DNA of 64,000 bases from Candidatus Kerfeldbacteria bacterium. Lineage in GTDB: Bacteria; Patescibacteriota; Patescibacteriia; UBA10025; JAHIVO01. Shown here piece after piece: positions 1 through 64,000 of this stretch. The notes under the pieces were generated by a model. The model was not told where the DNA came from, searched no databases, and saw only the letters and a program-made list of their open reading frames with translations. Both the position numbers and the translations under genes were made by a program. The first letter of the stretch is position 1; every line of letters begins with the position of its first letter. Location of the stretch: the NCBI GenBank assembly GCA_047946875.1, contig CP181398.1, positions 271,154-335,153 of the forward strand, given 5' to 3'.

Positions 1-2
1 AA

Positions 3-557
3 GAAAATAATCTTGATATTAAATTTGGTGGACAATTCACTATTGATTTAGCAATTAAACATTTTAAACCAATAGTGGCTTTAAACAAGTTTGATTTTGA
101 CTATATCTTCTTTGGTCTAGAAACTATTGATCCAGAGTCTGTTGGCGGTATAGATAAGGTTCGTTCTGCTAATGGAGTAAGCTGGCTACAAAGAGCTGAA
201 AAACTATTTTGTGATCTATATGATCATGGAATTAATTCGGGGGTGTCTTTACTATTTGGTTTAGGTGAATCTAGACAGGATCGTATCAACCTTTTTGAAC
301 AAATTGGTAAATGGCAACGTGATTTTAAATTTCCAAATACCGTAAGTTTGAATTGGGCAGTGCAACATCCTCTCAAGGGCAATGATCAAGGTATGAATTA
401 TAATTATCTTAATTGGGGAATCCCTGACGATGAGTATTTAGAAGCTATGCAAATCTTTGGTGAAGCTTCTTTGCTTTATCCTATTGCTGGTCAGTCAAGT
501 CCAATACTCGCAGAAGTAAAAGAAATCAGTGAACTTTATAAAAAATTGTTATATTAG
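3..557 (+). CDS. Radical-SAM-like protein, C-terminal part (5' end outside window; GTG at 75 is only an internal candidate start)
   Basis: The frame is open from position 3 with no upstream stop. Motifs FGLETIDPES and SLLFGLGESRQD resemble the C-terminal half of a radical SAM barrel. Confidence 0.4.
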   Translation, partial: ENNLDIKFGGQFTIDLAIKHFKPIVALNKFDFDYIFFGLETIDPESVGGIDKVRSANGVSWLQRAEKLFCDLYDHGINSGVSLLFGLGESRQDRINLFEQIGKWQRDFKFPNTVSLNWAVQHPLKGNDQGMNYNYLNWGIPDDEYLEAMQIFGEASLLYPIAGQSSPILAEVKEISELYKKLLY

Positions 558-600
558 TAAGTAATTTGCTATTATTAATGTAATAGAAAGGATAATTATT

Positions 601-1260
601 ATGGTAGATTTTTCTATCAGTTCTAAACTAAAGAAAGCTGCTCCTAATTTAGTTCTAGGGGTAGTTACTGCCTCGGTAGAAGTTACTAAGCATGACAATA
701 CACTGTGGAGTGAGATAAATGGAGTTATTAAAAAACTTAAAGATTCTATTTCCATAGAACAGTCTTTACATTTACCACCTGTAGAAGCTTTGCGTTCTGC
801 CTACAAAGCATTAGGTAAAGATCCTTCTCGTTATCGTAGTTCAGCAGAAGCTTTACTTCGTCGCATTATTCAAGGGAAAGGTTTGTATCAGATTAATACA
901 ATTGTTGATATAAATAATTTAGTTTCTTTGGAGACTATGCATTCAGTGGGCTCATATAGTTTGGACAAATTAAATAGCCCAATTGAATTCGGAGTTGGTA
1001 ATTCTGATGAACAATACAAAGGTATTGGTAAAGAGATGATTAATATTACCGAGCTGCCTGTCTTCCGAGATCAGGTTGGTCCGTTTGGATCGCCAACTAG
1101 TGATTCAGAACGAGCGATGATTTCTCTTGATGCTACTAGTATCATGATGGTAATTATTTCTTTTTCCGGTCAAAAAGGGTTGAATGATTCCATTCAACGT
1201 TTAGTTGGATTGCTTCAGGTATACTCCAAAGCTACTAATATCGAGACAGTAATAGTGTAA
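601..1260 (+). CDS. B3/4 (PheT-like tRNA-binding) domain protein
   Basis: LRSAYKALGKDPSRYRSSAEALLRR resembles stand-alone B3/4 domain proteins. SD-like AGGA lies upstream. Confidence 0.55.
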   Translation: MVDFSISSKLKKAAPNLVLGVVTASVEVTKHDNTLWSEINGVIKKLKDSISIEQSLHLPPVEALRSAYKALGKDPSRYRSSAEALLRRIIQGKGLYQINTIVDINNLVSLETMHSVGSYSLDKLNSPIEFGVGNSDEQYKGIGKEMINITELPVFRDQVGPFGSPTSDSERAMISLDATSIMMVIISFSGQKGLNDSIQRLVGLLQVYSKATNIETVIV

Positions 1261-1290
1261 TCGAAAGTTGATAGAGTAGGAGGTATTATT

Positions 1291-2004
1291 TTGACAGATA
1301 ATACAAATTTCTATGCTAATGGACTTGGTGATCAATTAATTGATGAGTCATGTTATCCGCAGTCAATTAAAGATTTTTTACGTGACGAGGAAGCATACCT
1401 AACTATTATTAGTTCTTCATTCGATATTTTAGTTGAAGTTGGATGTATGCATGGACGGTATCTTGATTGGACTGTTAAGAATGGTAAGAAATATATTGGC
1501 ATTGATCCGGTGAAAAGATATATTACAGTAGGTAAGAATTCTGTAAGTTCTTTAGAATTAGATCCCGAGGATTATAAATTTATTCTTGGCTCTGCCGAAG
1601 ATTTACCTTTATTGTTATCAGATGTTTTGTCTAATCAAAGTAAAGGAAGAGTATTACTTCTTTTCCCATTTAATTGTATTGGTAATATGTCTGATTTATC
1701 AGCAGTGCTTAAGTCTGTTCATGACACAGGTTTTTCCTATCTGATAAGTACCTATAATACGGATAGCTATGCTAATTATTGCCGAATGGAGTACTATCAA
1801 CAATGTGGTTTCAAAATGATTAAGATGGATTTGAAATCAGAGGGTATTTTATTTACCTCAGTTGATGATCTACATACCATAGCGTATCATATCAATTACT
1901 TTCAATCTCAATGTGACCATGTCAATCTTGGTTGCGTGCCTATTATATTATCAAATCTATTGGTAATGTATGGTAACTTTAATGTAAGTAGTTTTATCTT
2001 ATAA
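1291..2004 (+). CDS. Class I SAM-dependent methyltransferase (TTG start)
   Basis: Motif-I-like ILVEVGCMHGRYL. RBS GTAGGAGG sits 6 nt upstream. Confidence 0.5.
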   Translation: MTDNTNFYANGLGDQLIDESCYPQSIKDFLRDEEAYLTIISSSFDILVEVGCMHGRYLDWTVKNGKKYIGIDPVKRYITVGKNSVSSLELDPEDYKFILGSAEDLPLLLSDVLSNQSKGRVLLLFPFNCIGNMSDLSAVLKSVHDTGFSYLISTYNTDSYANYCRMEYYQQCGFKMIKMDLKSEGILFTSVDDLHTIAYHINYFQSQCDHVNLGCVPIILSNLLVMYGNFNVSSFIL

Positions 2005-2115
2005 TCTCCTATGTTTTTACATGGGAGGTTTTTATTTTACAAAATTGTATTTTTTAACTATAATATGAATATTGTAAAGGAGCGATTTAATTAAGATTGA
2101 CATAGGATTATAAAT

Positions 2116-2153
2116 AAGCTAACGTAAATTAAAATATGTAGTAAACGTTAGCT
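2116..2153 (+). promoter_or_regulatory. 10-bp perfect hairpin in the proS leader
   Basis: AAGCTAACGT...ACGTTAGCT lies 35 nt upstream of the proS ATG and is not followed by a T-run. Confidence 0.3.
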
Positions 2154-2187
2154 CTTTATAAAAATTAATTAATATATTATAGCTAGT

Positions 2188-3657
2188 ATGACAGAAAAAA
2201 TATCAAATAGGAGTAACGAAATGAGAAAAAAAGTTAAAAAAGCTGATAATCTGTCAGAGTGGTATTTAACTGTAGTACAAGAGGGTAAATTTGCTGATTA
2301 TGCCCCAGTTAAAGGAACGATGATTATTAGACCAAACGGTTATGCTCTATGGGAAGCAGTGGTGCGGATTTTTGATTTGCGTATTAAACAGATGGGCGTA
2401 GAAAATGGTTATTTTCCACTTTTTATACCGATGAGTTTTCTTGAACGTGAAAAAGATCATGTTGAAGGTTTCAGCCCTGAGCTTGCTGTCGTGACTCACG
2501 GTGGTGGCAAAAAGTTGGAAGAATCAATAGCTGTCCGGCCAACCTCTGAGACAATCATGTATGATGCATATGCAAGGTGGATAACATCATATCGTGATTT
2601 ACCTCTAAAGCTTAATCAATGGTGTAATGTTGTTCGTTGGGAAAAGAGAACTTTCCCTTTCTTGAGAACTACAGAGTTTCTCTGGCAAGAAGGTCATACT
2701 GCTCATGAAACACATGAAGAAGCTGCTAAACAAGTAGAAGCTGCTCTCAATCATTATGCAGAATTTTTGCGTGAAACTCTAGCCTTACCTATTGTAATTG
2801 GTAAGAAGTCAAAGAGTGAGACATTTGCCGGAGCTTTATATACATTTTCTTGTGAAGCTTTGATGCCTGATGGTAAAGCTTTGCAAGTGGCAACATCTCA
2901 TCATCTTGGACAGAATTTTTCCAAGGAATTAGCTTTTAACATTTCTTTTCAAAATCGTGATGATCAGCCTGACTTTGTCCATCAAACAAGTTGGGGAATG
3001 TCTACTAGAGTTATTGGTGGATTACTTATGACGCACGGTGATGACAAGGGAGCAATTATCCCACCGCGGATGGCTGCTCAGCAAATAACCGTTATTCCGA
3101 TTACGAGAAAAAATGAGGATGAAAAATTAGTATTTAATTTTACTGATCTTGTTATTTCTCAGTTGGCGAAAGATGATTACACGGCTAAAGCTGATGATAG
3201 GGAAAAAACTTCACCTGGCTCAAAATTTCATGATTGGGAAATAGTCGGAGTACCACTTAGGATTGATATTGGTCCAAACGAAGTAAAAGACAAAGCTGTT
3301 GTCGTAGTCAGACGTGACACTGGAGAAAAAGAAACAGTTGCTCTCGCTGATCTTAATAAGCGAGTTGGAGAATTACTTGAAGCAATTCAAGAAAATCTTT
3401 ATCAGAGAGCAGTTGATTTTTTGGAATCCAGAACTACTTCTGCCACGACGATGGATGATTTTCAAAAACAGATCAAAGAAACACCTGGATTTATTCGTGC
3501 TGATTGGTGTGGTGATCCTAAGTGTGAAGAAGTAATTAAAGACAAAACTTCTGCTACAGCCCGTGTTATACCGTTCGAAGAGCCAGCTGAAATTGGTAAG
3601 TGTATTGTTTGTGAAAAACAAGGTAAGTATCAACCTCTTTGGTCGAAGTCATATTAA
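2188..3657 (+). CDS. proS: Prolyl-tRNA synthetase (archaeal/eukaryotic-type class II)
   Basis: Full-length ProRS similarity (FPLFIPMSFLEREKDHVEGFSPELAVVTH, RVIPFEE). Zn-binding C-terminus ends in Y. Confidence 0.9.
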   Translation: MTEKISNRSNEMRKKVKKADNLSEWYLTVVQEGKFADYAPVKGTMIIRPNGYALWEAVVRIFDLRIKQMGVENGYFPLFIPMSFLEREKDHVEGFSPELAVVTHGGGKKLEESIAVRPTSETIMYDAYARWITSYRDLPLKLNQWCNVVRWEKRTFPFLRTTEFLWQEGHTAHETHEEAAKQVEAALNHYAEFLRETLALPIVIGKKSKSETFAGALYTFSCEALMPDGKALQVATSHHLGQNFSKELAFNISFQNRDDQPDFVHQTSWGMSTRVIGGLLMTHGDDKGAIIPPRMAAQQITVIPITRKNEDEKLVFNFTDLVISQLAKDDYTAKADDREKTSPGSKFHDWEIVGVPLRIDIGPNEVKDKAVVVVRRDTGEKETVALADLNKRVGELLEAIQENLYQRAVDFLESRTTSATTMDDFQKQIKETPGFIRADWCGDPKCEEVIKDKTSATARVIPFEEPAEIGKCIVCEKQGKYQPLWSKSY

Positions 3658-3670
3658 TTAATTTACTTTA

Positions 3671-3712
3671 TTTATAAAACCACTAACAGTTTCATAAGTT
3701 GGTGGTTTTTTA
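3671..3712 (+). terminator. Rho-independent terminator after proS
   Basis: AAACCAC...GTGGTTT stem followed by TTTTTATTTT. Confidence 0.5.
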
Positions 3713-3769
3713 TTTTGACTTAGAATCTAAAATATGGTATTTTTCAGCTAACTTTACTAATTAAGTATT

Positions 3770-4843
3770 ATGAAAAATAAAAGAATTGTTATCAAGGTTG
3801 GGACAAATGTTCTAATGTCCAATGGAGATAAATTAAAAAAAGATAATCTAATAAATATTGTCAATCAAGTTGCTTGGTTAAAAGAACAGGGTTGGCAGGC
3901 TATTTTGGTTACTTCGGGTGCTGTTGCGGCCGGACAAGATGGAATAGATCTGAAGGGTATCAAAGAGGTGGGTGTTAAACGCCAAGTTTATGCTGCGATT
4001 GGACAAGTATCGCTTATGGAATATTATCGGGAATTATTTGAAAAATTTAATATAACTATAGCTCAGGCGTTACTGATTAGAGATGATTTTGTTAATAGAA
4101 GTCGTTATTTAAATGTTCATCAAACTTTGGAACATTTACTAAACCAAAACGTTGTTACAATCATAAATGAAAATGATGTGATTACTACACATGAATCCAC
4201 CTTTGGTGATAATGATTCTCTGGCAGCAAATACTGCTATTAGTATTTCGGCAGATTATTTAATTCTCTTAACAAATATAGATGGTCTGTATGATAGTGAT
4301 CCTGCTGAAAATAAACAGGCACAATTAATTTCTGAAGTTAAAGAGTTTGATAGTAAACTAATGGATATGTGTTTTACACAAAAGGATTCATCTGGGATGG
4401 GTGGAATGATTTCAAAATTGCAGGCTGCAAAGTTAGCAACTAGTGCTGGTATTCAGACTATTGTGGCCAATGGTTTGGATAAAGATATTATAAAAAATAT
4501 TATTAATGGTAAGAAAATTGGTACAAAGTTTTTGGCTAAAAAGTTGGATATTAATAGTAAGGAGAGATGGTTTTTGAGTGGTAAGAATCTGGGTTCAGCT
4601 TTAGTAATCGATGATGGTGCAGTAAATGCACTGCTCAATAGAAAAAGTTTATTAATGGTTGGTGTAAAATCATTAAAAGGTAGTTTCAAAGTAGATGAAG
4701 TTATTGAAATATTGAATCAAAATAATAAAACAATTGGATATGGACGTATTAATTTTGATTCCATTGAATTGAAGAATGCTTTTAAAAATCCTAAATCATT
4801 GCCACGAGAAATAATTCACGCTGATAATTTATTGATAATTTAG
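3770..4843 (+). CDS. proB: Glutamate 5-kinase with C-terminal PUA domain
   Basis: IVIKVGTNVL N-terminus and amino-acid-kinase fold motifs, about 357 aa. Confidence 0.9.
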   Translation: MKNKRIVIKVGTNVLMSNGDKLKKDNLINIVNQVAWLKEQGWQAILVTSGAVAAGQDGIDLKGIKEVGVKRQVYAAIGQVSLMEYYRELFEKFNITIAQALLIRDDFVNRSRYLNVHQTLEHLLNQNVVTIINENDVITTHESTFGDNDSLAANTAISISADYLILLTNIDGLYDSDPAENKQAQLISEVKEFDSKLMDMCFTQKDSSGMGGMISKLQAAKLATSAGIQTIVANGLDKDIIKNIINGKKIGTKFLAKKLDINSKERWFLSGKNLGSALVIDDGAVNALLNRKSLLMVGVKSLKGSFKVDEVIEILNQNNKTIGYGRINFDSIELKNAFKNPKSLPREIIHADNLLII

Positions 4844-4845
4844 AT

Positions 4846-5673
4846 ATGAATTTAAAAAAAATAAAATTTGGTATTATTGGTGGAGGAGTAATGGGAGAAG
4901 TACTAATAAAATCATTAAGACAAGAATTAAAGATTTCTGGTCAGAATATTTTGGTTATGGATTTACATACAGTTCGGAGAAATAGTTTGACTAGGAAATA
5001 TCAAGTCAAAAATACCAAAGAGTATAATGATATAATTAATAATTCTAAGATTATATTTTTGGCTGTAAAACCTCAACAATTCAAGCAAGTTGCTTCGCAA
5101 TTAACAAAAAGATTATCTAAAGACCGAATCATTATCTCAATCATGGCTGGAATAACTTTGGCAGGTATCAAAAAACGTCTATCTCATCAGCAGGTTGTCC
5201 GAACAATGCCAAATATGGCTGCTCAGATTGGTTCAGGAATAACTCTATGGATGGCTGATAAAAGTGTGAAACAGTCAGATCGAAAAATAATTAAGGATGT
5301 GATTACTTCTTTTGGTATGGAGATAGAAGTTGATAGTGATAAAAAAATTGATGCTTTAACATTAGTTACTGGGTGTGGACCAGCTTATCTTTTACATTTG
5401 TCAGGAATTTTAGAAGATTTTACCAAACAACAAGGTATTAAATCAATTCAAGCAAAAAAAATAGTTACTGAGATGATGGCTGGAGCTTTGGTTTTATACT
5501 TACAGTCAAACAAAGATACAAAAGATTTGATTAATAATATGTCATCAAAAGGTGGCGTGACTGAAGCTGTGTTTGATATATTATCCAAGAAGAATAAATC
5601 AGAAAAAATATGGCAAAATGCTTTTAAAAATGCATTGAAACGAACATCAATAATAAGTAAAAAATATGAATAA
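4846..5673 (+). CDS. proC: Pyrroline-5-carboxylate reductase
   Basis: GIIGGGVMG Rossmann motif, RTMPNMAAQIGSG, SKGGVTEA. Confidence 0.85.
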   Translation: MNLKKIKFGIIGGGVMGEVLIKSLRQELKISGQNILVMDLHTVRRNSLTRKYQVKNTKEYNDIINNSKIIFLAVKPQQFKQVASQLTKRLSKDRIIISIMAGITLAGIKKRLSHQQVVRTMPNMAAQIGSGITLWMADKSVKQSDRKIIKDVITSFGMEIEVDSDKKIDALTLVTGCGPAYLLHLSGILEDFTKQQGIKSIQAKKIVTEMMAGALVLYLQSNKDTKDLINNMSSKGGVTEAVFDILSKKNKSEKIWQNAFKNALKRTSIISKKYE

Positions 5674-6925
5674 AAATTTTTATAATACCGTAAAAAAAAT
5701 TAAACTGATTTCACGTAATTTTTCTATTATTAGTACCGGTAAAAAGAATAAGATATTGGTTGATTTAGCAAAAGAGATTAACAAAAATAAAAAAATTATT
5801 CTAAAGGCGAATACAAAAGATCTAGCAAAATTTTCTGCCAAACATCCTTTATATGACCGTTTACTATTAACTGAAGAGAGAATAGAAGGAATAGTTGCAA
5901 GCATCAAATCAGTTGTGAAATTAACAGATCCTATTGGTCAAGTATTAGATAAAAGAGTATTAAAAAATAAAATTAAAGTATCACGAGTTCGGGTTCCTTT
6001 TGGAGTAATTGGTGTAATTTATGAATCTCGTCCTAACGTTACTATAGAAGTTGCTAGTCTTTGCATTAAGACTGGAAATACAGTAATACTTCGTGGTGGA
6101 AGTGATGCTGCAAATACAAACGAAGTGCTTGTTAAACTGATTCAAAAAACATTAGTAAAAAATAAATTATCAAAAGATATTGTTTATCTTGCATCATCAA
6201 AAGATAGGTCTGCCGTGAGTGATATGATGGCGATGGATGATTTGATTGATGTAATTATCCCGCGTGGAGGAAAAGGGTTGATAAATTTTGTTAGAGAGAA
6301 TTCTTTAGTACCTGTGATAGAGACAGGTGCCGGAGTTTGTCACACTTACGTAGAGTCCACAGCTGATATTAATAGAGCAGTGGAAATTATTTTTAATGCT
6401 AAGACGCAACGACCTTCTGTTTGCAATGCACTTGATACAGTTGTTGTAGATAAGAAAATACTTAATAAATTATTACCCAAATTAGCTAAACGATTACAAG
6501 ACAAAAAAGTAGTCATAAAAGCAGATGCTCAGAGTTTTGCTATCCTTCAAAAATATTACTCTAAAAATTTATTAAAAAGATCTACTAGCAAGGATTATGG
6601 TAAAGAGTTTATGAGTTTAACTATGGCCATTAAAACAGTTAAGGATTTTAATGAAGCGTTGAACTTTGTTCAAGCAAATACTTCTGGTCATTCTGAAGCA
6701 ATACTAAGTAAAAATAAGAAATATATAGAAACGTTTTTAGGTATAGTAGATGCAGCTGCTGTTTATGCTAATACTTCGACGCGTTATACAGATGGTTTCG
6801 AATTTGGTTTAGGTGCTGAGATAGGAATTAGTACACAGAAATTACACGCAAGAGGTCCTATGGGACTTGAAGCATTAACGTCATACAAATGGGTAATAGT
6901 TGGGCAAGGACAAGTTAGACCTTAG
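5666..6925 (+). CDS. proA: Gamma-glutamyl phosphate reductase
   Basis: ESRPNVTIEVASLCIKTGNTVILRGGS and the catalytic-Cys context RPSVCNALDTV. Confidence 0.9.
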   Translation: MNKNFYNTVKKIKLISRNFSIISTGKKNKILVDLAKEINKNKKIILKANTKDLAKFSAKHPLYDRLLLTEERIEGIVASIKSVVKLTDPIGQVLDKRVLKNKIKVSRVRVPFGVIGVIYESRPNVTIEVASLCIKTGNTVILRGGSDAANTNEVLVKLIQKTLVKNKLSKDIVYLASSKDRSAVSDMMAMDDLIDVIIPRGGKGLINFVRENSLVPVIETGAGVCHTYVESTADINRAVEIIFNAKTQRPSVCNALDTVVVDKKILNKLLPKLAKRLQDKKVVIKADAQSFAILQKYYSKNLLKRSTSKDYGKEFMSLTMAIKTVKDFNEALNFVQANTSGHSEAILSKNKKYIETFLGIVDAAAVYANTSTRYTDGFEFGLGAEIGISTQKLHARGPMGLEALTSYKWVIVGQGQVRP

Positions 6926-7088
6926 CTAGATTATGCAATTATATATAGTAAATATAGGCATCCTTGCCAATAGTTAGTTTTTTTGATAAGATATGTTATA
7001 AAAGAAATACAAGTTCTACTGAAATAAAGAGCCGGATTATAGTATAGCTCTTTAATAACCAAAAACCATTTATCGGAGGTATTATCAG

Positions 7089-8447
7089 ATGACGGAGAAA
7101 TTTAAAACTCCTGATCCAACCATGCCCACTTCCGCAGACGTAGTTGTTATCGGAGGCGGTACTATTGGTGCTCTGGTTACTTTACAATTGCAGGAAGCGG
7201 GCTTGAAGACAGTCTGTGTGGAAGCGCACAGTACTAATTTTGGCAGTTCTAGTCGTTCAGCTGCCGCAGCTCGTCAACAGTTTGGTATGGAAGCCAATAT
7301 TACGATGCAACTCTATTCTGTGGATTTTTTCGCAAATTGGAAAAAAACTTTAGGTGGCACAACGCCACCAATGCATCAAGTTGGCTATCATTTCATGTTC
7401 GACAACAATTTTACAGACAATGGCAGTACTCGGGTTGACTCTAAGGCTGTCGTAGCTGCGAAACTCAAACGAGTTGAAAAGCAACGAGCTCTCGGACTCA
7501 ATGATGTAGAATTATTGATGCCGGATGAAGTAGCCGAACGTTTTCCCTACGTTGATACTTCTGAGTTGGCCTGCTCAACTTTTTGCCAGACAGATGGATA
7601 TTGTTATCCTAATGTCATCACCAATGATGGTTTCGATCGAGCCAAATCTTTAGGAGCAACTTTGCTTCAAAATACTTTGGTTTCAGGATTTAAAACTGAC
7701 AGTAATGGTAACATTACGGCAGTTGTAACCAACAAAGGTGAGATACCTTGTCAGTATGTAGTTAATGCTGCTGGTGTCTGGGCATCACGAGTTGGTGATA
7801 TGGTAGGTACAGAATTACCAATCAGTCCAGTACGACGCTATCTGTATTTTATGGGTCCTAATCTTGGTCAACTTGATTATGATTCATTTGCTAAGAAGAA
7901 TAATCTGCCTATGCCTATGTCAGATATGCCCTTCACGGTCACTCCTAATGGTGCTTACTGTCGTGCTGATGGTAAACAATTCATGCTCGGTTGGGACCGT
8001 CGTCCATCGGAAGATGTAATATATGATTTACCTAGTTTGGTAGATCATGACGCTTCTATTCAAGCACAGGATATCATTCAAGATGGTTTTAGAACCAATG
8101 ATGATCCGAGCTATGCTGAAGAGATGTGTATGGAAGTATCTGAACGACTTCCGTTCGTATTGGATCATTGTGGCTTTGCTTCTGCCACTTCCGGTTTCTA
8201 TGGAATTACGGCTGATCATAGTCCAATTATCAGTTTTGATTCTAATGCTAAGAATTTGATTCATTGCACCGGTTTTTCTGGTCATGGAATCATGCAAGGT
8301 CCAGCGGCTGGTAAGTTAGTGATAGATCTTATCACTGGTAATACTAGTCCTATTGTTGATCCTTTTGTTTATAGCTTAGGTGGTCTTTTGAGTCATCTTA
8401 ATGGTGATACAAAAAATGCTCGTCCGGCTGAGCACATGGTTATCTAA
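7089..8447 (+). CDS. FAD-dependent oxidoreductase, DAO family (sarcosine-oxidase-beta / proline-dehydrogenase-beta-like)
   Basis: VVVIGGGTIG dinucleotide motif. About 47% GC against a roughly 30% background. SD GGAGG upstream. Confidence 0.75.
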   Translation: MTEKFKTPDPTMPTSADVVVIGGGTIGALVTLQLQEAGLKTVCVEAHSTNFGSSSRSAAAARQQFGMEANITMQLYSVDFFANWKKTLGGTTPPMHQVGYHFMFDNNFTDNGSTRVDSKAVVAAKLKRVEKQRALGLNDVELLMPDEVAERFPYVDTSELACSTFCQTDGYCYPNVITNDGFDRAKSLGATLLQNTLVSGFKTDSNGNITAVVTNKGEIPCQYVVNAAGVWASRVGDMVGTELPISPVRRYLYFMGPNLGQLDYDSFAKKNNLPMPMSDMPFTVTPNGAYCRADGKQFMLGWDRRPSEDVIYDLPSLVDHDASIQAQDIIQDGFRTNDDPSYAEEMCMEVSERLPFVLDHCGFASATSGFYGITADHSPIISFDSNAKNLIHCTGFSGHGIMQGPAAGKLVIDLITGNTSPIVDPFVYSLGGLLSHLNGDTKNARPAEHMVI

Positions 8448-8483
8448 TAAAAGGTTTGTAATATGGAACTGTTTGAAAGTTAA

Positions 8484-8520
8484 CCTCAGAATTATTAAAA
8501 TAATTCTGGGGTTTTTTATT
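8484..8520 (+). terminator. Hairpin terminator (13-bp stem)
   Basis: CCTCAGAATTATT-AAA-AATAATTCTGGGG followed by TTTTTT. Confidence 0.5.
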
Positions 8521-8543
8521 CTAATTTATGGAAATAATAAAAT

Positions 8544-9074
8544 TTATACTTGGTAGACACGTACTTTGCTTGATTTTGTATTGCCAGGATCAAGGTCAAT
8601 GATTTGTATTTCTTTTTCATTTTCTATTTTATCACCTAGTACTATAACTTTGGTGCCTGTCTTACATTCTTTTTTTATTTTTTCCCATATTTTGGCTACT
8701 ACGGACTCGATTAGAAAAAGGTAAATCATATCAGCATTTGAAATATTTGCGGAAAAAAAATCTTTACGAATAAATTTGATTTTTGAACCAATTAATTTGG
8801 CTTTGATTTTAGAAAACAAAACATGTAGAGAAGATAGTTCATATCCTACAAGTTCTTTTGGATTGAATTTTTCTGTTGCGAATAAGAAGTCTCCTTTACC
8901 ACTACCAAGATCATATATGATAGTTTGGTCTGATATTTTTACTTTATCAAAAATTTTGACTACATATTTTTTGTCTATAATTACAAACGGGACTTTTACT
9001 CTTGAATATAAAAATAGTAGGTAAATTAAATATAGTATTGGTAGAATAAAAATAATATAAGTAAATGTTTTCAT
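8544..9074 (-). CDS. Membrane-anchored class I SAM methyltransferase
   Basis: N-terminal TM helix followed by IIYDLGSGKGDFL motif I. Confidence 0.5.
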   Translation of the reverse strand: MKTFTYIIFILPILYLIYLLFLYSRVKVPFVIIDKKYVVKIFDKVKISDQTIIYDLGSGKGDFLFATEKFNPKELVGYELSSLHVLFSKIKAKLIGSKIKFIRKDFFSANISNADMIYLFLIESVVAKIWEKIKKECKTGTKVIVLGDKIENEKEIQIIDLDPGNTKSSKVRVYQV

Positions 9075-9188
9075 AGATTAATCTTAATTTGTTGTTTTTA
9101 TAATAGCATGGTATTAGATAAATAAATCTCTTATATTAAATTGAATTTTCTGTTAGAATAATATTATAAGATAATTAAATATATTAGT

Positions 9189-10472
9189 ATGATAATGAGT
9201 AAACATATTAAATTAGTCCTAGTAATAGGTGTTTTGTTGTTTCCCATTATTGCCTTAGCATTTGGGGCAGATGAATGTGAAAATGGTTATGTTTGGGAGC
9301 CAAAGAGTGGAGTAGGGTGTGTTCAGGAAGATTGTAATATTATCCCTAATGCTCATTATTCTTATGTTCAGGACTGTGTCTGTGGCTCTTCTGGTAGTAT
9401 GTATGAAGATCCTTTGGATTCTAATACCGAGTGCTACTATCCTTTTGATTATGAGAGTTGCCCTAGTTGCGTTTATGCTTGTGTGGGTGCTGATGAGGAG
9501 TGTCCAGCATTGGAAAGAGATAATTATGTGGAAGAATTGCCACCAGTTGTTAACACCAATACCAATCTAAATACCAATCAAAGTACAAATACAAATTTTA
9601 TTCAGAATGTTAATGTATCTTTATCTACCACTGGAGTAGCGACTACAAGTTGGTCGTGTCAGGATCATTGTAAAACATTTTTAAGGGGTCATAAGAATGC
9701 CGAGCTGGTTTCATTCGAAGGAGATTATCCAGATTGTAAATGTCAGATAGATGTTAAAGATAGTCTGAATCAGCTGACTAATACAATCTCAGTGGATGGT
9801 GATGAGCAGACAACTTATACTTATGGCAAAGATGGTAGCTTAATAAAAAAAGTAAAAATAAATCGTAAAGATGAGGTTGAAAAAGTTCGGATCAGAATAG
9901 GCTTTAAATATACCCAAGAAGAGATTGATAAAATATTGGATCCAGCCAAAATTGATGTATGGTTCCAGGATAAGATTAAAGACATTAAAACTGAAACCAA
10001 CGAGTGGAATGCTCAATTTTGGTGGCAACACATGGTGGCAATTTGGGATCATGGCCGTAATGGTAATAGTGCTACATTTGTAGATACTTATCAGTTTGGT
10101 CGTTGTGGAGACTCTATGCTTTGGTTGGAACGTGATTTGCTCAATAAATTGGAAATTGGCAAAGACCCAGATAACCCCGGTCATAAATATGAAGGAATCT
10201 TATCAATTACCGGTGAAAAATATGGCAATATGCTTAATCATACTTCTTTAATGATAAGACCCCAAGGAATATCAAATATTGAGTGGGAAAGCCTTGTAAA
10301 AGAATTAAAGAAATTGTCTGGTGGAGAAGAAAGTAATCCCGGTATTAAAGGAGGTGATTTGAAAAATGTGGATCCCAGGTTATTGGATGCGAAAGTTTTG
10401 GATCCATATAAAAAAGAAGTGACGACGGTCCGGGAGTTTATCAAGGGTTGGTCTTATATTAGAATCGGTTAA
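9189..10472 (+). CDS. Secreted Cys-rich protein with Asn/Thr-rich linker
   Basis: Signal-peptide-like N-terminus. About 20 Cys in the first 100 residues. Linker NTNTNLNTNQSTNTN. Confidence 0.5.
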   Translation: MIMSKHIKLVLVIGVLLFPIIALAFGADECENGYVWEPKSGVGCVQEDCNIIPNAHYSYVQDCVCGSSGSMYEDPLDSNTECYYPFDYESCPSCVYACVGADEECPALERDNYVEELPPVVNTNTNLNTNQSTNTNFIQNVNVSLSTTGVATTSWSCQDHCKTFLRGHKNAELVSFEGDYPDCKCQIDVKDSLNQLTNTISVDGDEQTTYTYGKDGSLIKKVKINRKDEVEKVRIRIGFKYTQEEIDKILDPAKIDVWFQDKIKDIKTETNEWNAQFWWQHMVAIWDHGRNGNSATFVDTYQFGRCGDSMLWLERDLLNKLEIGKDPDNPGHKYEGILSITGEKYGNMLNHTSLMIRPQGISNIEWESLVKELKKLSGGEESNPGIKGGDLKNVDPRLLDAKVLDPYKKEVTTVREFIKGWSYIRIG

Positions 10473-10482
10473 CCGAAAGAAT

Positions 10483-10977
10483 ATGAAAAAACTTTTTAAA
10501 ATTATTATAATCCTGCTAGTAATATTGATTGTAGCAATTATTATTTTAGGTTTATGGCTATCACATGTTCCATCAGAAACTTACCAAGTAGAAAATATTA
10601 ATTCTGATGAACATTGGGGAAATATTTCGGGCTCTTTGAGCTATCCATCCGATTACATTCCAGAGATGGGTGTATGTGCGGAGACTATCGACCAAGAAAA
10701 TTATTATTGTACTTATGAAATGTTAGCAAGCGACGATTATATATATGGTTATGGTTATTCTCTAGAAGTGCCACCTGGTTCGTATTATGTATATGCGCAT
10801 TTGGTAGATGAGGATGATGAAAATGTTGGTTTTACAGATGAGAAGAAAGCTTACTATTCTAAATTTGTAAGTTGTGGAGGAAGTATTGAATGTACTTCTC
10901 ATACCCCAATTAAGGTAGAGGTTGATAGATATGAGAGTGTGACTAGGATTGATCCAATTGATTGGTATGATAATTAG
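10483..10977 (+). CDS. Membrane-anchored hypothetical protein
   Basis: N-terminal TM helix. Acidic, Tyr-rich ectodomain. Confidence 0.45.
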   Translation: MKKLFKIIIILLVILIVAIIILGLWLSHVPSETYQVENINSDEHWGNISGSLSYPSDYIPEMGVCAETIDQENYYCTYEMLASDDYIYGYGYSLEVPPGSYYVYAHLVDEDDENVGFTDEKKAYYSKFVSCGGSIECTSHTPIKVEVDRYESVTRIDPIDWYDN

Positions 10978-11132
10978 GGAATAGAGCAAATTGGTAAATT
11001 TAATTTGACAAATATTGTAATTAGAGTATACTTACTTTGTATGAAGAAACAAATCACACAATTAAACAATAATAATAGAAATAACCGTTTGACCTCGGCG
11101 TAATTTTGTCTTGCAATATAAAGTAAGATGAT

Positions 11133-11156
11133 CCCGCCGAACAGGCGGTTTTTTTG
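11133..11156 (+). terminator. Rho-independent terminator
   Basis: CCCGCC-GAACA-GGCGG followed by TTTTTTT. Confidence 0.6.
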
Positions 11157-11233
11157 TTATCTTTCAAGTTCTGGGGAAGTTTCCGCCTTCACATTAAGTT
11201 TCGGTTGACAAGGAATTGGCCCCGCCACAATTT

Positions 11234-11305
11234 TCTGGGATAGTTTAATCGGTAAAACGCTACGCCGTTAACGTAGTTATCCAGGTTCAAGTCCTGGTCC
11301 CAGAG
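11234..11305 (+). tRNA. tRNA-Asn (anticodon GTT), no encoded CCA
   Basis: Hand-folded cloverleaf. Acceptor stem 7 bp perfect (TCTGGGA/TCCCAGA). D-stem GTTT/AAAC with GG in the loop. Anticodon stem CTACG/CGTAG with loop CCGTTAA. T-arm CCAGG-TTCAAGT-CCTGG. Discriminator G. Position 33 is C, which is unusual. Confidence 0.75.
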
Positions 11306-11566
11306 TATTGTGACGGGGTAAATAGCACTACCTGTTTAGTAATAGGCAGCAAAACTATCAGCCTAAAGCCTGCCTGCCGGTAGGCAGGGCTGTAGTCCGA
11401 AAAAAGGAATACATTCTTTAGGATGTTAATGTAGATAAATTATGAATAATATAAACAACAATTTAAGAAGAAGAAAATTTCAATTCACTTGAGGTTGTTT
11501 TTCTTATTAAAAAAATATTTACAAACAGCTTCAGGGCTGTTTTTTTAATTAACTTAAAATTATAAT

Positions 11567-12766
11567 ATGAAAAAAATAATACTTATGTATTCTGGGGGAT
11601 TAGATACCTCTGTAATACTAAAATGGTTACAACAAAATCATCAAGCAGAAATCATAACTTTGACTGCTGATCTTGGTCAAGCAAAAGACAACTATCCTGC
11701 TATAAAAAAGAAAGCTTTAAAACTAGGTGCCAAGAAAGCTTATGTTGTTGATGGAAAAAAAGAATTTGCAAATAACTATATTGTTAAGTCTATTAAGGCA
11801 AATGGTCTGTATCAAGGAGCGTACCCTCTAAGTACTGCTCTTGGTAGGCCATTGATTTCAAAATATGCTGTAGAGATAGCTCATAAAGAAAAGACTAATA
11901 TAATTGCTCACGGTTGTACTGGGAAAGGGAATGATCAAATCAGGTTAGAGGTTTCGGCTAGTGTTTTGGATCCTAAGATGAAATTTATTGCCCCAGTTAG
12001 GGAATGGAATATGGGTAGGGATCAAGAATTAGTTTTTGCCAAGAAAAATAAAATTCCAATTTCTGTCTCATCGAAGTCTCCGTATTCTATAGACGACAAT
12101 ATGTGGGGCAAAAGTACGGAGGGAGGAATTATAGAGGATCCTGAGCAGCAAATACCTATTAATAAAATAATTAATTGGGTTACACCAATAGAAAAAGCAA
12201 AAGATAAAGCTGAGCTTGTTAACTTGAAATTTGTTAATGGAATACCGGTTAGTTTGAATGGCGAAACTTTAGGACTTAGTGAGTTGATTGTTAAGCTTGA
12301 TAAAATAGGTTGTCAGCATGGCATAGGAATCATTGAGCATATAGAAGATAGGGTTATAGGTATTAAAATAAGGGATCTATATGAATGTCCAGCTGCAATG
12401 ATTATCCTAAAAGCACATCAAGATTTGGAATCTTATGTTTCAACTATTTATGAAAATCAGTTTAAAAAAATCATTGATCAACAATGGGCATATTTAGTTT
12501 ACGCAGGATTTTGGTATGAACCTTTGTTAGAAAATTTAAATAAGTTTATTGAAGAGCAGAATAAGAAAGTAGAAGGGGAAGTCAAATTGAAGTTATATAA
12601 AGGAAATATCACGGTGGTTTCTAGGAAATCTAAATATGGATTAATTGATCAGAAATTATCAACCTTTATGTATGAGAGTGAGTTCGACCAAAAAGATGCG
12701 GTTGGTTTCATTAAGAATTGGGGTACCCCAAGTATTTTAAGTAATAATCTATTTAAGAAAGGATAA
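11567..12766 (+). CDS. argG: Argininosuccinate synthase
   Basis: YSGGLDTS PP-loop and GCTGKGNDQIRLE. Confidence 0.9.
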   Translation: MKKIILMYSGGLDTSVILKWLQQNHQAEIITLTADLGQAKDNYPAIKKKALKLGAKKAYVVDGKKEFANNYIVKSIKANGLYQGAYPLSTALGRPLISKYAVEIAHKEKTNIIAHGCTGKGNDQIRLEVSASVLDPKMKFIAPVREWNMGRDQELVFAKKNKIPISVSSKSPYSIDDNMWGKSTEGGIIEDPEQQIPINKIINWVTPIEKAKDKAELVNLKFVNGIPVSLNGETLGLSELIVKLDKIGCQHGIGIIEHIEDRVIGIKIRDLYECPAAMIILKAHQDLESYVSTIYENQFKKIIDQQWAYLVYAGFWYEPLLENLNKFIEEQNKKVEGEVKLKLYKGNITVVSRKSKYGLIDQKLSTFMYESEFDQKDAVGFIKNWGTPSILSNNLFKKG

Positions 12767-12770
12767 TTAT

Positions 12771-14099
12771 ATGGGAAAAATATGGGAGAAACATTCAAAA
12801 GTAAGTATGAATAAAGAAGTTGAAAATTTTCTGTCAGCTGATGATATTATTTATGATGAACAACTTGCCGTGTTTGATATTTACGGATCTCTAGGGCATC
12901 TTGCAGGATTGTTTGATTTGGGGATTGTAAATAAAGTTGAGTATAAGAAAATAAAAATAGGATTGATAAAAATTTTGGATGAGGTAATGGAAGATGGGAT
13001 TAATATATCAGTTGCAGATGAAGATATTCATACAGCAATTGAAAATAAATTGAAAGATGATGTTGGCAGTCCAGCTGATAAATTGCATACTAGTAGGTCA
13101 AGGAACGACCAAGTCTCTGTTGATATAAAATTATTTTCAAAAAAAGAGTTGTTAGAAATAATGAGTAAGGTTTTAGATTTGGCGTCATCTTTTTTAAAGT
13201 ATGCAAATCAGCATAAGTCGGTAGCTATGCCAGGATATACTCATATGCAACCAGCTATGGTTTCTAGTGTTGGATTGTGGTCCAGCTCATTTACAGCTAG
13301 CTTGCTCGATGATTTTACTTTATTACAAAGTGCTTTTGAATTGAATAATCAGTCTCCACTTGGGTCCGCGGCTGGTTATGGAGCACTGCTACCGATTAGT
13401 AAAGAATTAGTGGCAAAGTTATTAGGATTCAGTAAGATCCAAGAAAATTATTTGTATTGTCAGAATAGTAGGGGGAAAGTTGAATTAGCCATTGTTCATG
13501 CCCTTCAACAAGTGATACTAACAATTAATAAGTTTAGTAATGATTTGTTAACGTTTACCATGAGTGAGTTTGGATATTTTTACTTACCAGATAATTTTTT
13601 GACTGGGAGTAGTATTATGGTGCAAAAGAAAAATTATGACGTGGTTGAATTGTTAAGGTCTAAATATGCAGCCGTGTCTAGTGATTATTTTCATCTTAAT
13701 AGTTTGATATCAAATTTACCGTCAGGTTACAATAGGGATTTTCAAGAAATAAAGAAACCTTTATTTTCTAGCTTTGATATTGCTACAAAAACTATCACTA
13801 TTACTAACAAAGTGATTTCCAATCTCATGGTTCACAAAGATAAGTTGAAATTATCAATCAAACCAGATTTGTTGGTGACAAATGAGGTATATAAGGAGGT
13901 AGAAAAAGGAGTTCCTTTCAAACAGGCTTATAAATTGATTGGTAATAAATATCAACAGGGAAAATTACCTACTAATCCTGAATATAACCTACCGTCATTT
14001 AGTTATGATTTTTTTAAAAACAAAATTGATGCAAATGAAAAAATTGTAAATGAAAAAAAGACTGGATTTAATAAATGTTTGAGTAAATTAACTGTTTAA
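12771..14099 (+). CDS. argH: Argininosuccinate lyase
   Basis: HTSRSRNDQV, MPGYTHMQPA and the fumarate-lyase signature GSSIMVQKKN. Confidence 0.9.
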   Translation: MGKIWEKHSKVSMNKEVENFLSADDIIYDEQLAVFDIYGSLGHLAGLFDLGIVNKVEYKKIKIGLIKILDEVMEDGINISVADEDIHTAIENKLKDDVGSPADKLHTSRSRNDQVSVDIKLFSKKELLEIMSKVLDLASSFLKYANQHKSVAMPGYTHMQPAMVSSVGLWSSSFTASLLDDFTLLQSAFELNNQSPLGSAAGYGALLPISKELVAKLLGFSKIQENYLYCQNSRGKVELAIVHALQQVILTINKFSNDLLTFTMSEFGYFYLPDNFLTGSSIMVQKKNYDVVELLRSKYAAVSSDYFHLNSLISNLPSGYNRDFQEIKKPLFSSFDIATKTITITNKVISNLMVHKDKLKLSIKPDLLVTNEVYKEVEKGVPFKQAYKLIGNKYQQGKLPTNPEYNLPSFSYDFFKNKIDANEKIVNEKKTGFNKCLSKLTV

Positions 14100-14133
14100 A
14101 TGACAATAAATATGTTATAATATATTTACTTTT

Positions 14134-15147
14134 ATGAATAAAGCGACTTTAAATAAATTTATTGATCACCTTCAAGAGACTTATATTATTCATGCTCCAG
14201 TTAAAGAGGATAAAGAGCTTTATGTTAGGGAAATTGATGATAAGTCAGAGATAGATTATTCTAATAAGATCCCAATTAATACATATAAGCCTGTTTTACT
14301 ACCAAAGAAGGAAGCTTTGTTTACATATAAGAAAGGTAAGTTGCAAAAGCCAAAATTTGAGTATGAACCAGAATGCGCGTTTTTGATGTCGGTATCAGAT
14401 CTTAAGGCCGTTGGTCTTTTTAATCTAACTTTTGAAAAAGATCCATATTATCAGAAGAAAAGACAAAAGACTTTGTTGATTGGTCAGGCTTTTTTTGAAG
14501 GGAGTGGTTTTTGTGGCCATGTGAAGGATTGTTATGAAGAAGATATATTAGAGCATATAGTTTTTGATATAATGTTGATCAAATCAAGTAAAACATCTTG
14601 GAAAGTATTTACAGGATCTGAAAAAGGACAAAAGATTTTAGAAAAATTTGGTTATGATAAATTTGAGCATATAGAATTCGTTGGATTGATCAAAGAAGAG
14701 GGAATTGACCCAATGTTAGAGAAACATCGTACCCAGCTTGTAGAAACTTCACAAAAAGTTTGGGATCAGTGGGGTGATAAATGCACAGCTTGTGGTAAAT
14801 GTGCGGTAGACTGTCCTACTTGTTATTGTTTTAATGTGGATGATGAGCAAGATCATAAAGAATCAGGTGCAGGTGAAAGAGTACGATCATGGACAACTTG
14901 TTTTTATAATAGTTTTTCAGAAGTTGGTGGTGGTCATAAGTTTCTCAAAGCTAATGCTGCCAGAATCAAGAATTGGTATACCCATAAGTGGGTACGTACA
15001 CCACATGAATTTCAAATTATGGGGTGTGTTAACTGTGGTCGCTGTGATAAAGTTTGTCCGGTTGGTATCAAACGTGCAGACGTTTTTAAATCATTAGAGG
15101 AGAATAAGCAACCAAGATATCAAAAAAAGAAAATAATAAAAAAATGA
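14134..15147 (+). CDS. [NiFe]-hydrogenase group-3b beta subunit (FeS, sulfhydrogenase HydB-like)
   Basis: Two CxxCxxCxxxC ferredoxin motifs (CTACGKCAVDCP, CVNCGRCDKVCP) and position beside the gamma subunit. Confidence 0.65.
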   Translation: MNKATLNKFIDHLQETYIIHAPVKEDKELYVREIDDKSEIDYSNKIPINTYKPVLLPKKEALFTYKKGKLQKPKFEYEPECAFLMSVSDLKAVGLFNLTFEKDPYYQKKRQKTLLIGQAFFEGSGFCGHVKDCYEEDILEHIVFDIMLIKSSKTSWKVFTGSEKGQKILEKFGYDKFEHIEFVGLIKEEGIDPMLEKHRTQLVETSQKVWDQWGDKCTACGKCAVDCPTCYCFNVDDEQDHKESGAGERVRSWTTCFYNSFSEVGGGHKFLKANAARIKNWYTHKWVRTPHEFQIMGCVNCGRCDKVCPVGIKRADVFKSLEENKQPRYQKKKIIKK

Positions 15148-15977
15148 TAAATCCTTACGAACCACAAGGAGCTAAGATAATTGGAATACGAGCACAAGCT
15201 CCTGGTATTAAGATTTTTAAATTTCGACTCAAAACAAGAAAAGCACTGGTTTATAATCCTGGACAGTTTTTCGTTTTTTCTTTACCTGGATTTGGTGAGT
15301 CAGTGTTTGTACCGACCGAGGTTACAGATGAACCATATACATATGATATAGCAGTGCAAAAAATAGGTAGAGTTACAGGAGAGTTTCATAAACTTGATGC
15401 CGGAGATACTTTTGGAATTCGTGGACCATATGGTAATGGATTTGATCTTAGAAAAATAAAAAAAGGAAATATCTTATTTGTTGCGGGTGGTTTAGGTATA
15501 GTACCTATTCGATCCTTGGTATCATATCTTACCAAAAGATATTGCCAGAGATATTCATCTAATATGCATCTAATGTACGGCGCTCGTTCATTTGAGTATT
15601 TATTATTCAAAAAAGAATTCCCATCCTGGAAAAAATGTTTGAAGCTAGATATTACATTAAACAAACCTCATCCAGATAGTGCGAAAGGATGGCGATCACA
15701 TGCAGGATTAATTACTACTGTGTTTAAGAAAGTAGATACATTTAAAGAGGGTACTGCAATATTGTGTGGACCTCCAATCATGTTTAAATACGTAGTGCCA
15801 GTTGTACAGAAACTTGGCTTCAAAGACGAGGATATTTATTTATCTATGGAAAGAAGGATGCAGTGTGCTGGACTTGGTACTTGTCAACATTGCGCAATTG
15901 GACCTTATTACGTCTGTAAAGACGGTCCAGTATTTAGTTTTGATCAATTGAAAGATAATACACAATATAACAATTAA
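15144..15977 (+). CDS. Hydrogenase gamma subunit (PyrK-like FAD/NAD(P)-binding 2Fe-2S protein)
   Basis: Ferredoxin-NADP-reductase fold with C-terminal CAGLGTCQHC...C cluster. Confidence 0.65.
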   Translation: MINPYEPQGAKIIGIRAQAPGIKIFKFRLKTRKALVYNPGQFFVFSLPGFGESVFVPTEVTDEPYTYDIAVQKIGRVTGEFHKLDAGDTFGIRGPYGNGFDLRKIKKGNILFVAGGLGIVPIRSLVSYLTKRYCQRYSSNMHLMYGARSFEYLLFKKEFPSWKKCLKLDITLNKPHPDSAKGWRSHAGLITTVFKKVDTFKEGTAILCGPPIMFKYVVPVVQKLGFKDEDIYLSMERRMQCAGLGTCQHCAIGPYYVCKDGPVFSFDQLKDNTQYNN

Positions 15978-15992
15978 TTAATTATATAAGCT

Positions 15993-16913
15993 ATGTCAGA
16001 AAGAAAAGGAATATTACTAATTTTAGCAACTGCCTTGATATCAGGAGTTTCTATTTATGTTAATTCGTTAGGAGTTAAATTTGGTAATCCTTATGTGTTT
16101 GCTGGGATGAAGAACTTATTTGTTGGTTTGATATTATTTTCAATAGTTCTTGGTTTCAAAGAAAGACATAAACTAAAGAAATTAGTTAAGAAGGATTGGT
16201 GGCAGCTCACTTTAATTGGCTTAGTTGGTGGAGCAGTTCCATTTTTATTATTTTTTAAAGGGTTAACCTTAACTATACCTGCCAAAGGTTCATTTATACA
16301 TAAGACATTATTCATTTATGTAACTTTTCTTGCAATTATTTATTTGAAAGAAAAAATTAGCAAGAGTATGCTTATCGGTTTGGGAGCTTTGTTGGTTGGT
16401 ATTGTATTATTTTTAGGAATCCAACCACAAGCACTGGTGCTGGGAGATTTGTTAATATTAATCGCAACTTTGATGTGGGCGGGTGAAATTATCATGTCAA
16501 AAAAATTATTAAAAAGAATATCTCCAAATATTGTGGTTTGGGGGAGAATGTTTTTTGGAGGATTATTTATATTATTATTCTTAATAAATACCAGACAGAT
16601 TGAAAGTATCTTTGCATATAATCCTCAACAATGGATGTGGATCGGGATTACTTCAGTATTTCTACTTGGTTATGTACTGACTTTTTACAATGGCTTGAAG
16701 TATGTTAGAGCTTCAGTTGCAACATCGATTTTAGCTTTAGGAGCTCCAATCACGGGGATTATAACTTTGGTTGTACAAGGTGGGATAGTTTGGGCGCCAG
16801 AAAAGTATTGGGGAATGGCTTTGATAGTGACAGGAATAATATTGGTTGCTGGTATAAAAATGATGAATGGTTTTGTAAATCGTGATCACCTATATGACAG
16901 AATCGATAGTTAA
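15993..16913 (+). CDS. EamA/DMT family transporter
   Basis: About 10 TM helices in a two-EamA-repeat arrangement. Confidence 0.55.
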   Translation: MSERKGILLILATALISGVSIYVNSLGVKFGNPYVFAGMKNLFVGLILFSIVLGFKERHKLKKLVKKDWWQLTLIGLVGGAVPFLLFFKGLTLTIPAKGSFIHKTLFIYVTFLAIIYLKEKISKSMLIGLGALLVGIVLFLGIQPQALVLGDLLILIATLMWAGEIIMSKKLLKRISPNIVVWGRMFFGGLFILLFLINTRQIESIFAYNPQQWMWIGITSVFLLGYVLTFYNGLKYVRASVATSILALGAPITGIITLVVQGGIVWAPEKYWGMALIVTGIILVAGIKMMNGFVNRDHLYDRIDS

Positions 16914-17712
16914 AAATCTAGAGAAATCACGTCGTTTAGCTTTTGATAATTTTGATAATATAATTCTCGAGCCAAAAGCAGTAGAGGTGTTAGTAAATCT
17001 ATTTATACATCCTGGTTGTAAGTCTGATATTAATTTAGCTAAATTTCTTACAGGATTGCCAGTTCCTTTGAAAGATATATCATCTCATATAATTACAGCA
17101 TTCCCATCGCAAGTAGCGACTTATGCAAAAGCTAGTAATAAAACTATTATTACAGGAGTAGATTTATTAGAATGTTTTGCATTAGATCATGCAGATGCGG
17201 TTGAGGAAAATTATAAAGCGCTAGGTTTTAATCCTTCATATGCTCTAGCACATATATTAACCATCGGCAGGACTAGCAATCTAAGAAGTGTAGAAGGCAG
17301 GAAGTTGGTAGATATGGAAGTAATGGTATGTGGCAACTCAATTAAATTCTCAAACATTTTAGCCCCTTTATATCTTAATGTATTGGATGATCAAGTAGCA
17401 TTTCATCATTTTGGTGTAGTTGTAGCGGTAACTGATTCAAAAGTGTCTAAAATATTTGCTAGGAAACTACAAACCTTGCAAGACAATAAGAATTTTTTAC
17501 AAAAGACAGTCAAACAAATATTAGGAAAAGAGTTCAAATCAATTGATTATTCTAAAGAATCTTTCTTCAAGGTTGATATGACAGGTAAAATATTGGATCA
17601 ATCAAAACAAGATATGGATTTTTTTAAATTATGGCAGGATGAAGACCTAAGGAATATTAAAATTCCAAAGGAATTAAAGAGAGATAATGACAAAGTAATG
17701 TTTCAATCGTAA
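16882..17712 (+). CDS. Hypothetical protein (start may be M at 16894)
   Basis: ORF with no recognised motif. Overlaps the upstream gene and is translationally adjacent to hypC. Confidence 0.35.
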   Translation: MITYMTESIVKNLEKSRRLAFDNFDNIILEPKAVEVLVNLFIHPGCKSDINLAKFLTGLPVPLKDISSHIITAFPSQVATYAKASNKTIITGVDLLECFALDHADAVEENYKALGFNPSYALAHILTIGRTSNLRSVEGRKLVDMEVMVCGNSIKFSNILAPLYLNVLDDQVAFHHFGVVVAVTDSKVSKIFARKLQTLQDNKNFLQKTVKQILGKEFKSIDYSKESFFKVDMTGKILDQSKQDMDFFKLWQDEDLRNIKIPKELKRDNDKVMFQS

Positions 17713-17921
17713 TGTGTATATCAATACCCGCACAAATTAAAAAAATAAAAGGCAAGATAGCCATAGTTAAACGTGGTACTAAGACAGGACCACTGAGCAT
17801 AGAGATAATACCAAATTTAAAAGTAGGTGACTGGGTATTATCAGAGAACGGATTTGCTGTCTATAAAATTTCACAAAAAGAAGCAAAAGAATCATTAAAA
17901 TTAATAAATCAAAATATATAA
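17712..17921 (+). CDS. hypC: Hydrogenase maturation factor HypC
   Basis: MCISIP N-terminus (conserved Cys2), 69 aa. Confidence 0.8.
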   Translation: MCISIPAQIKKIKGKIAIVKRGTKTGPLSIEIIPNLKVGDWVLSENGFAVYKISQKEAKESLKLINQNI

Positions 17922-17922
17922 T

Positions 17923-18774
17923 ATGCCAATCCAAATTCCTAGTTATATAAAGAACCAACCACCGGGATCAAATGTACCGAATCCTTCAGTACATGCTTCT
18001 CCACAAAATGTTAATCCTAACCCCAAGAGGAGTAAGATAAGGATGTTATTATTTCTTCTCGCTTTAGTATTGATTGGTGGAGCAGTTGGTTATTATTTCT
18101 TTTTTTATACAAATGACAGTATAGAGAATAATGTGAATATAGTTGTTGCAAATAGTAATGAAGCTACTTTAAATTCTAATGCTATTCAAAATATCAATTT
18201 GAATAATAGTGTAAATATAAATTCTTTGAGTAATACCAATGGTTCACAAAATCCGAATACGCCTGTTAATTTAAGACCAACATCAAATTTAAATATTTCT
18301 AATACAAATGTTGCTGTTAATTTAAATACTTCAGTACTAATAGATGAAACTGATTCTGATGGCGATGGATTAACAAATAATGATGAGTATCTTTATGGTA
18401 CAAATAGCGAGTTGGAAGATACAGACGGAGATGGTTATAATGATATTATTGAAGTAATGACCTGCTATAATCCCATTGGTCAGGGTAATATCACAAGTAA
18501 TTATATATTTGATTTTTGCGAAAGAATATTAACACAAGAAATGGATGAGTGGAGTTTAAAATCATCTAATGAAATAAGTACTGTTTGTAGTATTTACAAA
18601 CCGGCTGTTGAATTAAACATTCAAATGTATATTAATGATACCTATTCGGATGATCAATTTACATCAATATTAAGTGAAAAATGCGATGAACTAAGAAACG
18701 AAATTAATCAGGATGATGTTAGTGAAAATAATTTGTGTAAATATATGGGACTAATGTCAATGATTTGTATTTAA
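17923..18774 (+). CDS. Membrane-anchored Asn-rich protein with DxDxDG calcium-binding-like repeats
   Basis: TM helix, long N/S/T low-complexity region, then DSDGDGLTNNDE...DTDGDGYND. Confidence 0.45.
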   Translation: MPIQIPSYIKNQPPGSNVPNPSVHASPQNVNPNPKRSKIRMLLFLLALVLIGGAVGYYFFFYTNDSIENNVNIVVANSNEATLNSNAIQNINLNNSVNINSLSNTNGSQNPNTPVNLRPTSNLNISNTNVAVNLNTSVLIDETDSDGDGLTNNDEYLYGTNSELEDTDGDGYNDIIEVMTCYNPIGQGNITSNYIFDFCERILTQEMDEWSLKSSNEISTVCSIYKPAVELNIQMYINDTYSDDQFTSILSEKCDELRNEINQDDVSENNLCKYMGLMSMICI

Positions 18775-18784
18775 TAATAAATAA

Positions 18785-19582
18785 ATGCCCAAGAAAAAAG
18801 TAAAAAAAATAAATAAACCAAAACTCAGTAAAACCAAGAAATTACGAATTGGGATTGCTGGTCTTACTTCCTGCGAAGGATGTTCTTTTGCTATTTTAGA
18901 TATGGGCATGGATTTTATTGAAGCAATTGACCATTTTGATTTGGGTGATTTTCATTTGATTATGGATGAGACTAAAGGGGATAAATATGACATCATGTTT
19001 ATAGATGGCGCTCCATTAACTAAAGAAAATGTTAAAACACTCAAAGAATTAAGACGACGTTCTAAATATTTAGTAGCTTTAGGAGCTTGTGCTTGTAATG
19101 GTGTAATTCCAAATATTAAAAACTATATTGATAAAAAAAAGGCAGTAAAATATGTTTATCCAAAAGTCCATAAGTCAGTTTATAATCCAAATATTTTACC
19201 AGTTAAAAGATTTGTAAAAGTTGATTGTTCTATTCAAGGATGTCCTATAGAAGCGAAAGATTTTGTCACAGTAATAAATAGTTTGCGGGAGGGGATGGAT
19301 CCAAAATTGTTGGAAAATCCTGTTTGTTACGAATGTCAGATGAATGGAAACGAATGCTTGTTACAAAAAGGAGAACCGTGTTTAGGACCAGTAATACAAG
19401 GCGGTTGTAATGCTGTTTGTCTAAATTCTAAATTTGCTTGCAAAGGTTGTCGTGGAGTGATACCAGGTTATGATACAAAATCTTTAGAAAAAGAATTATT
19501 AAAAAAACATTCCAAAAAAGAGATCGAAAGTATTTTACAAATTTTTGGGATTCAAGAAGATTGGTATAAAGCACAAAAATAA
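18785..19582 (+). CDS. [NiFe]-hydrogenase small (delta) subunit
   Basis: GLTSCEGCSFAILD proximal-cluster motif and a C-terminal Cys-rich medial/distal cluster region. Confidence 0.8.
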   Translation: MPKKKVKKINKPKLSKTKKLRIGIAGLTSCEGCSFAILDMGMDFIEAIDHFDLGDFHLIMDETKGDKYDIMFIDGAPLTKENVKTLKELRRRSKYLVALGACACNGVIPNIKNYIDKKKAVKYVYPKVHKSVYNPNILPVKRFVKVDCSIQGCPIEAKDFVTVINSLREGMDPKLLENPVCYECQMNGNECLLQKGEPCLGPVIQGGCNAVCLNSKFACKGCRGVIPGYDTKSLEKELLKKHSKKEIESILQIFGIQEDWYKAQK

Positions 19583-19583
19583 T

Positions 19584-19874
19584 ATGGAGAGTATTGACGT
19601 TCTAGGTTATGTAGCAGGAATATTGGTGGTAATATCACTGTTGCCACAAACTATTAAAAGTTGGAAAACCAAGTCAACTCAAGATCTGTCATTGTGGAGA
19701 TATATAATATATGTTGTTGGTTTAATAATTTGGATTATCTATGCTATTAAAATAGATAATGGTCCGGTAGCTGTAATGAATGGACTAGGCTTAATACTAG
19801 CTATATCAATACTATATCTAAAATTAAAATACGGAATAAAAGATAAATATGAAGGTAAAAATCCAAATAATTAG
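19584..19874 (+). CDS. SemiSWEET/PQ-loop sugar transporter (start moved to internal ATG 19584)
   Basis: Three TM helices with LLPQTIKSW PQ motif, 96 aa. The track ORF start at 19545 lies inside the previous gene. Confidence 0.55.
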   Translation: MESIDVLGYVAGILVVISLLPQTIKSWKTKSTQDLSLWRYIIYVVGLIIWIIYAIKIDNGPVAVMNGLGLILAISILYLKLKYGIKDKYEGKNPNN

Positions 19875-20820
19875 GAAATTAATGGAGAGTAAGTTGGTAA
19901 AGATAGGTATTATCGCAAAAGAAGCGAAAATTATTGCTGATGAGTATTTACAGGGAGAGATAAAAGGGAAAGGCTCTCATGGTATTTTCCCGTTTATCAG
20001 TACATTCAAAAAATTACAAAGCAGAAAACGAGGTAAATTTAAGGTCACAAAAAATAGGCCAGCTTATGCTTATATTCAAGGCAATAAAGATGTTGGACAG
20101 ATTGTAGCAGATTATTCTATTAATGTGGCTATTAAAAAAGCAAAAAAGCAAGGTATTGCTATGGTGGGTGGTAGGAATATTCAGGCATTTTTGCGGCCTG
20201 CTACATACGCTGAGATAGCAGCAAAAAAAGGAATGATAGGGTTATGTTTTAATTTTGGTGGTGGACCATTGATGGCTCCAACAGGCGCTAGAGAAGCTAT
20301 ATTATCAACAAATCCTATAGGGATCGGAATTCCTTATAAGCCAAATCCATTTTTAATAGATATGGCTACTTCAAATAGAGCTTTTTATAATGTTAGGATG
20401 GCCAGGGAATTGGGAAAGAAAATTGATAAGAGTTGGGGGATTGATAAATTTGGCAAACCTACAACAGATCCAAATAAATTAGTTGCGGTACTACCGTTTG
20501 GAGGTTATAAAGGTTATATTTTAGCAGCTGCCTTGGAAATATTAACAGGACCATTAGTACGAAATAAGGTGGGTAAAAGTTCTAACAAATTACGTGGATT
20601 TTTATTTATAGTTATTAATCCTTTAGTCTTTACAACGAAGAAGGAATTTGAAAAGGATGTGAAAAAACTAATTAAAGATATAAAAACAGCAAAAAGAATT
20701 AAAGGAGTAAAAGAGGTTTTGATACCAGGTGAGCGATCCTTTAAAATAGAGAAGTTAAATTTAAAAAGAGGTTATTTAGAAATTGATAAACGAATTATTC
20801 AAACACTTGAAAATTTATGA
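19849..20820 (+). CDS. Ldh_2 family malate/L-sulfolactate dehydrogenase (ComC/Mdh-like)
   Basis: GKPTTDP, LPFGGYKGY and LIPGE motifs line up with the ComC family. Confidence 0.65.
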   Translation: MKVKIQIIRKLMESKLVKIGIIAKEAKIIADEYLQGEIKGKGSHGIFPFISTFKKLQSRKRGKFKVTKNRPAYAYIQGNKDVGQIVADYSINVAIKKAKKQGIAMVGGRNIQAFLRPATYAEIAAKKGMIGLCFNFGGGPLMAPTGAREAILSTNPIGIGIPYKPNPFLIDMATSNRAFYNVRMARELGKKIDKSWGIDKFGKPTTDPNKLVAVLPFGGYKGYILAAALEILTGPLVRNKVGKSSNKLRGFLFIVINPLVFTTKKEFEKDVKKLIKDIKTAKRIKGVKEVLIPGERSFKIEKLNLKRGYLEIDKRIIQTLENL

Positions 20821-22070
20821 AGGTAAAAATAAAACACATTACAAAAATTGAAGGACATGCTACTTTTTGGGGAGCACTTAAAAAAGGAGATATTGCTGAA
20901 GCTAAGTATCATACTTTGGAAGGAGCTAGGTTAATAGAAGGTGTGTTGATAGGACGTAATTATAATGATGCTCCGTTAATTACATCTAGGATTTGTGGTG
21001 TTTGTCCAGTAGTTCATAATTTAACATCGATCCAAGGTATTGAACGAGCAATGAAAGTAAAAGTTTCTGATAGTACTATCTTACTCAGAAAAATGATGAT
21101 GTATGGTCAGTTTATTCAAAGTCATTCTCTTCATGCATATTTCATGACTATTCCAGATTTCTATGGAAAAGATTCAGCCCTTGATTTATTAAAGGAAGCA
21201 CCAAAACAATCAGGTATGGCATTGAAAATTCGAGGATTTGGTAATTTATTGACTGAAGTCATTGGTGGACGAACTGTGCATCCAGTCAATTCACAAATTG
21301 GTGGATTTCTTAAACTTCCACCAAAAAGAAGAATGCAGGAACTAATGGATAGTTCTCAGGAGATTTTACAAGAAGCAGTTGAATTAGCCCATTTCATTTC
21401 ACATCTTAAGTTTATTGACTTTCATCGTAAGACCGAATATGTATCACTTTATAATAAAAAAGAATATGCGATTTATGATGGTGATGTAAGGTCAACTGAT
21501 GGTTTGGTTATTTCTCCTCAGAAATTTCATGATGAGGTAGATGAGATACAACAAAGTTGGGATTTAATTAAACGTACCAAATTTAAAGGTAGAATTTATT
21601 GGGCTGGGGCATTATCTAGGATTAATAATAACTGGCAACAATTAAATCCTATTGCTAAGCAGGCTTTTAAACATAATAAGTTTAAGATACCAATAGATAA
21701 TTCTTTTTATAATGTTCTAGCTCAAGCTATAGAAATAATTCACTGTATGGAAGAAACACAGAAGTTATTAAAGAAATATTTAGCTTTAAAAAATATTAAA
21801 CCAATTGTTAAATATAAAGTTAGAGCTGGTAAAGGGGTTGGCTGTATTGAAGCACCACGTGGGATTTTATTCCATTACTATGAAACTGATAAATATGGTT
21901 GTTTGAAGAATGTAAATATTATTACACCAACAGCTCAGTTTATGAATAATCTTGAAGCAGATTTAGCACAATATATCGGACAAAATAAAAAATTTGGTAA
22001 CAAAGAGTATCGTCAGTTAGCTATGATGATCAGAGCTTATGATCCTTGTATGACTTGCGCAACTCATTAA
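20817..22070 (+). CDS. [NiFe]-hydrogenase large (alpha) subunit
   Basis: N-terminal RICGVC and C-terminal DPCMTCATH Ni-binding motifs. Confidence 0.85.
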   Translation: MKVKIKHITKIEGHATFWGALKKGDIAEAKYHTLEGARLIEGVLIGRNYNDAPLITSRICGVCPVVHNLTSIQGIERAMKVKVSDSTILLRKMMMYGQFIQSHSLHAYFMTIPDFYGKDSALDLLKEAPKQSGMALKIRGFGNLLTEVIGGRTVHPVNSQIGGFLKLPPKRRMQELMDSSQEILQEAVELAHFISHLKFIDFHRKTEYVSLYNKKEYAIYDGDVRSTDGLVISPQKFHDEVDEIQQSWDLIKRTKFKGRIYWAGALSRINNNWQQLNPIAKQAFKHNKFKIPIDNSFYNVLAQAIEIIHCMEETQKLLKKYLALKNIKPIVKYKVRAGKGVGCIEAPRGILFHYYETDKYGCLKNVNIITPTAQFMNNLEADLAQYIGQNKKFGNKEYRQLAMMIRAYDPCMTCATH

Positions 22071-22079
22071 TATAGAATT

Positions 22080-22337
22080 ATGCATGATTTAGTCGCCGCT
22101 CAGGATACGGTTAAAGCCGCTTGTAAAATTGCGGAAAAAAATAAATTAAAGAAGATTACTAAGATAACAATAGAACTTGGTAAAATTATTGAACACAATG
22201 AAGAACTTCAGCCAGAAAACCTTCAATTCAATTTTGGGTTAGTTAAGAGAAATACTCTAGCTGATAAAGCTAAATTAGTAATCAAACAGGGGAAGGGTAG
22301 GGTATTGAATATATTGGAGGTTGAAGGGGATAAATAA
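22080..22337 (+). CDS. hypA: HypA-like nickel-insertion protein, minimal form lacking the Zn-finger
   Basis: MHDLVAAQ N-terminus (Ni-binding MHE-type), 85 aa, no CxxC pairs. Confidence 0.45.
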   Translation: MHDLVAAQDTVKAACKIAEKNKLKKITKITIELGKIIEHNEELQPENLQFNFGLVKRNTLADKAKLVIKQGKGRVLNILEVEGDK

Positions 22338-22430
22338 CAAACAAACAAGCATTTAATTTGTTAATAGTAGGTTTTAGTCTTGATTTTTTTATAAAAATGT
22401 GCTATAATTAAATCTCATAAAGAAATTATT

Positions 22431-23600
22431 ATGGATTTAAAAATAATTCAGGGAGTAGAGGTAGAAAATAAAAAAGTATTGATCAGATGTGGTTTTGATG
22501 TTCCATTTGATGACGATGGAGAGATAGTAAATGATGAAAGGATTAAAGAATGTATACCAAGTATTAAATACTTAGTCGAAAAAAAGGCTAAGGTTATTAT
22601 TTGCGCACATAATGGTAGGCCTAACGGTAAAATAATCCCAAAATTATCGATGGAAAAGGTGGGAATGAGACTAGAAAAATTATTAGGATTGCCGATAAAT
22701 AGAACAAGTGATTGTGTGGGGCTGGATGTACTAGAAGTAGTTAATGAATTAAAGTCAGGTGAAATATTATTACTAGAAAATCTAAGATTTCATATTGAAG
22801 AGAAAGATAATGATGAAGGTTTTGCTAAAGAACTTGCGGATTTAGCTGATATATATGTAAATGATGCATTTGCTAATTCACATAGAGAACATGCATCAAT
22901 GACTGGAGTGACTAAATTTTTACCTTCATATGCTGGATTTAGATTGCAAAAAGAAATCGAAGTATTGTCCGAAGTTTTAGATAATCCTGCACGTCCATTA
23001 GTAGCTGTTATTGGTGGAGTAAAAATTTCAGACAAAATCAAAGTAATCAAGAAATTTCTAAAAATAGCAGACCATGTATTGATTGGAGGAGCTCTTGCTA
23101 ATACAATATTGAAAGCAAAAGGTATCTCTATTGGTAAATCTATTGTTGAAGATGAGATGATAGATTATGCAAAAGAATTATTATTAACTGATACCAATTT
23201 TCATTTACCAGTAGATGTTGTCGTAGCAAGTATGATTGATAAGGATGCGGAAACAGAAATTAAAGCAGCAGGTAATGTAGATGAACACGAATATATTTTA
23301 GATATTGGACCAGATACAATAAAATTATATGAGGATATTTTGGAGAGTGCAAAGACTATTGTCTGGGGTGGCCCAATGGGATATTTTGAATTGAAGCCAT
23401 TTTCTGAAGGCACTATTAAAGTAGCTAAAGCTGTTAGTAATAGTAAAGCTATGAGTGTTGTAGGTGGTGGCGATACCATGGAAGCATTGGATATGGCTGG
23501 ATCAAGAACAAAAATAGATTTTATATCAACTGGTGGTGGAGCTATGCTGAAATTTTTAGAAAGCTCAACATTACCTGCTTTAAAAATATTATTAAAATAA
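22431..23600 (+). CDS. pgk: Phosphoglycerate kinase
   Basis: Full-length PGK similarity. Confidence 0.9.
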   Translation: MDLKIIQGVEVENKKVLIRCGFDVPFDDDGEIVNDERIKECIPSIKYLVEKKAKVIICAHNGRPNGKIIPKLSMEKVGMRLEKLLGLPINRTSDCVGLDVLEVVNELKSGEILLLENLRFHIEEKDNDEGFAKELADLADIYVNDAFANSHREHASMTGVTKFLPSYAGFRLQKEIEVLSEVLDNPARPLVAVIGGVKISDKIKVIKKFLKIADHVLIGGALANTILKAKGISIGKSIVEDEMIDYAKELLLTDTNFHLPVDVVVASMIDKDAETEIKAAGNVDEHEYILDIGPDTIKLYEDILESAKTIVWGGPMGYFELKPFSEGTIKVAKAVSNSKAMSVVGGGDTMEALDMAGSRTKIDFISTGGGAMLKFLESSTLPALKILLK

Positions 23601-23606
23601 CATAAT

Positions 23607-24875
23607 ATGTCAAACGCAATCAAAAGTATAAGAGCGAGAGAAATATTAGCTTCAAATGGCACACCCACTATAGAAGCTATAGTAGAATTAGATAATAAAG
23701 TTATTGGTAAAGCATCTGTACCATTTGGAATTTCAGCTGGTATCCATGAAGCTCAAACTTTATTAGATGAAGATGAGGAAAGATATAATGGAGGTGGTAT
23801 GTTAAAAGCAAGTAAAAATATTAATACAATTATCGCAGGTAAATTAGTAGGTATGGATGTCACAAAGCAACAGGAAATAGATAAGATGATGATTGAACTA
23901 GATGGAACAGATAATAAAGAAAGGTTAGGTGGTAATAGTATATTAGCTGTATCTTTGGCTTGTGCCAGAGCAGCAGCTAAGAATGAAAATTTAGAAGTGT
24001 TTGAATATATTAGAAAAGTATTTAATATAAAACATAAGAAATATGAATTACCAAAACCGATGATGGTAGTAATGGAAGGTGGTAAGCACGCTGATAACTC
24101 TACAGATTTTCAAGAATATTTATTTAGTGTATCTGGAGCTCCAAGTATTAGGGAAGCAGTACGATGGGGAGAGGAAGCATATCAAGCATTAAAAAAAGTT
24201 CTTAAAGAAAGAGGTTTTAATACAAATGTTGGGAATGAGGGAGCTTTTGCACCAGCAGGTATTGAGTCAAATGAAAAACCTCTTGAAATGATGGTAGAAG
24301 CAATAGAAAAGGCTGGTTATAAATCAGGTAAAGATATTATGATTTCTCTGGATCCTGCTACTTCTGAAGTTTATGATAATGATCAAAAGAAATATATTTT
24401 AAGTCAAGAAGGTACGGGTTTATCATCAGATCAAATGATAGGTTTATTTAATGATTGGATAAATAAATATCCTATTCTCTCTATAGAGGATGGATTAGCA
24501 GAAGATGACTGGGATGGGTGGCAAGCATTTTATAAAAATGCAGGTAACAAGATTAAAATAATTGGAGATGATTTAACGGTAACTAATAAAGAACGAGTTC
24601 AAAAAGCTATTGAATTAAAAGCAATTAATGCAGTACTAATAAAATTAAATCAAATCGGAACTTTGACAGAAACCGTAGAAACAATATTACTAGGTCAAGA
24701 ACATAATTTTTGGAACGTTGTCTCACATAGAGGTGGTGGAGAAACTAATGACACTTTCATGATTGATTTGGCTGTTGCTGTAAACGCAGAATATGTTAAA
24801 GTTGGACCTGCCCGTGGAGAACGAACTTCTAAGTATAATAGGTTAATGGAAATCGAAGAGCTAATCAATAAATAA
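23607..24875 (+). CDS. eno: Enolase
   Basis: Full-length enolase similarity (SHRGGETND-like SHRGGGETNDTF). Confidence 0.9.
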   Translation: MSNAIKSIRAREILASNGTPTIEAIVELDNKVIGKASVPFGISAGIHEAQTLLDEDEERYNGGGMLKASKNINTIIAGKLVGMDVTKQQEIDKMMIELDGTDNKERLGGNSILAVSLACARAAAKNENLEVFEYIRKVFNIKHKKYELPKPMMVVMEGGKHADNSTDFQEYLFSVSGAPSIREAVRWGEEAYQALKKVLKERGFNTNVGNEGAFAPAGIESNEKPLEMMVEAIEKAGYKSGKDIMISLDPATSEVYDNDQKKYILSQEGTGLSSDQMIGLFNDWINKYPILSIEDGLAEDDWDGWQAFYKNAGNKIKIIGDDLTVTNKERVQKAIELKAINAVLIKLNQIGTLTETVETILLGQEHNFWNVVSHRGGGETNDTFMIDLAVAVNAEYVKVGPARGERTSKYNRLMEIEELINK

Positions 24876-24878
24876 TTT

Positions 24879-26435
24879 ATGGTCAAGAATAAGAAGAGCC
24901 CTCTTGTTTTAGTCATCCTAGATGGTTGGGGTATAAATAAAGAAAAAAAGGGAAATGCTATAATTCTTGGGGCTACTCCGAACTTTGATAATTATTGGAA
25001 AAATTATCCTAAGTCACTATTGCAAGCCTCTGGAAAAAATGTAGGGCTACCTTCTACGCAAGTTGGTAACTCAGAAGCAGGTCATATGAATATTGGAGCA
25101 GGAAGAGTTATAGAACAGGATTCTGTAATTGTTTCTCAATCTATTAACGAAGGAACTTTTTTTCGTAATCCTGCATTTTTGTCAACGATTAATCACGCTA
25201 AGGCAAATAATTCTACCGTTCATTTAGTAGGTTTATTGACATCTGAACAGTCAGCACATGCAGATCCGGATCATATTATAGCTTTAATAACTTTATTAAG
25301 ATTAAAAAAAATAAAAAAGGTTACTTTACATTTATTTACAGATGGTAGAGATTCCTATCAGTATTTAGCTGTGAAGCTACTGGCAAGGATAAAAAAGATT
25401 TTTACTAATGGTGAGAAGATTGGCTCTATAATCGGTCGGTTTTATGCAATGGATAGAATCAAAGAATGGAGGAGAACAGAGAAAGCTTACGATACGTTGA
25501 CAATAAGCACAGGCCGAGAAGCAAGCAGTCCACAAGCCGCTGTCTTACAAGCATATAATAGAAAAGAAACTGACGAATATATTTCTCCAACCGTGATTAA
25601 AGAAAATGGCAAAAAGATAAAAAGAATCAGTAATAACGATGCGGTTATATTCTTTAATTTAAGATCAGATCGTGTTAGACAGTTAAGCAAAGCTTTTGTT
25701 CAAAAAGATTTTAAAGGTTTCGTAAGAAAAAAAATAGTTAAGAATCTTTCTTTCGTTACTTTGACTGATTTTGGGCCAGATTTACCGGGAGTTTTGTCTG
25801 CTTTTCCATCAAGGATACTGCCAAATACATTGCCTCATATTTTGAAAGATTTTAAGCAACTATATATTGCTGAAACAGAAAAATATGCACATATATCATA
25901 CTTTCTAAATGGTGGACATGACCATGCCGTGGCAGGAGAAGATCGCTTTATCATTAAATCTCCTCATGTAGTGTCGTATAAAGAAAAGCCTGAGATGAGT
26001 GCTGATAAAGTCACAAAACATATTCTTCAATCTATTAATAATGATAAATATGATTTTATATTAGTAAATTATGCAAATCCAGACATGGTTGGACATACAG
26101 GTGATTTGAAAGCCGGTATAAAAGCAGTTAAAAAAATCGATAAATGTATAGGTGATCTAAAGAAGGCAATAGATAAAAAAAATGGTACAATGATAATTAG
26201 TGCAGATCATGGCAATATTGAAGAGTTAATAGATGTTAGGACTGGACAAGTTGATACTTCTCATACTAATAATCCTGTCCCTTTTATTATTATTAATAAA
26301 GATATAAATAAAAAAACTAAAGTAAAAAATGGAGTACTAGCGGATATTGCACCAACTATATTACATATGATGAATATTAAAAAACCGAAAGAAATGAAAA
26401 ATAAAATTTTATGCGAATACCAAATAAACCAGTAA
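24879..26435 (+). CDS. gpmI: 2,3-bisphosphoglycerate-independent phosphoglycerate mutase, copy 1
   Basis: LVILDGWGI, GNSEAGH catalytic Ser context and ADHGN. Confidence 0.85.
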   Translation: MVKNKKSPLVLVILDGWGINKEKKGNAIILGATPNFDNYWKNYPKSLLQASGKNVGLPSTQVGNSEAGHMNIGAGRVIEQDSVIVSQSINEGTFFRNPAFLSTINHAKANNSTVHLVGLLTSEQSAHADPDHIIALITLLRLKKIKKVTLHLFTDGRDSYQYLAVKLLARIKKIFTNGEKIGSIIGRFYAMDRIKEWRRTEKAYDTLTISTGREASSPQAAVLQAYNRKETDEYISPTVIKENGKKIKRISNNDAVIFFNLRSDRVRQLSKAFVQKDFKGFVRKKIVKNLSFVTLTDFGPDLPGVLSAFPSRILPNTLPHILKDFKQLYIAETEKYAHISYFLNGGHDHAVAGEDRFIIKSPHVVSYKEKPEMSADKVTKHILQSINNDKYDFILVNYANPDMVGHTGDLKAGIKAVKKIDKCIGDLKKAIDKKNGTMIISADHGNIEELIDVRTGQVDTSHTNNPVPFIIINKDINKKTKVKNGVLADIAPTILHMMNIKKPKEMKNKILCEYQINQ

Positions 26436-28000
26436 TGTTAATAATATTGGATGGCTGGGGAATTGCTCCTAAAGCGCCAAGTAATCCTATTGGTACTGCT
26501 GAGACGCCAAATATTGATTCTCTTATAGATAATTATCCAACTTTAGCAGTACAAGCTTCTGGTGAAGCCGTAGGTTTGCCATGGGGTGAAATGGGAAACT
26601 CAGAGGTTGGGCATTTGAATTTGGGTGCTGGTCGTATTATGTATCAAAATTTACCAAGAATTTCAAAATCAATAGCTGAAAAGAGTTTTTATAAAAAAGA
26701 AGCATTTTTACATGCAGCAAAGCATGTGAAGAAAAATAAATCAGCAATACATCTTATGGGATTGGTGGGAGTTGGGAGTATTCATGCTTCAGTCGACCAT
26801 TTATATGGTTTAATGGAATTTTGTGCACAACAAAAAATTAGTAAAGTTTATTTACATTTATTTTTGGATGGAAGAGACTCTCCAAAAGATAGTGCTGCAG
26901 CAGTCGTTGGAAAAATTATTGATAAAATTGAAGAAATTAAAGTTGGTGAAATTGCTTCATTGACTGGGAGGTTTTTTGCTATGGATAGAGATAATAGATG
27001 GAAAAGAGAAGAGAAGACTTATAATTCTATAGTAAATGGAGATGCAGAATATTATGATGAGGATCCTATTTCTGCCATTAAGGCTTCATATAAACGCAAA
27101 GTATATGATGAAGAATTTGAGCCAACAATAATTGGCACAAAGGAAAAACCAGTTGGTTTAGTACAGGATAAAGACGCAGTAATATTTTTTAACTTTAGAC
27201 CAGATCGAGCTAGACAGCTTACTAGCGCTTTTACTTTGCCTGGGTTTGATAAGTTTGATCGGCCTGAATATATGAAAAATTTATTCTTTGCCACTATGAC
27301 ACAATATGACAAAGATTTGCCTGTAGAGATAGCTTTTCTTCCAGAAAATATTGAATATCCAATAGCTAGAGTTATTTCAGAATCAAAATTAAAACAATTA
27401 CATATTTCAGAAACTGAAAAGTATGCCCATGTAACATATTTTTTTAATGGTGGTCAAGAAAAACCTTTTACAGGACAAGAGAATGTTATAATTCCTTCTC
27501 CAGCAGTACCATCCTATGACAAACAGCCAGAGATGAGTGCCTCGAAATTAACTGATAGATTAATAAAAGAAATTAAATCAGAAAAATTTGATTTTATTGT
27601 CGCAAATTATGCAAATGCAGATATGGTTGGGCATACAGGTAATATCAAAGCAACTATTAAAGGTATAGAAGCTGTAGATGAATGTATCGGCAGAGTGACC
27701 AAAGAAGTGCTAGAAAAAGATGGACTCGTATTTATTACAGCTGATCATGGTAATGCAGAAGAGATGACAAACATGCAGACGGGAGCTATGGATAAAGAAC
27801 ATAGTGTTAATCCAGTACCAGTTATAGCTGTGGGAAATAAATGGAAGGGGAATACACCTTTTAAAGATATAATAGTAGATCATGATTTAAGTATGTTACA
27901 ACCAACGGGAATTTTGTCAGATATTCCAGTAACAATATTAATACATATGGGATTGAAACCGGCTGTTGGTATGACCGGTAATGATTTATTAGATTTTTAA
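26411..28000 (+). CDS. gpmI: 2,3-bisphosphoglycerate-independent phosphoglycerate mutase, diverged tandem paralog
   Basis: LIILDGWGI, GNSEVGH and ADHGN. About 35-40% identical to copy 1 by eye. Confidence 0.85.
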   Translation: MRIPNKPVMLIILDGWGIAPKAPSNPIGTAETPNIDSLIDNYPTLAVQASGEAVGLPWGEMGNSEVGHLNLGAGRIMYQNLPRISKSIAEKSFYKKEAFLHAAKHVKKNKSAIHLMGLVGVGSIHASVDHLYGLMEFCAQQKISKVYLHLFLDGRDSPKDSAAAVVGKIIDKIEEIKVGEIASLTGRFFAMDRDNRWKREEKTYNSIVNGDAEYYDEDPISAIKASYKRKVYDEEFEPTIIGTKEKPVGLVQDKDAVIFFNFRPDRARQLTSAFTLPGFDKFDRPEYMKNLFFATMTQYDKDLPVEIAFLPENIEYPIARVISESKLKQLHISETEKYAHVTYFFNGGQEKPFTGQENVIIPSPAVPSYDKQPEMSASKLTDRLIKEIKSEKFDFIVANYANADMVGHTGNIKATIKGIEAVDECIGRVTKEVLEKDGLVFITADHGNAEEMTNMQTGAMDKEHSVNPVPVIAVGNKWKGNTPFKDIIVDHDLSMLQPTGILSDIPVTILIHMGLKPAVGMTGNDLLDF

Positions 28001-28010
28001 ATATTTTAGT

Positions 28011-28583
28011 ATGAAAATACCTATAGAAATTTCGGCTAGACATCTACATTTATCAATGCATGATCTAGATATTTTATTTGGACCGAATTATTCATTGTCA
28101 AATTTTAAAGAAGTGTCACAGCCTGGTCAATTCGCAACTGAGGAAACAGTTAAACTTGTAGGACCAAAAGGACAAATTGAAAAAGTGAGGATTGTAGGAC
28201 CAATAAGAAAAGAAACACAAGTAGAGTTATCGATTACAGATTGTTTTAAATTAGGTACTGAACCAAAAATTGCTGTTTCTGGGGAGCTTGATAATTCTGC
28301 TGGAGGATTAAAAATTGTAGGTGTAGCTGGTGAAGTAAATTTAGAAAAGGGAGTTATAGTAGCTCAACGTCATTTACATATTTCACCAACGGAAGCTGCA
28401 AAAGCAGGATTAAAACATTTAGATACAATATCAGTAAAGATAAATGGTGTTAGAGATTTAATATTAAACAATATTGTTGTCAGATCTCGTGAAGGTATTG
28501 ATAAATTAGCTTTACATTTAGATACTGATGAGGCCAATGCTGCAGCTGCAAAGGATGGTCAACAAGGAGAATTAGTTAAGTAA
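28011..28583 (+). CDS. pduL: PduL/EutD-type phosphate acyltransferase
   Basis: Duplicated RHxH motifs (ARHLHLS, AQRHLHIS). Confidence 0.7.
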   Translation: MKIPIEISARHLHLSMHDLDILFGPNYSLSNFKEVSQPGQFATEETVKLVGPKGQIEKVRIVGPIRKETQVELSITDCFKLGTEPKIAVSGELDNSAGGLKIVGVAGEVNLEKGVIVAQRHLHISPTEAAKAGLKHLDTISVKINGVRDLILNNIVVRSREGIDKLALHLDTDEANAAAAKDGQQGELVK

Positions 28584-28586
28584 TAT

Positions 28587-28886
28587 ATGAAATTTATTTG
28601 GAAAGGTAATCTAACTCAAAATTTTAAAGTGTTCATCAATAGAGTAGGTTATTATCAACAAATGGATAGAAATAGTGGGCAAGTTAGTTATATAAGAAGA
28701 TTAGGGAGATTATTTTATCCTAGATTCCATTTATATATAGATCAAGAGGAAGGTAAAATTGTATTTAAATTACATTTGGATGAAAAAAAAGCATCTTATG
28801 AAGGTAGTAATAGGCATTCTGGACAATATGAAGGTGAGTTGGTAGAAAAAGAAATGTATAGAATCATATCAATAATAAATAGTTAA
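28587..28886 (+). CDS. Hypothetical 99-aa protein between pduL and ackA
   Basis: ORF only, tightly packed between two recognised genes. Confidence 0.35.
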   Translation: MKFIWKGNLTQNFKVFINRVGYYQQMDRNSGQVSYIRRLGRLFYPRFHLYIDQEEGKIVFKLHLDEKKASYEGSNRHSGQYEGELVEKEMYRIISIINS

Positions 28887-28887
28887 T

Positions 28888-30030
28888 ATGAATAAATATA
28901 TATTAGTATTTAATGCAGGTTCATCTACACTAAAGTTTGGTTTATTTCATATTGATAGTAAATTAGAATTAATTGGTAGTGGAAATTTTGAAAGGATTGG
29001 TTTATTAAATCCATTTTTAGAATTTAACGGTAAAAAAACAAAATATAGTAAAAGAATAAATTATTCTAAAGCATTGAAAATTATTGTAAATAAATTGGAC
29101 GTTGAAAAAAGCATGATAAAAGTTATTGGTCATAGAGTGGTCCATGGTGGTAATAAATTTTTTAAGCCTACATTGGTAACTAAAAAAGTATGGAAAGATA
29201 TTTCAAAATTTAATGATTTAGCTCCATTGCATAACCATGCAAATTTAGAAGTAATAAAGGCTTGTTATTATATATTCCCTAAAGTAAAAAATGTAGCTGT
29301 TTTTGATACTTCATTTTTTCAGAAACTGAAACCCGAGTATTATTTATATGCTATACCGTATGAATTGTTCAAAAATAATGGTATAAGGCGATATGGTTTT
29401 CATGGGATTTCACATCAATTAATCGCTAAGGAAGCAGCTAAGAAATTAAAAAAACCTTTAAATAAAATTAATTTGATAACAATTCATTTAGGTAGCGGAT
29501 GTTCTATAGTAGCAATTAAAAAAGGGGTAGCAATTAAAACATCATTAGGATTTACTCCTTTGGATGGGTTGGTAATGGGGACTAGGTCTGGAGATTTAGA
29601 TCCATCAATACCATTGTATTTACAAAAGAAATTAAATAAATCTGTAGCACAGGTTGAAGAAATTCTAAATAAAAAATCTGGTTTACTGGGTTTGTCTGGA
29701 TTTACTTCTGACATGAGGGAAATATTAAAAGCATCTGGTCATAAGGTAATAGACTACCATGGTAAAACTAAATTCACCCCAGAACAAAAAAGGAGGGCAA
29801 AAATAGCTCTCAATGTTTTTATCACCAGACTAAGAACATATATTACTCTCTATACGAGTTTTTTACATAAAGTTGAAGCAATCGTATTTACTGGAGGTAT
29901 AGGAGAACGAAGCCCTGTAATTAGAAAATTATCAACACAAAATATTAATTTTATAAGCAAACCAAAAATATTAACAATACCTTCTAATGAGGAGAAGGCT
30001 ATTGCTGAACAGGTCAAAAATATTGTATAA
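28888..30030 (+). CDS. ackA: Acetate kinase
   Basis: LVFNAGSSTLKF N-terminus and HLGSGCS. Confidence 0.9.
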   Translation: MNKYILVFNAGSSTLKFGLFHIDSKLELIGSGNFERIGLLNPFLEFNGKKTKYSKRINYSKALKIIVNKLDVEKSMIKVIGHRVVHGGNKFFKPTLVTKKVWKDISKFNDLAPLHNHANLEVIKACYYIFPKVKNVAVFDTSFFQKLKPEYYLYAIPYELFKNNGIRRYGFHGISHQLIAKEAAKKLKKPLNKINLITIHLGSGCSIVAIKKGVAIKTSLGFTPLDGLVMGTRSGDLDPSIPLYLQKKLNKSVAQVEEILNKKSGLLGLSGFTSDMREILKASGHKVIDYHGKTKFTPEQKRRAKIALNVFITRLRTYITLYTSFLHKVEAIVFTGGIGERSPVIRKLSTQNINFISKPKILTIPSNEEKAIAEQVKNIV

Positions 30031-30061
30031 TAACAAAGTATAAAAAATAAAATAAAGCATT

Positions 30062-31798
30062 ATGAATAATTTTAGTTGGAAATTAGGAGGAGAGGCTGGT
30101 TATGGAATATTATCTGCTGGCGCCATGTTTAGTCGAGCTATGTTGAGAGCAGGGTTATACGTTTTTGATTATCCTGAGTATCCATCATTAATTAGGGGAG
30201 GGCATAATACTTTTGAAGTAAGTGTTTCTGATAAAAAAATATTTGCTCCAAGGAGACCAATAAATATATTAGTTGCACTAAATGAAGAGGCAGTTCTTCA
30301 ACATAAAAATGAATTATCTGATGATGCTGCAATTATATATAATTCTAATAATACTACGGTCAAAAAAGAAGAATTTAAAGATACATTGCATATTATTGAA
30401 ATGCCTTTAGATGATATTGCAGTTAAAGCTGGTGCAGAAAAAATTGCTAGAAATGTTGTTTCTTTAGGGGCGACATTCTCATTATTAGGATTACCTTTTG
30501 AGCATATACAAAAAATTGTTGAATTTAATTTTAAATTAAAGAAAAAAGACGATAAAATAATTACTACCAATCTTGCAGCAGCAAAAGCCGGTTATGATTA
30601 TATTAAAGAAGATATTAAAAAAGATTTTCATTATAAAGCTACTACTCAAGATAACCCAGGTAGGATGATAATGACCGGTAATGATGCGATTTCTTGGGGA
30701 GCTATACAAGCAGGTTGTAAATTTTATTCAGCATATCCAATGACTCCTGCAAGCTCAATATTACATACATTTGCTGCTAATGCTAGAAAACATAAATTAG
30801 TTGTTAAACATGTGGAAGATGAAATATCGGCTATCAATACAGCTATAGGGGCATCTTATGCTGGAGTACGGTCAATGACAGGTACTTCTGGGGGTGGATT
30901 TGCATTAATGACAGAAGCTTGGGGGATGGCTGCTATTATGGAAATACCTTTAGTTGTAGTAGAAGCGATGCGCGGTGGTCCATCAACTGGTGTACCTACC
31001 TGGACTTCTCAAGCAGATTTAAAATTTTTGTTATCTGCTTCTCAAGGTGAATTTCCACGTTTTGTAATAGCGCCTGGTGATGTTGAACAATGTTATAATT
31101 TAATTCAGGATGCATTCAATATTGCTGAAAAATATCAAACGCCTGTAATGTTTATAACTGATAAAATGTTAGCTTCTAGTCATAAATGGTTAGAACAAAA
31201 AGATTTGCAAAAAGTAAAGATTGATAGAGGCAAAGTTCTAACAGAAAAAGAGTTAGAGGGTATAGATGAATACAAACGTTTTGCTTTCCGAGATGACGGT
31301 ATTTCTCCAAGATCTTTGCCGGGTATGAAGGGTGGAGAGTATGTATCAAATAGTGATGAGCATGATGAATTTGGCTATTCAGAAGAAGGTGCAGAAGAGA
31401 TCACTAATATGATGAATAAGAGATATCATAAAGAATATTTAGCCGAAAAAGAATTACCACAACCTGAATTAGAAGGCGATAAACATGCAGATGTTACTTT
31501 AATTTCATGGGGATCAACAAGAGGAGCAATTTTAGAAGCAATGGATATTTTAAAGAAAGAAGGTATAAAAGTAAACTTCTTACAAATCAAATATATTAGC
31601 CCTTTCCCATCAGAGACTGTTAAAGAAGTTTTTAAGAAAGCCAAAAAAATTGCTGTTGTGGAGTGTAATAAGACTGGACAATTAGCAGGATGGCTGCGAG
31701 AGCAAACGGGATTAACCCCAGATTATAAAATTTTGAAATATGATGGTCGACCATTTTTCACTCACGAATTAGTTGAAACAATTAAAGATCTTAAATAA
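30062..31798 (+). CDS. 2-oxoacid:ferredoxin oxidoreductase alpha subunit (fused gamma-alpha)
   Basis: N-terminal gamma-like domain (GGEAGYGILSAG) fused to the alpha core. Confidence 0.8.
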   Translation: MNNFSWKLGGEAGYGILSAGAMFSRAMLRAGLYVFDYPEYPSLIRGGHNTFEVSVSDKKIFAPRRPINILVALNEEAVLQHKNELSDDAAIIYNSNNTTVKKEEFKDTLHIIEMPLDDIAVKAGAEKIARNVVSLGATFSLLGLPFEHIQKIVEFNFKLKKKDDKIITTNLAAAKAGYDYIKEDIKKDFHYKATTQDNPGRMIMTGNDAISWGAIQAGCKFYSAYPMTPASSILHTFAANARKHKLVVKHVEDEISAINTAIGASYAGVRSMTGTSGGGFALMTEAWGMAAIMEIPLVVVEAMRGGPSTGVPTWTSQADLKFLLSASQGEFPRFVIAPGDVEQCYNLIQDAFNIAEKYQTPVMFITDKMLASSHKWLEQKDLQKVKIDRGKVLTEKELEGIDEYKRFAFRDDGISPRSLPGMKGGEYVSNSDEHDEFGYSEEGAEEITNMMNKRYHKEYLAEKELPQPELEGDKHADVTLISWGSTRGAILEAMDILKKEGIKVNFLQIKYISPFPSETVKEVFKKAKKIAVVECNKTGQLAGWLREQTGLTPDYKILKYDGRPFFTHELVETIKDLK

Positions 31799-32657
31799 TA
31801 TGCCTACACAAAAAGATTATACAAGTAATTATAAACCAACCTGGTGTCCTGGATGCGGTAATTTTAGTATTTCACCAGCCACTAAAAAAGCATTTTCAGA
31901 TTTGAATTTAGATACTCATAAAATCATGATGTCTTTTGGTATTGGTTGTTCATCTAATGGTGCAAATTTTTATAATTTATATTCTGTACATGGTATCCAT
32001 GGTAGAGCTTTGCCTGTTGCAGTTGGTGTAAAATTAGCAAATCAAGAAATGACAGTGTTGGCTGATTCTGGTGATGGTGATGCTTATGGTGAAGGATTGA
32101 GTCATTTCATAAGTACTGCCAGAAGTGATGTAAATATTACTTATCTTGTACATGATAATCACCTATATAGTTTAACTAAAGGACAAATGTCACCAACATC
32201 ACTCAGGGGAATGAAGACTAAGTCTACACCTTTTGGATCTTTAAATGAGCCATTTAATCCTTTAGCTACTGCTATAATTAATGGTGCTACATTTGTTGCT
32301 CAAGGTTTTTCTGGTGATATCGCTCATCTTACAGAGTTGATTAAACTCGGTATACAGCATAAAGGTTTTGCATTGATAAATATTTTACAAATATGTCCAA
32401 CCTTTAATAAGTTTAATACTTTTGATTGGTATAAAGAAAGAACATTTCATGTAGAGGATGTACAGCATGATAAGAATGACAAAGATAAGGCTATTGATTT
32501 AGTAACTAAGGATGATGAAAAATTACCACTTGGTGTAATATATCAAGCTGATAAGCCAACTTTTGGGGAACAATTACCTCAGATTGAAGATGAAACATTG
32601 GTTAAACAATCCATTGAAAATATTGACATTTCAGAGTCATTAGAAAATTATAAGTAA
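31773..32657 (+). CDS. 2-oxoacid:ferredoxin oxidoreductase beta subunit (TPP-binding)
   Basis: CPGCGNFSI and GDGDAYGEG TPP motif. Confidence 0.8.
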   Translation: MKQLKILNNMPTQKDYTSNYKPTWCPGCGNFSISPATKKAFSDLNLDTHKIMMSFGIGCSSNGANFYNLYSVHGIHGRALPVAVGVKLANQEMTVLADSGDGDAYGEGLSHFISTARSDVNITYLVHDNHLYSLTKGQMSPTSLRGMKTKSTPFGSLNEPFNPLATAIINGATFVAQGFSGDIAHLTELIKLGIQHKGFALINILQICPTFNKFNTFDWYKERTFHVEDVQHDKNDKDKAIDLVTKDDEKLPLGVIYQADKPTFGEQLPQIEDETLVKQSIENIDISESLENYK

Positions 32658-32665
32658 GTAAAAGT

Positions 32666-33601
32666 ATGAGAGTATTGGTTTCAGGGTCATTGGCTTATGA
32701 TAGGATCATGGATTTTCAAGGTAAATTTCAAGATCATATTTTGCCAGATAAGATTCATATTATTAACGTAAGTTTTTTTATTCCGCAATTACGTCAGAGT
32801 TACGGTGGAACGGCTGGTAATATTGCTTATACATTATCTCTCCTAAAAGAAGAGCCAGTTTTGTTATGTACTCATGGTAACGATTTTAGTGAATATGAAG
32901 CTTGGTGTAAAAAAAATAATATTATAACTCAGTTTTCAAAGCAGATGAAAGATTTACCAACGGCGTCTGTTTATATAATTACTGATAGAAGTGATAATCA
33001 GATTTCTGCCTTTTATCCAGGAGCAATGATTCATTCTAATGGACCTATCTCAAAAGGTTTGTTAAGAAGGGCTGGTTTTGCTATCGTCTCACCAGGTAAT
33101 GTTGAGGATATGAATAAATACGCAAAATTATATAAAAAAGAAAAAACTAAATATATTTACGACCCTGGTCAGCAGATAACTAATTTATCAAAAAAAGATT
33201 TAATATTTGGTATCAATGGTTCAGATGTATTTATTTCTAATGATTATGAGTTATCAATGGTTTTGAAGAAAACAAGATTGACTGAGAAAAAAATATTAAA
33301 TATGTCTAAAGTGTTAATTACCACTTTAGGTGATAAGGGTTCAATAATTAAAACTAAAACACGCAATTATAAAATACCAGTAGCAAAACCAAAGAAAGTA
33401 TTAGATCCTACTGGCGCTGGTGATGCTTATCGAGCTGGATTGATAAGAGCTTTAGTAAATAATTTTGATTTACCAAAAGCGGGGAGATTAGCAGCTTTAA
33501 CTAGTGTTTATGCAGTAGAGAATTATGGTACTCAATCTCATAGTTTCAAATTAGCCGATTTAAAGAAGCGTTTCAAACAAAATTTTAAGGAGAATTTGTA
33601 A
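32666..33601 (+). CDS. PfkB-family carbohydrate/nucleoside kinase
   Basis: DPTGAGDAYRAG motif and ribokinase-like fold. Confidence 0.7.
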   Translation: MRVLVSGSLAYDRIMDFQGKFQDHILPDKIHIINVSFFIPQLRQSYGGTAGNIAYTLSLLKEEPVLLCTHGNDFSEYEAWCKKNNIITQFSKQMKDLPTASVYIITDRSDNQISAFYPGAMIHSNGPISKGLLRRAGFAIVSPGNVEDMNKYAKLYKKEKTKYIYDPGQQITNLSKKDLIFGINGSDVFISNDYELSMVLKKTRLTEKKILNMSKVLITTLGDKGSIIKTKTRNYKIPVAKPKKVLDPTGAGDAYRAGLIRALVNNFDLPKAGRLAALTSVYAVENYGTQSHSFKLADLKKRFKQNFKENL

Positions 33602-33698
33602 ATATTAATTTTAAACATAGGATTGCATTAAATATTGACTGTTTTATTATATTCTGTTAAACTTTTTTGAAAAGAAAAAAAGAACTTTGATATAGGAG

Positions 33699-34265
33699 GT
33701 GGTAATGTTTCTTTGGTTAGAAAAGTTATTTGCCATTAAAGACGATAGATTGCCCATTAATGCGGATGTTGTAATAGGTATTGGTATTGATGTATCAAAA
33801 GATGGTAGATCAGCAAGTCCCTATTCAAAATCTGTAGCTGAAAAGTGCTTAAAGTTATATAAGCAGGACAAAATAGCTAATGTGTTATTGGTAGGAGGTT
33901 ACCCAGTTGGTTTAGCTCTCAATGAGGCACAGGCTATGAGAAATTGTATTAGTCGTTCAGTAGATGTTGATAGTCTATTTTTGGAGGAAAACAGTTTTCG
34001 TACATATTTGAATGCTGATTACTGTTTGCCAATAGTTCAGAAACATGGATGGACTAAGGTGATTATCGTTGCTCAGCAATGGCATGCTCGACGTGTCAAA
34101 GCTACTTTTAAGAAGCGTTGGGCTGGTACAGGTATTAAGATCTATGTAGTTAAAGCGTGGTCTGATTATGGTGGTGGATCACAAAGTCGCCTCGATCATT
34201 TTCTATCATTTGCAGCTTGGGACACCTTGTCTTTTATACTTTCGTATTTTAAAGGCTGGTGCTGA
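33699..34265 (+). CDS. DUF218/YdcF (SanA/ElyC-like) domain protein
   Basis: LLVGGYP and IIVAQQWHARR motifs. RBS GGAGGTGG. Confidence 0.45.
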   Translation: MVMFLWLEKLFAIKDDRLPINADVVIGIGIDVSKDGRSASPYSKSVAEKCLKLYKQDKIANVLLVGGYPVGLALNEAQAMRNCISRSVDVDSLFLEENSFRTYLNADYCLPIVQKHGWTKVIIVAQQWHARRVKATFKKRWAGTGIKIYVVKAWSDYGGGSQSRLDHFLSFAAWDTLSFILSYFKGWC

Positions 34266-34300
34266 CGAAGTTAAAATAGATGATTTGTAATAAAAGTCAT

Positions 34301-34732
34301 CTATTTTTTATTTGCTAAATATGATTCAAATGCAGGGTATAGGTTTTCTATTATATCATATTTTTTGTAATCCTTTGGATTAATCCACTCATATTTATAA
34401 TGTTCTGAGCTAAGAGTTACCGCATTAGTTTTTGCTTCGCAATTAAAGAATACTCTGACAATATGCCAAGTTTCTTTTTTTGTTTCTGTAAAAGCTTCAT
34501 TAGCAAAAAATGATTCTTTTATATCTATACCTAAACCTACTTCTTCTCTTACTTCTCTGGTTAATGATTGATGGAGTGTTTCTACAGGGTTCATTCTGCC
34601 GCCTGGTATATCATATTTATCTACTTGTGTGTTTGAAGTATGGTCACCTGATTCTTTAACAATAATAATCTTACCTTTATATGTAATAAAAGCTTTGGTA
34701 GCTACGAAAAGTTCTAATTTTTTATCAAGCAT
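34301..34732 (-). CDS. NUDIX hydrolase
   Basis: Nudix box GGRMNPVETLHQSLTREVREEVGL. Confidence 0.75.
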   Translation of the reverse strand: MLDKKLELFVATKAFITYKGKIIIVKESGDHTSNTQVDKYDIPGGRMNPVETLHQSLTREVREEVGLGIDIKESFFANEAFTETKKETWHIVRVFFNCEAKTNAVTLSSEHYKYEWINPKDYKKYDIIENLYPAFESYLANKK

Positions 34733-35057
34733 ATATTATTGCTCCTATTACTACTAAGGCATCCATAATGATTAAACCTGTATACATTAATATTAATGGT
34801 TTTTCTTTATGAACTATGCCATAAATTAGCCAGATAATTGCTAGCACTGTAAAACCTATCCAAGAAGGAATAGATACGCCCGCTGCTTCTTTATTGATCC
34901 AAACTTCTATTGCTTGAGGAATCACTAAGATTGGTCCTGCTATTCCAGCCGCGTATATTACCTTATCTAGAAATTTGGTAAATTTTCTCTCACTAGGAAA
35001 ATTTTCTAGACGTGGTAAGTGAAATCTTTTTCTTTGATGTAAATGAAATATTGACAT
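34725..35057 (-). CDS. SemiSWEET/PQ-loop-like small transporter
   Basis: Three TM helices with LVIPQAIEVW PQ motif and a basic N-terminal extension. Confidence 0.45.
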   Translation of the reverse strand: MSIFHLHQRKRFHLPRLENFPSERKFTKFLDKVIYAAGIAGPILVIPQAIEVWINKEAAGVSIPSWIGFTVLAIIWLIYGIVHKEKPLILMYTGLIIMDALVVIGAIIYA

Positions 35058-35058
35058 A

Positions 35059-35991
35059 TTAGTTACTATTACTTATTTCTTTAAGTATATCATGGATTTG
35101 TTTTAAGGAGGTAACGCTGACCAGTTTAGATCTATAATTGGTGGCATTAGGGATACCTTTTACGTAAGCGAGTAGATGTTTTCTAATTTCTAGCATGCCA
35201 ACTTTGTCACTTTTTGTTTCGAATAAAAACTGAGCATGCTTATTTATTAGTTGAATTTTCTCAGAGAAAGATTTTGGTTGTTGTTCAGTAAAAACCCATG
35301 GATTTCCGATAGCAGCTCGACCAATCATAAAACCGTCTAAATTTTTCAATTTTTTATTGCCATCTTCTAGGGAATAAATATCGCCATTGCCAATAACGGG
35401 GATAGCTAGCTGTTTTTTTAGTTCATAAATAGGGTTAAAATCTGCTGTATCTGAAAATCCCTGTTCATAAGTACGACCATGAATAGTTAAAAGTTGAGCG
35501 CCAGCATTTTCAATACCTTTACCAAATTTAATAAGATCGTTAGAGCTGTCCCAGCCTAATCTTGTTTTAACTGAAACCGGCAGGGAGGTTGTTTTAGCTA
35601 AAGTTTCTACTAACTTGAATGCAAGGTCGGGTTTTTTACGTAGGGCTACACCATGCTCAGATTTAACTACTTTTTTGGCAGGGCAGCCCATATTAATATC
35701 TATACCAGCGAAACCTTGTTCTTCACAGTATTTAGCAGCTGTGATGAAGGTCTTAGTATTTTTTCCAAAGATTTGGGCAATGATTGGATATTCTGATTGA
35801 TCAAATTCAAACTTTTGTTGTAATTTTTTTGCACCGTGATGTAGTCCATCTGCTGAAGCAAATTCTGTAAATACAATAATATCTTTGTTAACTTCTTTAC
35901 AAACTCGTCGAAAAGCGCTGTCAGTATATCCGTCCATCGGTGCCAGGGCTACTATTGGTTTTTTTATATTTTTCCAAAAATCTTTATTCAT
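35059..35991 (-). CDS. dus: tRNA-dihydrouridine synthase
   Basis: LAPMDGYTDSAFR N-terminus and TIM-barrel Dus motifs. Confidence 0.85.
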   Translation of the reverse strand: MNKDFWKNIKKPIVALAPMDGYTDSAFRRVCKEVNKDIIVFTEFASADGLHHGAKKLQQKFEFDQSEYPIIAQIFGKNTKTFITAAKYCEEQGFAGIDINMGCPAKKVVKSEHGVALRKKPDLAFKLVETLAKTTSLPVSVKTRLGWDSSNDLIKFGKGIENAGAQLLTIHGRTYEQGFSDTADFNPIYELKKQLAIPVIGNGDIYSLEDGNKKLKNLDGFMIGRAAIGNPWVFTEQQPKSFSEKIQLINKHAQFLFETKSDKVGMLEIRKHLLAYVKGIPNATNYRSKLVSVTSLKQIHDILKEISNSN

Positions 35992-36003
35992 TCAATTCCG
36001 ACA

Positions 36004-36951
36004 TTACCTTTTGATATTAAATAAATTTATTAATACTTGTTCAGCAATGTTATTTATTGGGTTTTCAGCAGATCTGCTTTGCATATATATTCCGGGATTA
36101 TCATTTACTTCAGTTATTGCGCCACCAGTTTTTTTATATGATTTGGTAATATCAGTAGTCATAAAATCAAATCCAGCAAAAACCATATCTAGCTCCTTCA
36201 TAGCTTTTAGACAAGCTTTAATGTAATCAGGGTGAACTGTTTTGATATCAAGATTATAGGTAGTGCCTCCTAGGTGTGCATTAGCTCTGTCTCGTAAGTA
36301 AATCTTTTCATCGTCTTTTGGTATTGAATTAATAGTGAGTTGTTGAGCTTTCAATTTATGAAGGACTTCTTGTCCAATAGTAATTGGGTGGGGTAATTTT
36401 CTATTTTTTAATTTAATTAATTCTTTGATTGTTTTTTTACCATCACCAGTTATTTTAGCTGGGAAGCGTTTAGTGACTGCTAGGACTTTATTTTTGCATA
36501 TTAATATCCTATGATCGTAACCAGAATAAAACTTCTCTATTAAAATAAATTTATAATATTTCTTTATCTTTTTAATAGCATTTTTAAGTTGAGATACATT
36601 TTGTATATCAGCAATAATACCCTCACCACCATAACCTTTTATTGGTTTAATGATAACTGGAAATCCTATTTTTTTTGCGAATTTGATGATATCTGAGTTT
36701 GGTTCGTTATAAAAACCTTTATGTGGGAAAACTGGAACATCTCTACTTTTTAAAAATAAATTAGTATGATTTTTTCGATCGGTCATTGCATGAGCTATAG
36801 AATCATTGACATCAGGAGTTGCTTGGTAAAATCTTATTGATTTACTTTTATAAAATATTTCATAGATATAAGAATTGGTAATAGTATACTTTAAGTCAAG
36901 TTTTTTGGCTGCTTTTGTATATATTTTTAGATAATCTCTTGTATAATCCAT
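36004..36951 (-). CDS. ATP-grasp ligase resembling the cyanophycin synthetase N-terminal (G) domain, paralog B
   Basis: RANAHLGGTT...VHP...GFD...TDIT...ITEVNDNPG matches the CphA ATP-grasp signature. No Mur-ligase domain. Confidence 0.55.
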   Translation of the reverse strand: MDYTRDYLKIYTKAAKKLDLKYTITNSYIYEIFYKSKSIRFYQATPDVNDSIAHAMTDRKNHTNLFLKSRDVPVFPHKGFYNEPNSDIIKFAKKIGFPVIIKPIKGYGGEGIIADIQNVSQLKNAIKKIKKYYKFILIEKFYSGYDHRILICKNKVLAVTKRFPAKITGDGKKTIKELIKLKNRKLPHPITIGQEVLHKLKAQQLTINSIPKDDEKIYLRDRANAHLGGTTYNLDIKTVHPDYIKACLKAMKELDMVFAGFDFMTTDITKSYKKTGGAITEVNDNPGIYMQSRSAENPINNIAEQVLINLFNIKR

Positions 36952-36953
36952 TA

Positions 36954-37892
36954 TTATATTTTTAAAAGATTAATAAGAACTTGTTCACCAATATCTTTAA
37001 TTGGATTGACTGTCGCTGTCATATGTATATCGGTAGCGGGATTATCGTTAATCTCGGTAACACCTGCACCTGTTTTTTTGTACGATTTTGTAATATCTGT
37101 GGTCATAAGATCTAATCCTGCTAATTTGAGATTAAGAAGTTTAACTGCTTTCATACTTATTTTAATATTATCTGGATGTACTGTTTTAATATTAACGTTT
37201 TCGGTTGTGCCACCAAGGGCTGCATTTGCTCTAAATCTTAAATATAAGGTTTTATTGAGTGGCAAAATAGATTTCAAAGTTAATTTTTTTGATTTCAGCA
37301 TATCTTTTACTTCTTGATCTATTTTTACCGGTTTTGGGAGATGTTTATTTTTTTTATTGATAAGTTTCAAGATTGAGTTGACACCATCACCTATGATGGA
37401 GGCTGGAAATCTTTTGGTGACTGCTAATAATTTATCGTTAACTATTAAAATACGATAATCCCAGCCAGGATAGTATTTCTCAATAATAATATTTTTATCA
37501 ATTTTTGTTGCAGTAATTATCGATTTTTTTAATTCCGATTGATTAATAATATTTACAGTTATGCCCATACCACAAAGACCAGCCACAGGCTTTACAACTA
37601 CTGGAAATTTTAGTGATTTTGTGTATTTTAATATTTCAGAAAATTTAGCGTTGTTAAATTTTTTTTGTTCAAAAACCGGGACGTTATTTTTTTTTAAGAA
37701 TTCATTTGTCATGTTTTTGTATTTTGTGATAATGTGTGCAACTGCGTTATTTTTGCTACACATTGCAAAATAAAATCTGACTTTATCTTTTTTATAAAAT
37801 ATATCAATCAAAAAAGCATTATGAAGTTTTATTTTTAATCCGAGTTTTCTAGCTGCCTGGGAATAGAATTTAGCGTAAAAGTAAGGTTTCAT
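36954..37892 (-). CDS. ATP-grasp ligase resembling the cyanophycin synthetase N-terminal (G) domain, paralog A
   Basis: RANAALGGTT...VHP...GLD...TDIT...VTEINDNPA. About 45% identical to paralog B by eye. Confidence 0.55.
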   Translation of the reverse strand: MKPYFYAKFYSQAARKLGLKIKLHNAFLIDIFYKKDKVRFYFAMCSKNNAVAHIITKYKNMTNEFLKKNNVPVFEQKKFNNAKFSEILKYTKSLKFPVVVKPVAGLCGMGITVNIINQSELKKSIITATKIDKNIIIEKYYPGWDYRILIVNDKLLAVTKRFPASIIGDGVNSILKLINKKNKHLPKPVKIDQEVKDMLKSKKLTLKSILPLNKTLYLRFRANAALGGTTENVNIKTVHPDNIKISMKAVKLLNLKLAGLDLMTTDITKSYKKTGAGVTEINDNPATDIHMTATVNPIKDIGEQVLINLLKI

Positions 37893-38737
37893 TATTTGTT
37901 TTGTTTATTGTATAGGTATTCAATCATTTGTGCCGCTATGTCAGTTCCTGTAATTTGTTGGGCTCGAGGAAAGAAGCAAGGATAATTTACTTCTGTGAGA
38001 TAATGTTTATTATTATGTATTAGGATATCTACTCCGCCAAATTCTAGATTTAATAATTGAACTGCTTTAATAGCGGTATCTTTAATATCTTTTGGAAATT
38101 TCTTAGTAATAACTTTGGGATTTCCTACATTTGATCTAAAGTCATCTTTTGGTGCTTGATATTCTATACTATCTATCACTTTATCTCCTAAGACCACAAG
38201 TCTGGCAGAAGAAGTAACAGGAATATATTCTCTGATCATTACTTTAGCCTCATCATTTCTAAGATAGTCTAGAACAGAGAATAGAGATTCTATTGAATCA
38301 ACTTTCATAACTCCGACTCCATGGCTTTTACCAGATACTTTAACTATATAAGGAGGACCATTAAGGTCTTGAATTTGGGATTCAATATTTTTTTTGTCCT
38401 TTGTAATGATAAATATAGTTTTTGGGGTAGGTACTCCATTCTCTATATAAATTTTTTCATCAGCTGCAGCATTCATACCACCATGGAGAGCTTTACGATA
38501 ATCCGTATAAAATGTAGCTACTTTTTCATTGAGTAATTCTATTTCTATTTGTCTGGCATAGGGGGTAGTATTAGCTCGATAAAGCGCATCTTTTGTGGTT
38601 GGTTTTTTAAAATTTTTTTCAGGGTAAGTTCTAATATCTACATAAATTAGATCCACCTCGTTATTTTTTTTACAGGCATTTACAAAAGTATCATTGATTT
38701 GTGAATTGGATTCACTGGATATTAAATAAAATTTCAT
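37892..38737 (-). CDS. RimK-family ATP-grasp (alpha-L-glutamate ligase-like)
   Basis: DFRSN, GVDIL and TGTDIAAQMI motifs as in RimK. Confidence 0.6.
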   Translation of the reverse strand: MKFYLISSESNSQINDTFVNACKKNNEVDLIYVDIRTYPEKNFKKPTTKDALYRANTTPYARQIEIELLNEKVATFYTDYRKALHGGMNAAADEKIYIENGVPTPKTIFIITKDKKNIESQIQDLNGPPYIVKVSGKSHGVGVMKVDSIESLFSVLDYLRNDEAKVMIREYIPVTSSARLVVLGDKVIDSIEYQAPKDDFRSNVGNPKVITKKFPKDIKDTAIKAVQLLNLEFGGVDILIHNNKHYLTEVNYPCFFPRAQQITGTDIAAQMIEYLYNKQNK

Positions 38738-39111
38738 AATTTGATATTTATGTTAGTAAAAGTCTAAATATTAGTTATATTATACTAAAAATCAGCCAAA
38801 AATCAAGTTTAGTAATATTTTGCTTAAATTTATTATAACGCCGTATATCAAGCGGAAAGCTTAAGTGTAGATGAATTATAGACTGAGTGTAGAGGGGATT
38901 ATGGGGTGAATATTATTTGATTTTAAACTTTGTAATTCTTTTCATGTACTTATTATTAATCTTTTTAACTAGAATAAATCTTATTTATATCTACATATTT
39001 ATACCGTTTTTAAAGCAAAATTATAGAAATAAGATAAATTATAAGTTTCCTATTGACAAGTTAAAAGATATAGTTTAAACTTATATCAGTTTATTATTAA
39101 TATAAATAATT

Positions 39112-39876
39112 ATGGAAGACACAAATTTAGACCAAAAAATAAGTGGAAAGAGGGAGCGTAGTACGGCTTATCCAGCTATTTCTCTAGAAGACGCTATAAC
39201 TTATAGCGAAAAGTTGATTTTAGCTTATCCTAGGCATGATTTTGATAGAGAATCAGCTGTTAAGGCAATGGGCTTTAATTCAATTAGTGGTGCTTCTGCT
39301 CCAAAAGTTGCTGCATTAGTTCATTATGGACTTTTAGAGAGAGGGAAAGGAAGTACTTATAAAAATACTGATCTCGCTGAACGTATTTGTAATTATGAAG
39401 AGGAGCAAGAGAAAAATGAAGCAATTCGTGAAGCTGTGATGCGACCAAAATTATTTAATTCATTAATAAATGATTATACTAATCGTGCTATTCCCGTTAC
39501 ATTAAATAACGTTCTTATTCGCCAATACAAGATTAGTAGTAAGGTATCCGATAATGCCGTCCAAACATTCAAAGATTCTGTTGAGTTTGCTGGTATATAT
39601 CAAAATGGAGTACTTAATGATTCAGCTGGAGAGTTAAAGGGTCAAAATATGTCAAATGTACAAGCAGAGCCTGAAAAGAAACCTTCTATTTCAGGCCTTT
39701 ATAGTGTACCTTTACCAAGTGGTGCAGTCGTATCTTACCCTTCAGACATTGCTTTCTATTTACAGACAAATGAAGATTACACAAAAGCTCTCGAGTCTTT
39801 AGAAAAAGTAGTGCGGGCTGCACTTATTAAAAAGAATGAGGAAATACAACCAAATGGAGATGTTGCCACAGAATAA
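39112..39876 (+). CDS. Hypothetical protein (possible winged-helix N-terminus)
   Basis: ORF only. Preceded by a TTGACA-17-TAAACT promoter-like pair at 39053-39081. Confidence 0.4.
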   Translation: MEDTNLDQKISGKRERSTAYPAISLEDAITYSEKLILAYPRHDFDRESAVKAMGFNSISGASAPKVAALVHYGLLERGKGSTYKNTDLAERICNYEEEQEKNEAIREAVMRPKLFNSLINDYTNRAIPVTLNNVLIRQYKISSKVSDNAVQTFKDSVEFAGIYQNGVLNDSAGELKGQNMSNVQAEPEKKPSISGLYSVPLPSGAVVSYPSDIAFYLQTNEDYTKALESLEKVVRAALIKKNEEIQPNGDVATE

Positions 39877-40786
39877 CTGGAAAAAAATATTAGTATATAT
39901 AAAAACAGCTGGTGAGGATGGTTGTATTGATCATAGTCAAGTTAAAGACGATAATTATCAGTTTTGGGAAGATATTGGAGTGTTTAATCACTCTGCTTCT
40001 GGTGAATTGACGGAGGCAGGTAGAGCCGTATTTGAAGCGTTGTATATTAGATGTGATGGTGAAGAAGTAAATATTTTACGCCAACTTTTATTATCTTATC
40101 CTCCCACAATTGCTGTTCAGCAATATTTGTGGGGTGTCACTAATGTTACTGTTGAACAAGTGCTTACCGTACTTAAAACAACAAATTTTTGGTTTTATGA
40201 TTCTAGAGAGCCTCTTACGCATTTTTTGGACTTACTTAATTATGTGAGCATTGTTAATTATAAGAAAAAAATACGAAAGGTTAAAATATTGATTTCTCCT
40301 GACACTCTTTATGTACCAAAGAATGTTTTCATTGATCCAACAAGGCCATTTTCAAATATTGTTTGGGTGAAACGAATTCTTGGTGAATGTGAACAGAGTA
40401 TATGTTGGTTAGATAAGCATTTTCAAAAAGAAGCGCTTGAGTGGTTGTGGGCGATTTCTGATGCTAATAAAATTAATGAAATTCGTATTCTTTCTCTAGA
40501 TTTGGGAGATGCAAATTTAAGTAGTGGAGCAAAGAAGGAGTATAGGAGGTTTAAAAAGGAGATGAGTAATAAGGGTATTAATGTTAAGTGGGCGACAATT
40601 GAAAGCCATGACATAAAAGATGCTCACGACCGCTGGATAATTGGTGCAAATGAATATTTACGAAATGTCCCTAATGTAAATGCTATTTCTTCAGGACAAC
40701 GATCTGAAATGAATTATTCTGAAAATTATGACAAAGCGTCATCTGCATTTACTGGTTATTGGAGGAAGGCAACGGAGATTAACTAA
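39836..40786 (+). CDS. Hypothetical protein, overlapping the upstream gene
   Basis: ORF only. 41-nt overlap suggests translational coupling. No recognised motif. Confidence 0.4.
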   Translation: MRKYNQMEMLPQNNWKKILVYIKTAGEDGCIDHSQVKDDNYQFWEDIGVFNHSASGELTEAGRAVFEALYIRCDGEEVNILRQLLLSYPPTIAVQQYLWGVTNVTVEQVLTVLKTTNFWFYDSREPLTHFLDLLNYVSIVNYKKKIRKVKILISPDTLYVPKNVFIDPTRPFSNIVWVKRILGECEQSICWLDKHFQKEALEWLWAISDANKINEIRILSLDLGDANLSSGAKKEYRRFKKEMSNKGINVKWATIESHDIKDAHDRWIIGANEYLRNVPNVNAISSGQRSEMNYSENYDKASSAFTGYWRKATEIN

Positions 40787-40992
40787 TTCAAAATATTCGT
40801 AGTCAAGCGAAGAAAACTTAATATTTCCCACTTTACAAACAAACGGGGATTTTTTTGTTAGTTTGGAGATAGCTTAAAATATTACGTTATTTTAGCTAAG
40901 AAACTATCAAACCTTAATAATATTGTAGCAAATAATAGGTAAATAATAAAGTTTATATTTAATCAAAGTAATGGTATAATAAGAGACAAAAT

Positions 40993-42687
40993 ATGATAAA
41001 AAAGTGGCAAATAGCAAAAAAAATATCAAAAGAGTTTCAAAATGAGTTTCCTGAAGTAAACCCAATTATTTTACAACTTTTGTACAATAGAGGTCTACAA
41101 ACACAAGAAGAAATTGATGAATTTTTGAACCCTGATTATGGTCAAGATATCCATGATCCTTTTTTATTTAGAGATATGAAAAAGGCGGTTAAAAGGATTA
41201 TGCTAGCTATAGAAAAGAAACAAAAGATAACAGTGCATGGTGATTATGATGCAGATGGTGTGAGCGCTACCGTTGTAATAGTAACAACATTGAAGGCTTT
41301 GGGAGCTAAGGTAGATGTTTATATTCCGCATCGTGTATCAGAAGGGTATGGTCTAAATATTAATACTGTTAATACCCTAAATGAAAAAGAGACTAATTTG
41401 ATAATTACGGTAGATTGTGGCATCTCAAATCATGAAGAGGTTGAGCTGGTTAACAAATTAGGAATGGATATTATAATTACTGATCACCATAAGGAGCCAC
41501 CCGTACTTCCTAAGTCTTTAGCGTTGATAAATCCTCATGTAAAAGGAGAAAAATACCCATTTGAAGAACTGGCAGGAGTAGGAGTTGCTTTTAAATTGGT
41601 TCAAGCATTAGTAAAAGAAGATGATGGTAAGAAAATAAAAAGTGGTTTTGAGAAATGGTTATTAGATATTGTAGCGATCGGGACAATAGGTGATTGTGTG
41701 CCATTAGTTGGTGAAAACAGAACACTAGTTAAATATGGTCTGGTGGTTATAAGAAAATCAAAACGTCTTGGACTTAGAGAGATGGTAGAGTCAACAAGGT
41801 TTAATCTAGAAACTTTAGATACTATGAATGTAAGTTTTGGTATTGTTCCAAAAATTAATGCAGCTGGAAGGTTGGGTCATGCAAATACAGCTTATGAATT
41901 ATTGATGACAAAAAAAGATGCAGAGGCAAAAAAAATTGCTGATGATTTGGAAAATACTAATAAGGAAAGACAAAAAATAACCGAAAAAATATTAAGTGCG
42001 TCTAATGAACAGATTGGGGGAGTAGACAAGCAAAAAATACTTTTTGCAAGTGGTGAGGGATGGCAAGTTGGTGTTGTTGGATTGGTTGCTGGTAGGTTGT
42101 CAGATAAATACGCTCGTCCAGTAATTATTATGGGAGAAAGTAAGGATGAGATAGTTGGTTCGGGACGTTCTATACCTGGATTTGATATAACCAAAGCCTT
42201 GGTAGAATCAAGTGAATATTTGGAAAGATATGGTGGTCATGCAGCGGCTTGTGGCTTTACTTTGAAAAAAGGAATGAAAAATGAATTTATTAGTAGTATG
42301 GAGAAAATCGCAAATAGAGAAATTTCAGATGGAGGAGTAGTCAAAAGTTTTAAGATTGATAGGGAAGTAAAATTAAATGAAATAGATTGGGGTTTAGTCA
42401 ATAAGTTAGAGAATTTCGAACCATTCGGCCAGGGAAATAAACAACCAATGTTTGTTGCATATAATTTGACTGTAAAAGATTTCCAAAAAATTGGATCTAC
42501 TGGGAGACATTTGCGAATGATGGTAGAGCAGGAAGGAGTTGAAAGAAAAATTATAGCATTTGGTTTTGGTGAAACATTAGGAAATGAGTTAAGTATTGGA
42601 GAAAAAAAAGATATGCTTTTCGAGATTTCTATTAACGAATGGAATGGCAATAGGGAATTACAATTAAAGTTGGTTGATACAAATTAA
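40993..42687 (+). CDS. recJ: Single-stranded-DNA-specific exonuclease RecJ
   Basis: DHH motif HGDYDADG and DHHA1 GGHAAACGF. Confidence 0.85.
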   Translation: MIKKWQIAKKISKEFQNEFPEVNPIILQLLYNRGLQTQEEIDEFLNPDYGQDIHDPFLFRDMKKAVKRIMLAIEKKQKITVHGDYDADGVSATVVIVTTLKALGAKVDVYIPHRVSEGYGLNINTVNTLNEKETNLIITVDCGISNHEEVELVNKLGMDIIITDHHKEPPVLPKSLALINPHVKGEKYPFEELAGVGVAFKLVQALVKEDDGKKIKSGFEKWLLDIVAIGTIGDCVPLVGENRTLVKYGLVVIRKSKRLGLREMVESTRFNLETLDTMNVSFGIVPKINAAGRLGHANTAYELLMTKKDAEAKKIADDLENTNKERQKITEKILSASNEQIGGVDKQKILFASGEGWQVGVVGLVAGRLSDKYARPVIIMGESKDEIVGSGRSIPGFDITKALVESSEYLERYGGHAAACGFTLKKGMKNEFISSMEKIANREISDGGVVKSFKIDREVKLNEIDWGLVNKLENFEPFGQGNKQPMFVAYNLTVKDFQKIGSTGRHLRMMVEQEGVERKIIAFGFGETLGNELSIGEKKDMLFEISINEWNGNRELQLKLVDTN

Positions 42688-42699
42688 AAAAATGTAATT

Positions 42700-43365
42700 G
42701 TGAAAAATAAAAAAGAAATTGTAAATAAGTTAAAAAAAGAGTTAAATCATAATGGATACTTTACAAATTTTTTTAAGAAATATGGGTTATCTGACTTGTA
42801 TATTGGAAAAGGTACTCTTGGTCCAGAAATGAGTTGGGTTGCATATAATCTAACAAAATATATATTTCGAAATAAAACTTCTTTTAAAGACAAAAAAGTG
42901 TTGGATATGGGAGTTGGATCTGGAATGCAGACGGTTGCATCTGTATTAGCTGGTGCAAAAAAGGTATATTCTTTGGACATATCACCTGAGGCTATAAAAA
43001 GTATTAAACTTAATAAAAAGAAGTTTAAAATGAGTAATGTAAGAATAATGAAGAGTAATTTATTTCATAAGCTGACTAATGAGTTATTTGATATAATTAT
43101 TTTTAACCATCCATTTTTAGAAGGAACACCAAAAAATAGTTCTGACTTTGTTTATCTAACTGCCAAAAAAACATTAAACAATTTTTTTATTAATGCAAAA
43201 AAATTCTTAAGTAAAAATGGTATAATAATTATGCCATTTTCTTATTTAGGAGATCATGATCCCAGTTTTTATGCAAGGAAATATAATTACAGTATCAATA
43301 AAAAAATATTGTTTAAAAATAAATATGGAAAGCATGCCATTTTTTTTATTAAAAATAAGAAATGA
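42700..43365 (+). CDS. SAM-dependent methyltransferase (small-domain, NPPY-like NHPF)
   Basis: VLDMGVGSGMQ motif I and IIFNHPF motif IV. Confidence 0.5.
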   Translation: MKNKKEIVNKLKKELNHNGYFTNFFKKYGLSDLYIGKGTLGPEMSWVAYNLTKYIFRNKTSFKDKKVLDMGVGSGMQTVASVLAGAKKVYSLDISPEAIKSIKLNKKKFKMSNVRIMKSNLFHKLTNELFDIIIFNHPFLEGTPKNSSDFVYLTAKKTLNNFFINAKKFLSKNGIIIMPFSYLGDHDPSFYARKYNYSINKKILFKNKYGKHAIFFIKNKK

Positions 43366-44057
43366 AGAATTTTCTAGGAAATAAAATATTAATATTAACC
43401 GCACATCCTGATGATGAAAGTTATGTAGCAGCTGGGACAATATTTAAAAATTACCAGGGGGGCGGATCAACTATATTAGTTTGTGCTAGTTATGGAGAGA
43501 AAGGTACTTCTCATTTGAAAAAGAAGCTATCTGTAAATAAATTTAAAAAAGTTAGAAATCAGGAATTATTAAAAGCAGCTAAAGTATTACATATTGATCC
43601 GGTGCATATCATTGGAGTTCCTGATGGTCAGGTAGAAAGTAATAAAAAAAAGGTTTTTAATTATTTTCTTAAATATGCTGAAAAATGTAATCCACAAATA
43701 ATTATTAGTTTTAATAAAGATGGTATATCTGGTCATCATGACCATATTGCAGTGGGTGAGGTAGCAAAAAAAGTTGCTAACAAAATTAAAATACCGTTCG
43801 CTTCATTTTCATTACCACCCAAGGTTCAGAAAGAGGCGATTAAATATCTCAAAACTAGGAGAACAGCCGGTCATTATGCAAATAAAGTAAATTATATTAA
43901 ACCAAATTTTAGAATTAAGATAAATCGAAGCATTAAGAAAAAAGCCATTCAATGTCATCAGTCGCAGTTAGATGGTAATAAGGCTTTTACGGGATTCCCT
44001 GATTTTGCTGTAAAGGAATTATTGAAAGCTGAATATTTTATTATTAATAGTAAATAA
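43362..44057 (+). CDS. PIG-L/LmbE family N-acetylglucosaminyl deacetylase
   Basis: ILTAHPDDES motif. Confidence 0.7.
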   Translation: MKNFLGNKILILTAHPDDESYVAAGTIFKNYQGGGSTILVCASYGEKGTSHLKKKLSVNKFKKVRNQELLKAAKVLHIDPVHIIGVPDGQVESNKKKVFNYFLKYAEKCNPQIIISFNKDGISGHHDHIAVGEVAKKVANKIKIPFASFSLPPKVQKEAIKYLKTRRTAGHYANKVNYIKPNFRIKINRSIKKKAIQCHQSQLDGNKAFTGFPDFAVKELLKAEYFIINSK

Positions 44058-44059
44058 AT

Positions 44060-44467
44060 ATGTCTGGAACAATACTTGATATATATACTGATGGTGGATC
44101 AAGAGGTAATCCTGGACCTTCAGGTATTGGAGTAGTGATCAAAGAAAATAAGGAGAATATTGGTACATTTGCTAAATATATTGGTGAAGGAACTAATAAT
44201 CAAGCTGAATATGAAGCTGTTATATTAGGCTTAGAAGAAGCAAAAAAATTGAAAGCAGATGAATTGAATTTTTTTATTGATAGTGAATTAGTAGTAAATC
44301 AATTAAATAGAAAATATAAAGTTAAAGATCAGAAGCTAGGTTCATTGTTTGTAAAAGCATGGAATTTGATGACAAATTTTAAGTTGGTTACATATACTCA
44401 CATTCCTAGAGAAAAAAATACAGAAGCAGATGCTTTAGTTAATCAAGCGTTAGACGCACAAAAATGA
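44060..44467 (+). CDS. rnhA: Ribonuclease HI
   Basis: DGGSRGNPGPSG and catalytic DEDD context. Confidence 0.85.
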   Translation: MSGTILDIYTDGGSRGNPGPSGIGVVIKENKENIGTFAKYIGEGTNNQAEYEAVILGLEEAKKLKADELNFFIDSELVVNQLNRKYKVKDQKLGSLFVKAWNLMTNFKLVTYTHIPREKNTEADALVNQALDAQK

Positions 44468-45342
44468 TATACGATATTTTATTAACAGTTGGGTTGTTAG
44501 GGATATTGTTTTTTGGTTTGGCTTGGTATATGTCAAATCGAGTTATTACTTATCCTAGGGAGATAAAAAAAGAAGATTGGAATAATTATAATTTAAAACC
44601 AGAACGTCTAGAATTTGAGGCCAAGGATGGCATTAAGATTGCAGGAGTGTTTTTGGCTGGTACTAATGGTGTTACCATAATATTATTACATGGTTATGGA
44701 CGATCAAAAGAGCAGATGTTGCCTCAGGCTGCCTTCCTTAATGAGGCAGGCTATAATATTTTGATGTTTGATTTTAGAGGGTCGGGTGAAAGTGGAGGAA
44801 ATTTTTTAACTTTTGGACATATGGAGCAATATGATTTGGAAGGGGCAATAAAATATTTACAAAAACGTGGAGATGTCGATATTAATAATTTAGGTCTTTT
44901 AGGTTTTTCTATGGGAGGAGCTGTCGCTATAATGAAATCAGGAGATTTACCGGAGATTAAAGCAATTGTAATAAGTTCAACTTATGCAAGATTTAAAACA
45001 GTAATTTGGAAAAATTTTAAAGAGTATTTACGGGGAATACCATTTTTCCCAATTGGATATATTACTTTATGGATAATCAAATTTCGAACAGGTATTTGGA
45101 TAGATAAAATTAATCCAATAAAGTATGTTCATAAGTTAAAAGGACGCCCATTATTTTTGATACATGGAGCGCATGATAAAAAAATTCCAATCGAAGGAGC
45201 AATGGATCTGTATAAAGAAGCTCCATGGTTAGAAGAGTTTTGGTTTGTTAAGGGTGCGGATCATGATGATTTATACAATGTAACCAAAAAAGAGTACCAA
45301 GAAAAAGTACTAAATTTTTATAGTAAGCATTTATTAAGTTAA
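44464..45342 (+). CDS. Alpha/beta hydrolase (membrane-anchored)
   Basis: GFSMGG nucleophile elbow after an N-terminal TM helix. Confidence 0.6.
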   Translation: MIYDILLTVGLLGILFFGLAWYMSNRVITYPREIKKEDWNNYNLKPERLEFEAKDGIKIAGVFLAGTNGVTIILLHGYGRSKEQMLPQAAFLNEAGYNILMFDFRGSGESGGNFLTFGHMEQYDLEGAIKYLQKRGDVDINNLGLLGFSMGGAVAIMKSGDLPEIKAIVISSTYARFKTVIWKNFKEYLRGIPFFPIGYITLWIIKFRTGIWIDKINPIKYVHKLKGRPLFLIHGAHDKKIPIEGAMDLYKEAPWLEEFWFVKGADHDDLYNVTKKEYQEKVLNFYSKHLLS

Positions 45343-45375
45343 CAAGTGTTAATAGGTCTATTTTTTTAATTATCT

Positions 45376-45404
45376 ATTGACAAAAATAGCCTTTTTAGCT
45401 ATGA
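45376..45404 (+). promoter_or_regulatory. Sigma70-like promoter for rnpB
   Basis: TTGACA-17 nt-TATGAT, 6 nt before the RNase P RNA 5' end. Confidence 0.45.
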
Positions 45405-45410
45405 TAGTAT

Positions 45411-45896
45411 ATACCTAAGTGAACTGGATGATTACCCTTTTGCATTATTTTGTACAGGGGAGGAAAGTCCGAACACCTCTTCGTGTAATAGCGAAGGATA
45501 AAGATAGTCGTTAACGGCGACCGAGTAGGATAATTTTTAAGAGAGCAATTGCCTTTTAAAGGTTATAATGCCTAGGGAAAGTGTCACAGAGACAATACCG
45601 CCTACCTTCGTTCACCTGTGGTGAACTACGGCAGGCAGGCCTAAAAGTAGGCTTGCCCAACGAAGCTCGCTAAAGGCGAGCGTAGGTGGGTAAGGGTGAA
45701 AAGAGTGGTGTAAGAGACCACAAGTAGGTTAGGTGACTAACCAGCGTGAAAAACCCTATCTGGTGCAAGATCAAGTAGGTCTATCGTAAGATAGGCGGGT
45801 TGATTGCTGGAGCTTAATAGTAATATTAAGCCAAGATAGATGATCATCGTCCCGCTTGCGGGATACAGAATTCGGCTTATAGGTTTGCTTAGGTAT
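45411..45896 (+). ncRNA. rnpB: RNase P RNA (bacterial type A, long)
   Basis: GGAGGAAAGTCCGAAC (P4), AGGGAAAGTGTCACAG and ACAGAATTCGGCTTATAG conserved blocks. P1 pairing ATACCTAAG/CTTAGGTAT. About 486 nt. Confidence 0.8.
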
Positions 45897-45924
45897 AAAA
45901 AAATATAAATATTAATCATAAAAA

Positions 45925-47316
45925 ATGAAAAAATCCGAATTGCTTTTTAGTGCAATTATGGTGCCAGTAGATTATGTAATGGTTTTTTTAGCTGGTATAA
46001 TTGCCTATAATTTGAGATTTGTTCCTTTCTTCACAGACATTAGACCAATAGTCAGTGAAATAAATTTTAATCAACTTATTACCGTATTATTTTTTGTTCC
46101 GGTGATTTTTTTGTTAGTTTTTGCTATTGCTGGTTTATATCAGATAAAAGTAACTCGTAGGGTATTTGATGAAATGACTAAAGTTTTTGTAGCAGCAAGT
46201 GCTGGTATATCAATTGTTATTATTGTAATTTTTTTCCAACGTGAATTAATTTCTTCACGTTTCTTAGTCTTAATCGGTTGGATTTTTGCTGTAGTTTTAG
46301 TTATGATCGGTAGATTATTAATTAGAGCTATTCAAAGATATTTTTTGAGAAGAGGAATTGGGATTCATAATGTTATTGTAATTGGAAATGATAGCACCAC
46401 CGAAGATATAATTAAACAAATATATAAATTTCCTTACTTAGGTTATAAGGTTGTATCTAGATATAATAAATTTGACGATGAATCTAAGGCGGATATTATC
46501 GAAAAAATAAATACAACTTCAGTAGATGAAATAATACAAGCTGATACTAATACTTCAAAAGATGAAGCGCTAAGTATTAAATATTTTAGTAACGAACATC
46601 ATTTAGTATTTAAATATGCAACTGATTTATTTGATGTTCAGCCTAATCATATAGAGATTAATACAATCGCTGGAATCCCAATAATAGAAGTAAAGAGAAC
46701 TAAGCTTGATGGGTGGGGAAGGATTTTTAAAAGAGTTTTTGATATTATATTTTCGTTTATAATTTTAGTAATATTATCACCATTATTGATAGTGGTTGGA
46801 TTTTTGATTGTAGTTGATTCGCAGGGAGGTATGTTGGTGAAGTTGGATAGAGTGGGAGAAAAAGGAAAAAGATTTAAATTACTGAAGTTTCGTTCGATGG
46901 TAAAAAATGCTCATACTCTAAAAAAAGAATTACTTGAACAAAACGAAAGAGCGGATGGACCATTATTTAAAATAAAAAATGACCCTAGAATTACTAGAAT
47001 GGGTAGATTTATTAGAAAAACTAGCATTGATGAATTACCTCAATTATTCAATGTATTAAGGGGGGAGATAAGTTTGGTAGGGCCTAGACCTCATGAACCA
47101 GAAGAAGTAGATAAATACGAAAAAAGGTATTTGAAATTATTATTGATTAAACCCGGCGTTACAGGCATGGCGCAAATATCTGGTCGTTCTGATTTGAAAT
47201 TTGACGATGAAGCAAAACTAGATATATATTATATAGAAAATTGGTCACCAGAATTAGATTTACAAATATTAATAAAAACTCCTTGGGTTGTATTAACCGG
47301 GAGATCAGCCTCATAA
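45925..47316 (+). CDS. Polyprenyl-phosphate sugar phosphotransferase (WbaP/CpsE-like)
   Basis: N-terminal TM helices plus C-terminal bacterial sugar-transferase domain (LPQLFNVLRGEISLVGPRP). Confidence 0.8.
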   Translation: MKKSELLFSAIMVPVDYVMVFLAGIIAYNLRFVPFFTDIRPIVSEINFNQLITVLFFVPVIFLLVFAIAGLYQIKVTRRVFDEMTKVFVAASAGISIVIIVIFFQRELISSRFLVLIGWIFAVVLVMIGRLLIRAIQRYFLRRGIGIHNVIVIGNDSTTEDIIKQIYKFPYLGYKVVSRYNKFDDESKADIIEKINTTSVDEIIQADTNTSKDEALSIKYFSNEHHLVFKYATDLFDVQPNHIEINTIAGIPIIEVKRTKLDGWGRIFKRVFDIIFSFIILVILSPLLIVVGFLIVVDSQGGMLVKLDRVGEKGKRFKLLKFRSMVKNAHTLKKELLEQNERADGPLFKIKNDPRITRMGRFIRKTSIDELPQLFNVLRGEISLVGPRPHEPEEVDKYEKRYLKLLLIKPGVTGMAQISGRSDLKFDDEAKLDIYYIENWSPELDLQILIKTPWVVLTGRSAS

Positions 47317-47320
47317 AAAT

Positions 47321-48421
47321 ATGAAAATTGGATTAGTTCATGATCATCTGAATCAATTAGGGGGAGCAGAAAGAGTTTTAAAAACTTTTTGTGAAATGTA
47401 TCCTAAGTCACCGGTACATACATTAATTTATGATCAAAAAAATACTCAGGACGTTTTTAAGGATTACAAAGTAATAGAATCATTTATTTCTAAGATGCCT
47501 TTTGCAAGGAAGAAATTTCGTTGGTATTTACCGTTGATGGTACCTGCTACTGAAGGTTATAATTTATCAGGTTATGATGTATTATTGTCAGATAGTTCTG
47601 GTATGGCTAAAGGTATAATTACTGATCCAAGATCATTGCATATTTGTTATTGTCACACACCTACACGGTATTTGTGGAGTGACCACAATGTTATAATTGA
47701 TAAACTTGAACGTAACAGAATAATCGGTAGATTATCACAATTATATAGAAGTTATTTACGAATCTGGGATAGGCAAGCAGCTGATAGAGTGGATAAATTT
47801 ATTGCAAATTCAAAGTATGTAGCCCAAAGGATTAAAAAATATTATAAGAGAGATAGTGTAGTTATTCATCCTCCTGTAGATATATCTAGGTTTAAAATAT
47901 CCAATGAGGTCAAAGACTATTTCTTAATAATTTCTAGGTTAAGACCTTACAAAAAAGTTGATTTAGCTATTCAAGCTTTTAATAAATTAGGCTTACCTTT
48001 GTATATTATTGGTACTGGAGAAGAAGAGAATAGATTAAAAGAGATGGCTGGTCCTCATATTAAATTTTTAGGAAATGTTTCGGATGAAAAAGCTGTTGAG
48101 TATTTGTCACAATGTCAGGCTTTTATACATCCACAGGAGGAGGATTTTGGCATAACACCAGTAGAAGCTATGGCTTGTGGACGACCCGTAATAGCGTATG
48201 GCATTGGTGGGGCTCTCGAGACAGTGATAAATGGGAAAACTGGTGTGCATTTTGATGAACAATCATGGGAGGCTTTGGCTGATACAGTTATTCATTTCAA
48301 ATCAAGTGATTATAATCCTGAGGAAATAAGAAGACATGCAGAGAGTTTTGATGTTGAGCATTTTAAGAGTAAAATCAATGCTTTTATCGAATCTTCTTGG
48401 CAAGAGTTCAATTCTCAGTAA
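47321..48421 (+). CDS. Glycosyltransferase family 4
   Basis: EDFGITPVEAMACGRPVIA GT-B motif. Confidence 0.75.
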   Translation: MKIGLVHDHLNQLGGAERVLKTFCEMYPKSPVHTLIYDQKNTQDVFKDYKVIESFISKMPFARKKFRWYLPLMVPATEGYNLSGYDVLLSDSSGMAKGIITDPRSLHICYCHTPTRYLWSDHNVIIDKLERNRIIGRLSQLYRSYLRIWDRQAADRVDKFIANSKYVAQRIKKYYKRDSVVIHPPVDISRFKISNEVKDYFLIISRLRPYKKVDLAIQAFNKLGLPLYIIGTGEEENRLKEMAGPHIKFLGNVSDEKAVEYLSQCQAFIHPQEEDFGITPVEAMACGRPVIAYGIGGALETVINGKTGVHFDEQSWEALADTVIHFKSSDYNPEEIRRHAESFDVEHFKSKINAFIESSWQEFNSQ

Positions 48422-48455
48422 TAATAAAGAAGTATAATAAATAAATTAATAATAT

Positions 48456-49070
48456 ATGAATATCTTTAAAAAATATCGATGGTTAATAATTATTATTACA
48501 GTAGTTGCTGTTGCTGGAGGCACTATTTTTACAATAATGAAACCGGTTTATTATGATACTTCAATATCATTTTCTATTAATAGGTTAAATCATCAAACTA
48601 CCGGAGAATATCAATATGATGGTTATTATGCTATTCAAGCTTCTGATTTATTTTCTCAGACTGTTATGAGTTGGATGTTAACCCCATCTGTATTATTAGA
48701 AATATATAGTCAAGCAGAAATTGATCCACAAATAACATCATTAGAAGAAATATCTTCTCGCTTTAAAGCAAAAAAATATTCACCTCAAAATATTGTTATC
48801 AGTTATAAAGAAAGAGATTATGATACTGCGGAAAAAATATCATCAGCTATTATCACAATCGTAGAGGCTAAAGCAAAAACATCTAATACAACCACTGATG
48901 ATGAAGCATTATTTGATGTAAAAGGTACAATACCTGTTATTGTAGAAAGAGCTCCAATTTTGTGGCTAAATATTTTGATATCATTAATAAGTGGACTAGT
49001 AATTAGTTCTCTAGCCGCATATATTATTGAATATTTGAGAAAAGATAATATTCAACAGGAAAACCAATAA
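48456..49070 (+). CDS. Membrane protein with Wzz-like topology (possible chain-length determinant)
   Basis: TM helices at both ends and a periplasmic middle. Context only. Confidence 0.35.
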   Translation: MNIFKKYRWLIIIITVVAVAGGTIFTIMKPVYYDTSISFSINRLNHQTTGEYQYDGYYAIQASDLFSQTVMSWMLTPSVLLEIYSQAEIDPQITSLEEISSRFKAKKYSPQNIVISYKERDYDTAEKISSAIITIVEAKAKTSNTTTDDEALFDVKGTIPVIVERAPILWLNILISLISGLVISSLAAYIIEYLRKDNIQQENQ

Positions 49071-50177
49071 ATGCGAATAGGTGTTGACATAAGATCACTT
49101 ATTGAACCTTTTCCATCCGGTGTTAGTGAATATACATTTAATGTACTAAAATATATTTTATCTCATGATAAGGAGAATAAATATATTTTGTTTTACAATG
49201 CAAAAACAGAAATTGATGAAAAATATTCCAAAATTTTTTCCGGGAATAATGTTGAATTAAAGATATGGAGATGGCCAAATAAATTTTTTAATTTAGCACT
49301 ATTTATTGGTGCATTTTTTAAGATTGATAAAATGATTGGGGGAGTAGATATCTTTTATATGCCTAACGTTAATTTTTTTAGTATTTCAAGAAAAGTAAAA
49401 ATGATTTTAACAGTACATGACTTATCATTTTTATATCCTAAATATTACAATTTCAAATCTGGTTTATGGCATAAGTTTATTAGACCAAAACAATCAATAG
49501 AGCGAGCAAATAAAATTATCGCTGTATCTGAAAGTACTAAGAATGATTTGGTAGAAAATTATAATATTTCTAGAGATAAGGTACAAGTGATATATTCAGG
49601 TGTAGATATTAAAAAGTATGAAAATCTAGATAATGATAAATTTGAAAGAATAAAAAATCGTTATAAATTAGATGGTAATTTTTTTCTATATTTAGGGAAT
49701 GTTGAAAATAGAAAGAATATTGAAGGGATTATAAATGCCTGGGAAAAATTAAATATAGTGCATACTTATCAGCTTGTTATTGCAGGGAGAATTAATGACA
49801 GTAAAATTGTAAAAGATTACCCGGATGTTAATTTTATTAATTATGTTCATGAAAATGATAAAGCATATTTGTATAAATTAGCGAAGGCATTTGTTTACCC
49901 ATCATTTTATGAAGGTTTTGGTTTACCTGTTTTAGAAGCGATGGCAGCTGGGTGCCCAGTGATTACCAGTAATTCAACTTCTTTGCCAGAAGTTGCACAA
50001 AAAGCAGCACTATTAGTAGATCCACATAATATCGAAGAGATTTATAAGGCAATGAATGATATAATAATTAACATTGAATTAAGGAGAACATTAGTTAATA
50101 ATGCTTTTAGCCATATTGAAAAGTTTAATTGGAATAATACGGCTAATCAAATGATAAAATTATTTAAGGAAGTTTAA
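49071..50177 (+). CDS. Glycosyltransferase family 4
   Basis: EGFGLPVLEAMAAGCPVI. Confidence 0.75.
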   Translation: MRIGVDIRSLIEPFPSGVSEYTFNVLKYILSHDKENKYILFYNAKTEIDEKYSKIFSGNNVELKIWRWPNKFFNLALFIGAFFKIDKMIGGVDIFYMPNVNFFSISRKVKMILTVHDLSFLYPKYYNFKSGLWHKFIRPKQSIERANKIIAVSESTKNDLVENYNISRDKVQVIYSGVDIKKYENLDNDKFERIKNRYKLDGNFFLYLGNVENRKNIEGIINAWEKLNIVHTYQLVIAGRINDSKIVKDYPDVNFINYVHENDKAYLYKLAKAFVYPSFYEGFGLPVLEAMAAGCPVITSNSTSLPEVAQKAALLVDPHNIEEIYKAMNDIIINIELRRTLVNNAFSHIEKFNWNNTANQMIKLFKEV

Positions 50178-50186
50178 TATATAATT

Positions 50187-51311
50187 ATGAGAATTGGAAT
50201 TGATGCTAGATTTTATGGATCGTGGGGGAAAGGTTTGGGTCGTTACACTCAAAAATTAATTGCTTATTTAGAAAAAATTGATCAAAGCAATGATTATTTT
50301 ATTTTGCTAAGAAAGGATAATTGGGGTGAATATGAACCCAAGAATCGTCGCTTTAAGAAAGTTTTAGCTGATTATAGTTGGTATTCAATTAATGAACAAT
50401 TATATTTTCCTAGAGCATTAAATAAGTTAAATTTAGATTTAATGCATTTTACTCATTTTAATGTACCATTTTTGTATCGAAAACCATTTGTTGTAACCAT
50501 TCATGATTTAATTCTAACTAAATATCCTACTGAAAGGGCTACAACATTAGGACCACTAAAATATAAATTAAAACATTTTGGATATAAATTAATTATTGGT
50601 TCTGCTATTCGTAGAGCTAAATCAATTATTGCTGTTTCAAAATTTACCAAACAAGATATTTCGGACCATTTTGAAGTTGCCTCAAAAAAAATATCAGTCA
50701 CTCATGAAGGTGTTGATCCATTAATTGTAGACTCGCAAGATACAAAAAATGTTTTATCAAATTATAATATTCACAGTCCTTATATATTGTATGTAGGTAA
50801 TGTCTATCCTCATAAAAATATTGATGGGCTTGTTAAAGCTTGGAAAAAAGTTATTACAATAAAGAAAGATTTAAAGCTAGTTTTGGTTGGTAAGGAAGAT
50901 TATTTCTTTCTAAAGATTCAGGAATTAGTAAAACAAAATAATTTAGATGATTCTATAATATTTACTGGATTTGTACCTGATAAAGATCTACCACATATAT
51001 ATAAGGCAGCATCAATGTATATTTTTCCTTCATTTTGTGAAGGTTTTGGTTTGCCTGCATTAGAAGCTTGTTATAGTGGGGTACCTGTTGCTGCTAGTGA
51101 TAATTCAAGCTTGCCAGAAGTATTGGGTAGAGCAGCTGTGTATTTTGATCCTCATAATGTAGACCAAATAGCAAAAAAGATTATATATGTATTAGATCAC
51201 CCCGAAGTTGCAGCAGAGCTAGTAAATAGAGGTCATGAGCAAGTAAGTAGGTTTAGTTGGGAAAAAATGGCTAAAGCTACTCTTGACTTATATGAGGATA
51301 TTATAGCATAG
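50187..51311 (+). CDS. Glycosyltransferase family 4
   Basis: EGFGLPALEACYSGVPVAAS. Confidence 0.75.
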   Translation: MRIGIDARFYGSWGKGLGRYTQKLIAYLEKIDQSNDYFILLRKDNWGEYEPKNRRFKKVLADYSWYSINEQLYFPRALNKLNLDLMHFTHFNVPFLYRKPFVVTIHDLILTKYPTERATTLGPLKYKLKHFGYKLIIGSAIRRAKSIIAVSKFTKQDISDHFEVASKKISVTHEGVDPLIVDSQDTKNVLSNYNIHSPYILYVGNVYPHKNIDGLVKAWKKVITIKKDLKLVLVGKEDYFFLKIQELVKQNNLDDSIIFTGFVPDKDLPHIYKAASMYIFPSFCEGFGLPALEACYSGVPVAASDNSSLPEVLGRAAVYFDPHNVDQIAKKIIYVLDHPEVAAELVNRGHEQVSRFSWEKMAKATLDLYEDIIA

Positions 51312-51382
51312 CAATTTTTTGTTAAAAGTATTATAATAGTTAAATAAGAAGCATAAATATTTTTTGTAGGAGTGTATATATA

Positions 51383-53752
51383 TTGAAAAAAAATATGGAT
51401 TTTGCTGATAAAAAAGCGCACTTAAAATTTAATAAAAGATCAAAAAATGGACATAGACAAAGCGGTCCTAATTTTGGTATACCACATGCTAATATAATTG
51501 ATTTGAAGAAGATTCATAATGAAAAGAAAGAAAAGGAAAAACAGATAATTAAAGATAATGAAAATATTATAACTAAAATTAGTAATATTAAATGGCCCAA
51601 GTTAAGTATCCCAAAAAAGATTCATCACAAAACAGCCTTGGAAAAAATACTGGTATCAAAAATTAATCAAGATGCACCAACTGAGATAAGTATAAATAAA
51701 AAAAAGGAGAATCAGAAAACAGCAAAACAAATTCCAACTAAACCAGATATTAATCAAATTAAATTAGACGTTAAACAGTTCTCACTATCCTCTGGTTGGT
51801 ATAAGCGTTTAGCTGTGTTTTCTTTAGTTTCACTAGCAATAATTGCACCAATATACTTAATGAATTTTTACGAAAATGCTAAGCAGACGCAAGGTCAAGT
51901 CTTGGGAATATCTTCAGAAGCATATGATTTTTTGAAAGAAGCGGGGTCTTTTGCTACATCTTCAGAATTCAGTGAGGCAGGAGAATCATTTGGTAAAGCT
52001 GCTGAAAGTTTTATAGAGGCGCAAGATCAATTAGAATCAGCTGGAGGAGTGGTATTGTCAATCGCAAATATAGTACCTAATAAGGCTAAAAGTGCAGAAT
52101 ATCTTTTATCAGCTGGGGCGCATATGAGTAAGGCAGGAGTTCTTGTTTCTGAGATTATACCTGAATTAGAAAATTTTGATGTTAATCCATTAGATAATAA
52201 GCAAGTTACGACACTAACTGATTTTTTATTTTTTATTAAAACAGAGTTACAACCAGTACAGACTGAGTTAGAATTAGCTATTAGTGATATTGATAATGTA
52301 AGAACTAAAGATTTGCCTGATGAGTATCAAGAAAGTATGGCACTAGTAAAAAATTCTTTACCAGCTTTGGAAAATGGTTTTGATAGGATATTTTCAGTTG
52401 CAGATGTATTACTAGTTATATTGGGGCATGAAGCTCCACAAAGATATTTACTTACTTTCCAAAATAATAGAGAATTACGACCGACTGGTGGGTTTATAGG
52501 ATCTATTGCTCTGATGGATATTTATAAAGGCAATATAGAAAATTTGGAAGTTCCTGGTGGCGGTGTTTATGATATTGCTGGACAATTAAATGAAAAAATT
52601 ATATCACCTAAACCTCTTTGGCTAGTAAATCCACATTGGAATATTCAAGATAGTAACTGGTTTGCTGATTTTCCAACTTCAGCAGAAAAAATAATTTGGT
52701 TTTATGAAAGAGCTGGCCGTACAACTGTAGATGGTGTGATGAGTATGACCCCTGAGGTGATATTAGATCTATTGAAGATTACAGGGCCTATCGTAATGGA
52801 TGATTATGGATTAACTATCGATCATAGTAATTTTATTAGAGAAACACAGTACCAAGCAGAGATTGCTTATGATAAAGAAGAAAATCAACCAAAAAAGATA
52901 ATTGGCGATATGTTACCAAAATTGTTTGATAAAATATTTTTAGTAGAATCTACTGACTTTTTGAAGATAGTTGATGTGTTCAATAAATCATTAGGAAACA
53001 AAGATATTTTATTTTATTTTACAGATGAAAACTTGGAGAATAAAATTAATGAACTTTCATGGGGAGGTAAGATTATAGATACAAATAAAGATTATTTGAT
53101 GGTAGTTAGTTCTAATATTGCTGGAGGTAAAACTGATCACGTTGTTGATCAACTAGTTTCTCACGAAGTAAATATCCAATCAGATGGATCAATGATTAAT
53201 ACAGTAAAAATTTCAAGGACACATCAAGGTAACAGTTTAGATATATGGGAAGGGGAAGACAATGTATCATACTTACGAATTTATGTACCTAAGGGAAGTG
53301 AGTTAGTGTCTATAGAGGGTTATGATAATATACCAAGTTTTAGATATTTATTACCAGATCAAGATGCAACAACAGATGATTTCTTATCCAACATTGAACG
53401 AAATTCAATTATTGACGAATCGACAGGCACAAGAATAACTACAGAATTTAATAAGACGGTTTTTGGTAATTGGATAAGTATTTCTCCTGGAGAAACACAG
53501 GAGTTAATAATCTCATACAAATTACCATTTAATCTGGATTTTGGTGGATTATTTGATAAAACAGATTCCTATAGATTGTATGTACAAAAACAACCAGGTT
53601 TAATAAATAATTTCTTTACTACCAAGGTTAATTGGTCTGATGATATTAGCTTGATTTGGAATCAGGCTGGGTTTACGATTGATGAACATTCAGCTGAATA
53701 TGTAACAGATCTTGATAGTGATAAAATATTAGGGGTGATAATTAAGAAGTAA
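51383..53752 (+). CDS. Large membrane-anchored protein (possibly DUF4012-like)
   Basis: 789-aa ORF with a basic N-terminus and one TM helix near residue 140. The domain guess is from memory only. Confidence 0.35.
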   Translation: MKKNMDFADKKAHLKFNKRSKNGHRQSGPNFGIPHANIIDLKKIHNEKKEKEKQIIKDNENIITKISNIKWPKLSIPKKIHHKTALEKILVSKINQDAPTEISINKKKENQKTAKQIPTKPDINQIKLDVKQFSLSSGWYKRLAVFSLVSLAIIAPIYLMNFYENAKQTQGQVLGISSEAYDFLKEAGSFATSSEFSEAGESFGKAAESFIEAQDQLESAGGVVLSIANIVPNKAKSAEYLLSAGAHMSKAGVLVSEIIPELENFDVNPLDNKQVTTLTDFLFFIKTELQPVQTELELAISDIDNVRTKDLPDEYQESMALVKNSLPALENGFDRIFSVADVLLVILGHEAPQRYLLTFQNNRELRPTGGFIGSIALMDIYKGNIENLEVPGGGVYDIAGQLNEKIISPKPLWLVNPHWNIQDSNWFADFPTSAEKIIWFYERAGRTTVDGVMSMTPEVILDLLKITGPIVMDDYGLTIDHSNFIRETQYQAEIAYDKEENQPKKIIGDMLPKLFDKIFLVESTDFLKIVDVFNKSLGNKDILFYFTDENLENKINELSWGGKIIDTNKDYLMVVSSNIAGGKTDHVVDQLVSHEVNIQSDGSMINTVKISRTHQGNSLDIWEGEDNVSYLRIYVPKGSELVSIEGYDNIPSFRYLLPDQDATTDDFLSNIERNSIIDESTGTRITTEFNKTVFGNWISISPGETQELIISYKLPFNLDFGGLFDKTDSYRLYVQKQPGLINNFFTTKVNWSDDISLIWNQAGFTIDEHSAEYVTDLDSDKILGVIIKK

Positions 53753-53843
53753 AATGTAGTATATTTATTGGGGTTAATTTAATATGAGTAATAATTTTTT
53801 AGCTAATTTTAGCTAATTTTTTTATTATTGTGGATATTACCCC

Positions 53844-53872
53844 TTGACAGGGAATAGTAGTAGGTATATGAT
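53844..53872 (+). promoter_or_regulatory. Near-consensus sigma70 promoter
   Basis: TTGACA-17 nt-TATGAT. Confidence 0.45.
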
Positions 53873-54028
53873 TATAAGTTATATTGTTTTTTACAACTAA
53901 ATATGTAAATAACTCTTTGAGGAGAGAGTTATCAATTAAGCATTATAATAGTGCTTATGATATAAACTATTTGAATTGAATTCTATTTATTAACAATAGA
54001 ACCAATAACTAAATTAATGTAATCAAAT

Positions 54029-54067
54029 GGCGAACTCTCCTAAAAGAAAGTTCGCTTCTTGTTTTTT
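54029..54067 (+). terminator. Rho-independent terminator
   Basis: GGCGAACT...AGTTCGC followed by TTCTTGTTTTTT. Confidence 0.55.
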
Positions 54068-54218
54068 AGGGAATGAAAAGGGGGGCTAGAAAAATGATAT
54101 CAATATGGATTAGTTTTTCTCTCGGTGTAAACTGAGAATTCACTAATCTTGGTATCTGGTGTATGCGTCAAACTTACGTGCGACTAAGCTATACCACTAG
54201 CAACCTTCTCATTCTTTG
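54068..54218 (+). repeat. Repeat family A, copy 1 (variant closing helix)
   Basis: Near-identical to copies 2-4 across about 140 nt. Ends TAGGGAATGA / TCATTCTTTG. Confidence 0.8.
54094..54135 (+). CDS. Leader uORF MISIWISFSLGVN (copy 1)
   Basis: AAAAGGGGGG SD 8 nt upstream of ATG. Conserved across 4 repeat copies. Confidence 0.35.
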   Translation: MISIWISFSLGVN

Positions 54219-54229
54219 AAAAAAAATTT

Positions 54230-54327
54230 CGAGTGGGTATAAGGTCACCTATTAGCATTCTCACGGATGAGGTGTTACCGTCTTAAATAATATAGGCGTT
54301 GGGGTGTGCAGATCCCCCTTCCACTCG
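54230..54327 (+). other. Structured 98-nt element (7-bp closing helix CGAGTGG/CCACTCG with internal hairpins)
   Basis: Long-range perfect complementarity plus GGGGtgtgcagatCCCC and CACCT...AGGTG hairpins. Lies between repeat A1 and cargo gene 1. Confidence 0.3.
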
Positions 54328-54372
54328 ACAAAATTATTCGTTAAAAAACGAGTATTGCTATTAGCAATTTGT

Positions 54373-54407
54373 GGGCGAGGTTACGGAAGCTTCGCCACCT
54401 TTTTCCA
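54373..54407 (+). terminator. Hairpin followed by T-run
   Basis: GGGCGAGG...CTTCGCC then CCTTTTTCC. Confidence 0.4.
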
Positions 54408-54479
54408 GCGGGCATCTGCTATTGTGGATGTTTGCTGAAAAAAGGGATAAAAAAGTACAAAAGGCAAAAGGAGAGCAGT

Positions 54480-54725
54480 ATGTCTGGCATATTTCTTAAA
54501 AACGTATTTGATCGCATAACAGCTTTAATGAGTAAGGCGATCGTATACAACTTCTCAGCAGATCAAAATCAACGTGATATAAGCGATCGTATAGGTACTC
54601 TAAACGATCAAATCATCAAATATGATAGTGATCTCAGCTGGGGGAATATTGAGAAGTCTGAATCTACTGAAGCAGATTTTCTTAAAGAGTTCGAAGAAAT
54701 TGAAGCAATTATTGTTACTTTCTAA
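54480..54725 (+). CDS. Cargo gene 1: small acidic protein (81 aa; start moved to ATG 54480)
   Basis: AAGGAGAG SD 6 nt upstream. The track ORF starts further upstream at 54369 with no RBS. Confidence 0.45.
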   Translation: MSGIFLKNVFDRITALMSKAIVYNFSADQNQRDISDRIGTLNDQIIKYDSDLSWGNIEKSESTEADFLKEFEEIEAIIVTF

Positions 54726-54808
54726 ATTCTTTTCCTGGGGAATGGATTTAATTCATTCCCCACACATTTCTAGAGAATCAAGTAATTGGTTAACTGGAAA
54801 TATGCTAA

Positions 54809-54999
54809 AGTTCTTTACATCAATATTTCACAGTTAGAAAAGGGGGGCTAGAAAAATGATATCAATATGGATTAGTTTTTCTCTCGGTGCAAACTGAGAA
54901 TTCACTAATCTTGGTATCTGGTGTATGCGTCAAACTTACGTGCGACTAAGCTATACCACCCGCCCAAGGCGGATAAACTAGCAATCTTCTCTAACTGTG
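54809..54999 (+). repeat. Repeat family A, copy 2 (19-nt hairpin insertion)
   Basis: CACAGTTAGA...TCTAACTGTG closing inverted repeat. Insertion CCGCCCAAGGCGG at 54959-54977. Confidence 0.8.
54856..54897 (+). CDS. Leader uORF MISIWISFSLGAN (copy 2)
   Basis: Same SD and spacing as copy 1. Confidence 0.35.
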   Translation: MISIWISFSLGAN

Positions 55000-55030
55000 A
55001 AAATATTGCTATAAGTTTTAAAAATGGAGG

Positions 55031-55273
55031 ATGAAGATGAATTCCATATGGGAAGTAGTAAAAGGCTTCATTAGTTCAATAATAGTACCTTACATTGGTA
55101 TTTGGACAATTGAAGGGACTCTGGAAGGTACAATATGTATTTATAAGTTACCGATTTATATGGTAACTGGAACTGGAGTTTGTATACTAATTCTCTTCAT
55201 TTGTTTCATAATTCATGTTGTTATTGAAGAGATTTGTGAGAAAATTAACAATAAACTTCATCAGTCCATATAG
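55031..55273 (+). CDS. Cargo gene 2: small two-TM membrane protein (start possibly 55037)
   Basis: GGAGG SD. ATG at 55037 has better spacing. Confidence 0.45.
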   Translation: MKMNSIWEVVKGFISSIIVPYIGIWTIEGTLEGTICIYKLPIYMVTGTGVCILILFICFIIHVVIEEICEKINNKLHQSI

Positions 55274-55294
55274 CAGATGTTAAATGTTCTTTAC

Positions 55295-55328
55295 GGAGAA
55301 AGCCTAAAAAACTTTCTCCACTTTTTCC
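55295..55328 (+). terminator. Rho-independent terminator
   Basis: GGAGAAAG-cctaaaaaa-CTTTCTCC followed by ACTTTTTCC. Confidence 0.5.
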
Positions 55329-55375
55329 AAGAAATAATGCAAATTGTTTGCTGAAAAAAGGGAATGTTCTTTATA

Positions 55376-55536
55376 TCAATATTTCATGGTTAGAAAAGGG
55401 GGGCTAGAAAAATGATATCAATATGGATTAGTTTTTCTCTCGGTGCAAACTGAGAATTCACTAATCTTGGTATCTGGTGTATGCGTCAAACTTACGTGCG
55501 ACTAAGCTATACCACTAGCAACCTTCTCTAACTGTG
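55376..55536 (+). repeat. Repeat family A, copy 3
   Basis: CATGGTTAGA...TCTAACTGTG. One extra C at 55441 frameshifts the uORF tail. Confidence 0.8.
55411..55464 (+). CDS. Leader uORF MISIWISFSLRCKLRIH (copy 3, frameshifted C-terminus)
   Basis: Same SD and start. A 1-nt insertion changes the last residues. Confidence 0.3.
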
Positions 55537-55574
55537 AAAAAACAATAAACATCATATAAACCTGGAGTAATGAA

Positions 55575-55955
55575 ATGATTACTGATCACGTAGAGTGGGC
55601 TCGTAAGCTGACGGAAGAGATGACTCGTGAACTCGAGGAATTACTTGCCCGTCACGGCTATCGGTTTATCGAAAGGGAAGATCTTGTTCCAGGCAGAAGG
55701 TTTCAAATGGTTGAAATATGGCCATTTGTACCGATAGAAAACCCTCGGTTCGTAGGCACTCAGGTAATGATCGATGATCCTGGTATTCGTACTTGTGATC
55801 ACCCTGATCTTCCGGATGAGTATGTATATTATCATTCGGTGGGATGGAAGAGACAGTGCTTCGTTCCGTTGGAAATGTTTCTTAATCGGCAAGCCGGACC
55901 GCATGACAATAGACAATACGCCTACGTTGTCCCAAATTTCGGAGGTTGTATGTGA
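55575..55955 (+). CDS. Cargo gene 3: hypothetical protein, about 47% GC (foreign composition)
   Basis: Compositional outlier. Its last 14 nt are part of repeat B. Confidence 0.5.
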   Translation: MITDHVEWARKLTEEMTRELEELLARHGYRFIEREDLVPGRRFQMVEIWPFVPIENPRFVGTQVMIDDPGIRTCDHPDLPDEYVYYHSVGWKRQCFVPLEMFLNRQAGPHDNRQYAYVVPNFGGCM

Positions 55956-56092
55956 CATTTATTCCAAAGTCCCAGAACCAAAACTGGTAGGATAGTTACC
56001 TGAAACAGAATAACTCGGGAAGAGATCTTTTCTTCCCGTACTTTTCCAGAATATCATGAGAGTGGTGTTTTGAAAAAGTGATTGAACATTAC
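55942..56092 (+). repeat. Repeat family B, copy 1
   Basis: About 150 nt, roughly 90% identical to copy 2. Contains perfect hairpin CGGGAAGA-gatctt-TCTTCCCG (56016-56038). Confidence 0.75.
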
Positions 56093-56112
56093 ATATAAAG
56101 AAGGGAATAATA

Positions 56113-56259
56113 ATGAATATTACTATAATATCATTAGCGCTTCTGGCAATAGTCTGTGGATGTAGATTGTATTTTTCTAAAAACGGAAAAATTCAGTTTT
56201 TAGCAGCAATCGAAGGGATAGCAATAATTATCGTAATAGTTACCACACAGATTAATTAG
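56113..56259 (+). CDS. Cargo gene 4: 48-aa small membrane protein
   Basis: AAGGGAAT SD-like sequence upstream. Two hydrophobic segments. Not in the ORF track because it is under 60 aa. Confidence 0.4.
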   Translation: MNITIISLALLAIVCGCRLYFSKNGKIQFLAAIEGIAIIIVIVTTQIN

Positions 56260-56334
56260 TCAGAGTATTATTGTTCCATAGGAAGGAAGTACAAAAATGG
56301 ATAAGATTCAAATTGAATTGGAAATTATCTAAAT

Positions 56335-56368
56335 GGGCGAGGTATTGAGAATTTCGCCCCTTTTTTTC
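56335..56368 (+). terminator. Rho-independent terminator
   Basis: GGGCGAGG...TTTCGCCCC followed by TTTTTTT. Confidence 0.55.
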
Positions 56369-56410
56369 AGCGGGCATTTGCTATTGTGAATGTTTGCTGA
56401 AAAAAAGGAA

Positions 56411-56582
56411 AGTTCTTTACATCAATATTTCACAGTTAGAAAAGGGGGGCTAGAAAAATGATATCAATATGGATTAGTTTTTCTCTCGGTGCAAACTGAG
56501 AATTCACTAATCTTGGTATCTGGTGTATGCGTCAAACTTACGTGCGACTAAGCTATACCACTAGCAACCTTCTCTAACTGTG
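56411..56582 (+). repeat. Repeat family A, copy 4
   Basis: CACAGTTAGA...TCTAACTGTG. Confidence 0.8.
56458..56499 (+). CDS. Leader uORF MISIWISFSLGAN (copy 4)
   Basis: Same SD and spacing. Confidence 0.35.
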   Translation: MISIWISFSLGAN

Positions 56583-56608
56583 AAATAAAATATAGAATAA
56601 GGAGAATT

Positions 56609-57127
56609 GTGATGAAACTTACACATTTCATTAACTGCAAATTCGATTGGTATTACCGCCTGACATTATGTCTCTTGGTATATTTCTTTACCAATTCATA
56701 TTACGTAAGTGGTCAAATCACTTATTGGAACAGTATTGGTGCGTTTATAACTGGATCGTTACTTATCAATATCATTTATGTGTTGATAACAATGATTGCA
56801 GTATATCCTTTGCACTTATTGTATTTGTTCGTTGCATCTAAGATTGCAGTCAAGAAAAAAAGACCAAAAAAAGATGAATATTGTGTCAGTTGTAGGTATT
56901 TATCGGTAACAACATTCATCGTTGTATTAACTTATGCAACTTATAAGTTTACGATTGGTGAAGCTGTTTTATGGGAAGCTGTTGTTGGGGGATTGTTGGG
57001 TGCTATCGTTGTGAATTTGATGATCCGGTTTATAGGTTGTCTAACTTTTTGGCCACTACATTCATTTTTCAATTTTGTATGGTACAAATTGTTCAAAAGA
57101 AATGTCGTACAAGCATCCACATGTTAG
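56609..57127 (+). CDS. Cargo gene 5: four-TM membrane protein
   Basis: AAGGAGAA SD. GTG/ATG start. Confidence 0.5.
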   Translation: MMKLTHFINCKFDWYYRLTLCLLVYFFTNSYYVSGQITYWNSIGAFITGSLLINIIYVLITMIAVYPLHLLYLFVASKIAVKKKRPKKDEYCVSCRYLSVTTFIVVLTYATYKFTIGEAVLWEAVVGGLLGAIVVNLMIRFIGCLTFWPLHSFFNFVWYKLFKRNVVQASTC

Positions 57128-57189
57128 TATTTTTTCACAAGTGAGATTAGACCTAGTGTCTTGATCTTGAAAAGTTCCTCTTTATTCTA

Positions 57190-57340
57190 GAGGTTATATG
57201 TGACATTTGTCCCAAGGTTCCAGAACCTATAACTGGTAGGGTAGTTACCTGAAACAGAATAACTCGGGAAGAGATCTTTTCTTCCCGTACTTTTCCAGAA
57301 TATCATGAGAGTGGTATTTTGAAAAAGTGATTGAACATTA
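57190..57340 (+). repeat. Repeat family B, copy 2
   Basis: Near-identical to copy 1, including the CGGGAAGA...TCTTCCCG hairpin. Confidence 0.75.
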
Positions 57341-57365
57341 TAACTAAATATAGATCGGAGAAAAT

Positions 57366-57521
57366 ATGTACGAATATGTAGGTATTGCAATTGGTATCAT
57401 GTTACTTGCTTATGTTGCCTATAAATATTTGGTTGCATCTGTAGTATCATGGTTTGTCTGTATGGCAATCGATAAACTGTTTGAAACCCATAATATAAGT
57501 ATGGGAAGAATAGGAAGGTAA
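57366..57521 (+). CDS. Cargo gene 6: 51-aa small membrane protein
   Basis: GGAG SD upstream. Hydrophobic core. Stop overlaps the next gene's start region. Confidence 0.4.
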   Translation: MYEYVGIAIGIMLLAYVAYKYLVASVVSWFVCMAIDKLFETHNISMGRIGR

Positions 57522-57522
57522 A

Positions 57523-57762
57523 ATGTACTATCGTCATGATGAAAGAATGATGAAAATGAATATGGCTTTAGTCTTAGTCCTAGTGCCAATTCTATTCGTA
57601 GTCACTTTCGGAATTTCTGCATTAGGATGGGGTAGCCTCGACTCTTTTATGAGAGGTTTTATGGGTTATACCACTCTTATATTTGGAGGTGTATGGTTGG
57701 CTGTCCTTGAAGGAGAAACAAAAGATTTCCGATCCAGGGTCAAGGCAATGATATGGTCATAA
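57523..57762 (+). CDS. Cargo gene 7: 79-aa two-TM membrane protein
   Basis: GGAAGG SD. Translationally coupled to gene 6. Confidence 0.45.
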   Translation: MYYRHDERMMKMNMALVLVLVPILFVVTFGISALGWGSLDSFMRGFMGYTTLIFGGVWLAVLEGETKDFRSRVKAMIWS

Positions 57763-58303
57763 ATTGACCAAGACTATAATTATATTGGGGCAGCTCTGTA
57801 TTAATACAATACATCTGCCCATTCTTTTCCAGAACATCTAGTTCCTTCTCCCATCCAGGCTCAGGATATTGTCCAAAGGACTCAGGTGTTATGAAAAAGG
57901 GGGGTGAATATTTAAACTAAAATATATATAATTAGTTTATCCTCACAATTTTTAAAATGCATGTTTGACAATTTATTATATTAAGCGTATTTTTTAACTG
58001 CTAATCAATTATTAGTTGATTGGCACAAGAAAGCTGTCGGTTATGAAATGCTGGAGATCTAACTTATTAAGTAGAAAAATCTCTCTCCTCATGTTCTAAT
58101 TTAATTATTAGAATATTTCTACTCAAAAGTTGGTATAATCCTTCAACTCATGTCGACAGCTTTTTTGATACATAGGATTTGATTCTTAGCTACATTCAGG
58201 ACACTATTATTAGTATTAGTATTTTGCGACACCTTATTGTATTTTTATCATTTTAATCATCGGTGTTGATTTATATGCTATTTTTTGTTATAATTTTTTT
58301 ATT

Positions 58304-59932
58304 ATGATGTTTAGAATTTGGCGCAAACTTACCACCACCTTAGCCGGTGGTGCGATTATTATAGCCACAGCTTCTGTTACCAGTCGTCTACTTGGTTTGA
58401 TCAGAGATAGGTTATTAGCAAATAAATTTGGTGCTGGTGATACCTTAGATATTTATTATGCTGCATTTAGAATACCTGATTTAGTATTTAACGTTTTAGT
58501 TTTGGGTGCATTATCGGCGGCTTTTATTCCAATATTTGTTGAATATTTACAAAAAGCTAAAGAAGATCCAAGTAAAAAGAACGAAGTTTGGCATCTAGCT
58601 AATTCACTATTAAATATATTATTAGCTGGTTTATTGGTTTTTGGTTTTCTTCTATTTATCTTTGCACCGCAGATTGTTCCATTGATTGCGCCTGGTTTTG
58701 ATCTGGATAAACAAGCTATTGTAGTGAACATGACCAGGATTATGTTAATATCAATTATATTTTTTGGTATTAGTAATGTTATTACAGGCATGTTGAATTC
58801 TATGAAAAAATATGCCAACTTTGCTTTAGCGCCAGTAATGTATAATATTGGAATTATAATTGGAATTATTTATTTAACGCCGATTTATGGTATTTACGGT
58901 TTAGCTTATGGTGTAGTACTTGGTTCATTTTTACATTTAGTTATTCAAATACCTGGAGCGCTAAAAATTGGATATAGGTATCAACCGATTTTTGATTATA
59001 CGCACAAAGGAGTTAGAGCTATTGGTAAATTAATGTTACCAAGGACTTTTGGACTTGCTGTTACGCAAATAGATCAATTGGTTAGTGTGATAATTGGTTC
59101 AACTTTAGCTACTGGTTCGGTGGCTGTTTTTACTTTAGCCAATAATCTTCAGAATTTTCCAATTGGCGTTTTTGGAGTATCGATGGCTGTAGCATCATTC
59201 CCATTTTTTAGTGAAGCGTTTGCTCAAAAAAATGTAGAATTATTTGTTTTACATTTTTCAAAAAGTTTTCGTAGGATACTATTTCTAGTCATTCCTATTT
59301 CAGTTTTAATATTTTTACTTAGAGCTCAGTTGGTGCGTGTTATTCTTGGTTCAGGAAATTTTGATTGGCAAGATACATATTATACAGCCCAAACTCTTGG
59401 GTTTTTTGCATTGTCATTATTTGCTCAGAGTACTATCCCGCTTTTAGCTAGATCATTCTACGCTTGGCAGGATACTAAAACCCCGGTAAAAATTGCCATT
59501 GTTACTGTGATTGTAAATATTTTCGGAGCATTAGTTTTAAGTAATTATTTAGGAGTAATTGGGTTGGCAATTGCATTCTCAATTTCTAGCGTTGTTCAAA
59601 TGATATTATTATATATATTTTTAAGAAAAAAAATGGGTAATCTTGATGATAAAACTTTGGTTATTTCGTTGAGTAAAATAGTATTAATAACTGCAATGAT
59701 GGGGGCCGTTGTTCATGCTTCAAAATATGTTCTAGCACTTGGAGTAAATATGGACACTTTTTTAGGAATATTTATTCAAGGTGTAGGAGCAGGTATTATT
59801 GGTATCGTTTTTTATCTAATACTAGCCTTTATGTTTAGATGTGACGAAATAACAATTATTACTAAACTGTTCATTAAAGCAAAAAATCAACTATTTAATG
59901 GTAAGAATAAAGAAAATATAAATGCAGAATAA
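58304..59932 (+). CDS. murJ: Lipid II flippase MurJ
   Basis: Full-length MurJ/MviN similarity, about 14 TM helices. Confidence 0.85.
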   Translation: MMFRIWRKLTTTLAGGAIIIATASVTSRLLGLIRDRLLANKFGAGDTLDIYYAAFRIPDLVFNVLVLGALSAAFIPIFVEYLQKAKEDPSKKNEVWHLANSLLNILLAGLLVFGFLLFIFAPQIVPLIAPGFDLDKQAIVVNMTRIMLISIIFFGISNVITGMLNSMKKYANFALAPVMYNIGIIIGIIYLTPIYGIYGLAYGVVLGSFLHLVIQIPGALKIGYRYQPIFDYTHKGVRAIGKLMLPRTFGLAVTQIDQLVSVIIGSTLATGSVAVFTLANNLQNFPIGVFGVSMAVASFPFFSEAFAQKNVELFVLHFSKSFRRILFLVIPISVLIFLLRAQLVRVILGSGNFDWQDTYYTAQTLGFFALSLFAQSTIPLLARSFYAWQDTKTPVKIAIVTVIVNIFGALVLSNYLGVIGLAIAFSISSVVQMILLYIFLRKKMGNLDDKTLVISLSKIVLITAMMGAVVHASKYVLALGVNMDTFLGIFIQGVGAGIIGIVFYLILAFMFRCDEITIITKLFIKAKNQLFNGKNKENINAE

Positions 59933-61742
59933 AATAAGAAATTTTTGTATAATCGCTCATATAGATCACGGGAAATCTACTCTTGCTGATAGACTGTTAG
60001 AAATTACAGGCACGGTCAATAAGAGAGATATGAAAGATCAAATATTGGATCAAATGGATATTGAACGTGAAAGAGGTATAACTATCAAATTGCAACCTGT
60101 TCGAATGGAATATGAGGGTTATGAATTAAATTTGATTGATACTCCTGGACACGTAGATTTTACTTATGAGGTATCTCGTTCTTTAGCGGCTGTTGAAGGA
60201 GCAGTTTTATTAGTGGATGCAACTCAAGGAATAGAGGCTCAAACTTTAGCAAATTTATATTTAGCAGTAGAACAAAATTTAGAAATTATTCCTGTTATTA
60301 ATAAAATAGATTTACCTAATGCTGACGTAGAGAGAGTATCTACTGATTTAGTAAAACTAATTGGTTGTACTAAAAATGAAATATTATCTGTCTCAGGAAA
60401 AACAGGTCAAGGTGTAAATGAATTATTAAAAAAAATAGTAGAAAAAGTACCACCACCAAAAATTGAGATTGATACGACTACTAAGATGATGATTTTTGAT
60501 TCATTTTTTGATGAGTATAAAGGTGTGATAGCATATGTCAGAGTTGTGTCAGGAATGGTGAAAAAAGGTGAAGAGATTATGATGATGGCCAGTCAAAAGA
60601 AAGTTGAATCTCTTGATGTTGGTGTTTTTAAACCAAAATTAGTTTCTACAGGGTCTTTGTCTGCTGGTGAGATAGGATATGTCGTTACGGGCCTTAAAGA
60701 TGTTCAATATTGCAGAGTTGGTGATACTATTACAACAATAAATAATAAAGCTGATAAACCACTTGAAGGATATGACGAACTTAAGTCAATGGTATTTGCT
60801 GGTATATATTGTCAGGAAGGTAATGATTATTCTAGTCTACGGGAAGCTTTAGAAAAGATTTCATTAAGTGATTCTTCATTGGAATATGAAGCTGATCATT
60901 CGGAAGCATTGGGTTTTGGTTTTCGTTGTGGTTTTTTAGGTTTATTACATTTAGAAATATTTCAAGAAAGATTAAAGAGAGAATATAATTTAAATCTAGT
61001 AATTACAGCTCCCTCTGTTGGATATCATGTATCTTTAAATGAAAGTGGGCAAAATGCCTACATAAAAAAGATTAAAAATTTTAAAAAGGATGAAGTAATG
61101 ATTATTACCAGTCCTTTAAAGATGCCAGATACTCAGTATGTCGAAGCTATAGAAGAACCATGGATGTCTGTTGATATTGTCTCACCAACAGATTATATGG
61201 GTAATGTTATGAGTTTGGTCCAACAAAAAAGAGGTAATTTTAAGAATACGGAGTTTTTGGATGAAGAAAGGGTAGTATTGCATTATGAACTACCTTTAGC
61301 TAGTATTTTGACCGATTTTTATGATAAACTAAAGAGTGTAACATCCGGTTATGCTTCATTAAACTATAATTTTTTAGAGTATCGTCGAGGTAATGTTGTT
61401 AGAGTGGATATACTTGTAGCCGAGGAGATGGAAGAGGCTCTTGCCTCAATGGTATATAAAGACGAGGCTTATGATGTAGGAAGAAAAATAGTAGATAATT
61501 TGAAAGAAATCTTACCGCAACAGATGTTTGAAATAAAAATTCAAGCAGCAATAGGAGGAAAAATAATTGCATCTTCTAGAATTTCTGCAAGACGAAAAGA
61601 TGTTACGGCTGGTTTATATGGAGGTGACGTAACAAGGAAAAGGAAATTATTAGATAAGCAGAAAAAAGGTAAAAAGAAAATGAAACAAGGAGGAAAAGTA
61701 AATATTCCTCAAGAAGCATTTCTGGCAATATTAAAACGTTAA
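59922..61742 (+). CDS. lepA: Elongation factor 4 (LepA)
   Basis: AHIDHGKST G-domain and LepA C-terminal domain. Confidence 0.9.
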   Translation: MQNKIRNFCIIAHIDHGKSTLADRLLEITGTVNKRDMKDQILDQMDIERERGITIKLQPVRMEYEGYELNLIDTPGHVDFTYEVSRSLAAVEGAVLLVDATQGIEAQTLANLYLAVEQNLEIIPVINKIDLPNADVERVSTDLVKLIGCTKNEILSVSGKTGQGVNELLKKIVEKVPPPKIEIDTTTKMMIFDSFFDEYKGVIAYVRVVSGMVKKGEEIMMMASQKKVESLDVGVFKPKLVSTGSLSAGEIGYVVTGLKDVQYCRVGDTITTINNKADKPLEGYDELKSMVFAGIYCQEGNDYSSLREALEKISLSDSSLEYEADHSEALGFGFRCGFLGLLHLEIFQERLKREYNLNLVITAPSVGYHVSLNESGQNAYIKKIKNFKKDEVMIITSPLKMPDTQYVEAIEEPWMSVDIVSPTDYMGNVMSLVQQKRGNFKNTEFLDEERVVLHYELPLASILTDFYDKLKSVTSGYASLNYNFLEYRRGNVVRVDILVAEEMEEALASMVYKDEAYDVGRKIVDNLKEILPQQMFEIKIQAAIGGKIIASSRISARRKDVTAGLYGGDVTRKRKLLDKQKKGKKKMKQGGKVNIPQEAFLAILKR

Positions 61743-61745
61743 TAA

Positions 61746-61859
61746 TTAGTAACCAGTTTGACTGCTAAATGCTGGTAATAATGAGAAAAAAACCATTCCG
61801 ATAACTCCGAAAATTACGATGATAATCCAAATGACTCTTATAACTTTCTTTTTTGGCAT
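61746..61859 (-). CDS. 37-aa small hydrophobic protein (MPKKKVIRVIWIIIVIFGVIGMVFFSLLPAFSSQTGY)
   Basis: Hand-translated. Single TM helix. Not in the ORF track because it is under 60 aa. Confidence 0.25.
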   Translation of the reverse strand: MPKKKVIRVIWIIIVIFGVIGMVFFSLLPAFSSQTGY

Positions 61860-61867
61860 AATATTAT

Positions 61868-62458
61868 ATGTTTGAAGATAGATTAAAAAAAATTATTAAA
61901 GATGATGAGCAAATTGTTTTATTAGTAAGAAAATATTTCTTTGTTTTTACTGGACAACTAATTTTTAGCATCATTATTATTATAGCATCTTTTTTCCTTT
62001 TATACCCACTATTTAATTGGGGGCCATGGGGAGTGGGTATTTTTTTCTTATTATTAGTCATAGGTTTATTTGTTGCTTTGAAGGTTTTGATAATATATTC
62101 ATTTAACGCATTTATTATTACGGAGCAAAGAATAATAGATATTGATCAACGTGGGTTATTTGATCGTATAGTTTCTGAAACAACATATAACAAAATACAA
62201 GACGTTAGTTTTCGTAGAAAAGGGATTATGCAAACAATGTTGCATTATGGAAGTGTAATTATTCAAACTGCGGGATCACAAGCAAATATTGAATTACATG
62301 GTATCAAAGATCCAGAAAAAATTCATCAAGTTATTATTGAATTACAAAGAGAATTTAGTCAAGAAGGAAGAAAAATTTCTGAAGAGCAGATGTCTGAAAT
62401 TATTGATCAAATTAAGAATAAAACAAATAGAGAACAAAACAATAAGGAGGATAAATAA
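61868..62458 (+). CDS. Membrane-flanked bacterial PH domain protein (YdbS/bPH_2-like)
   Basis: Two N-terminal TM helices followed by a PH-like beta domain. Confidence 0.55.
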   Translation: MFEDRLKKIIKDDEQIVLLVRKYFFVFTGQLIFSIIIIIASFFLLYPLFNWGPWGVGIFFLLLVIGLFVALKVLIIYSFNAFIITEQRIIDIDQRGLFDRIVSETTYNKIQDVSFRRKGIMQTMLHYGSVIIQTAGSQANIELHGIKDPEKIHQVIIELQREFSQEGRKISEEQMSEIIDQIKNKTNREQNNKEDK

Positions 62459-62461
62459 ATT

Positions 62462-63226
62462 ATGATATTGTTTAATAGATTTTGGTTGTATTTTAGTTCA
62501 CTATCGATTGTGATCAGTTTCTTTTTGTGGGTAAATAATCCAGATCTTACTTATTATATTGCTGGTTATTTTTTTGTAATACACACTTTAACAATATGGT
62601 TATTAGCTAAATTTGGTCAGGAAAGAAAAACTTTTTTTACATTTTATTTTACTCCATTTTTTTTATTGGCAGGGGCTTTTACCTTTTTCTTAATTATTGA
62701 CCATGTAGTAGTTCAACATTTGTTTGCTCTTGTTATAGGGATAATCTATATGTTAATTACAAGAAATATTTTTTCATTCGTATATAAGACAAAAGATTAC
62801 CAACCTTTAGCTTTAGAAAATATTTTTAGTTATATCAATCTAATTTCATTATTTTTATTTTATTCTAGTTTTTATGGATTTTTATTATTGTTAGGTTGGC
62901 CAGTTTGGTTGTTTGTTATAATTTGTTTTGTAATTACTGCTTTTTTGTTTACTCGTACACTTTTGACATATAAGATTCAATGGACTGAAGGTAAATTATT
63001 TGTTTTAATAATGTCTATTATTATTACTGAATGTTTTTATGTAATTAATCTTTTACCATCAAGCTATATAATTAATGGGTTAGTTTTGGTTGTAGTATAT
63101 TATTTATTTATGAATTTAATAAAAGATTATTTAAAAGAACGTCTTAATATGAAAGATATAAGATTATATTTATCGGTAGTTGGTATAATTTTAGTGATAT
63201 CTTTATTAACTACAAGATGGTATTAA
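62462..63226 (+). CDS. Polytopic membrane protein, hypothetical
   Basis: About 7 TM helices. Translationally coupled to the upstream gene. Confidence 0.4.
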   Translation: MILFNRFWLYFSSLSIVISFFLWVNNPDLTYYIAGYFFVIHTLTIWLLAKFGQERKTFFTFYFTPFFLLAGAFTFFLIIDHVVVQHLFALVIGIIYMLITRNIFSFVYKTKDYQPLALENIFSYINLISLFLFYSSFYGFLLLLGWPVWLFVIICFVITAFLFTRTLLTYKIQWTEGKLFVLIMSIIITECFYVINLLPSSYIINGLVLVVVYYLFMNLIKDYLKERLNMKDIRLYLSVVGIILVISLLTTRWY

Positions 63227-63256
63227 CAAATATAATAAAAAATAAATTAAAAAATT

Positions 63257-64000
63257 ATGAAAGCAAGAGTAAGTCCCACTTCCCCAAAAAGTAAAAAAAA
63301 TTCTAATACTAATAACGAAAAGCAGTTGGATGATTATTACAAAAATACTTTAAAATCAATTGATAAACCAGATAAGTTAAGATCAAAATCTTCAATAGGA
63401 TTTTTGGTGGTTGTAATAATTATTGGTTTTATGGCGGGAATACTTGGGCAAATCACTTTATTGTCTTATGGGTCTGATATACCATATTTAGAAAAGTTAG
63501 ATATTTTTTCTTGGACTAATCCACAATCCCTGTTTGTCAGTAATCGTAGTAACAACGAATTAACCTCAGATAAATTACAAAAAGTAGTTACTGAAGTAAA
63601 CTCATCAATGGTTCAAATTTTTGAGTACAAAGAACAAAATAATACTTTAGAATCATTGTATGTTCCTGAGGAAATTTTGGGTTTTGGTTTTGTATTAACC
63701 AACGATGGTTATATCATAACAACTAGTGATATAACTACAGACTATGAAAAATTGGTTATAATTACTAATCAAAAAGAAGTATATTTGGTAAATAACACTA
63801 TTATTGATTCTGCTACAGATTTTATTTTTTTGAAAACTGACGCTATTGGATTACAAACATTAGACATAGTTGATAATGATTCTTTGACATTAATGTCTGA
63901 TATTTTATTAACAAAGACATATGGATTTGATCATTCAATTCAATCTCAACAAGCAATGATTATAGATAAGAATTTCAGTTCGATTTCTAATGTAAATGAT
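63257..64000 (+). CDS. Membrane-anchored trypsin-fold (HtrA-like) protein, 3' end outside window
   Basis: TM helix then GFGFVLTNDGYIITTSD and DFIFLKTD, which resemble the HtrA N-lobe. The catalytic His position reads TSD, so it may be non-catalytic. Confidence 0.3.
   Translation, partial: MKARVSPTSPKSKKNSNTNNEKQLDDYYKNTLKSIDKPDKLRSKSSIGFLVVVIIIGFMAGILGQITLLSYGSDIPYLEKLDIFSWTNPQSLFVSNRSNNELTSDKLQKVVTEVNSSMVQIFEYKEQNNTLESLYVPEEILGFGFVLTNDGYIITTSDITTDYEKLVIITNQKEVYLVNNTIIDSATDFIFLKTDAIGLQTLDIVDNDSLTLMSDILLTKTYGFDHSIQSQQAMIIDKNFSSISNVND

Follow-up and report, generated by a model that had tools for sequence, protein, structure and literature searches.

A covarying RNA hairpin at the borders between unrelated orphan genes in the DUF4012-murJ island of a Candidatus Kerfeldbacteria genome

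The window analysed here, a 64,000-nt stretch of a Candidatus Kerfeldbacteria genome, carries two copies of a 150-nt repeat, B, each ahead of a gene for a small membrane peptide, and the question it raises is what the same spacer is doing beside genes that are otherwise unrelated. Both copies lie on the + strand, where the original prediction had placed them: copy 1 (B1; 55942-56093, nhmmer E = 2.7e-53) is intercistronic between genes C and D, and the secondary copy, B2 (57190-57342; alignment and nhmmer), lies between genes E and F. When aligned, they are identical at 143 of 153 positions (93.5%), with the 3' 78 nt agreeing at 97% and the 5' 75 nt at 89%; the 34-mer CGGGAAGAGATCTTTTCTTCCCGTACTTTTCCAG occurs exactly twice in the 64 kb, whereas no occurrence is expected. 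The four genes are also on the + strand. Gene C (55575-55955) encodes a 126-aa orphan protein and gene D (56113-56259) a 48-aa membrane peptide; gene E (56612-57127), for a 171-aa membrane protein, is unrelated to gene C, and gene F (57366-57521), for a 51-aa membrane peptide, is unrelated to gene D. The flanks of the two copies being unrelated, B is not the trace of a tandem duplication of a gene pair, an explanation that had been held open should the similarity prove local. Full-length B is indeed local, amounting to the two copies in the 64-kb window and one orthologue in the closest relative (L021, 1353-1541), but no duplicated gene pair lies behind it.

B is predicted to fold into three successive stem-loop domains: a B-specific D1, a GC-rich H1, and a lineage-conserved M. 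The D1 domain of B1 (55942-56015, + strand) was modelled by RNAalifold on B1, B2, and the L021 copy; it opens with the conserved GAGGTTGTATGTGA, which is kept in all three copies and has ACAGAATAACT as its predicted pairing partner, with almost no covariation among these three sequences. H1 of B1, CGGGAAGAGA-tct-TTTCTTCCCG (56016-56038, + strand), was found in a terminator scan and is terminator-like, and H1 of B2 (57265-57287, + strand) was found in the same way. The perfect hairpin that was first noticed, followed by ACTTTTCCAG, is present in both copies, and its stem can be extended to 10 bp. M of B1, ACUUUUC-CAGAAUAUCAU...GUGGUGUUUUG-AAAAAGU (56037-56082, + strand), was identified by folding and by the covariance model (CM) R1 at 40.5 bits (E = 3e-6), and its counterpart in B2 (57286-57331, + strand) scores 41.6 bits. 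Overall, B is strongly structured (z = -3.7).

Several other descriptions of B were considered and set aside. No terminal inverted repeats were found in it, and its copies lie no more than 1.3 kb apart with none elsewhere within the 64 kb, which is not the pattern of a MITE or dispersed repeat. B1 and B2 are not the template and variable repeats of a DGR, as their differences are not adenine-specific and the overlap with a gene is only 14 nt; no reverse transcriptase gene was seen, the family scan having covered a part of the window's ORFs. A likeness between the peptide ends encoded upstream of B (VPNFGGCM and VPLYSRGYM, each followed by a stop) was weak and not significant. The motif GAGGTNNTATGTGA can be read as a "start-stop" mini-ORF, with a Shine-Dalgarno (SD)-to-AUG spacing of just 4 nt, and is predicted by RNAalifold to be paired.

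B is not a stand-alone family, but one subtype of a boundary module that consists of a variable GC hairpin, H1, followed by the conserved hairpin M (CUUUUCCAG-stem/loop-CUGAAAAAG). The original prediction had recognized a motif common to B and to boxes upstream of a second repeat family, A; that motif is real and represents one module, but it occurs six times rather than four. The pattern CTTTT(T)CCAG...TG(C)TGAAAAA is found at 54399, 55321, 56041, 56360, 57290, and 57824, always on the + strand and always within a 4.5-kb island that thus holds six module copies, with none in the window's other 60 kb. Besides the copies in B1 and B2, these are module 1, before an 81-aa gene (54374-54447; CM 56.5 bits, also in the terminator scan); module 2, after a 78-aa gene and before family A copy A3 (55296-55364; 45.4 bits); module 4, before copy A4 and after gene D and a mini-ORF (56335-56410; 57.9 bits, also in the terminator scan); and module 6, a long-loop variant at the last cassette boundary (57789-57904; 26.8 bits, E = 0.004), all on the + strand. 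Module 6 was left out of the CM training set, and it is 78-80% identical to sequences in two relatives (L003 8870-8947 and L021 1802-1884). The mini-ORF (56297-56332, + strand) has 11 codons (MDKIQIELEII) and its own SD; its L021 counterpart, in the corresponding place, reads MDKFLIGLGII. In 29 of 30 cases, 0-3 nt separate the end of H1 from the start of M, and the M loop ranges from 45 to 85 nt in length. One module, at L004 7154, has no preceding gene. Family A, a second structured RNA, alternates with the modules along the island; a 13-codon ORF within family A (MISIWISFSLGAN) was not conserved in relatives and was discarded.

Strong covariation and conserved G·U pairs support M being an RNA hairpin. 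In MAFFT alignment A3, 89% of the cells are paired versus ~50% when the strands are slid, and 13 of 19 pairs show two-sided changes; for a set of 30 hits, drawn from 11 genomes, the corresponding values are 92.5% versus 45-53%, with compensatory changes at 16 of the 19 pairs. The covariation score of 0.605 compares with 0.215 and was reached by none of 500 shuffles. G·U pairs are frequent (18/29 at one position), and the invariant core is U-[C]-CAG ... CUG-[A]-A, in which the invariant A faces C or U. The + strand folds better than the - strand (e.g., -21.6 versus -12.8 and -24.7 versus -12.3 kcal/mol) and scores 40-63 bits against 17-32 bits with the CM, every M in the islands being stronger on the sense strand. 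The shared motif is no promoter box; on the evidence of covariation, it consists of the paired arms of one conserved RNA hairpin.

Within the regions scanned, i.e., the 64 kb of this genome and ~20 kb per relative, M was confined to the sense strand of the island. Across 11 related Patescibacteria genomes (model E < 1e-4), the module is found only between the DUF4012 gene and murJ, and always in the sense orientation; all matches at E up to 0.1 fall between these two genes, and at E up to 1 the sole off-island match is in L019, with 13 bits and E = 0.53. At the gathering threshold of Rfam 15, neither A, B, and M nor the small RNAs at the flanks had a match; with the cut-off relaxed to E = 10 over positions 53700-58300, the only hits were chance miRNA-like ones to the M4 hairpin. 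Scans of a viral collection with the A/B cores, exact and degenerate, were empty in three rounds, and a 31-mer combining A and B, run once each against the genome and metagenome collections, likewise found nothing. A leader-motif scan of metagenomes returned duplicates of L004 and L005 and one new 1.1-kb contig, L018. The module core is an RNA hairpin that had not been described before, and it sits at the borders between unrelated orphan genes in this group of ultra-small bacteria.

The shared motif had originally been proposed to be a common promoter/terminator module. The terminator half is plausible from the sequence: the island has 10 terminator-like sites where 2.8 are expected, and B has a 10-bp stem with 5 GC pairs followed by UACUUUUCC. 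An H1 stem is present in 29 of the 30 modules, but the tract formed by the 5' strand of M contains just 3-7 U in 9, and many modules would therefore be poor intrinsic terminators. The promoter half is unsupported. It would belong to a combined terminator-plus-promoter cassette, in which transcription of the upstream gene stops at H1 and starts anew, for the small downstream gene, at a promoter within or behind M, and there is something to be said for this, as H1 and the U-rich tract are terminator-like, and the last M of each island leads into a strong TTGACA-17-TAnnnT promoter (L004 9134, L005 9534, and L020 2328) with an A-tract placed like an UP element. B1 itself has a TTGAAC-18-AATAAT match, and promoter-early stem-loops (PeSLs) set a precedent for composite modules that shuffle ORFans (PMC2839356). 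However, sigma-70-like matches after the 30 M hairpins are not enriched, their mean best score of 5.8 being at the level of shuffled sequences (5.2); downstream of 9 of the 30 hairpins there is no candidate under the criteria used, and a score of 9/12 was attained by just 6. The only consensus promoter match in B would start transcription past the ATG and is missing from B2 and L021, and no conserved -35/-10 pair was found in B1, B2, or L021. Furthermore, the strands of M covary, i.e., they pair with each other, and across a variable loop of 45-85 nt they cannot be promoter boxes of fixed spacing. In some islands, the next start codon follows M by only ~22 nt; with neither room for nor enrichment of promoters after M, the downstream genes must be read through the module. 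We therefore regard such a promoter cassette as unlikely.

The ORFs between the modules show no homology to each other, either within an island or between islands and genomes. No Pfam family was assigned to any cassette in the window or in the islands of relatives, and for all seven cassette proteins of the window a search of Pfam and PHROGs gave nothing above noise. M precedes genes of all kinds, including those for lipoproteins, an FHA-like protein, and 300-aa proteins; the module and the ORFs are independent of each other. The flanks consist of glycosyltransferase-type genes (assigned by synteny with L022-L026), DUF4012, MurJ, and LepA. The best explanation of this arrangement is that the Kerfeldbacteria genome holds, at a fixed site between DUF4012 and murJ, a hypervariable island of orphan-gene cassettes. 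Gene C is, as was claimed at the outset, compositionally foreign (45.9% GC versus 32% for the window). A word-indexed search of 5.8e9 proteins found only gene C itself, whereas full HMMER found 19 remote relatives, and the profile of a 17-sequence alignment (gene C and 16 of the 19) had no match in Pfam or PDB. The protein search with gene D also returned only itself, and an exact look-up found no entry for it.

B1 does begin within the final codons of gene C: its start is the second base of codon 123 (GGA GGT TGT ATG TGA), and the last four codons and the stop thus lie inside the repeat. From this, it had been concluded that gene C came in with, or was fused to, the element. Only the fusion stands, because in L021 the orthologue of B, which shares the 5' motif GAGGTAATATGTGA, follows an unrelated gene of 326 aa, 25 nt after its stop, and is itself followed by a 47-aa ORF that is 53% identical to gene D. 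B and gene D are an orthologous unit in the two genomes; B belongs with its downstream gene and is older than its junction with gene C, which merely reads into B and uses its TGA. The L021 copy is ~60% identical to B and has the same three-domain layout, with the H1 stem CGGGAAG/CTTCCCG conserved and a different loop. B2 is far closer to B1 than to this orthologue, indicating a duplication within the present lineage; B2 is the later copy. A metagenome contig (L001) reads gene C, a chimeric B1/B2 repeat, gene F, which is exactly the product expected of recombination between B1 and B2; the contig differs from the window by no SNP, and an assembly error that joined the two copies within their 74-nt stretch of identity could also have produced it.

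A recent copying event invites the reading that B2 is nothing but a functionless, neutral duplicate of a 150-nt spacer. The 93.5% identity implies that the event was recent, and full-length B was found twice in the window and not at all in the viral, genome, or metagenome scans. Nevertheless, we consider this quite unlikely, since a relative with a MurJ of 82% identity retains B in the same layout, the covarying M module common to the 11 genomes makes up the 3' half of B, and B1 and B2 also agree better in that half.

On balance, and with little more than even confidence, we favour B being an intercistronic attenuator or processing hairpin that also supplies homology for cassette shuffling. 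The island would be transcribed in one direction from a conserved strong promoter at 53844, and B would be part of the transcript, serving as the 3' UTR of the upstream gene and the 5' UTR of the downstream gene. The 5' strand of M consists of a pyrimidine/U-rich tract that follows H1 directly, and its 3' strand of a purine/A-rich tract. At each cassette boundary, H1 and the U-rich tract may attenuate transcription or stabilise the upstream 3' end, while in read-through RNA, M would form a ~20-bp helix in which a C·A mismatch and a G·U pair are conserved. This helix may be a processing, stability, or translation-insulating element; our preferred guess is an RNase III-type cleavage site. Because the modules are direct repeats, they would also offer homology for RecA-type recombination, which could delete, duplicate, and re-partner cassettes, and which would explain why B is followed by two small genes that are unrelated to each other and preceded by three others that are likewise unrelated. 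All three roles, attenuation, processing, and recombination, are inferred from sequence; no dedicated protein partner for the module was identified.

More speculatively, and with little probability in our view, the island might be a new kind of integrase-free cassette system with the conserved RNA scaffold as its operative machinery: a leader with GAGGAGAGAG, the family A three-way-junction RNA, the H1 and M hairpins, and a downstream small RNA carrying the complementary CUCUCUCCUC. M would then be the recognition site of a dedicated nuclease or of a recombination or retro-integration activity, which would process the polycistronic RNA and capture or exchange orphan genes. It is very unlikely that M is instead an attC-like folded single-stranded DNA site for a site-specific recombinase, in an integron-like array without a linked integrase. 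Each cassette 3' end does carry one imperfect hairpin with extrahelical bases that is conserved only at the stem base, with a 45-85-nt loop and a conserved mismatch, and the cassettes are all co-oriented orphan genes behind one strong promoter; however, the core is CAG/CTG instead of RYYYAAC/GTTRRRY, the coding (top) strand folds better and depends on G·U pairs, some modules lack a preceding gene, and the precomputed Pfam hits within 10 kb on each side of five loci (L022-L026) include no Phage_integrase or recombinase family. Most improbable is that B is a structured 5' UTR of type I toxin genes, restraining translation of D and F as small hydrophobic toxins and acting as an antisense RNA target: the two genes encode hydrophobic peptides of 48-51 aa, B is strongly structured, and a promoter-like TTGCCA-16-TATAGT lies on the minus strand (56149-56122), but that site falls beyond the repeat and has no conserved counterpart at gene F or in L021, M modules precede genes of every kind, and Pfam gave nothing for the cassette proteins.

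Patescibacteria have tiny genomes with little space for accessory DNA. This lineage nevertheless keeps one fixed chromosomal slot beside cell-envelope genes in which unrelated orphan genes, for membrane proteins, lipoproteins, and secreted proteins, are completely replaced from one species to the next while the non-coding scaffold stays conserved, the reverse of the common situation, in which genes are conserved and spacers vary. At least two structured RNA motifs of the slot, M and A, are unreported and well supported by covariation, and the slot is a tractable locus for asking how episymbiotic bacteria diversify their surface repertoire. It also raises the question of whether regulatory repeats alone, with no recombinase, can operate an array of cassettes in the genome of a cell, which PeSLs seem to do in T4-type phages.

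Among known systems, integron arrays likewise consist of co-oriented promoterless orphan cassettes behind one promoter, with one imperfect palindromic site per cassette whose structure is kept more than its sequence, although the likeness to attC is one of resemblance only. The VCR repeats of Vibrio chromosomal integrons are highly similar, and the repeats here are also homogenised within the array. In contrast to integrons, the precomputed Pfam hits around L022-L026 contain no intI, the RYYYAAC ... GTTRRRY core sites of attC were not found, and here it is the top strand that is favoured in folding, with G·U pairs that point to RNA. The REP elements of E. coli operons (see also preprint 10.64898/2026.03.23.713779), the RNase III sites of T7 early mRNA, and the hairpins of the puf operon are intercistronic or 3'-UTR hairpins that control segmental mRNA stability or are cut by RNase III; like these, M is a sense-strand hairpin repeated between the cistrons of one (here predicted) transcript and paired with a terminator-like hairpin, and its ~20-bp helix with an internal mismatch resembles single-cut RNase III sites, cleavage of M being putative. 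In sequence, M has no relation to the REP elements or the T7 sites, and within the regions scanned it is confined to one island rather than dispersed. As in Rho-independent terminators, the GC-rich H1 stem is followed by a U-rich tract, but here the tract is paired with a downstream A-rich tract; in several members it is replaced by compensated non-U sequences (CCAUUCCAGC/GCUGAAAUGG in L018 and CCCUCCUUCAGC/GCUGAAGGAGGG in L025), and it is thus the pairing rather than the U run that is conserved. The PeSL cassettes in hyperplastic regions of T4-type phages (Arbiol et al. 2010, PMC2839356; PMC4122927) share with the island conserved intergenic modules of ~50-100 nt that have a stem-loop terminator or attenuator, flank small ORFans of a hypervariable region, and serve as homology for ORF insertion, deletion, and replacement; the L001 joint of gene C, B, and gene F parallels the RB49/phi1 ORF192 case. 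Unlike PeSLs, the modules here have no detectable sigma-70 promoter, and their conserved part is a covarying RNA hairpin instead of promoter boxes; they occupy a fixed DUF4012-murJ site on a bacterial chromosome rather than a phage genome, and they alternate with a second structured RNA, family A.

Alignment of B1 (55942-56093) with B2 (57190-57342), both on the + strand, gave 143 identities over 153 columns (93.5%), bearing out the original prediction of two hairpin-containing repeats of ~150 nt. Identity is 89% over the 5' 75 nt and 97% over the 3' 78 nt, an identical core of 74 nt is common to both, and the 64 kb contain exactly two instances of a 34-mer that includes the B hairpin plus ACTTTTCCAG, against none expected. 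In order, each copy comprises a B-specific 5' domain of ~75 nt, hairpin H1 (the perfect 8-bp hairpin first recognized, with a stem extendable to 10 bp), a second hairpin, M, and a short tail GTGATTGAACATTA. As predicted, B1 begins inside the high-GC gene: its first base falls at position 2 of codon 123 in gene C (126 aa; 55575-55955), and the last four codons of that gene plus its TGA are repeat sequence. Gene C lies upstream and gene D (48 aa) downstream of B1; the corresponding neighbors of B2 are gene E (171 aa) and gene F (51 aa). All-against-all BLASTP of ORFs in the island, the variable stretch between the DUF4012 gene and murJ, yielded no match at E < 1e-3; the genes flanking B1 and B2 are unrelated, which excludes local duplication of a gene pair as the cause of the repeat.

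H1 plus M make up a boundary module of wider occurrence, of which B is one subtype. The motif thought to link B with the boxes upstream of the family A repeats, CTTTTCCAG ... TGAAAAAG, is present in six copies, all on the + strand within 54.4-57.9 kb, and is absent from the rest of the window. A single module is indeed shared, but the motif's halves pair with each other as the strands of M (for example, CCUUUUU-C-CAGCGGGCAUCU...GUGGAUGUUUGCUG-A-AAAAAGG), a helix with G·U pairs at several positions and a single C·A mismatch. In a MAFFT alignment of 15 sequences from four genomes, 89% of cells were paired, compared with ~50% when the 3' partners were slid; two-sided changes were present at 13 of 19 pairs, and the covariation score of 0.57 (shuffled, 0.22) was reached by none of 500 shuffles. 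A covariance model built from this alignment found matches almost exclusively inside islands (six in the window; four, five, and three in the relatives' loci L003, L004, and L005; others in L018 and L020-L026), the sense strand always being the stronger; the sole match outside an island, in L019, scored 13 bits (E = 0.53). About half of the matches were absent from the training set. The 30 matches (29 distinct) from 11 genomes were then aligned by fitting to the model, which favors the structure: 92.5% of cells were paired (45-53% slid), 16 of 19 pairs showed compensatory changes, and covariation was 0.605 against 0.215 (0/500). The independent MAFFT result agrees.

At the mismatch site an invariant A faces C in 23 sequences and U in 7, with invariant positions on both sides, and one other position is G·U in 18/29 sequences. 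Several members have exchanged the outer U:A stem for compensated non-U sequence; conservation lies in the pairing and not in a U run. Folding was markedly better for the sense than the antisense strand in six of eight members compared. Together, covariation, strand-biased folding, G·U pairs, and the compensated stem point to M, a conserved RNA hairpin, working in RNA of the sense transcript.

H1 is a GC-rich hairpin of unrelated sequence directly 5' of every M. In 29 of 30 modules its 3' end is separated from M by 0-3 nt; in the remaining one, a family A element and not a gene comes before the module. The island has more terminator-like sites than expected (10 versus 2.8), but the tract after H1 has only 3-7 U of 9, and we read H1 as a probable attenuator or 3'-end stabilizer, not a full stop. 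The original prediction had proposed a common promoter/terminator module; the terminator half is plausible, with H1 as the candidate, and the promoter half is not supported. From the 3' strand of M on, the best sigma-70-type match over 90 nt averaged 5.8 of 12, compared with 5.2 in shuffled sequence, and a strong promoter follows only the last M of an island, the M that lies ahead of a conserved small-RNA promoter. Some islands have just ~22 nt between M and the next start codon. The only promoter match in B1, TTGAAC-18-AATAAT, would place the transcription start 3' of the ATG, and is found neither in B2 nor in the orthologue of the closest relative. A terminator-plus-promoter module is thus unlikely. 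Transcription of downstream genes must therefore run through the module; its likely source is the strong promoter at 53844 (TTGACA-17-TATGAT), which is invariant in relatives.

In the closest relative available, L021 (Logan SRR7589087; MurJ 82% identical), positions 1353-1541 are orthologous to B (nhmmer E = 3e-13) and share its layout. The 5' motif GAGGTAATATGTGA is present, H1 has the B stem CGGGAAG/CTTCCCG but another loop, TACTTTTCCAG is unchanged, and M contains a long insertion. Next come a 47-aa ORF that shares 53% identity with gene D and an 11-codon mini-ORF (1744-1779, MDKFLIGLGII). Directly after gene D in the window is an unannotated mini-ORF (56297-56332, MDKIQIELEII) with a good Shine-Dalgarno sequence GGAAGGAAG; length, position, and pattern are conserved. 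The gene upstream of the L021 motif encodes 326 aa and is unrelated; 25 nt separate its stop codon from the motif. From this comparison we conclude that B, gene D, and the mini-ORF are an ancestral unit, that the 5' motif is part of B and not of gene C, and that gene C runs into B, borrowing its TGA. Of the two suggestions that gene C came in with the element or was fused to it, only fusion stands. Gene C (45.9% GC; genome, 32%) is an orphan whose 19 relatives are all remote (E = 1e-9 to 6e-4); its small family of ~100-130-aa proteins conserves residues including D36, G40, D67, a YYHC-like motif, W91, and C95, and has no Pfam or PDB match.

B2, at only ~60% identity to the L021 orthologue versus 93.5% to B1, is by the same comparison a recent copy made within the lineage, now before the unrelated gene F. 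We consider a neutral duplication improbable; the 3' half of B is the covarying M module. Among the relatives' loci searched for B, L021 yielded this single orthologue and the others none.

A 1.6-kb metagenome contig, L001 (JGI 3300083231), has the order A2, gene B', M2 (M of the second H1+M module), A3, gene C, a chimeric B, gene F, gene G, and is without gene D, A4, and gene E. The left part of its B resembles B1 and the right part B2. The missing stretch is exactly the deletion expected of a B1 x B2 crossover inside the identical core. The joint may instead be an assembly chimera, as the contig has zero SNPs relative to the window.

Cassette and MurJ proteins are present on a 1.31-Mb contig annotated as Candidatus Kerfeldbacteria, and relatives were collected via MurJ from GTDB genomes and a large assembly collection. 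Where a relative's sequence reaches sufficiently far 5' of murJ, the gene order is constant: glycosyltransferases, DUF4012, a variable stretch of 2.4-6.3 kb, murJ, lepA, and bPH_2. Variable-stretch ORFs lack Pfam families in every such relative, and BLASTP found no ORF in common between islands. In L008, a more distant Parcubacteria relative (MurJ 49% identical), the DUF4012-murJ spacer is just 690 nt with no ORF of at least 60 aa; this may be the ancestral state in which cassettes later accumulated. Just downstream of the window's DUF4012 gene is an exact tandem duplication (53800-53819, tagctaattt tagctaattt). Elsewhere in the window, the RNase P RNA (class A, 208 bits; 45416-45895) is 480 nt long where the model has 367 positions, implying sizeable insertions.

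Family A (A1-A4 at 54065-54224, 54827-55005, 55384-55542, and 56429-56588) is a structured RNA of ~160 nt, predicted to form a three-way junction with a Shine-Dalgarno-like/anti-Shine-Dalgarno-like closing helix (GAAAAGGRGGG ... CCUUCUC). Copies occur in L003 (7467-7619, 8975-9123), L004 (6289-6444, 6951-7109), L005 (6374-6517, 6657-6807), L024 (6917-7060), L025 (8024-8160), and L021 (104-279). Identity across species is 65-70%, compensatory changes affect 21/37 predicted pairs, and the single-sequence fold z is -7.9. Family A copies were found nowhere outside the islands; they lie on the sense strand, usually just 5' of a cassette Shine-Dalgarno sequence, and may act as leaders, either riboswitch-like or for translational control. 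One arm of A2 carries a 19-nt hairpin insertion, CCGCCcaaGGCGG (54958-54976), which recurs with a changed loop in the L021 copy (233-252), making the insertion-bearing variant orthologous across species. Between A1 and the first H1+M lies a further structured ~150 nt (54225-54372) with the long-range pairing GAGTGGGTATAAGG ... CCTTCCACTC and no ORF; L003 and L004 have dissimilar counterparts.

The conserved island leader (53844-54066; promoter 53844-53872, motif 53913-53928) contains, in this order, invariant TGTGGATAT, CTTGACAG, ACTCTTTGAGGAGAGAGT, and a conserved terminator-like hairpin (54030-54055). At the island's other end is a candidate small RNA or murJ leader (57965-58172; L003 9783-9948, L004 9250-9432, L005 9627-9795, L008 7425-7555, and others) of ~170 nt, with its own TTGACA-17 promoter (57965-57993), a long closing helix AGAAAGCUGUCGG ... 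CCGGCAGCUUUUUU with compensatory changes at 8/16 pairs, and invariant AAUCUCUCUCCUCA (motif 58077-58091). It lies upstream of murJ in 11 genomes, one with the 49% identical MurJ. Leader GAGGAGAGAG is perfectly complementary to small-RNA CUCUCUCCUC in every genome checked; both motifs being invariant, covariation is uninformative on their pairing. The L008 spacer (6948-7639) has a leader-like motif GGAGGGAGAGAGAG, the small-RNA motif, and a bare TTTTTTTGAAAAAAA in place of M. Rfam holds no family matching the island RNA elements, family A and the candidate small RNA included, and literature searches, which also covered the PeSL comparison below, turned up no description; M and family A are apparently unreported motifs.

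On balance we favor, with some reserve, the module as an RNA element between cistrons. H1 and its pyrimidine tract would attenuate transcription or stabilize the upstream 3' end; M would fold only in read-through RNA, as a ~20-bp helix with a conserved mismatch whose size and shape suit a single-cut RNase III site or a 5'-protective hairpin, and so might separate or insulate adjacent cistrons. As direct repeats, the modules could permit homologous shuffling of cassettes.

The island's architecture resembles an integron array, but integron core sites are missing and no integrase family is among the Pfam hits up to 10 kb either side in the five loci L022-L026; an attC-like role for the module is very unlikely. 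That B is a type I toxin leader, in view of the small hydrophobic peptides that genes D and F encode, is less credible still. The closest functional analogue of the module favored here is the PeSL (promoter-early stem-loop) system of T4-type phages, although the defining promoter of PeSLs is missing from the module and the host is a cellular chromosome; the arrangement in L001 has a counterpart in the deletion of ORF192, mediated by a PeSL, between phages RB49 and phi1 (PMC2839356).

Follow-up and report, generated by a model that had tools for sequence, protein, structure and literature searches.

The window examined here is a stretch of 64,000 nucleotides from a Candidatus Kerfeldbacteria genome, in which an intergenic island lies between a DUF4012 gene (51383-53752) and murJ (58304-59932). 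The island is a co-oriented array of small genes, mostly for membrane proteins, among which copies of two conserved elements, a 162-nt structured RNA with a three-way junction (element A) and a hairpin (element B), are interspersed. A single gene of this array, which we term the cargo gene, stands out by its nucleotide composition, and a preceding sequence-only reading had described it as a gene of foreign composition, suggestive of a recent horizontal acquisition into a cassette slot. The features of the island are the following:

53753..58303, + strand: the hypervariable island in the DUF4012-murJ intergenic region
53844-53872, + strand: island promoter TTGACA-17-TATGAT, conserved in the three closest relatives (L018, L019 and L020)
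53913-53928, + strand: 5'-UTR motif CTCTTTGAGGAGAGAG, common to L018, L019 and L020
54062..54223, + strand: element A, copy A1, with a divergent outer-stem sequence in which the pairing is kept
54397..54446, + strand: B hairpin B1
54824..55004, + strand: element A, copy A2, with an extra hairpin of 19 nt inserted at the junction
55295..55362, + strand: terminator-like GC hairpin (55295-55319) and B hairpin (55319-55362), which close the preceding 80-aa cassette
55380..55541, + strand: element A, copy A3, immediately upstream of the cargo gene and the 'A leader' of the sequence-only reading
55564..55567, + strand: GGAG Shine-Dalgarno sequence, 7 nt 5' of the cargo ATG
55575..55955, + strand: 126-aa cargo gene, coding for a predicted N-terminal helix and β-barrel protein of a family so far confined to Patescibacteria; GC 45.9%, GC3 0.41
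55942..56099, + strand: B-prime repeat, with a terminator hairpin (56016-56038) and a B hairpin (56038-56081), starting in the last 14 nt of the cargo ORF
56359..56408, + strand: B hairpin B4
56426..56587, + strand: element A, copy A4, upstream of a gene for a 172-aa membrane protein
57190..57348, + strand: second copy of the B-prime repeat, on the side of a 51-aa gene
57287..57330, + strand: B hairpin B5, outside the training set and recovered by the covariance model
58081..58091, - strand: TGAGGAGAGAG in inverted orientation, at the island's right edge and immediately before the murJ promoter region

The cargo ORF is intact, running from an ATG start to a TGA stop over 126 codons for amino acids; its coordinates and translation match those originally claimed, and the protein already has an entry as a hypothetical protein in a Candidatus Kerfeldbacteria MAG, with the accession XOU94746.1 and the locus tag ACNFW9_01635. 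As judged from its sequence, it is a real protein-coding gene that is translated in the + frame. The 105-aa ORF found antisense to it (55641-55958) is a by-product of the high GC content. The Shine-Dalgarno sequence falls within the 33 nt that separate the end of A3 from the cargo ATG, and no promoter-like site was found between 55300 and 55575. At the other end, the start of the B-prime repeat at 55942 lies inside the ORF, so that the last four codons and the stop of the cargo gene (GGCM*) are encoded by the repeat. The placement of the gene between an A leader and a B element, as first proposed, is therefore accurate.

The GC content of the cargo ORF had been put at about 47%, which is slightly too high: we measured 45.9%, against 32.0% for the window. 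Its status as an outlier nonetheless holds, as this value is attained by merely 0.19% of the 381-nt windows in the stretch, and elsewhere a GC content of 42% or more is reached only in the RNase P RNA gene, in a DAO-family gene and at one place next to tRNA-Asn. The foreign composition and different codon usage that had been ascribed to the gene were likewise recovered with 54 host genes as the reference: the GC content deviates by z = +4.3, GC3 by z = +5.3 (0.41, against 0.209 +/- 0.038 and a maximum of 0.305 in the host genes), and a CAI-like index by z = -4.6. A profile of GC and codon adaptation across the window, as suggested in the sequence-only reading, ranks it as the strongest compositional outlier among the coding genes. 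The other ORFs of the island are mildly atypical too (GC3 0.27-0.36, CAI-like index 0.55-0.67). The GC step begins at the cargo start codon and fades within the downstream repeat. The amino acid composition of the cargo protein combined with host codon usage would give an expected GC of 38.9% and GC3 of 0.248, indicating that about half of the excess is synonymous (synonymous-site GC excess z = 4.9) and about half stems from amino acid composition.

Searches with the 126-aa protein against Pfam, PHROGs, PADLOC and NCBIfam returned no match, in line with the original statement that it contains no recognizable domain. That statement is nevertheless incomplete, since an exhaustive HMMER search of 1.84 billion representatives uncovered a family of homologous proteins, which a word-indexed homology search had missed by returning the cargo protein alone. 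The HMMER search detected 19 relatives of 99-212 aa (E-values from 8.7e-10 to 6.5e-4) with 33-43% identity across the matched stretches, the best match being 38% identical. A tblastn search for more members, using a seven-sequence subset of the alignment, added four further matches in Patescibacteria, Saccharibacteria and Zambryskibacteria genomes, one of which is the contig L002 that had already been counted. The family comprises about 25 distant homologues at 27-43% identity. Pfam models run over all 20 family members gave nothing relevant (DUF1653 being absent at E <= 1), a profile search of PDB sequences with the family gave no match, and tblastn in phage and plasmid collections as well as a pattern scan of IMG/VR detected no members. 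This is a rare and unannotated family of small cytoplasmic proteins, so far seen in the Patescibacteria (CPR) only.

The alignment of the family is typified by a motif with conserved Asp, His and Cys residues, YR..REDLVPG..MV...I.LDD...VYYHC..P.W.GQCFVP..FL. In it D36, D67 and C95 are invariant, and R30, G40, M45, I64, V84, Y86, H87, C88, a Pro, W91, F96, V97 and F102 are nearly so; the homologues terminate 2-6 residues past a conserved RY.V. The window copy has a serine at one of the nearly invariant cysteine positions (S88) and lacks the nearly invariant proline, from which it may be that this copy is functionally divergent or decaying. Structure prediction with AlphaFold2 was uninformative when given the single sequence without an alignment (pLDDT 40). 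With the family alignment, it yielded a confident model (pLDDT 88.3, pTM 0.79) in which residues 2-26 form a helix and the remainder contributes six strands and two short helices. The protein is accordingly predicted to fold into a small SH3/Tudor-like β-barrel preceded by a long helix at the N-terminus. A fold search with this model against the PDB gave nothing significant (E >= 0.47), and in a search of BFVD the top matches were phage proteins with the DUF1653 domain, which are weak (E = 0.07, TM 0.39-0.47). With no significant match in these fold searches, any functional guess rests on little, and it is with low confidence that we suggest a putative small, metal-stabilized binding or adaptor module.

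The genomic context of the family could be recovered at 11 loci besides that of the window. Every host with a name belongs to the Patescibacteria (Saccharibacteria, Zambryskibacteria and 'Patescibacteria group'), and the neighbors differ at each locus, including TGT/Germane, FUR/rubrerythrin, ICMT/pterin dehydratase, WecG/GT4/MreB, HAD/tyrosine recombinase and Ala racemase/DsbD, which indicates a lack of synteny among the family loci. Native and syntenic homologues in related low-GC genomes had been named at the outset as the finding that would speak against acquisition; among the contexts examined there were none. In three loci (L001, L005 and L006) the family gene is oriented against both of its neighbors, and in two of these (L005 and L006) an upstream promoter of its own, TTGACA-17/18-TATAAT, could be read by eye. 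Direct reading of the sequences also showed a hairpin with a T-run 3' of most of the examined copies. Covariance models detected no linkage of the homologue loci to either A or B. The 15-kb contig of the homologue P0003 looks phage-like, with about 25 small ORFs that run in one direction and have no Pfam matches.

At all 12 loci the family gene is richer in GC than the rest of its own contig, with a mean offset of +10.4 points (range 0.7-14.6), and its GC content follows that of the host (r = 0.84, 12 loci), with the qualification that the host GC of some homologues was estimated from contigs of just 0.9-2.5 kb. A regression on the 11 loci other than the window (slope 0.61, intercept 0.267) predicts 46.3% GC for a family gene in a host of 32.0% GC, and the observed value is 45.9%. 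Given that the offset is positive throughout and that prediction and observation agree, the high GC content is a property of the family, and as such it is no evidence of a recent acquisition. The composition of the cargo gene looks like that expected of a family member already equilibrated in a genome of 32% GC.

To place the island in an evolutionary context we used MurJ as a probe, which drew in seven related metagenomic loci with usable flanks. The gene order GT-GT-DUF4012-[gap]-MurJ-LepA is kept across these loci. In the window the gap spans 4.6 kb; in L018, L019 and L020 it measures 8.4, 4.0 and 3.9 kb, respectively, and in the more distant L022, L023 and L024 it shrinks to 0.5-0.7 kb. 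L018, L019 and L020 are the closest relatives, with MurJ proteins that are 73-76% identical and GC contents of 42-50%. None of the island ORFs of the window had a tblastn match in the relatives, whose islands carry other small membrane and secreted proteins. The content of the island is therefore wholly different between related genomes, which bears out the assignment of the gene to an island slot, and the conserved flanks around unrelated contents show that the cargo gene lies at a true hot-spot of variation in the core chromosome. The start of the island is conserved in all four genomes as a promoter with the consensus CCCTTGACA-N17-TATGAT; the island-less L023 and L024 carry the inverted TGAGGAGAGAG copy of the right edge as well. 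Neither beside the island, where the flanking genes code for DUF4012 and MurJ, nor among 30 other window genes, which are ordinary metabolic and housekeeping genes, did we find a recombinase, transposase or integrase.

The four copies of A in the window have identical cores, save for a single substitution each in A1 and A2, and their folding energies all lie at -59 to -70 kcal/mol. A covariance model built from them detected full-length homologues on the + strand, all of them inside the islands of the relatives (78.9 and 66.6 bits in L019, 70.8 bits in L018 and 51.0 bits in L020). These were missed by blastn and recovered by the covariance model alone. In the resulting alignment, which is fitted to the structure of the model, 94.9% of the cells are paired, a share that drops to about 40% if the partners are slid, and both sides have changed in 33 of the 57 pairs; A thus has, within the terms of a model-fitted alignment, a structure conserved across species with compensatory changes. 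Some of the invariant pairs are G.U pairs, which points to an RNA read from the + strand. A rebuilt model run over 332 kb recovered no more strong copies, neither A nor B from the window and the relatives matched Rfam (at the gathering score or E <= 10), and exact 20-21-mers of A had no match in collections of genomes, metagenomes and viral contigs. The element usually precedes genes for small membrane proteins, 20-45 nt upstream of the ORFs, making the soluble cargo protein behind A3 an exception. No terminator or helix sequestering a Shine-Dalgarno sequence is evident after A. We considered and rejected two further identities for it. As a leader-peptide attenuator it would use a mini-ORF, MISIWISFSLGAN, that follows an SD-like G-run, and neither the start codon nor the frame of this mini-ORF is conserved in L019, L018 and L020. 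As a MITE it should not possess a conserved unit that extends asymmetrically to the left of the stem, nor homologues that covary in the manner of an RNA.

The B hairpin is located directly 3' of a GC-rich, terminator-like hairpin, the U-tract of which forms its 5' arm. Each of the 19 copies, collected from four genomes, forms a single long stem. In the 18 that were aligned, the base of the stem, UUYCAG...CUGRAA, is constant or almost constant and its upper part differs from copy to copy in both sequence and length; compensatory double changes occur in 7 of the 13 consensus pairs. Matches to the B covariance model with E < 0.01 over 310 kb are restricted to the four islands, with the + strand outscoring the - strand at every site but one. 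The two copies of the larger B-prime repeat are 87% identical over their first 38 nt and 96% over the other 118 nt. A JGI contig of 1,589 bp (L003) is identical to the window minus the 1.25 kb between these copies, so that its cargo gene is joined directly to the 51-aa gene via the B-prime repeat. This contig represents either a population variant that arose by recombination between the repeats or a collapse in assembly.

The reading that we favor combines three propositions, and we consider their conjunction fairly probable: that the cargo gene truly belongs to a rare small-protein family confined to the CPR, that it is a captured promoterless unit in a hypervariable array, and that its GC excess is intrinsic to the family. 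Comparison with the equivalent islands of the relatives, from which the gene is absent, supports its acquisition into a variable slot, and the island locus would have gained it in this way. On capture, the gene would have lost a promoter of its own, such as two of its homologues have, and its 3' end would have come to run into the B-prime repeat. The array starts at the conserved promoter and is punctuated by terminator hairpins, B hairpins and copies of A. Transcription of the cargo gene, behind the A3 leader, would begin at this promoter or at an internal one that escaped detection, and its translation would use its own GGAG. The lack of a recombinase, transposase or integrase next to the island and among the 30 other window genes weighs against this reading, in which the mechanism of acquisition stays hypothetical.

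A possible, if improbable, elaboration is that the island is an integron-like platform, in which single-strand recombination sites for a recombinase encoded elsewhere are provided by the B hairpins and possibly also by the stems that close A, with the cargo gene as a mobilizable cassette. Integron cassettes are delimited by attC hairpins with an R''/R' core at the base, RYYYAAC...GTTRRRY, and lie adjacent to an intI tyrosine recombinase gene, attI and Pc. The island resembles them in that its ORFs are co-oriented, short and mostly promoterless, and in that at this fixed locus the set of ORFs differs, with unrelated contents, between related genomes. Further, its hairpins are oriented, confined to the islands, invariant at the base of the stem and variable at the top, often with a bulged C, and L003 lacks exactly one segment from repeat to repeat. 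However, B was rejected as an attC site, since it has no RYYYAAC/GTTRRRY core, its base being UUYCAG/CUGRAA without AAC/GTT, and neither the flanks nor the 30 scanned genes of the window include intI or another recombinase. The deletion in L003 is also explicable by homologous recombination between repeats that are 87-96% identical, or by assembly collapse. Moreover, the conserved G.U pairs and strand asymmetry of A point to RNA, and a 5' arm that doubles as the U-tract of a terminator suits a role at the RNA level equally well, such that the B hairpins could just as well be elements of RNA processing or stability. With both the attC core and intI/attI missing, the array should not be filed as an integron. 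Of the 'cassette slot' in the sequence-only reading, the position between repeated elements thus survives, and the recombination machinery that the term implies does not. A literature search on integrons and attC in Patescibacteria, and on Kerfeldbacteria, found nothing relevant. The integron-like proposal is compatible with our preferred reading of a captured, promoterless family member.

In its most extended and still speculative form, which we likewise hold to be unlikely, the proposal joins an undescribed cassette platform that has no integrase next to it with A-headed cassettes and a mobile, CPR-restricted cargo family. Unrelated small genes, including the cargo gene, would be exchanged at the oriented UUYCAG...CUGRAA hairpins, and many of the cassettes would be headed by the new 162-nt RNA, which would control or stabilize their expression. 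The synonymous GC enrichment of the family would result from frequent recombination, for example through GC-biased gene conversion, or from selection.

The composition of the cargo gene bears on another alternative, that of an acquisition from a GC-richer donor so recent that the gene has not yet ameliorated the donor composition, in keeping with what the sequence-only reading had suggested. No other coding gene of the window deviates as strongly in composition, the gene sits in a variable array and is missing from the syntenic islands of the relatives, and related Kerfeldbacteria-like genomes of 42-50% GC could have served as donors. Against this, the same positive offset was found in all 12 family members, the window value lies on the trend for a host of 32% GC, and on that trend a fresh import from a host of 45% GC would be expected at about 54% GC. 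The gene therefore does deviate from its host, but the deviation is not specific to this copy, and no close donor homologue was found: the best one is merely 38% identical, which precludes the identification of a donor, and the phage, plasmid and IMG/VR collections had no matches. Hence we view a recent transfer as quite unlikely, and of the original claim we keep the acquisition into a variable slot and drop the 'recent' that was deduced from the GC content, the offset being general and the predicted value 46.3%. The GC trend removes the main argument for a recent event, without implying that the gene is ancestral here. The constant offset could alternatively reflect repeated transfers from GC-richer lineages with partial amelioration.

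It is scarcely credible that the GC-rich stretch is a structured non-coding RNA, or that the antisense ORF at 55641-55958 is the true gene, notwithstanding the length of that ORF and the RNA genes (RNase P RNA, tRNA) among the other GC-rich stretches here, because the protein homologues keep their motifs while the DNA has fully diverged, AlphaFold2 predicts its structure with confidence, the ATG is preceded by a Shine-Dalgarno sequence, and an RNA identity is ruled out by an mRNA that folds no better than shuffled sequence (z = +0.46) and by the lack of an Rfam match for the stretch.

Under the preferred reading of a captured member of a GC-rich family, the cargo gene by itself is an ordinary accessory ORFan in a variable region, and the twist lies in the family-wide GC offset. 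New to the databases are the family of small proteins found only in Patescibacteria, with a confidently predicted fold and a conserved Asp/His/Cys motif; the conserved hairpin that punctuates a hypervariable gene array; and the 162-nt structured RNA with strong covariation that usually stands before genes for small membrane proteins. Accessory surface and membrane genes of episymbionts probably function in interactions with hosts or phages. If the hairpins are recombination sites, episymbiotic bacteria, with their reduced genomes, would here possess a system for capturing genes.

The cargo gene resembles the compositionally atypical genes of genomic islands, a classical signature of horizontal transfer, in that its GC, GC3 and codon adaptation are off by 4-5 standard deviations, in its location in a variable region and in its absence from relatives. 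It differs from them in that the deviation is common to every homologue examined and scales with host GC, which marks it as behavior intrinsic to the family that cannot date a transfer. The methodological lesson is that a GC or codon usage outlier of 4-5 standard deviations is an unreliable clock of transfer if the whole family carries the offset. With DUF1653 (PF07866), a domain of bacterial and phage proteins that provided the best BFVD neighbors of the model and for which we know of no function, the cargo protein shares solubility and a length of about 100 aa, and it may also share a small barrel. Its family, however, is set apart by the long helix at the N-terminus and by the His/Cys motif, and none of the 20 members matches the Pfam HMM.

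Element A can be compared with cis-regulatory leaders and riboswitch candidates, which it resembles in its multi-stem junction with invariant junction nucleotides, its covariation and its position on the coding strand. It departs from them in having no Rfam family and no recognizable expression platform, in the presence of four near-identical copies within 2.5 kb, and in that A1 is followed by a B hairpin and not directly by an ORF. The array as a whole differs from integrons and CALINs in the UUYCAG/CUGRAA base of its hairpins and their overlap with the U-tract of a terminator, in that no IntI or attI is detectable nearby, and in the 162-nt structured RNA that is interleaved with the cassettes here. 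What it has in common with them is a fixed locus with a single conserved upstream promoter, followed by short, unrelated, promoterless ORFs in the same orientation, which are separated by hairpins with a conserved stem base and a variable center and whose content differs between relatives.

The 162-nt A element, a three-way-junction RNA, is carried by all four Kerfeldbacteria-like genomes, whose GC contents span 32-53%, and small membrane-protein genes usually lie downstream of it. Compensatory changes were detected in 33 of its 57 pairs, while the junction nucleotides GAAAAGG-GGGG, CYGGU, C.AAAG and CUC are invariant. No match for it was recovered in Rfam, and the A RNA has the look of a structured RNA family that is new. 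In the second window copy a 19-nt insertion (54957-54975) at the junction folds into an additional small GC hairpin (CCCGCC...GGCGG). Each window copy also contains, after a Shine-Dalgarno-like run of G residues, a mini-ORF encoding MISIWISFSLGAN(V) (54095-54136 and the equivalent position elsewhere). Since neither its start codon nor its frame is kept in the A homologues of the related loci L018, L019 and L020, this mini-ORF probably does not encode a leader peptide.

The B hairpin has an invariant base, UUYCAG...CUGRAA, and a top that varies and covaries. A terminator hairpin lies directly 5' of it, with a U-tract common to both. Within the 310 kb searched, the B hairpin was restricted to the islands between the DUF4012 gene and murJ, where its orientation is the same as that of the genes. 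Elsewhere in the window, the sole stretch with mainly minus-strand genes includes three tandem ATP-grasp paralogues (RimK or D-Ala-D-Ala-ligase-like) at 36004-38737 (- strand).

Elements and edge sites of the window and its relatives
Window 54062-54223, 54824-55004, 55380-55541, 56426-56587: A RNA
L018 8772-8930: A RNA
L019 6283-6443, 6948-7108: A RNA
L020 6366-6523: A RNA
Window 54397-54446, 55319-55362, 56038-56081, 56359-56408, 57287-57330: B hairpin
Window 57826-57897: further B hairpin site, found by eye
L018, 10 sites within 1948-8743: B hairpin
L019 6677-9179: B hairpin
L020 6566-9583: B hairpin
L018 1791, 6281, 9687: promoter/TGAGGAGAGAG sites
L019 6124, 9343: edge promoter/TGAGGAGAGAG sites
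L020 6231, 9708: edge promoter/TGAGGAGAGAG sites
L023 7676 and L024 9858 (relatives without an island): TGAGGAGAGAG site

The island starts with a conserved promoter followed by a 5'-UTR motif containing TGAGGAGAGAG (53844-53928), and an inverted copy of this 11-mer marks the opposite edge, upstream of murJ (58081-58091). Relatives that lack the island carry just the copy on the murJ side. In L018 a second left-type copy occurs mid-island, which suggests that this island is a composite.

Between the first A RNA and the first B hairpin lies a 145-nt stretch without an ORF (54225-54371), which shows somewhat raised GC and contains a long-range stem (CGAGTGGG...CCACTCG). The fold z-score of this stretch is -2.5, and it may represent either a further RNA or a cassette that has decayed. 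The six island ORFs other than the cargo gene (54480-57762) mostly encode small predicted membrane proteins that match no family. Their GC3 is moderately elevated (0.27-0.36 versus 0.21 for host genes) and their CAI-like index is low. Among the window's ordinary genes, the one with the highest GC encodes a DAO-family FAD oxidoreductase (7089-8447; 42% GC, GC3 0.30).

The cargo-bearing contig L003 (JGI 3300083231, 1589 bp) is identical to window 54871-57708 apart from one missing 1.25-kb segment between both B-prime repeats (a terminator with a B hairpin), which holds a 48-aa gene, the hairpin B4, the fourth A RNA and a 172-aa gene. L003 represents a structural variant present in the population or else a collapse during assembly.

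The MurJ proteins of L018, L019 and L020 are 73-76% identical to that of the window, yet GC is 42-50% in these relatives versus 32%, which implies a strong recent GC shift in this clade. The contig encoding the cargo-protein homologue P0003 (JGI 3300075153) is 15 kb long, with about 25 small co-directional ORFs, almost none of which has a Pfam match; it looks phage-like and is the one sign that a mobile element might carry the cargo protein family.
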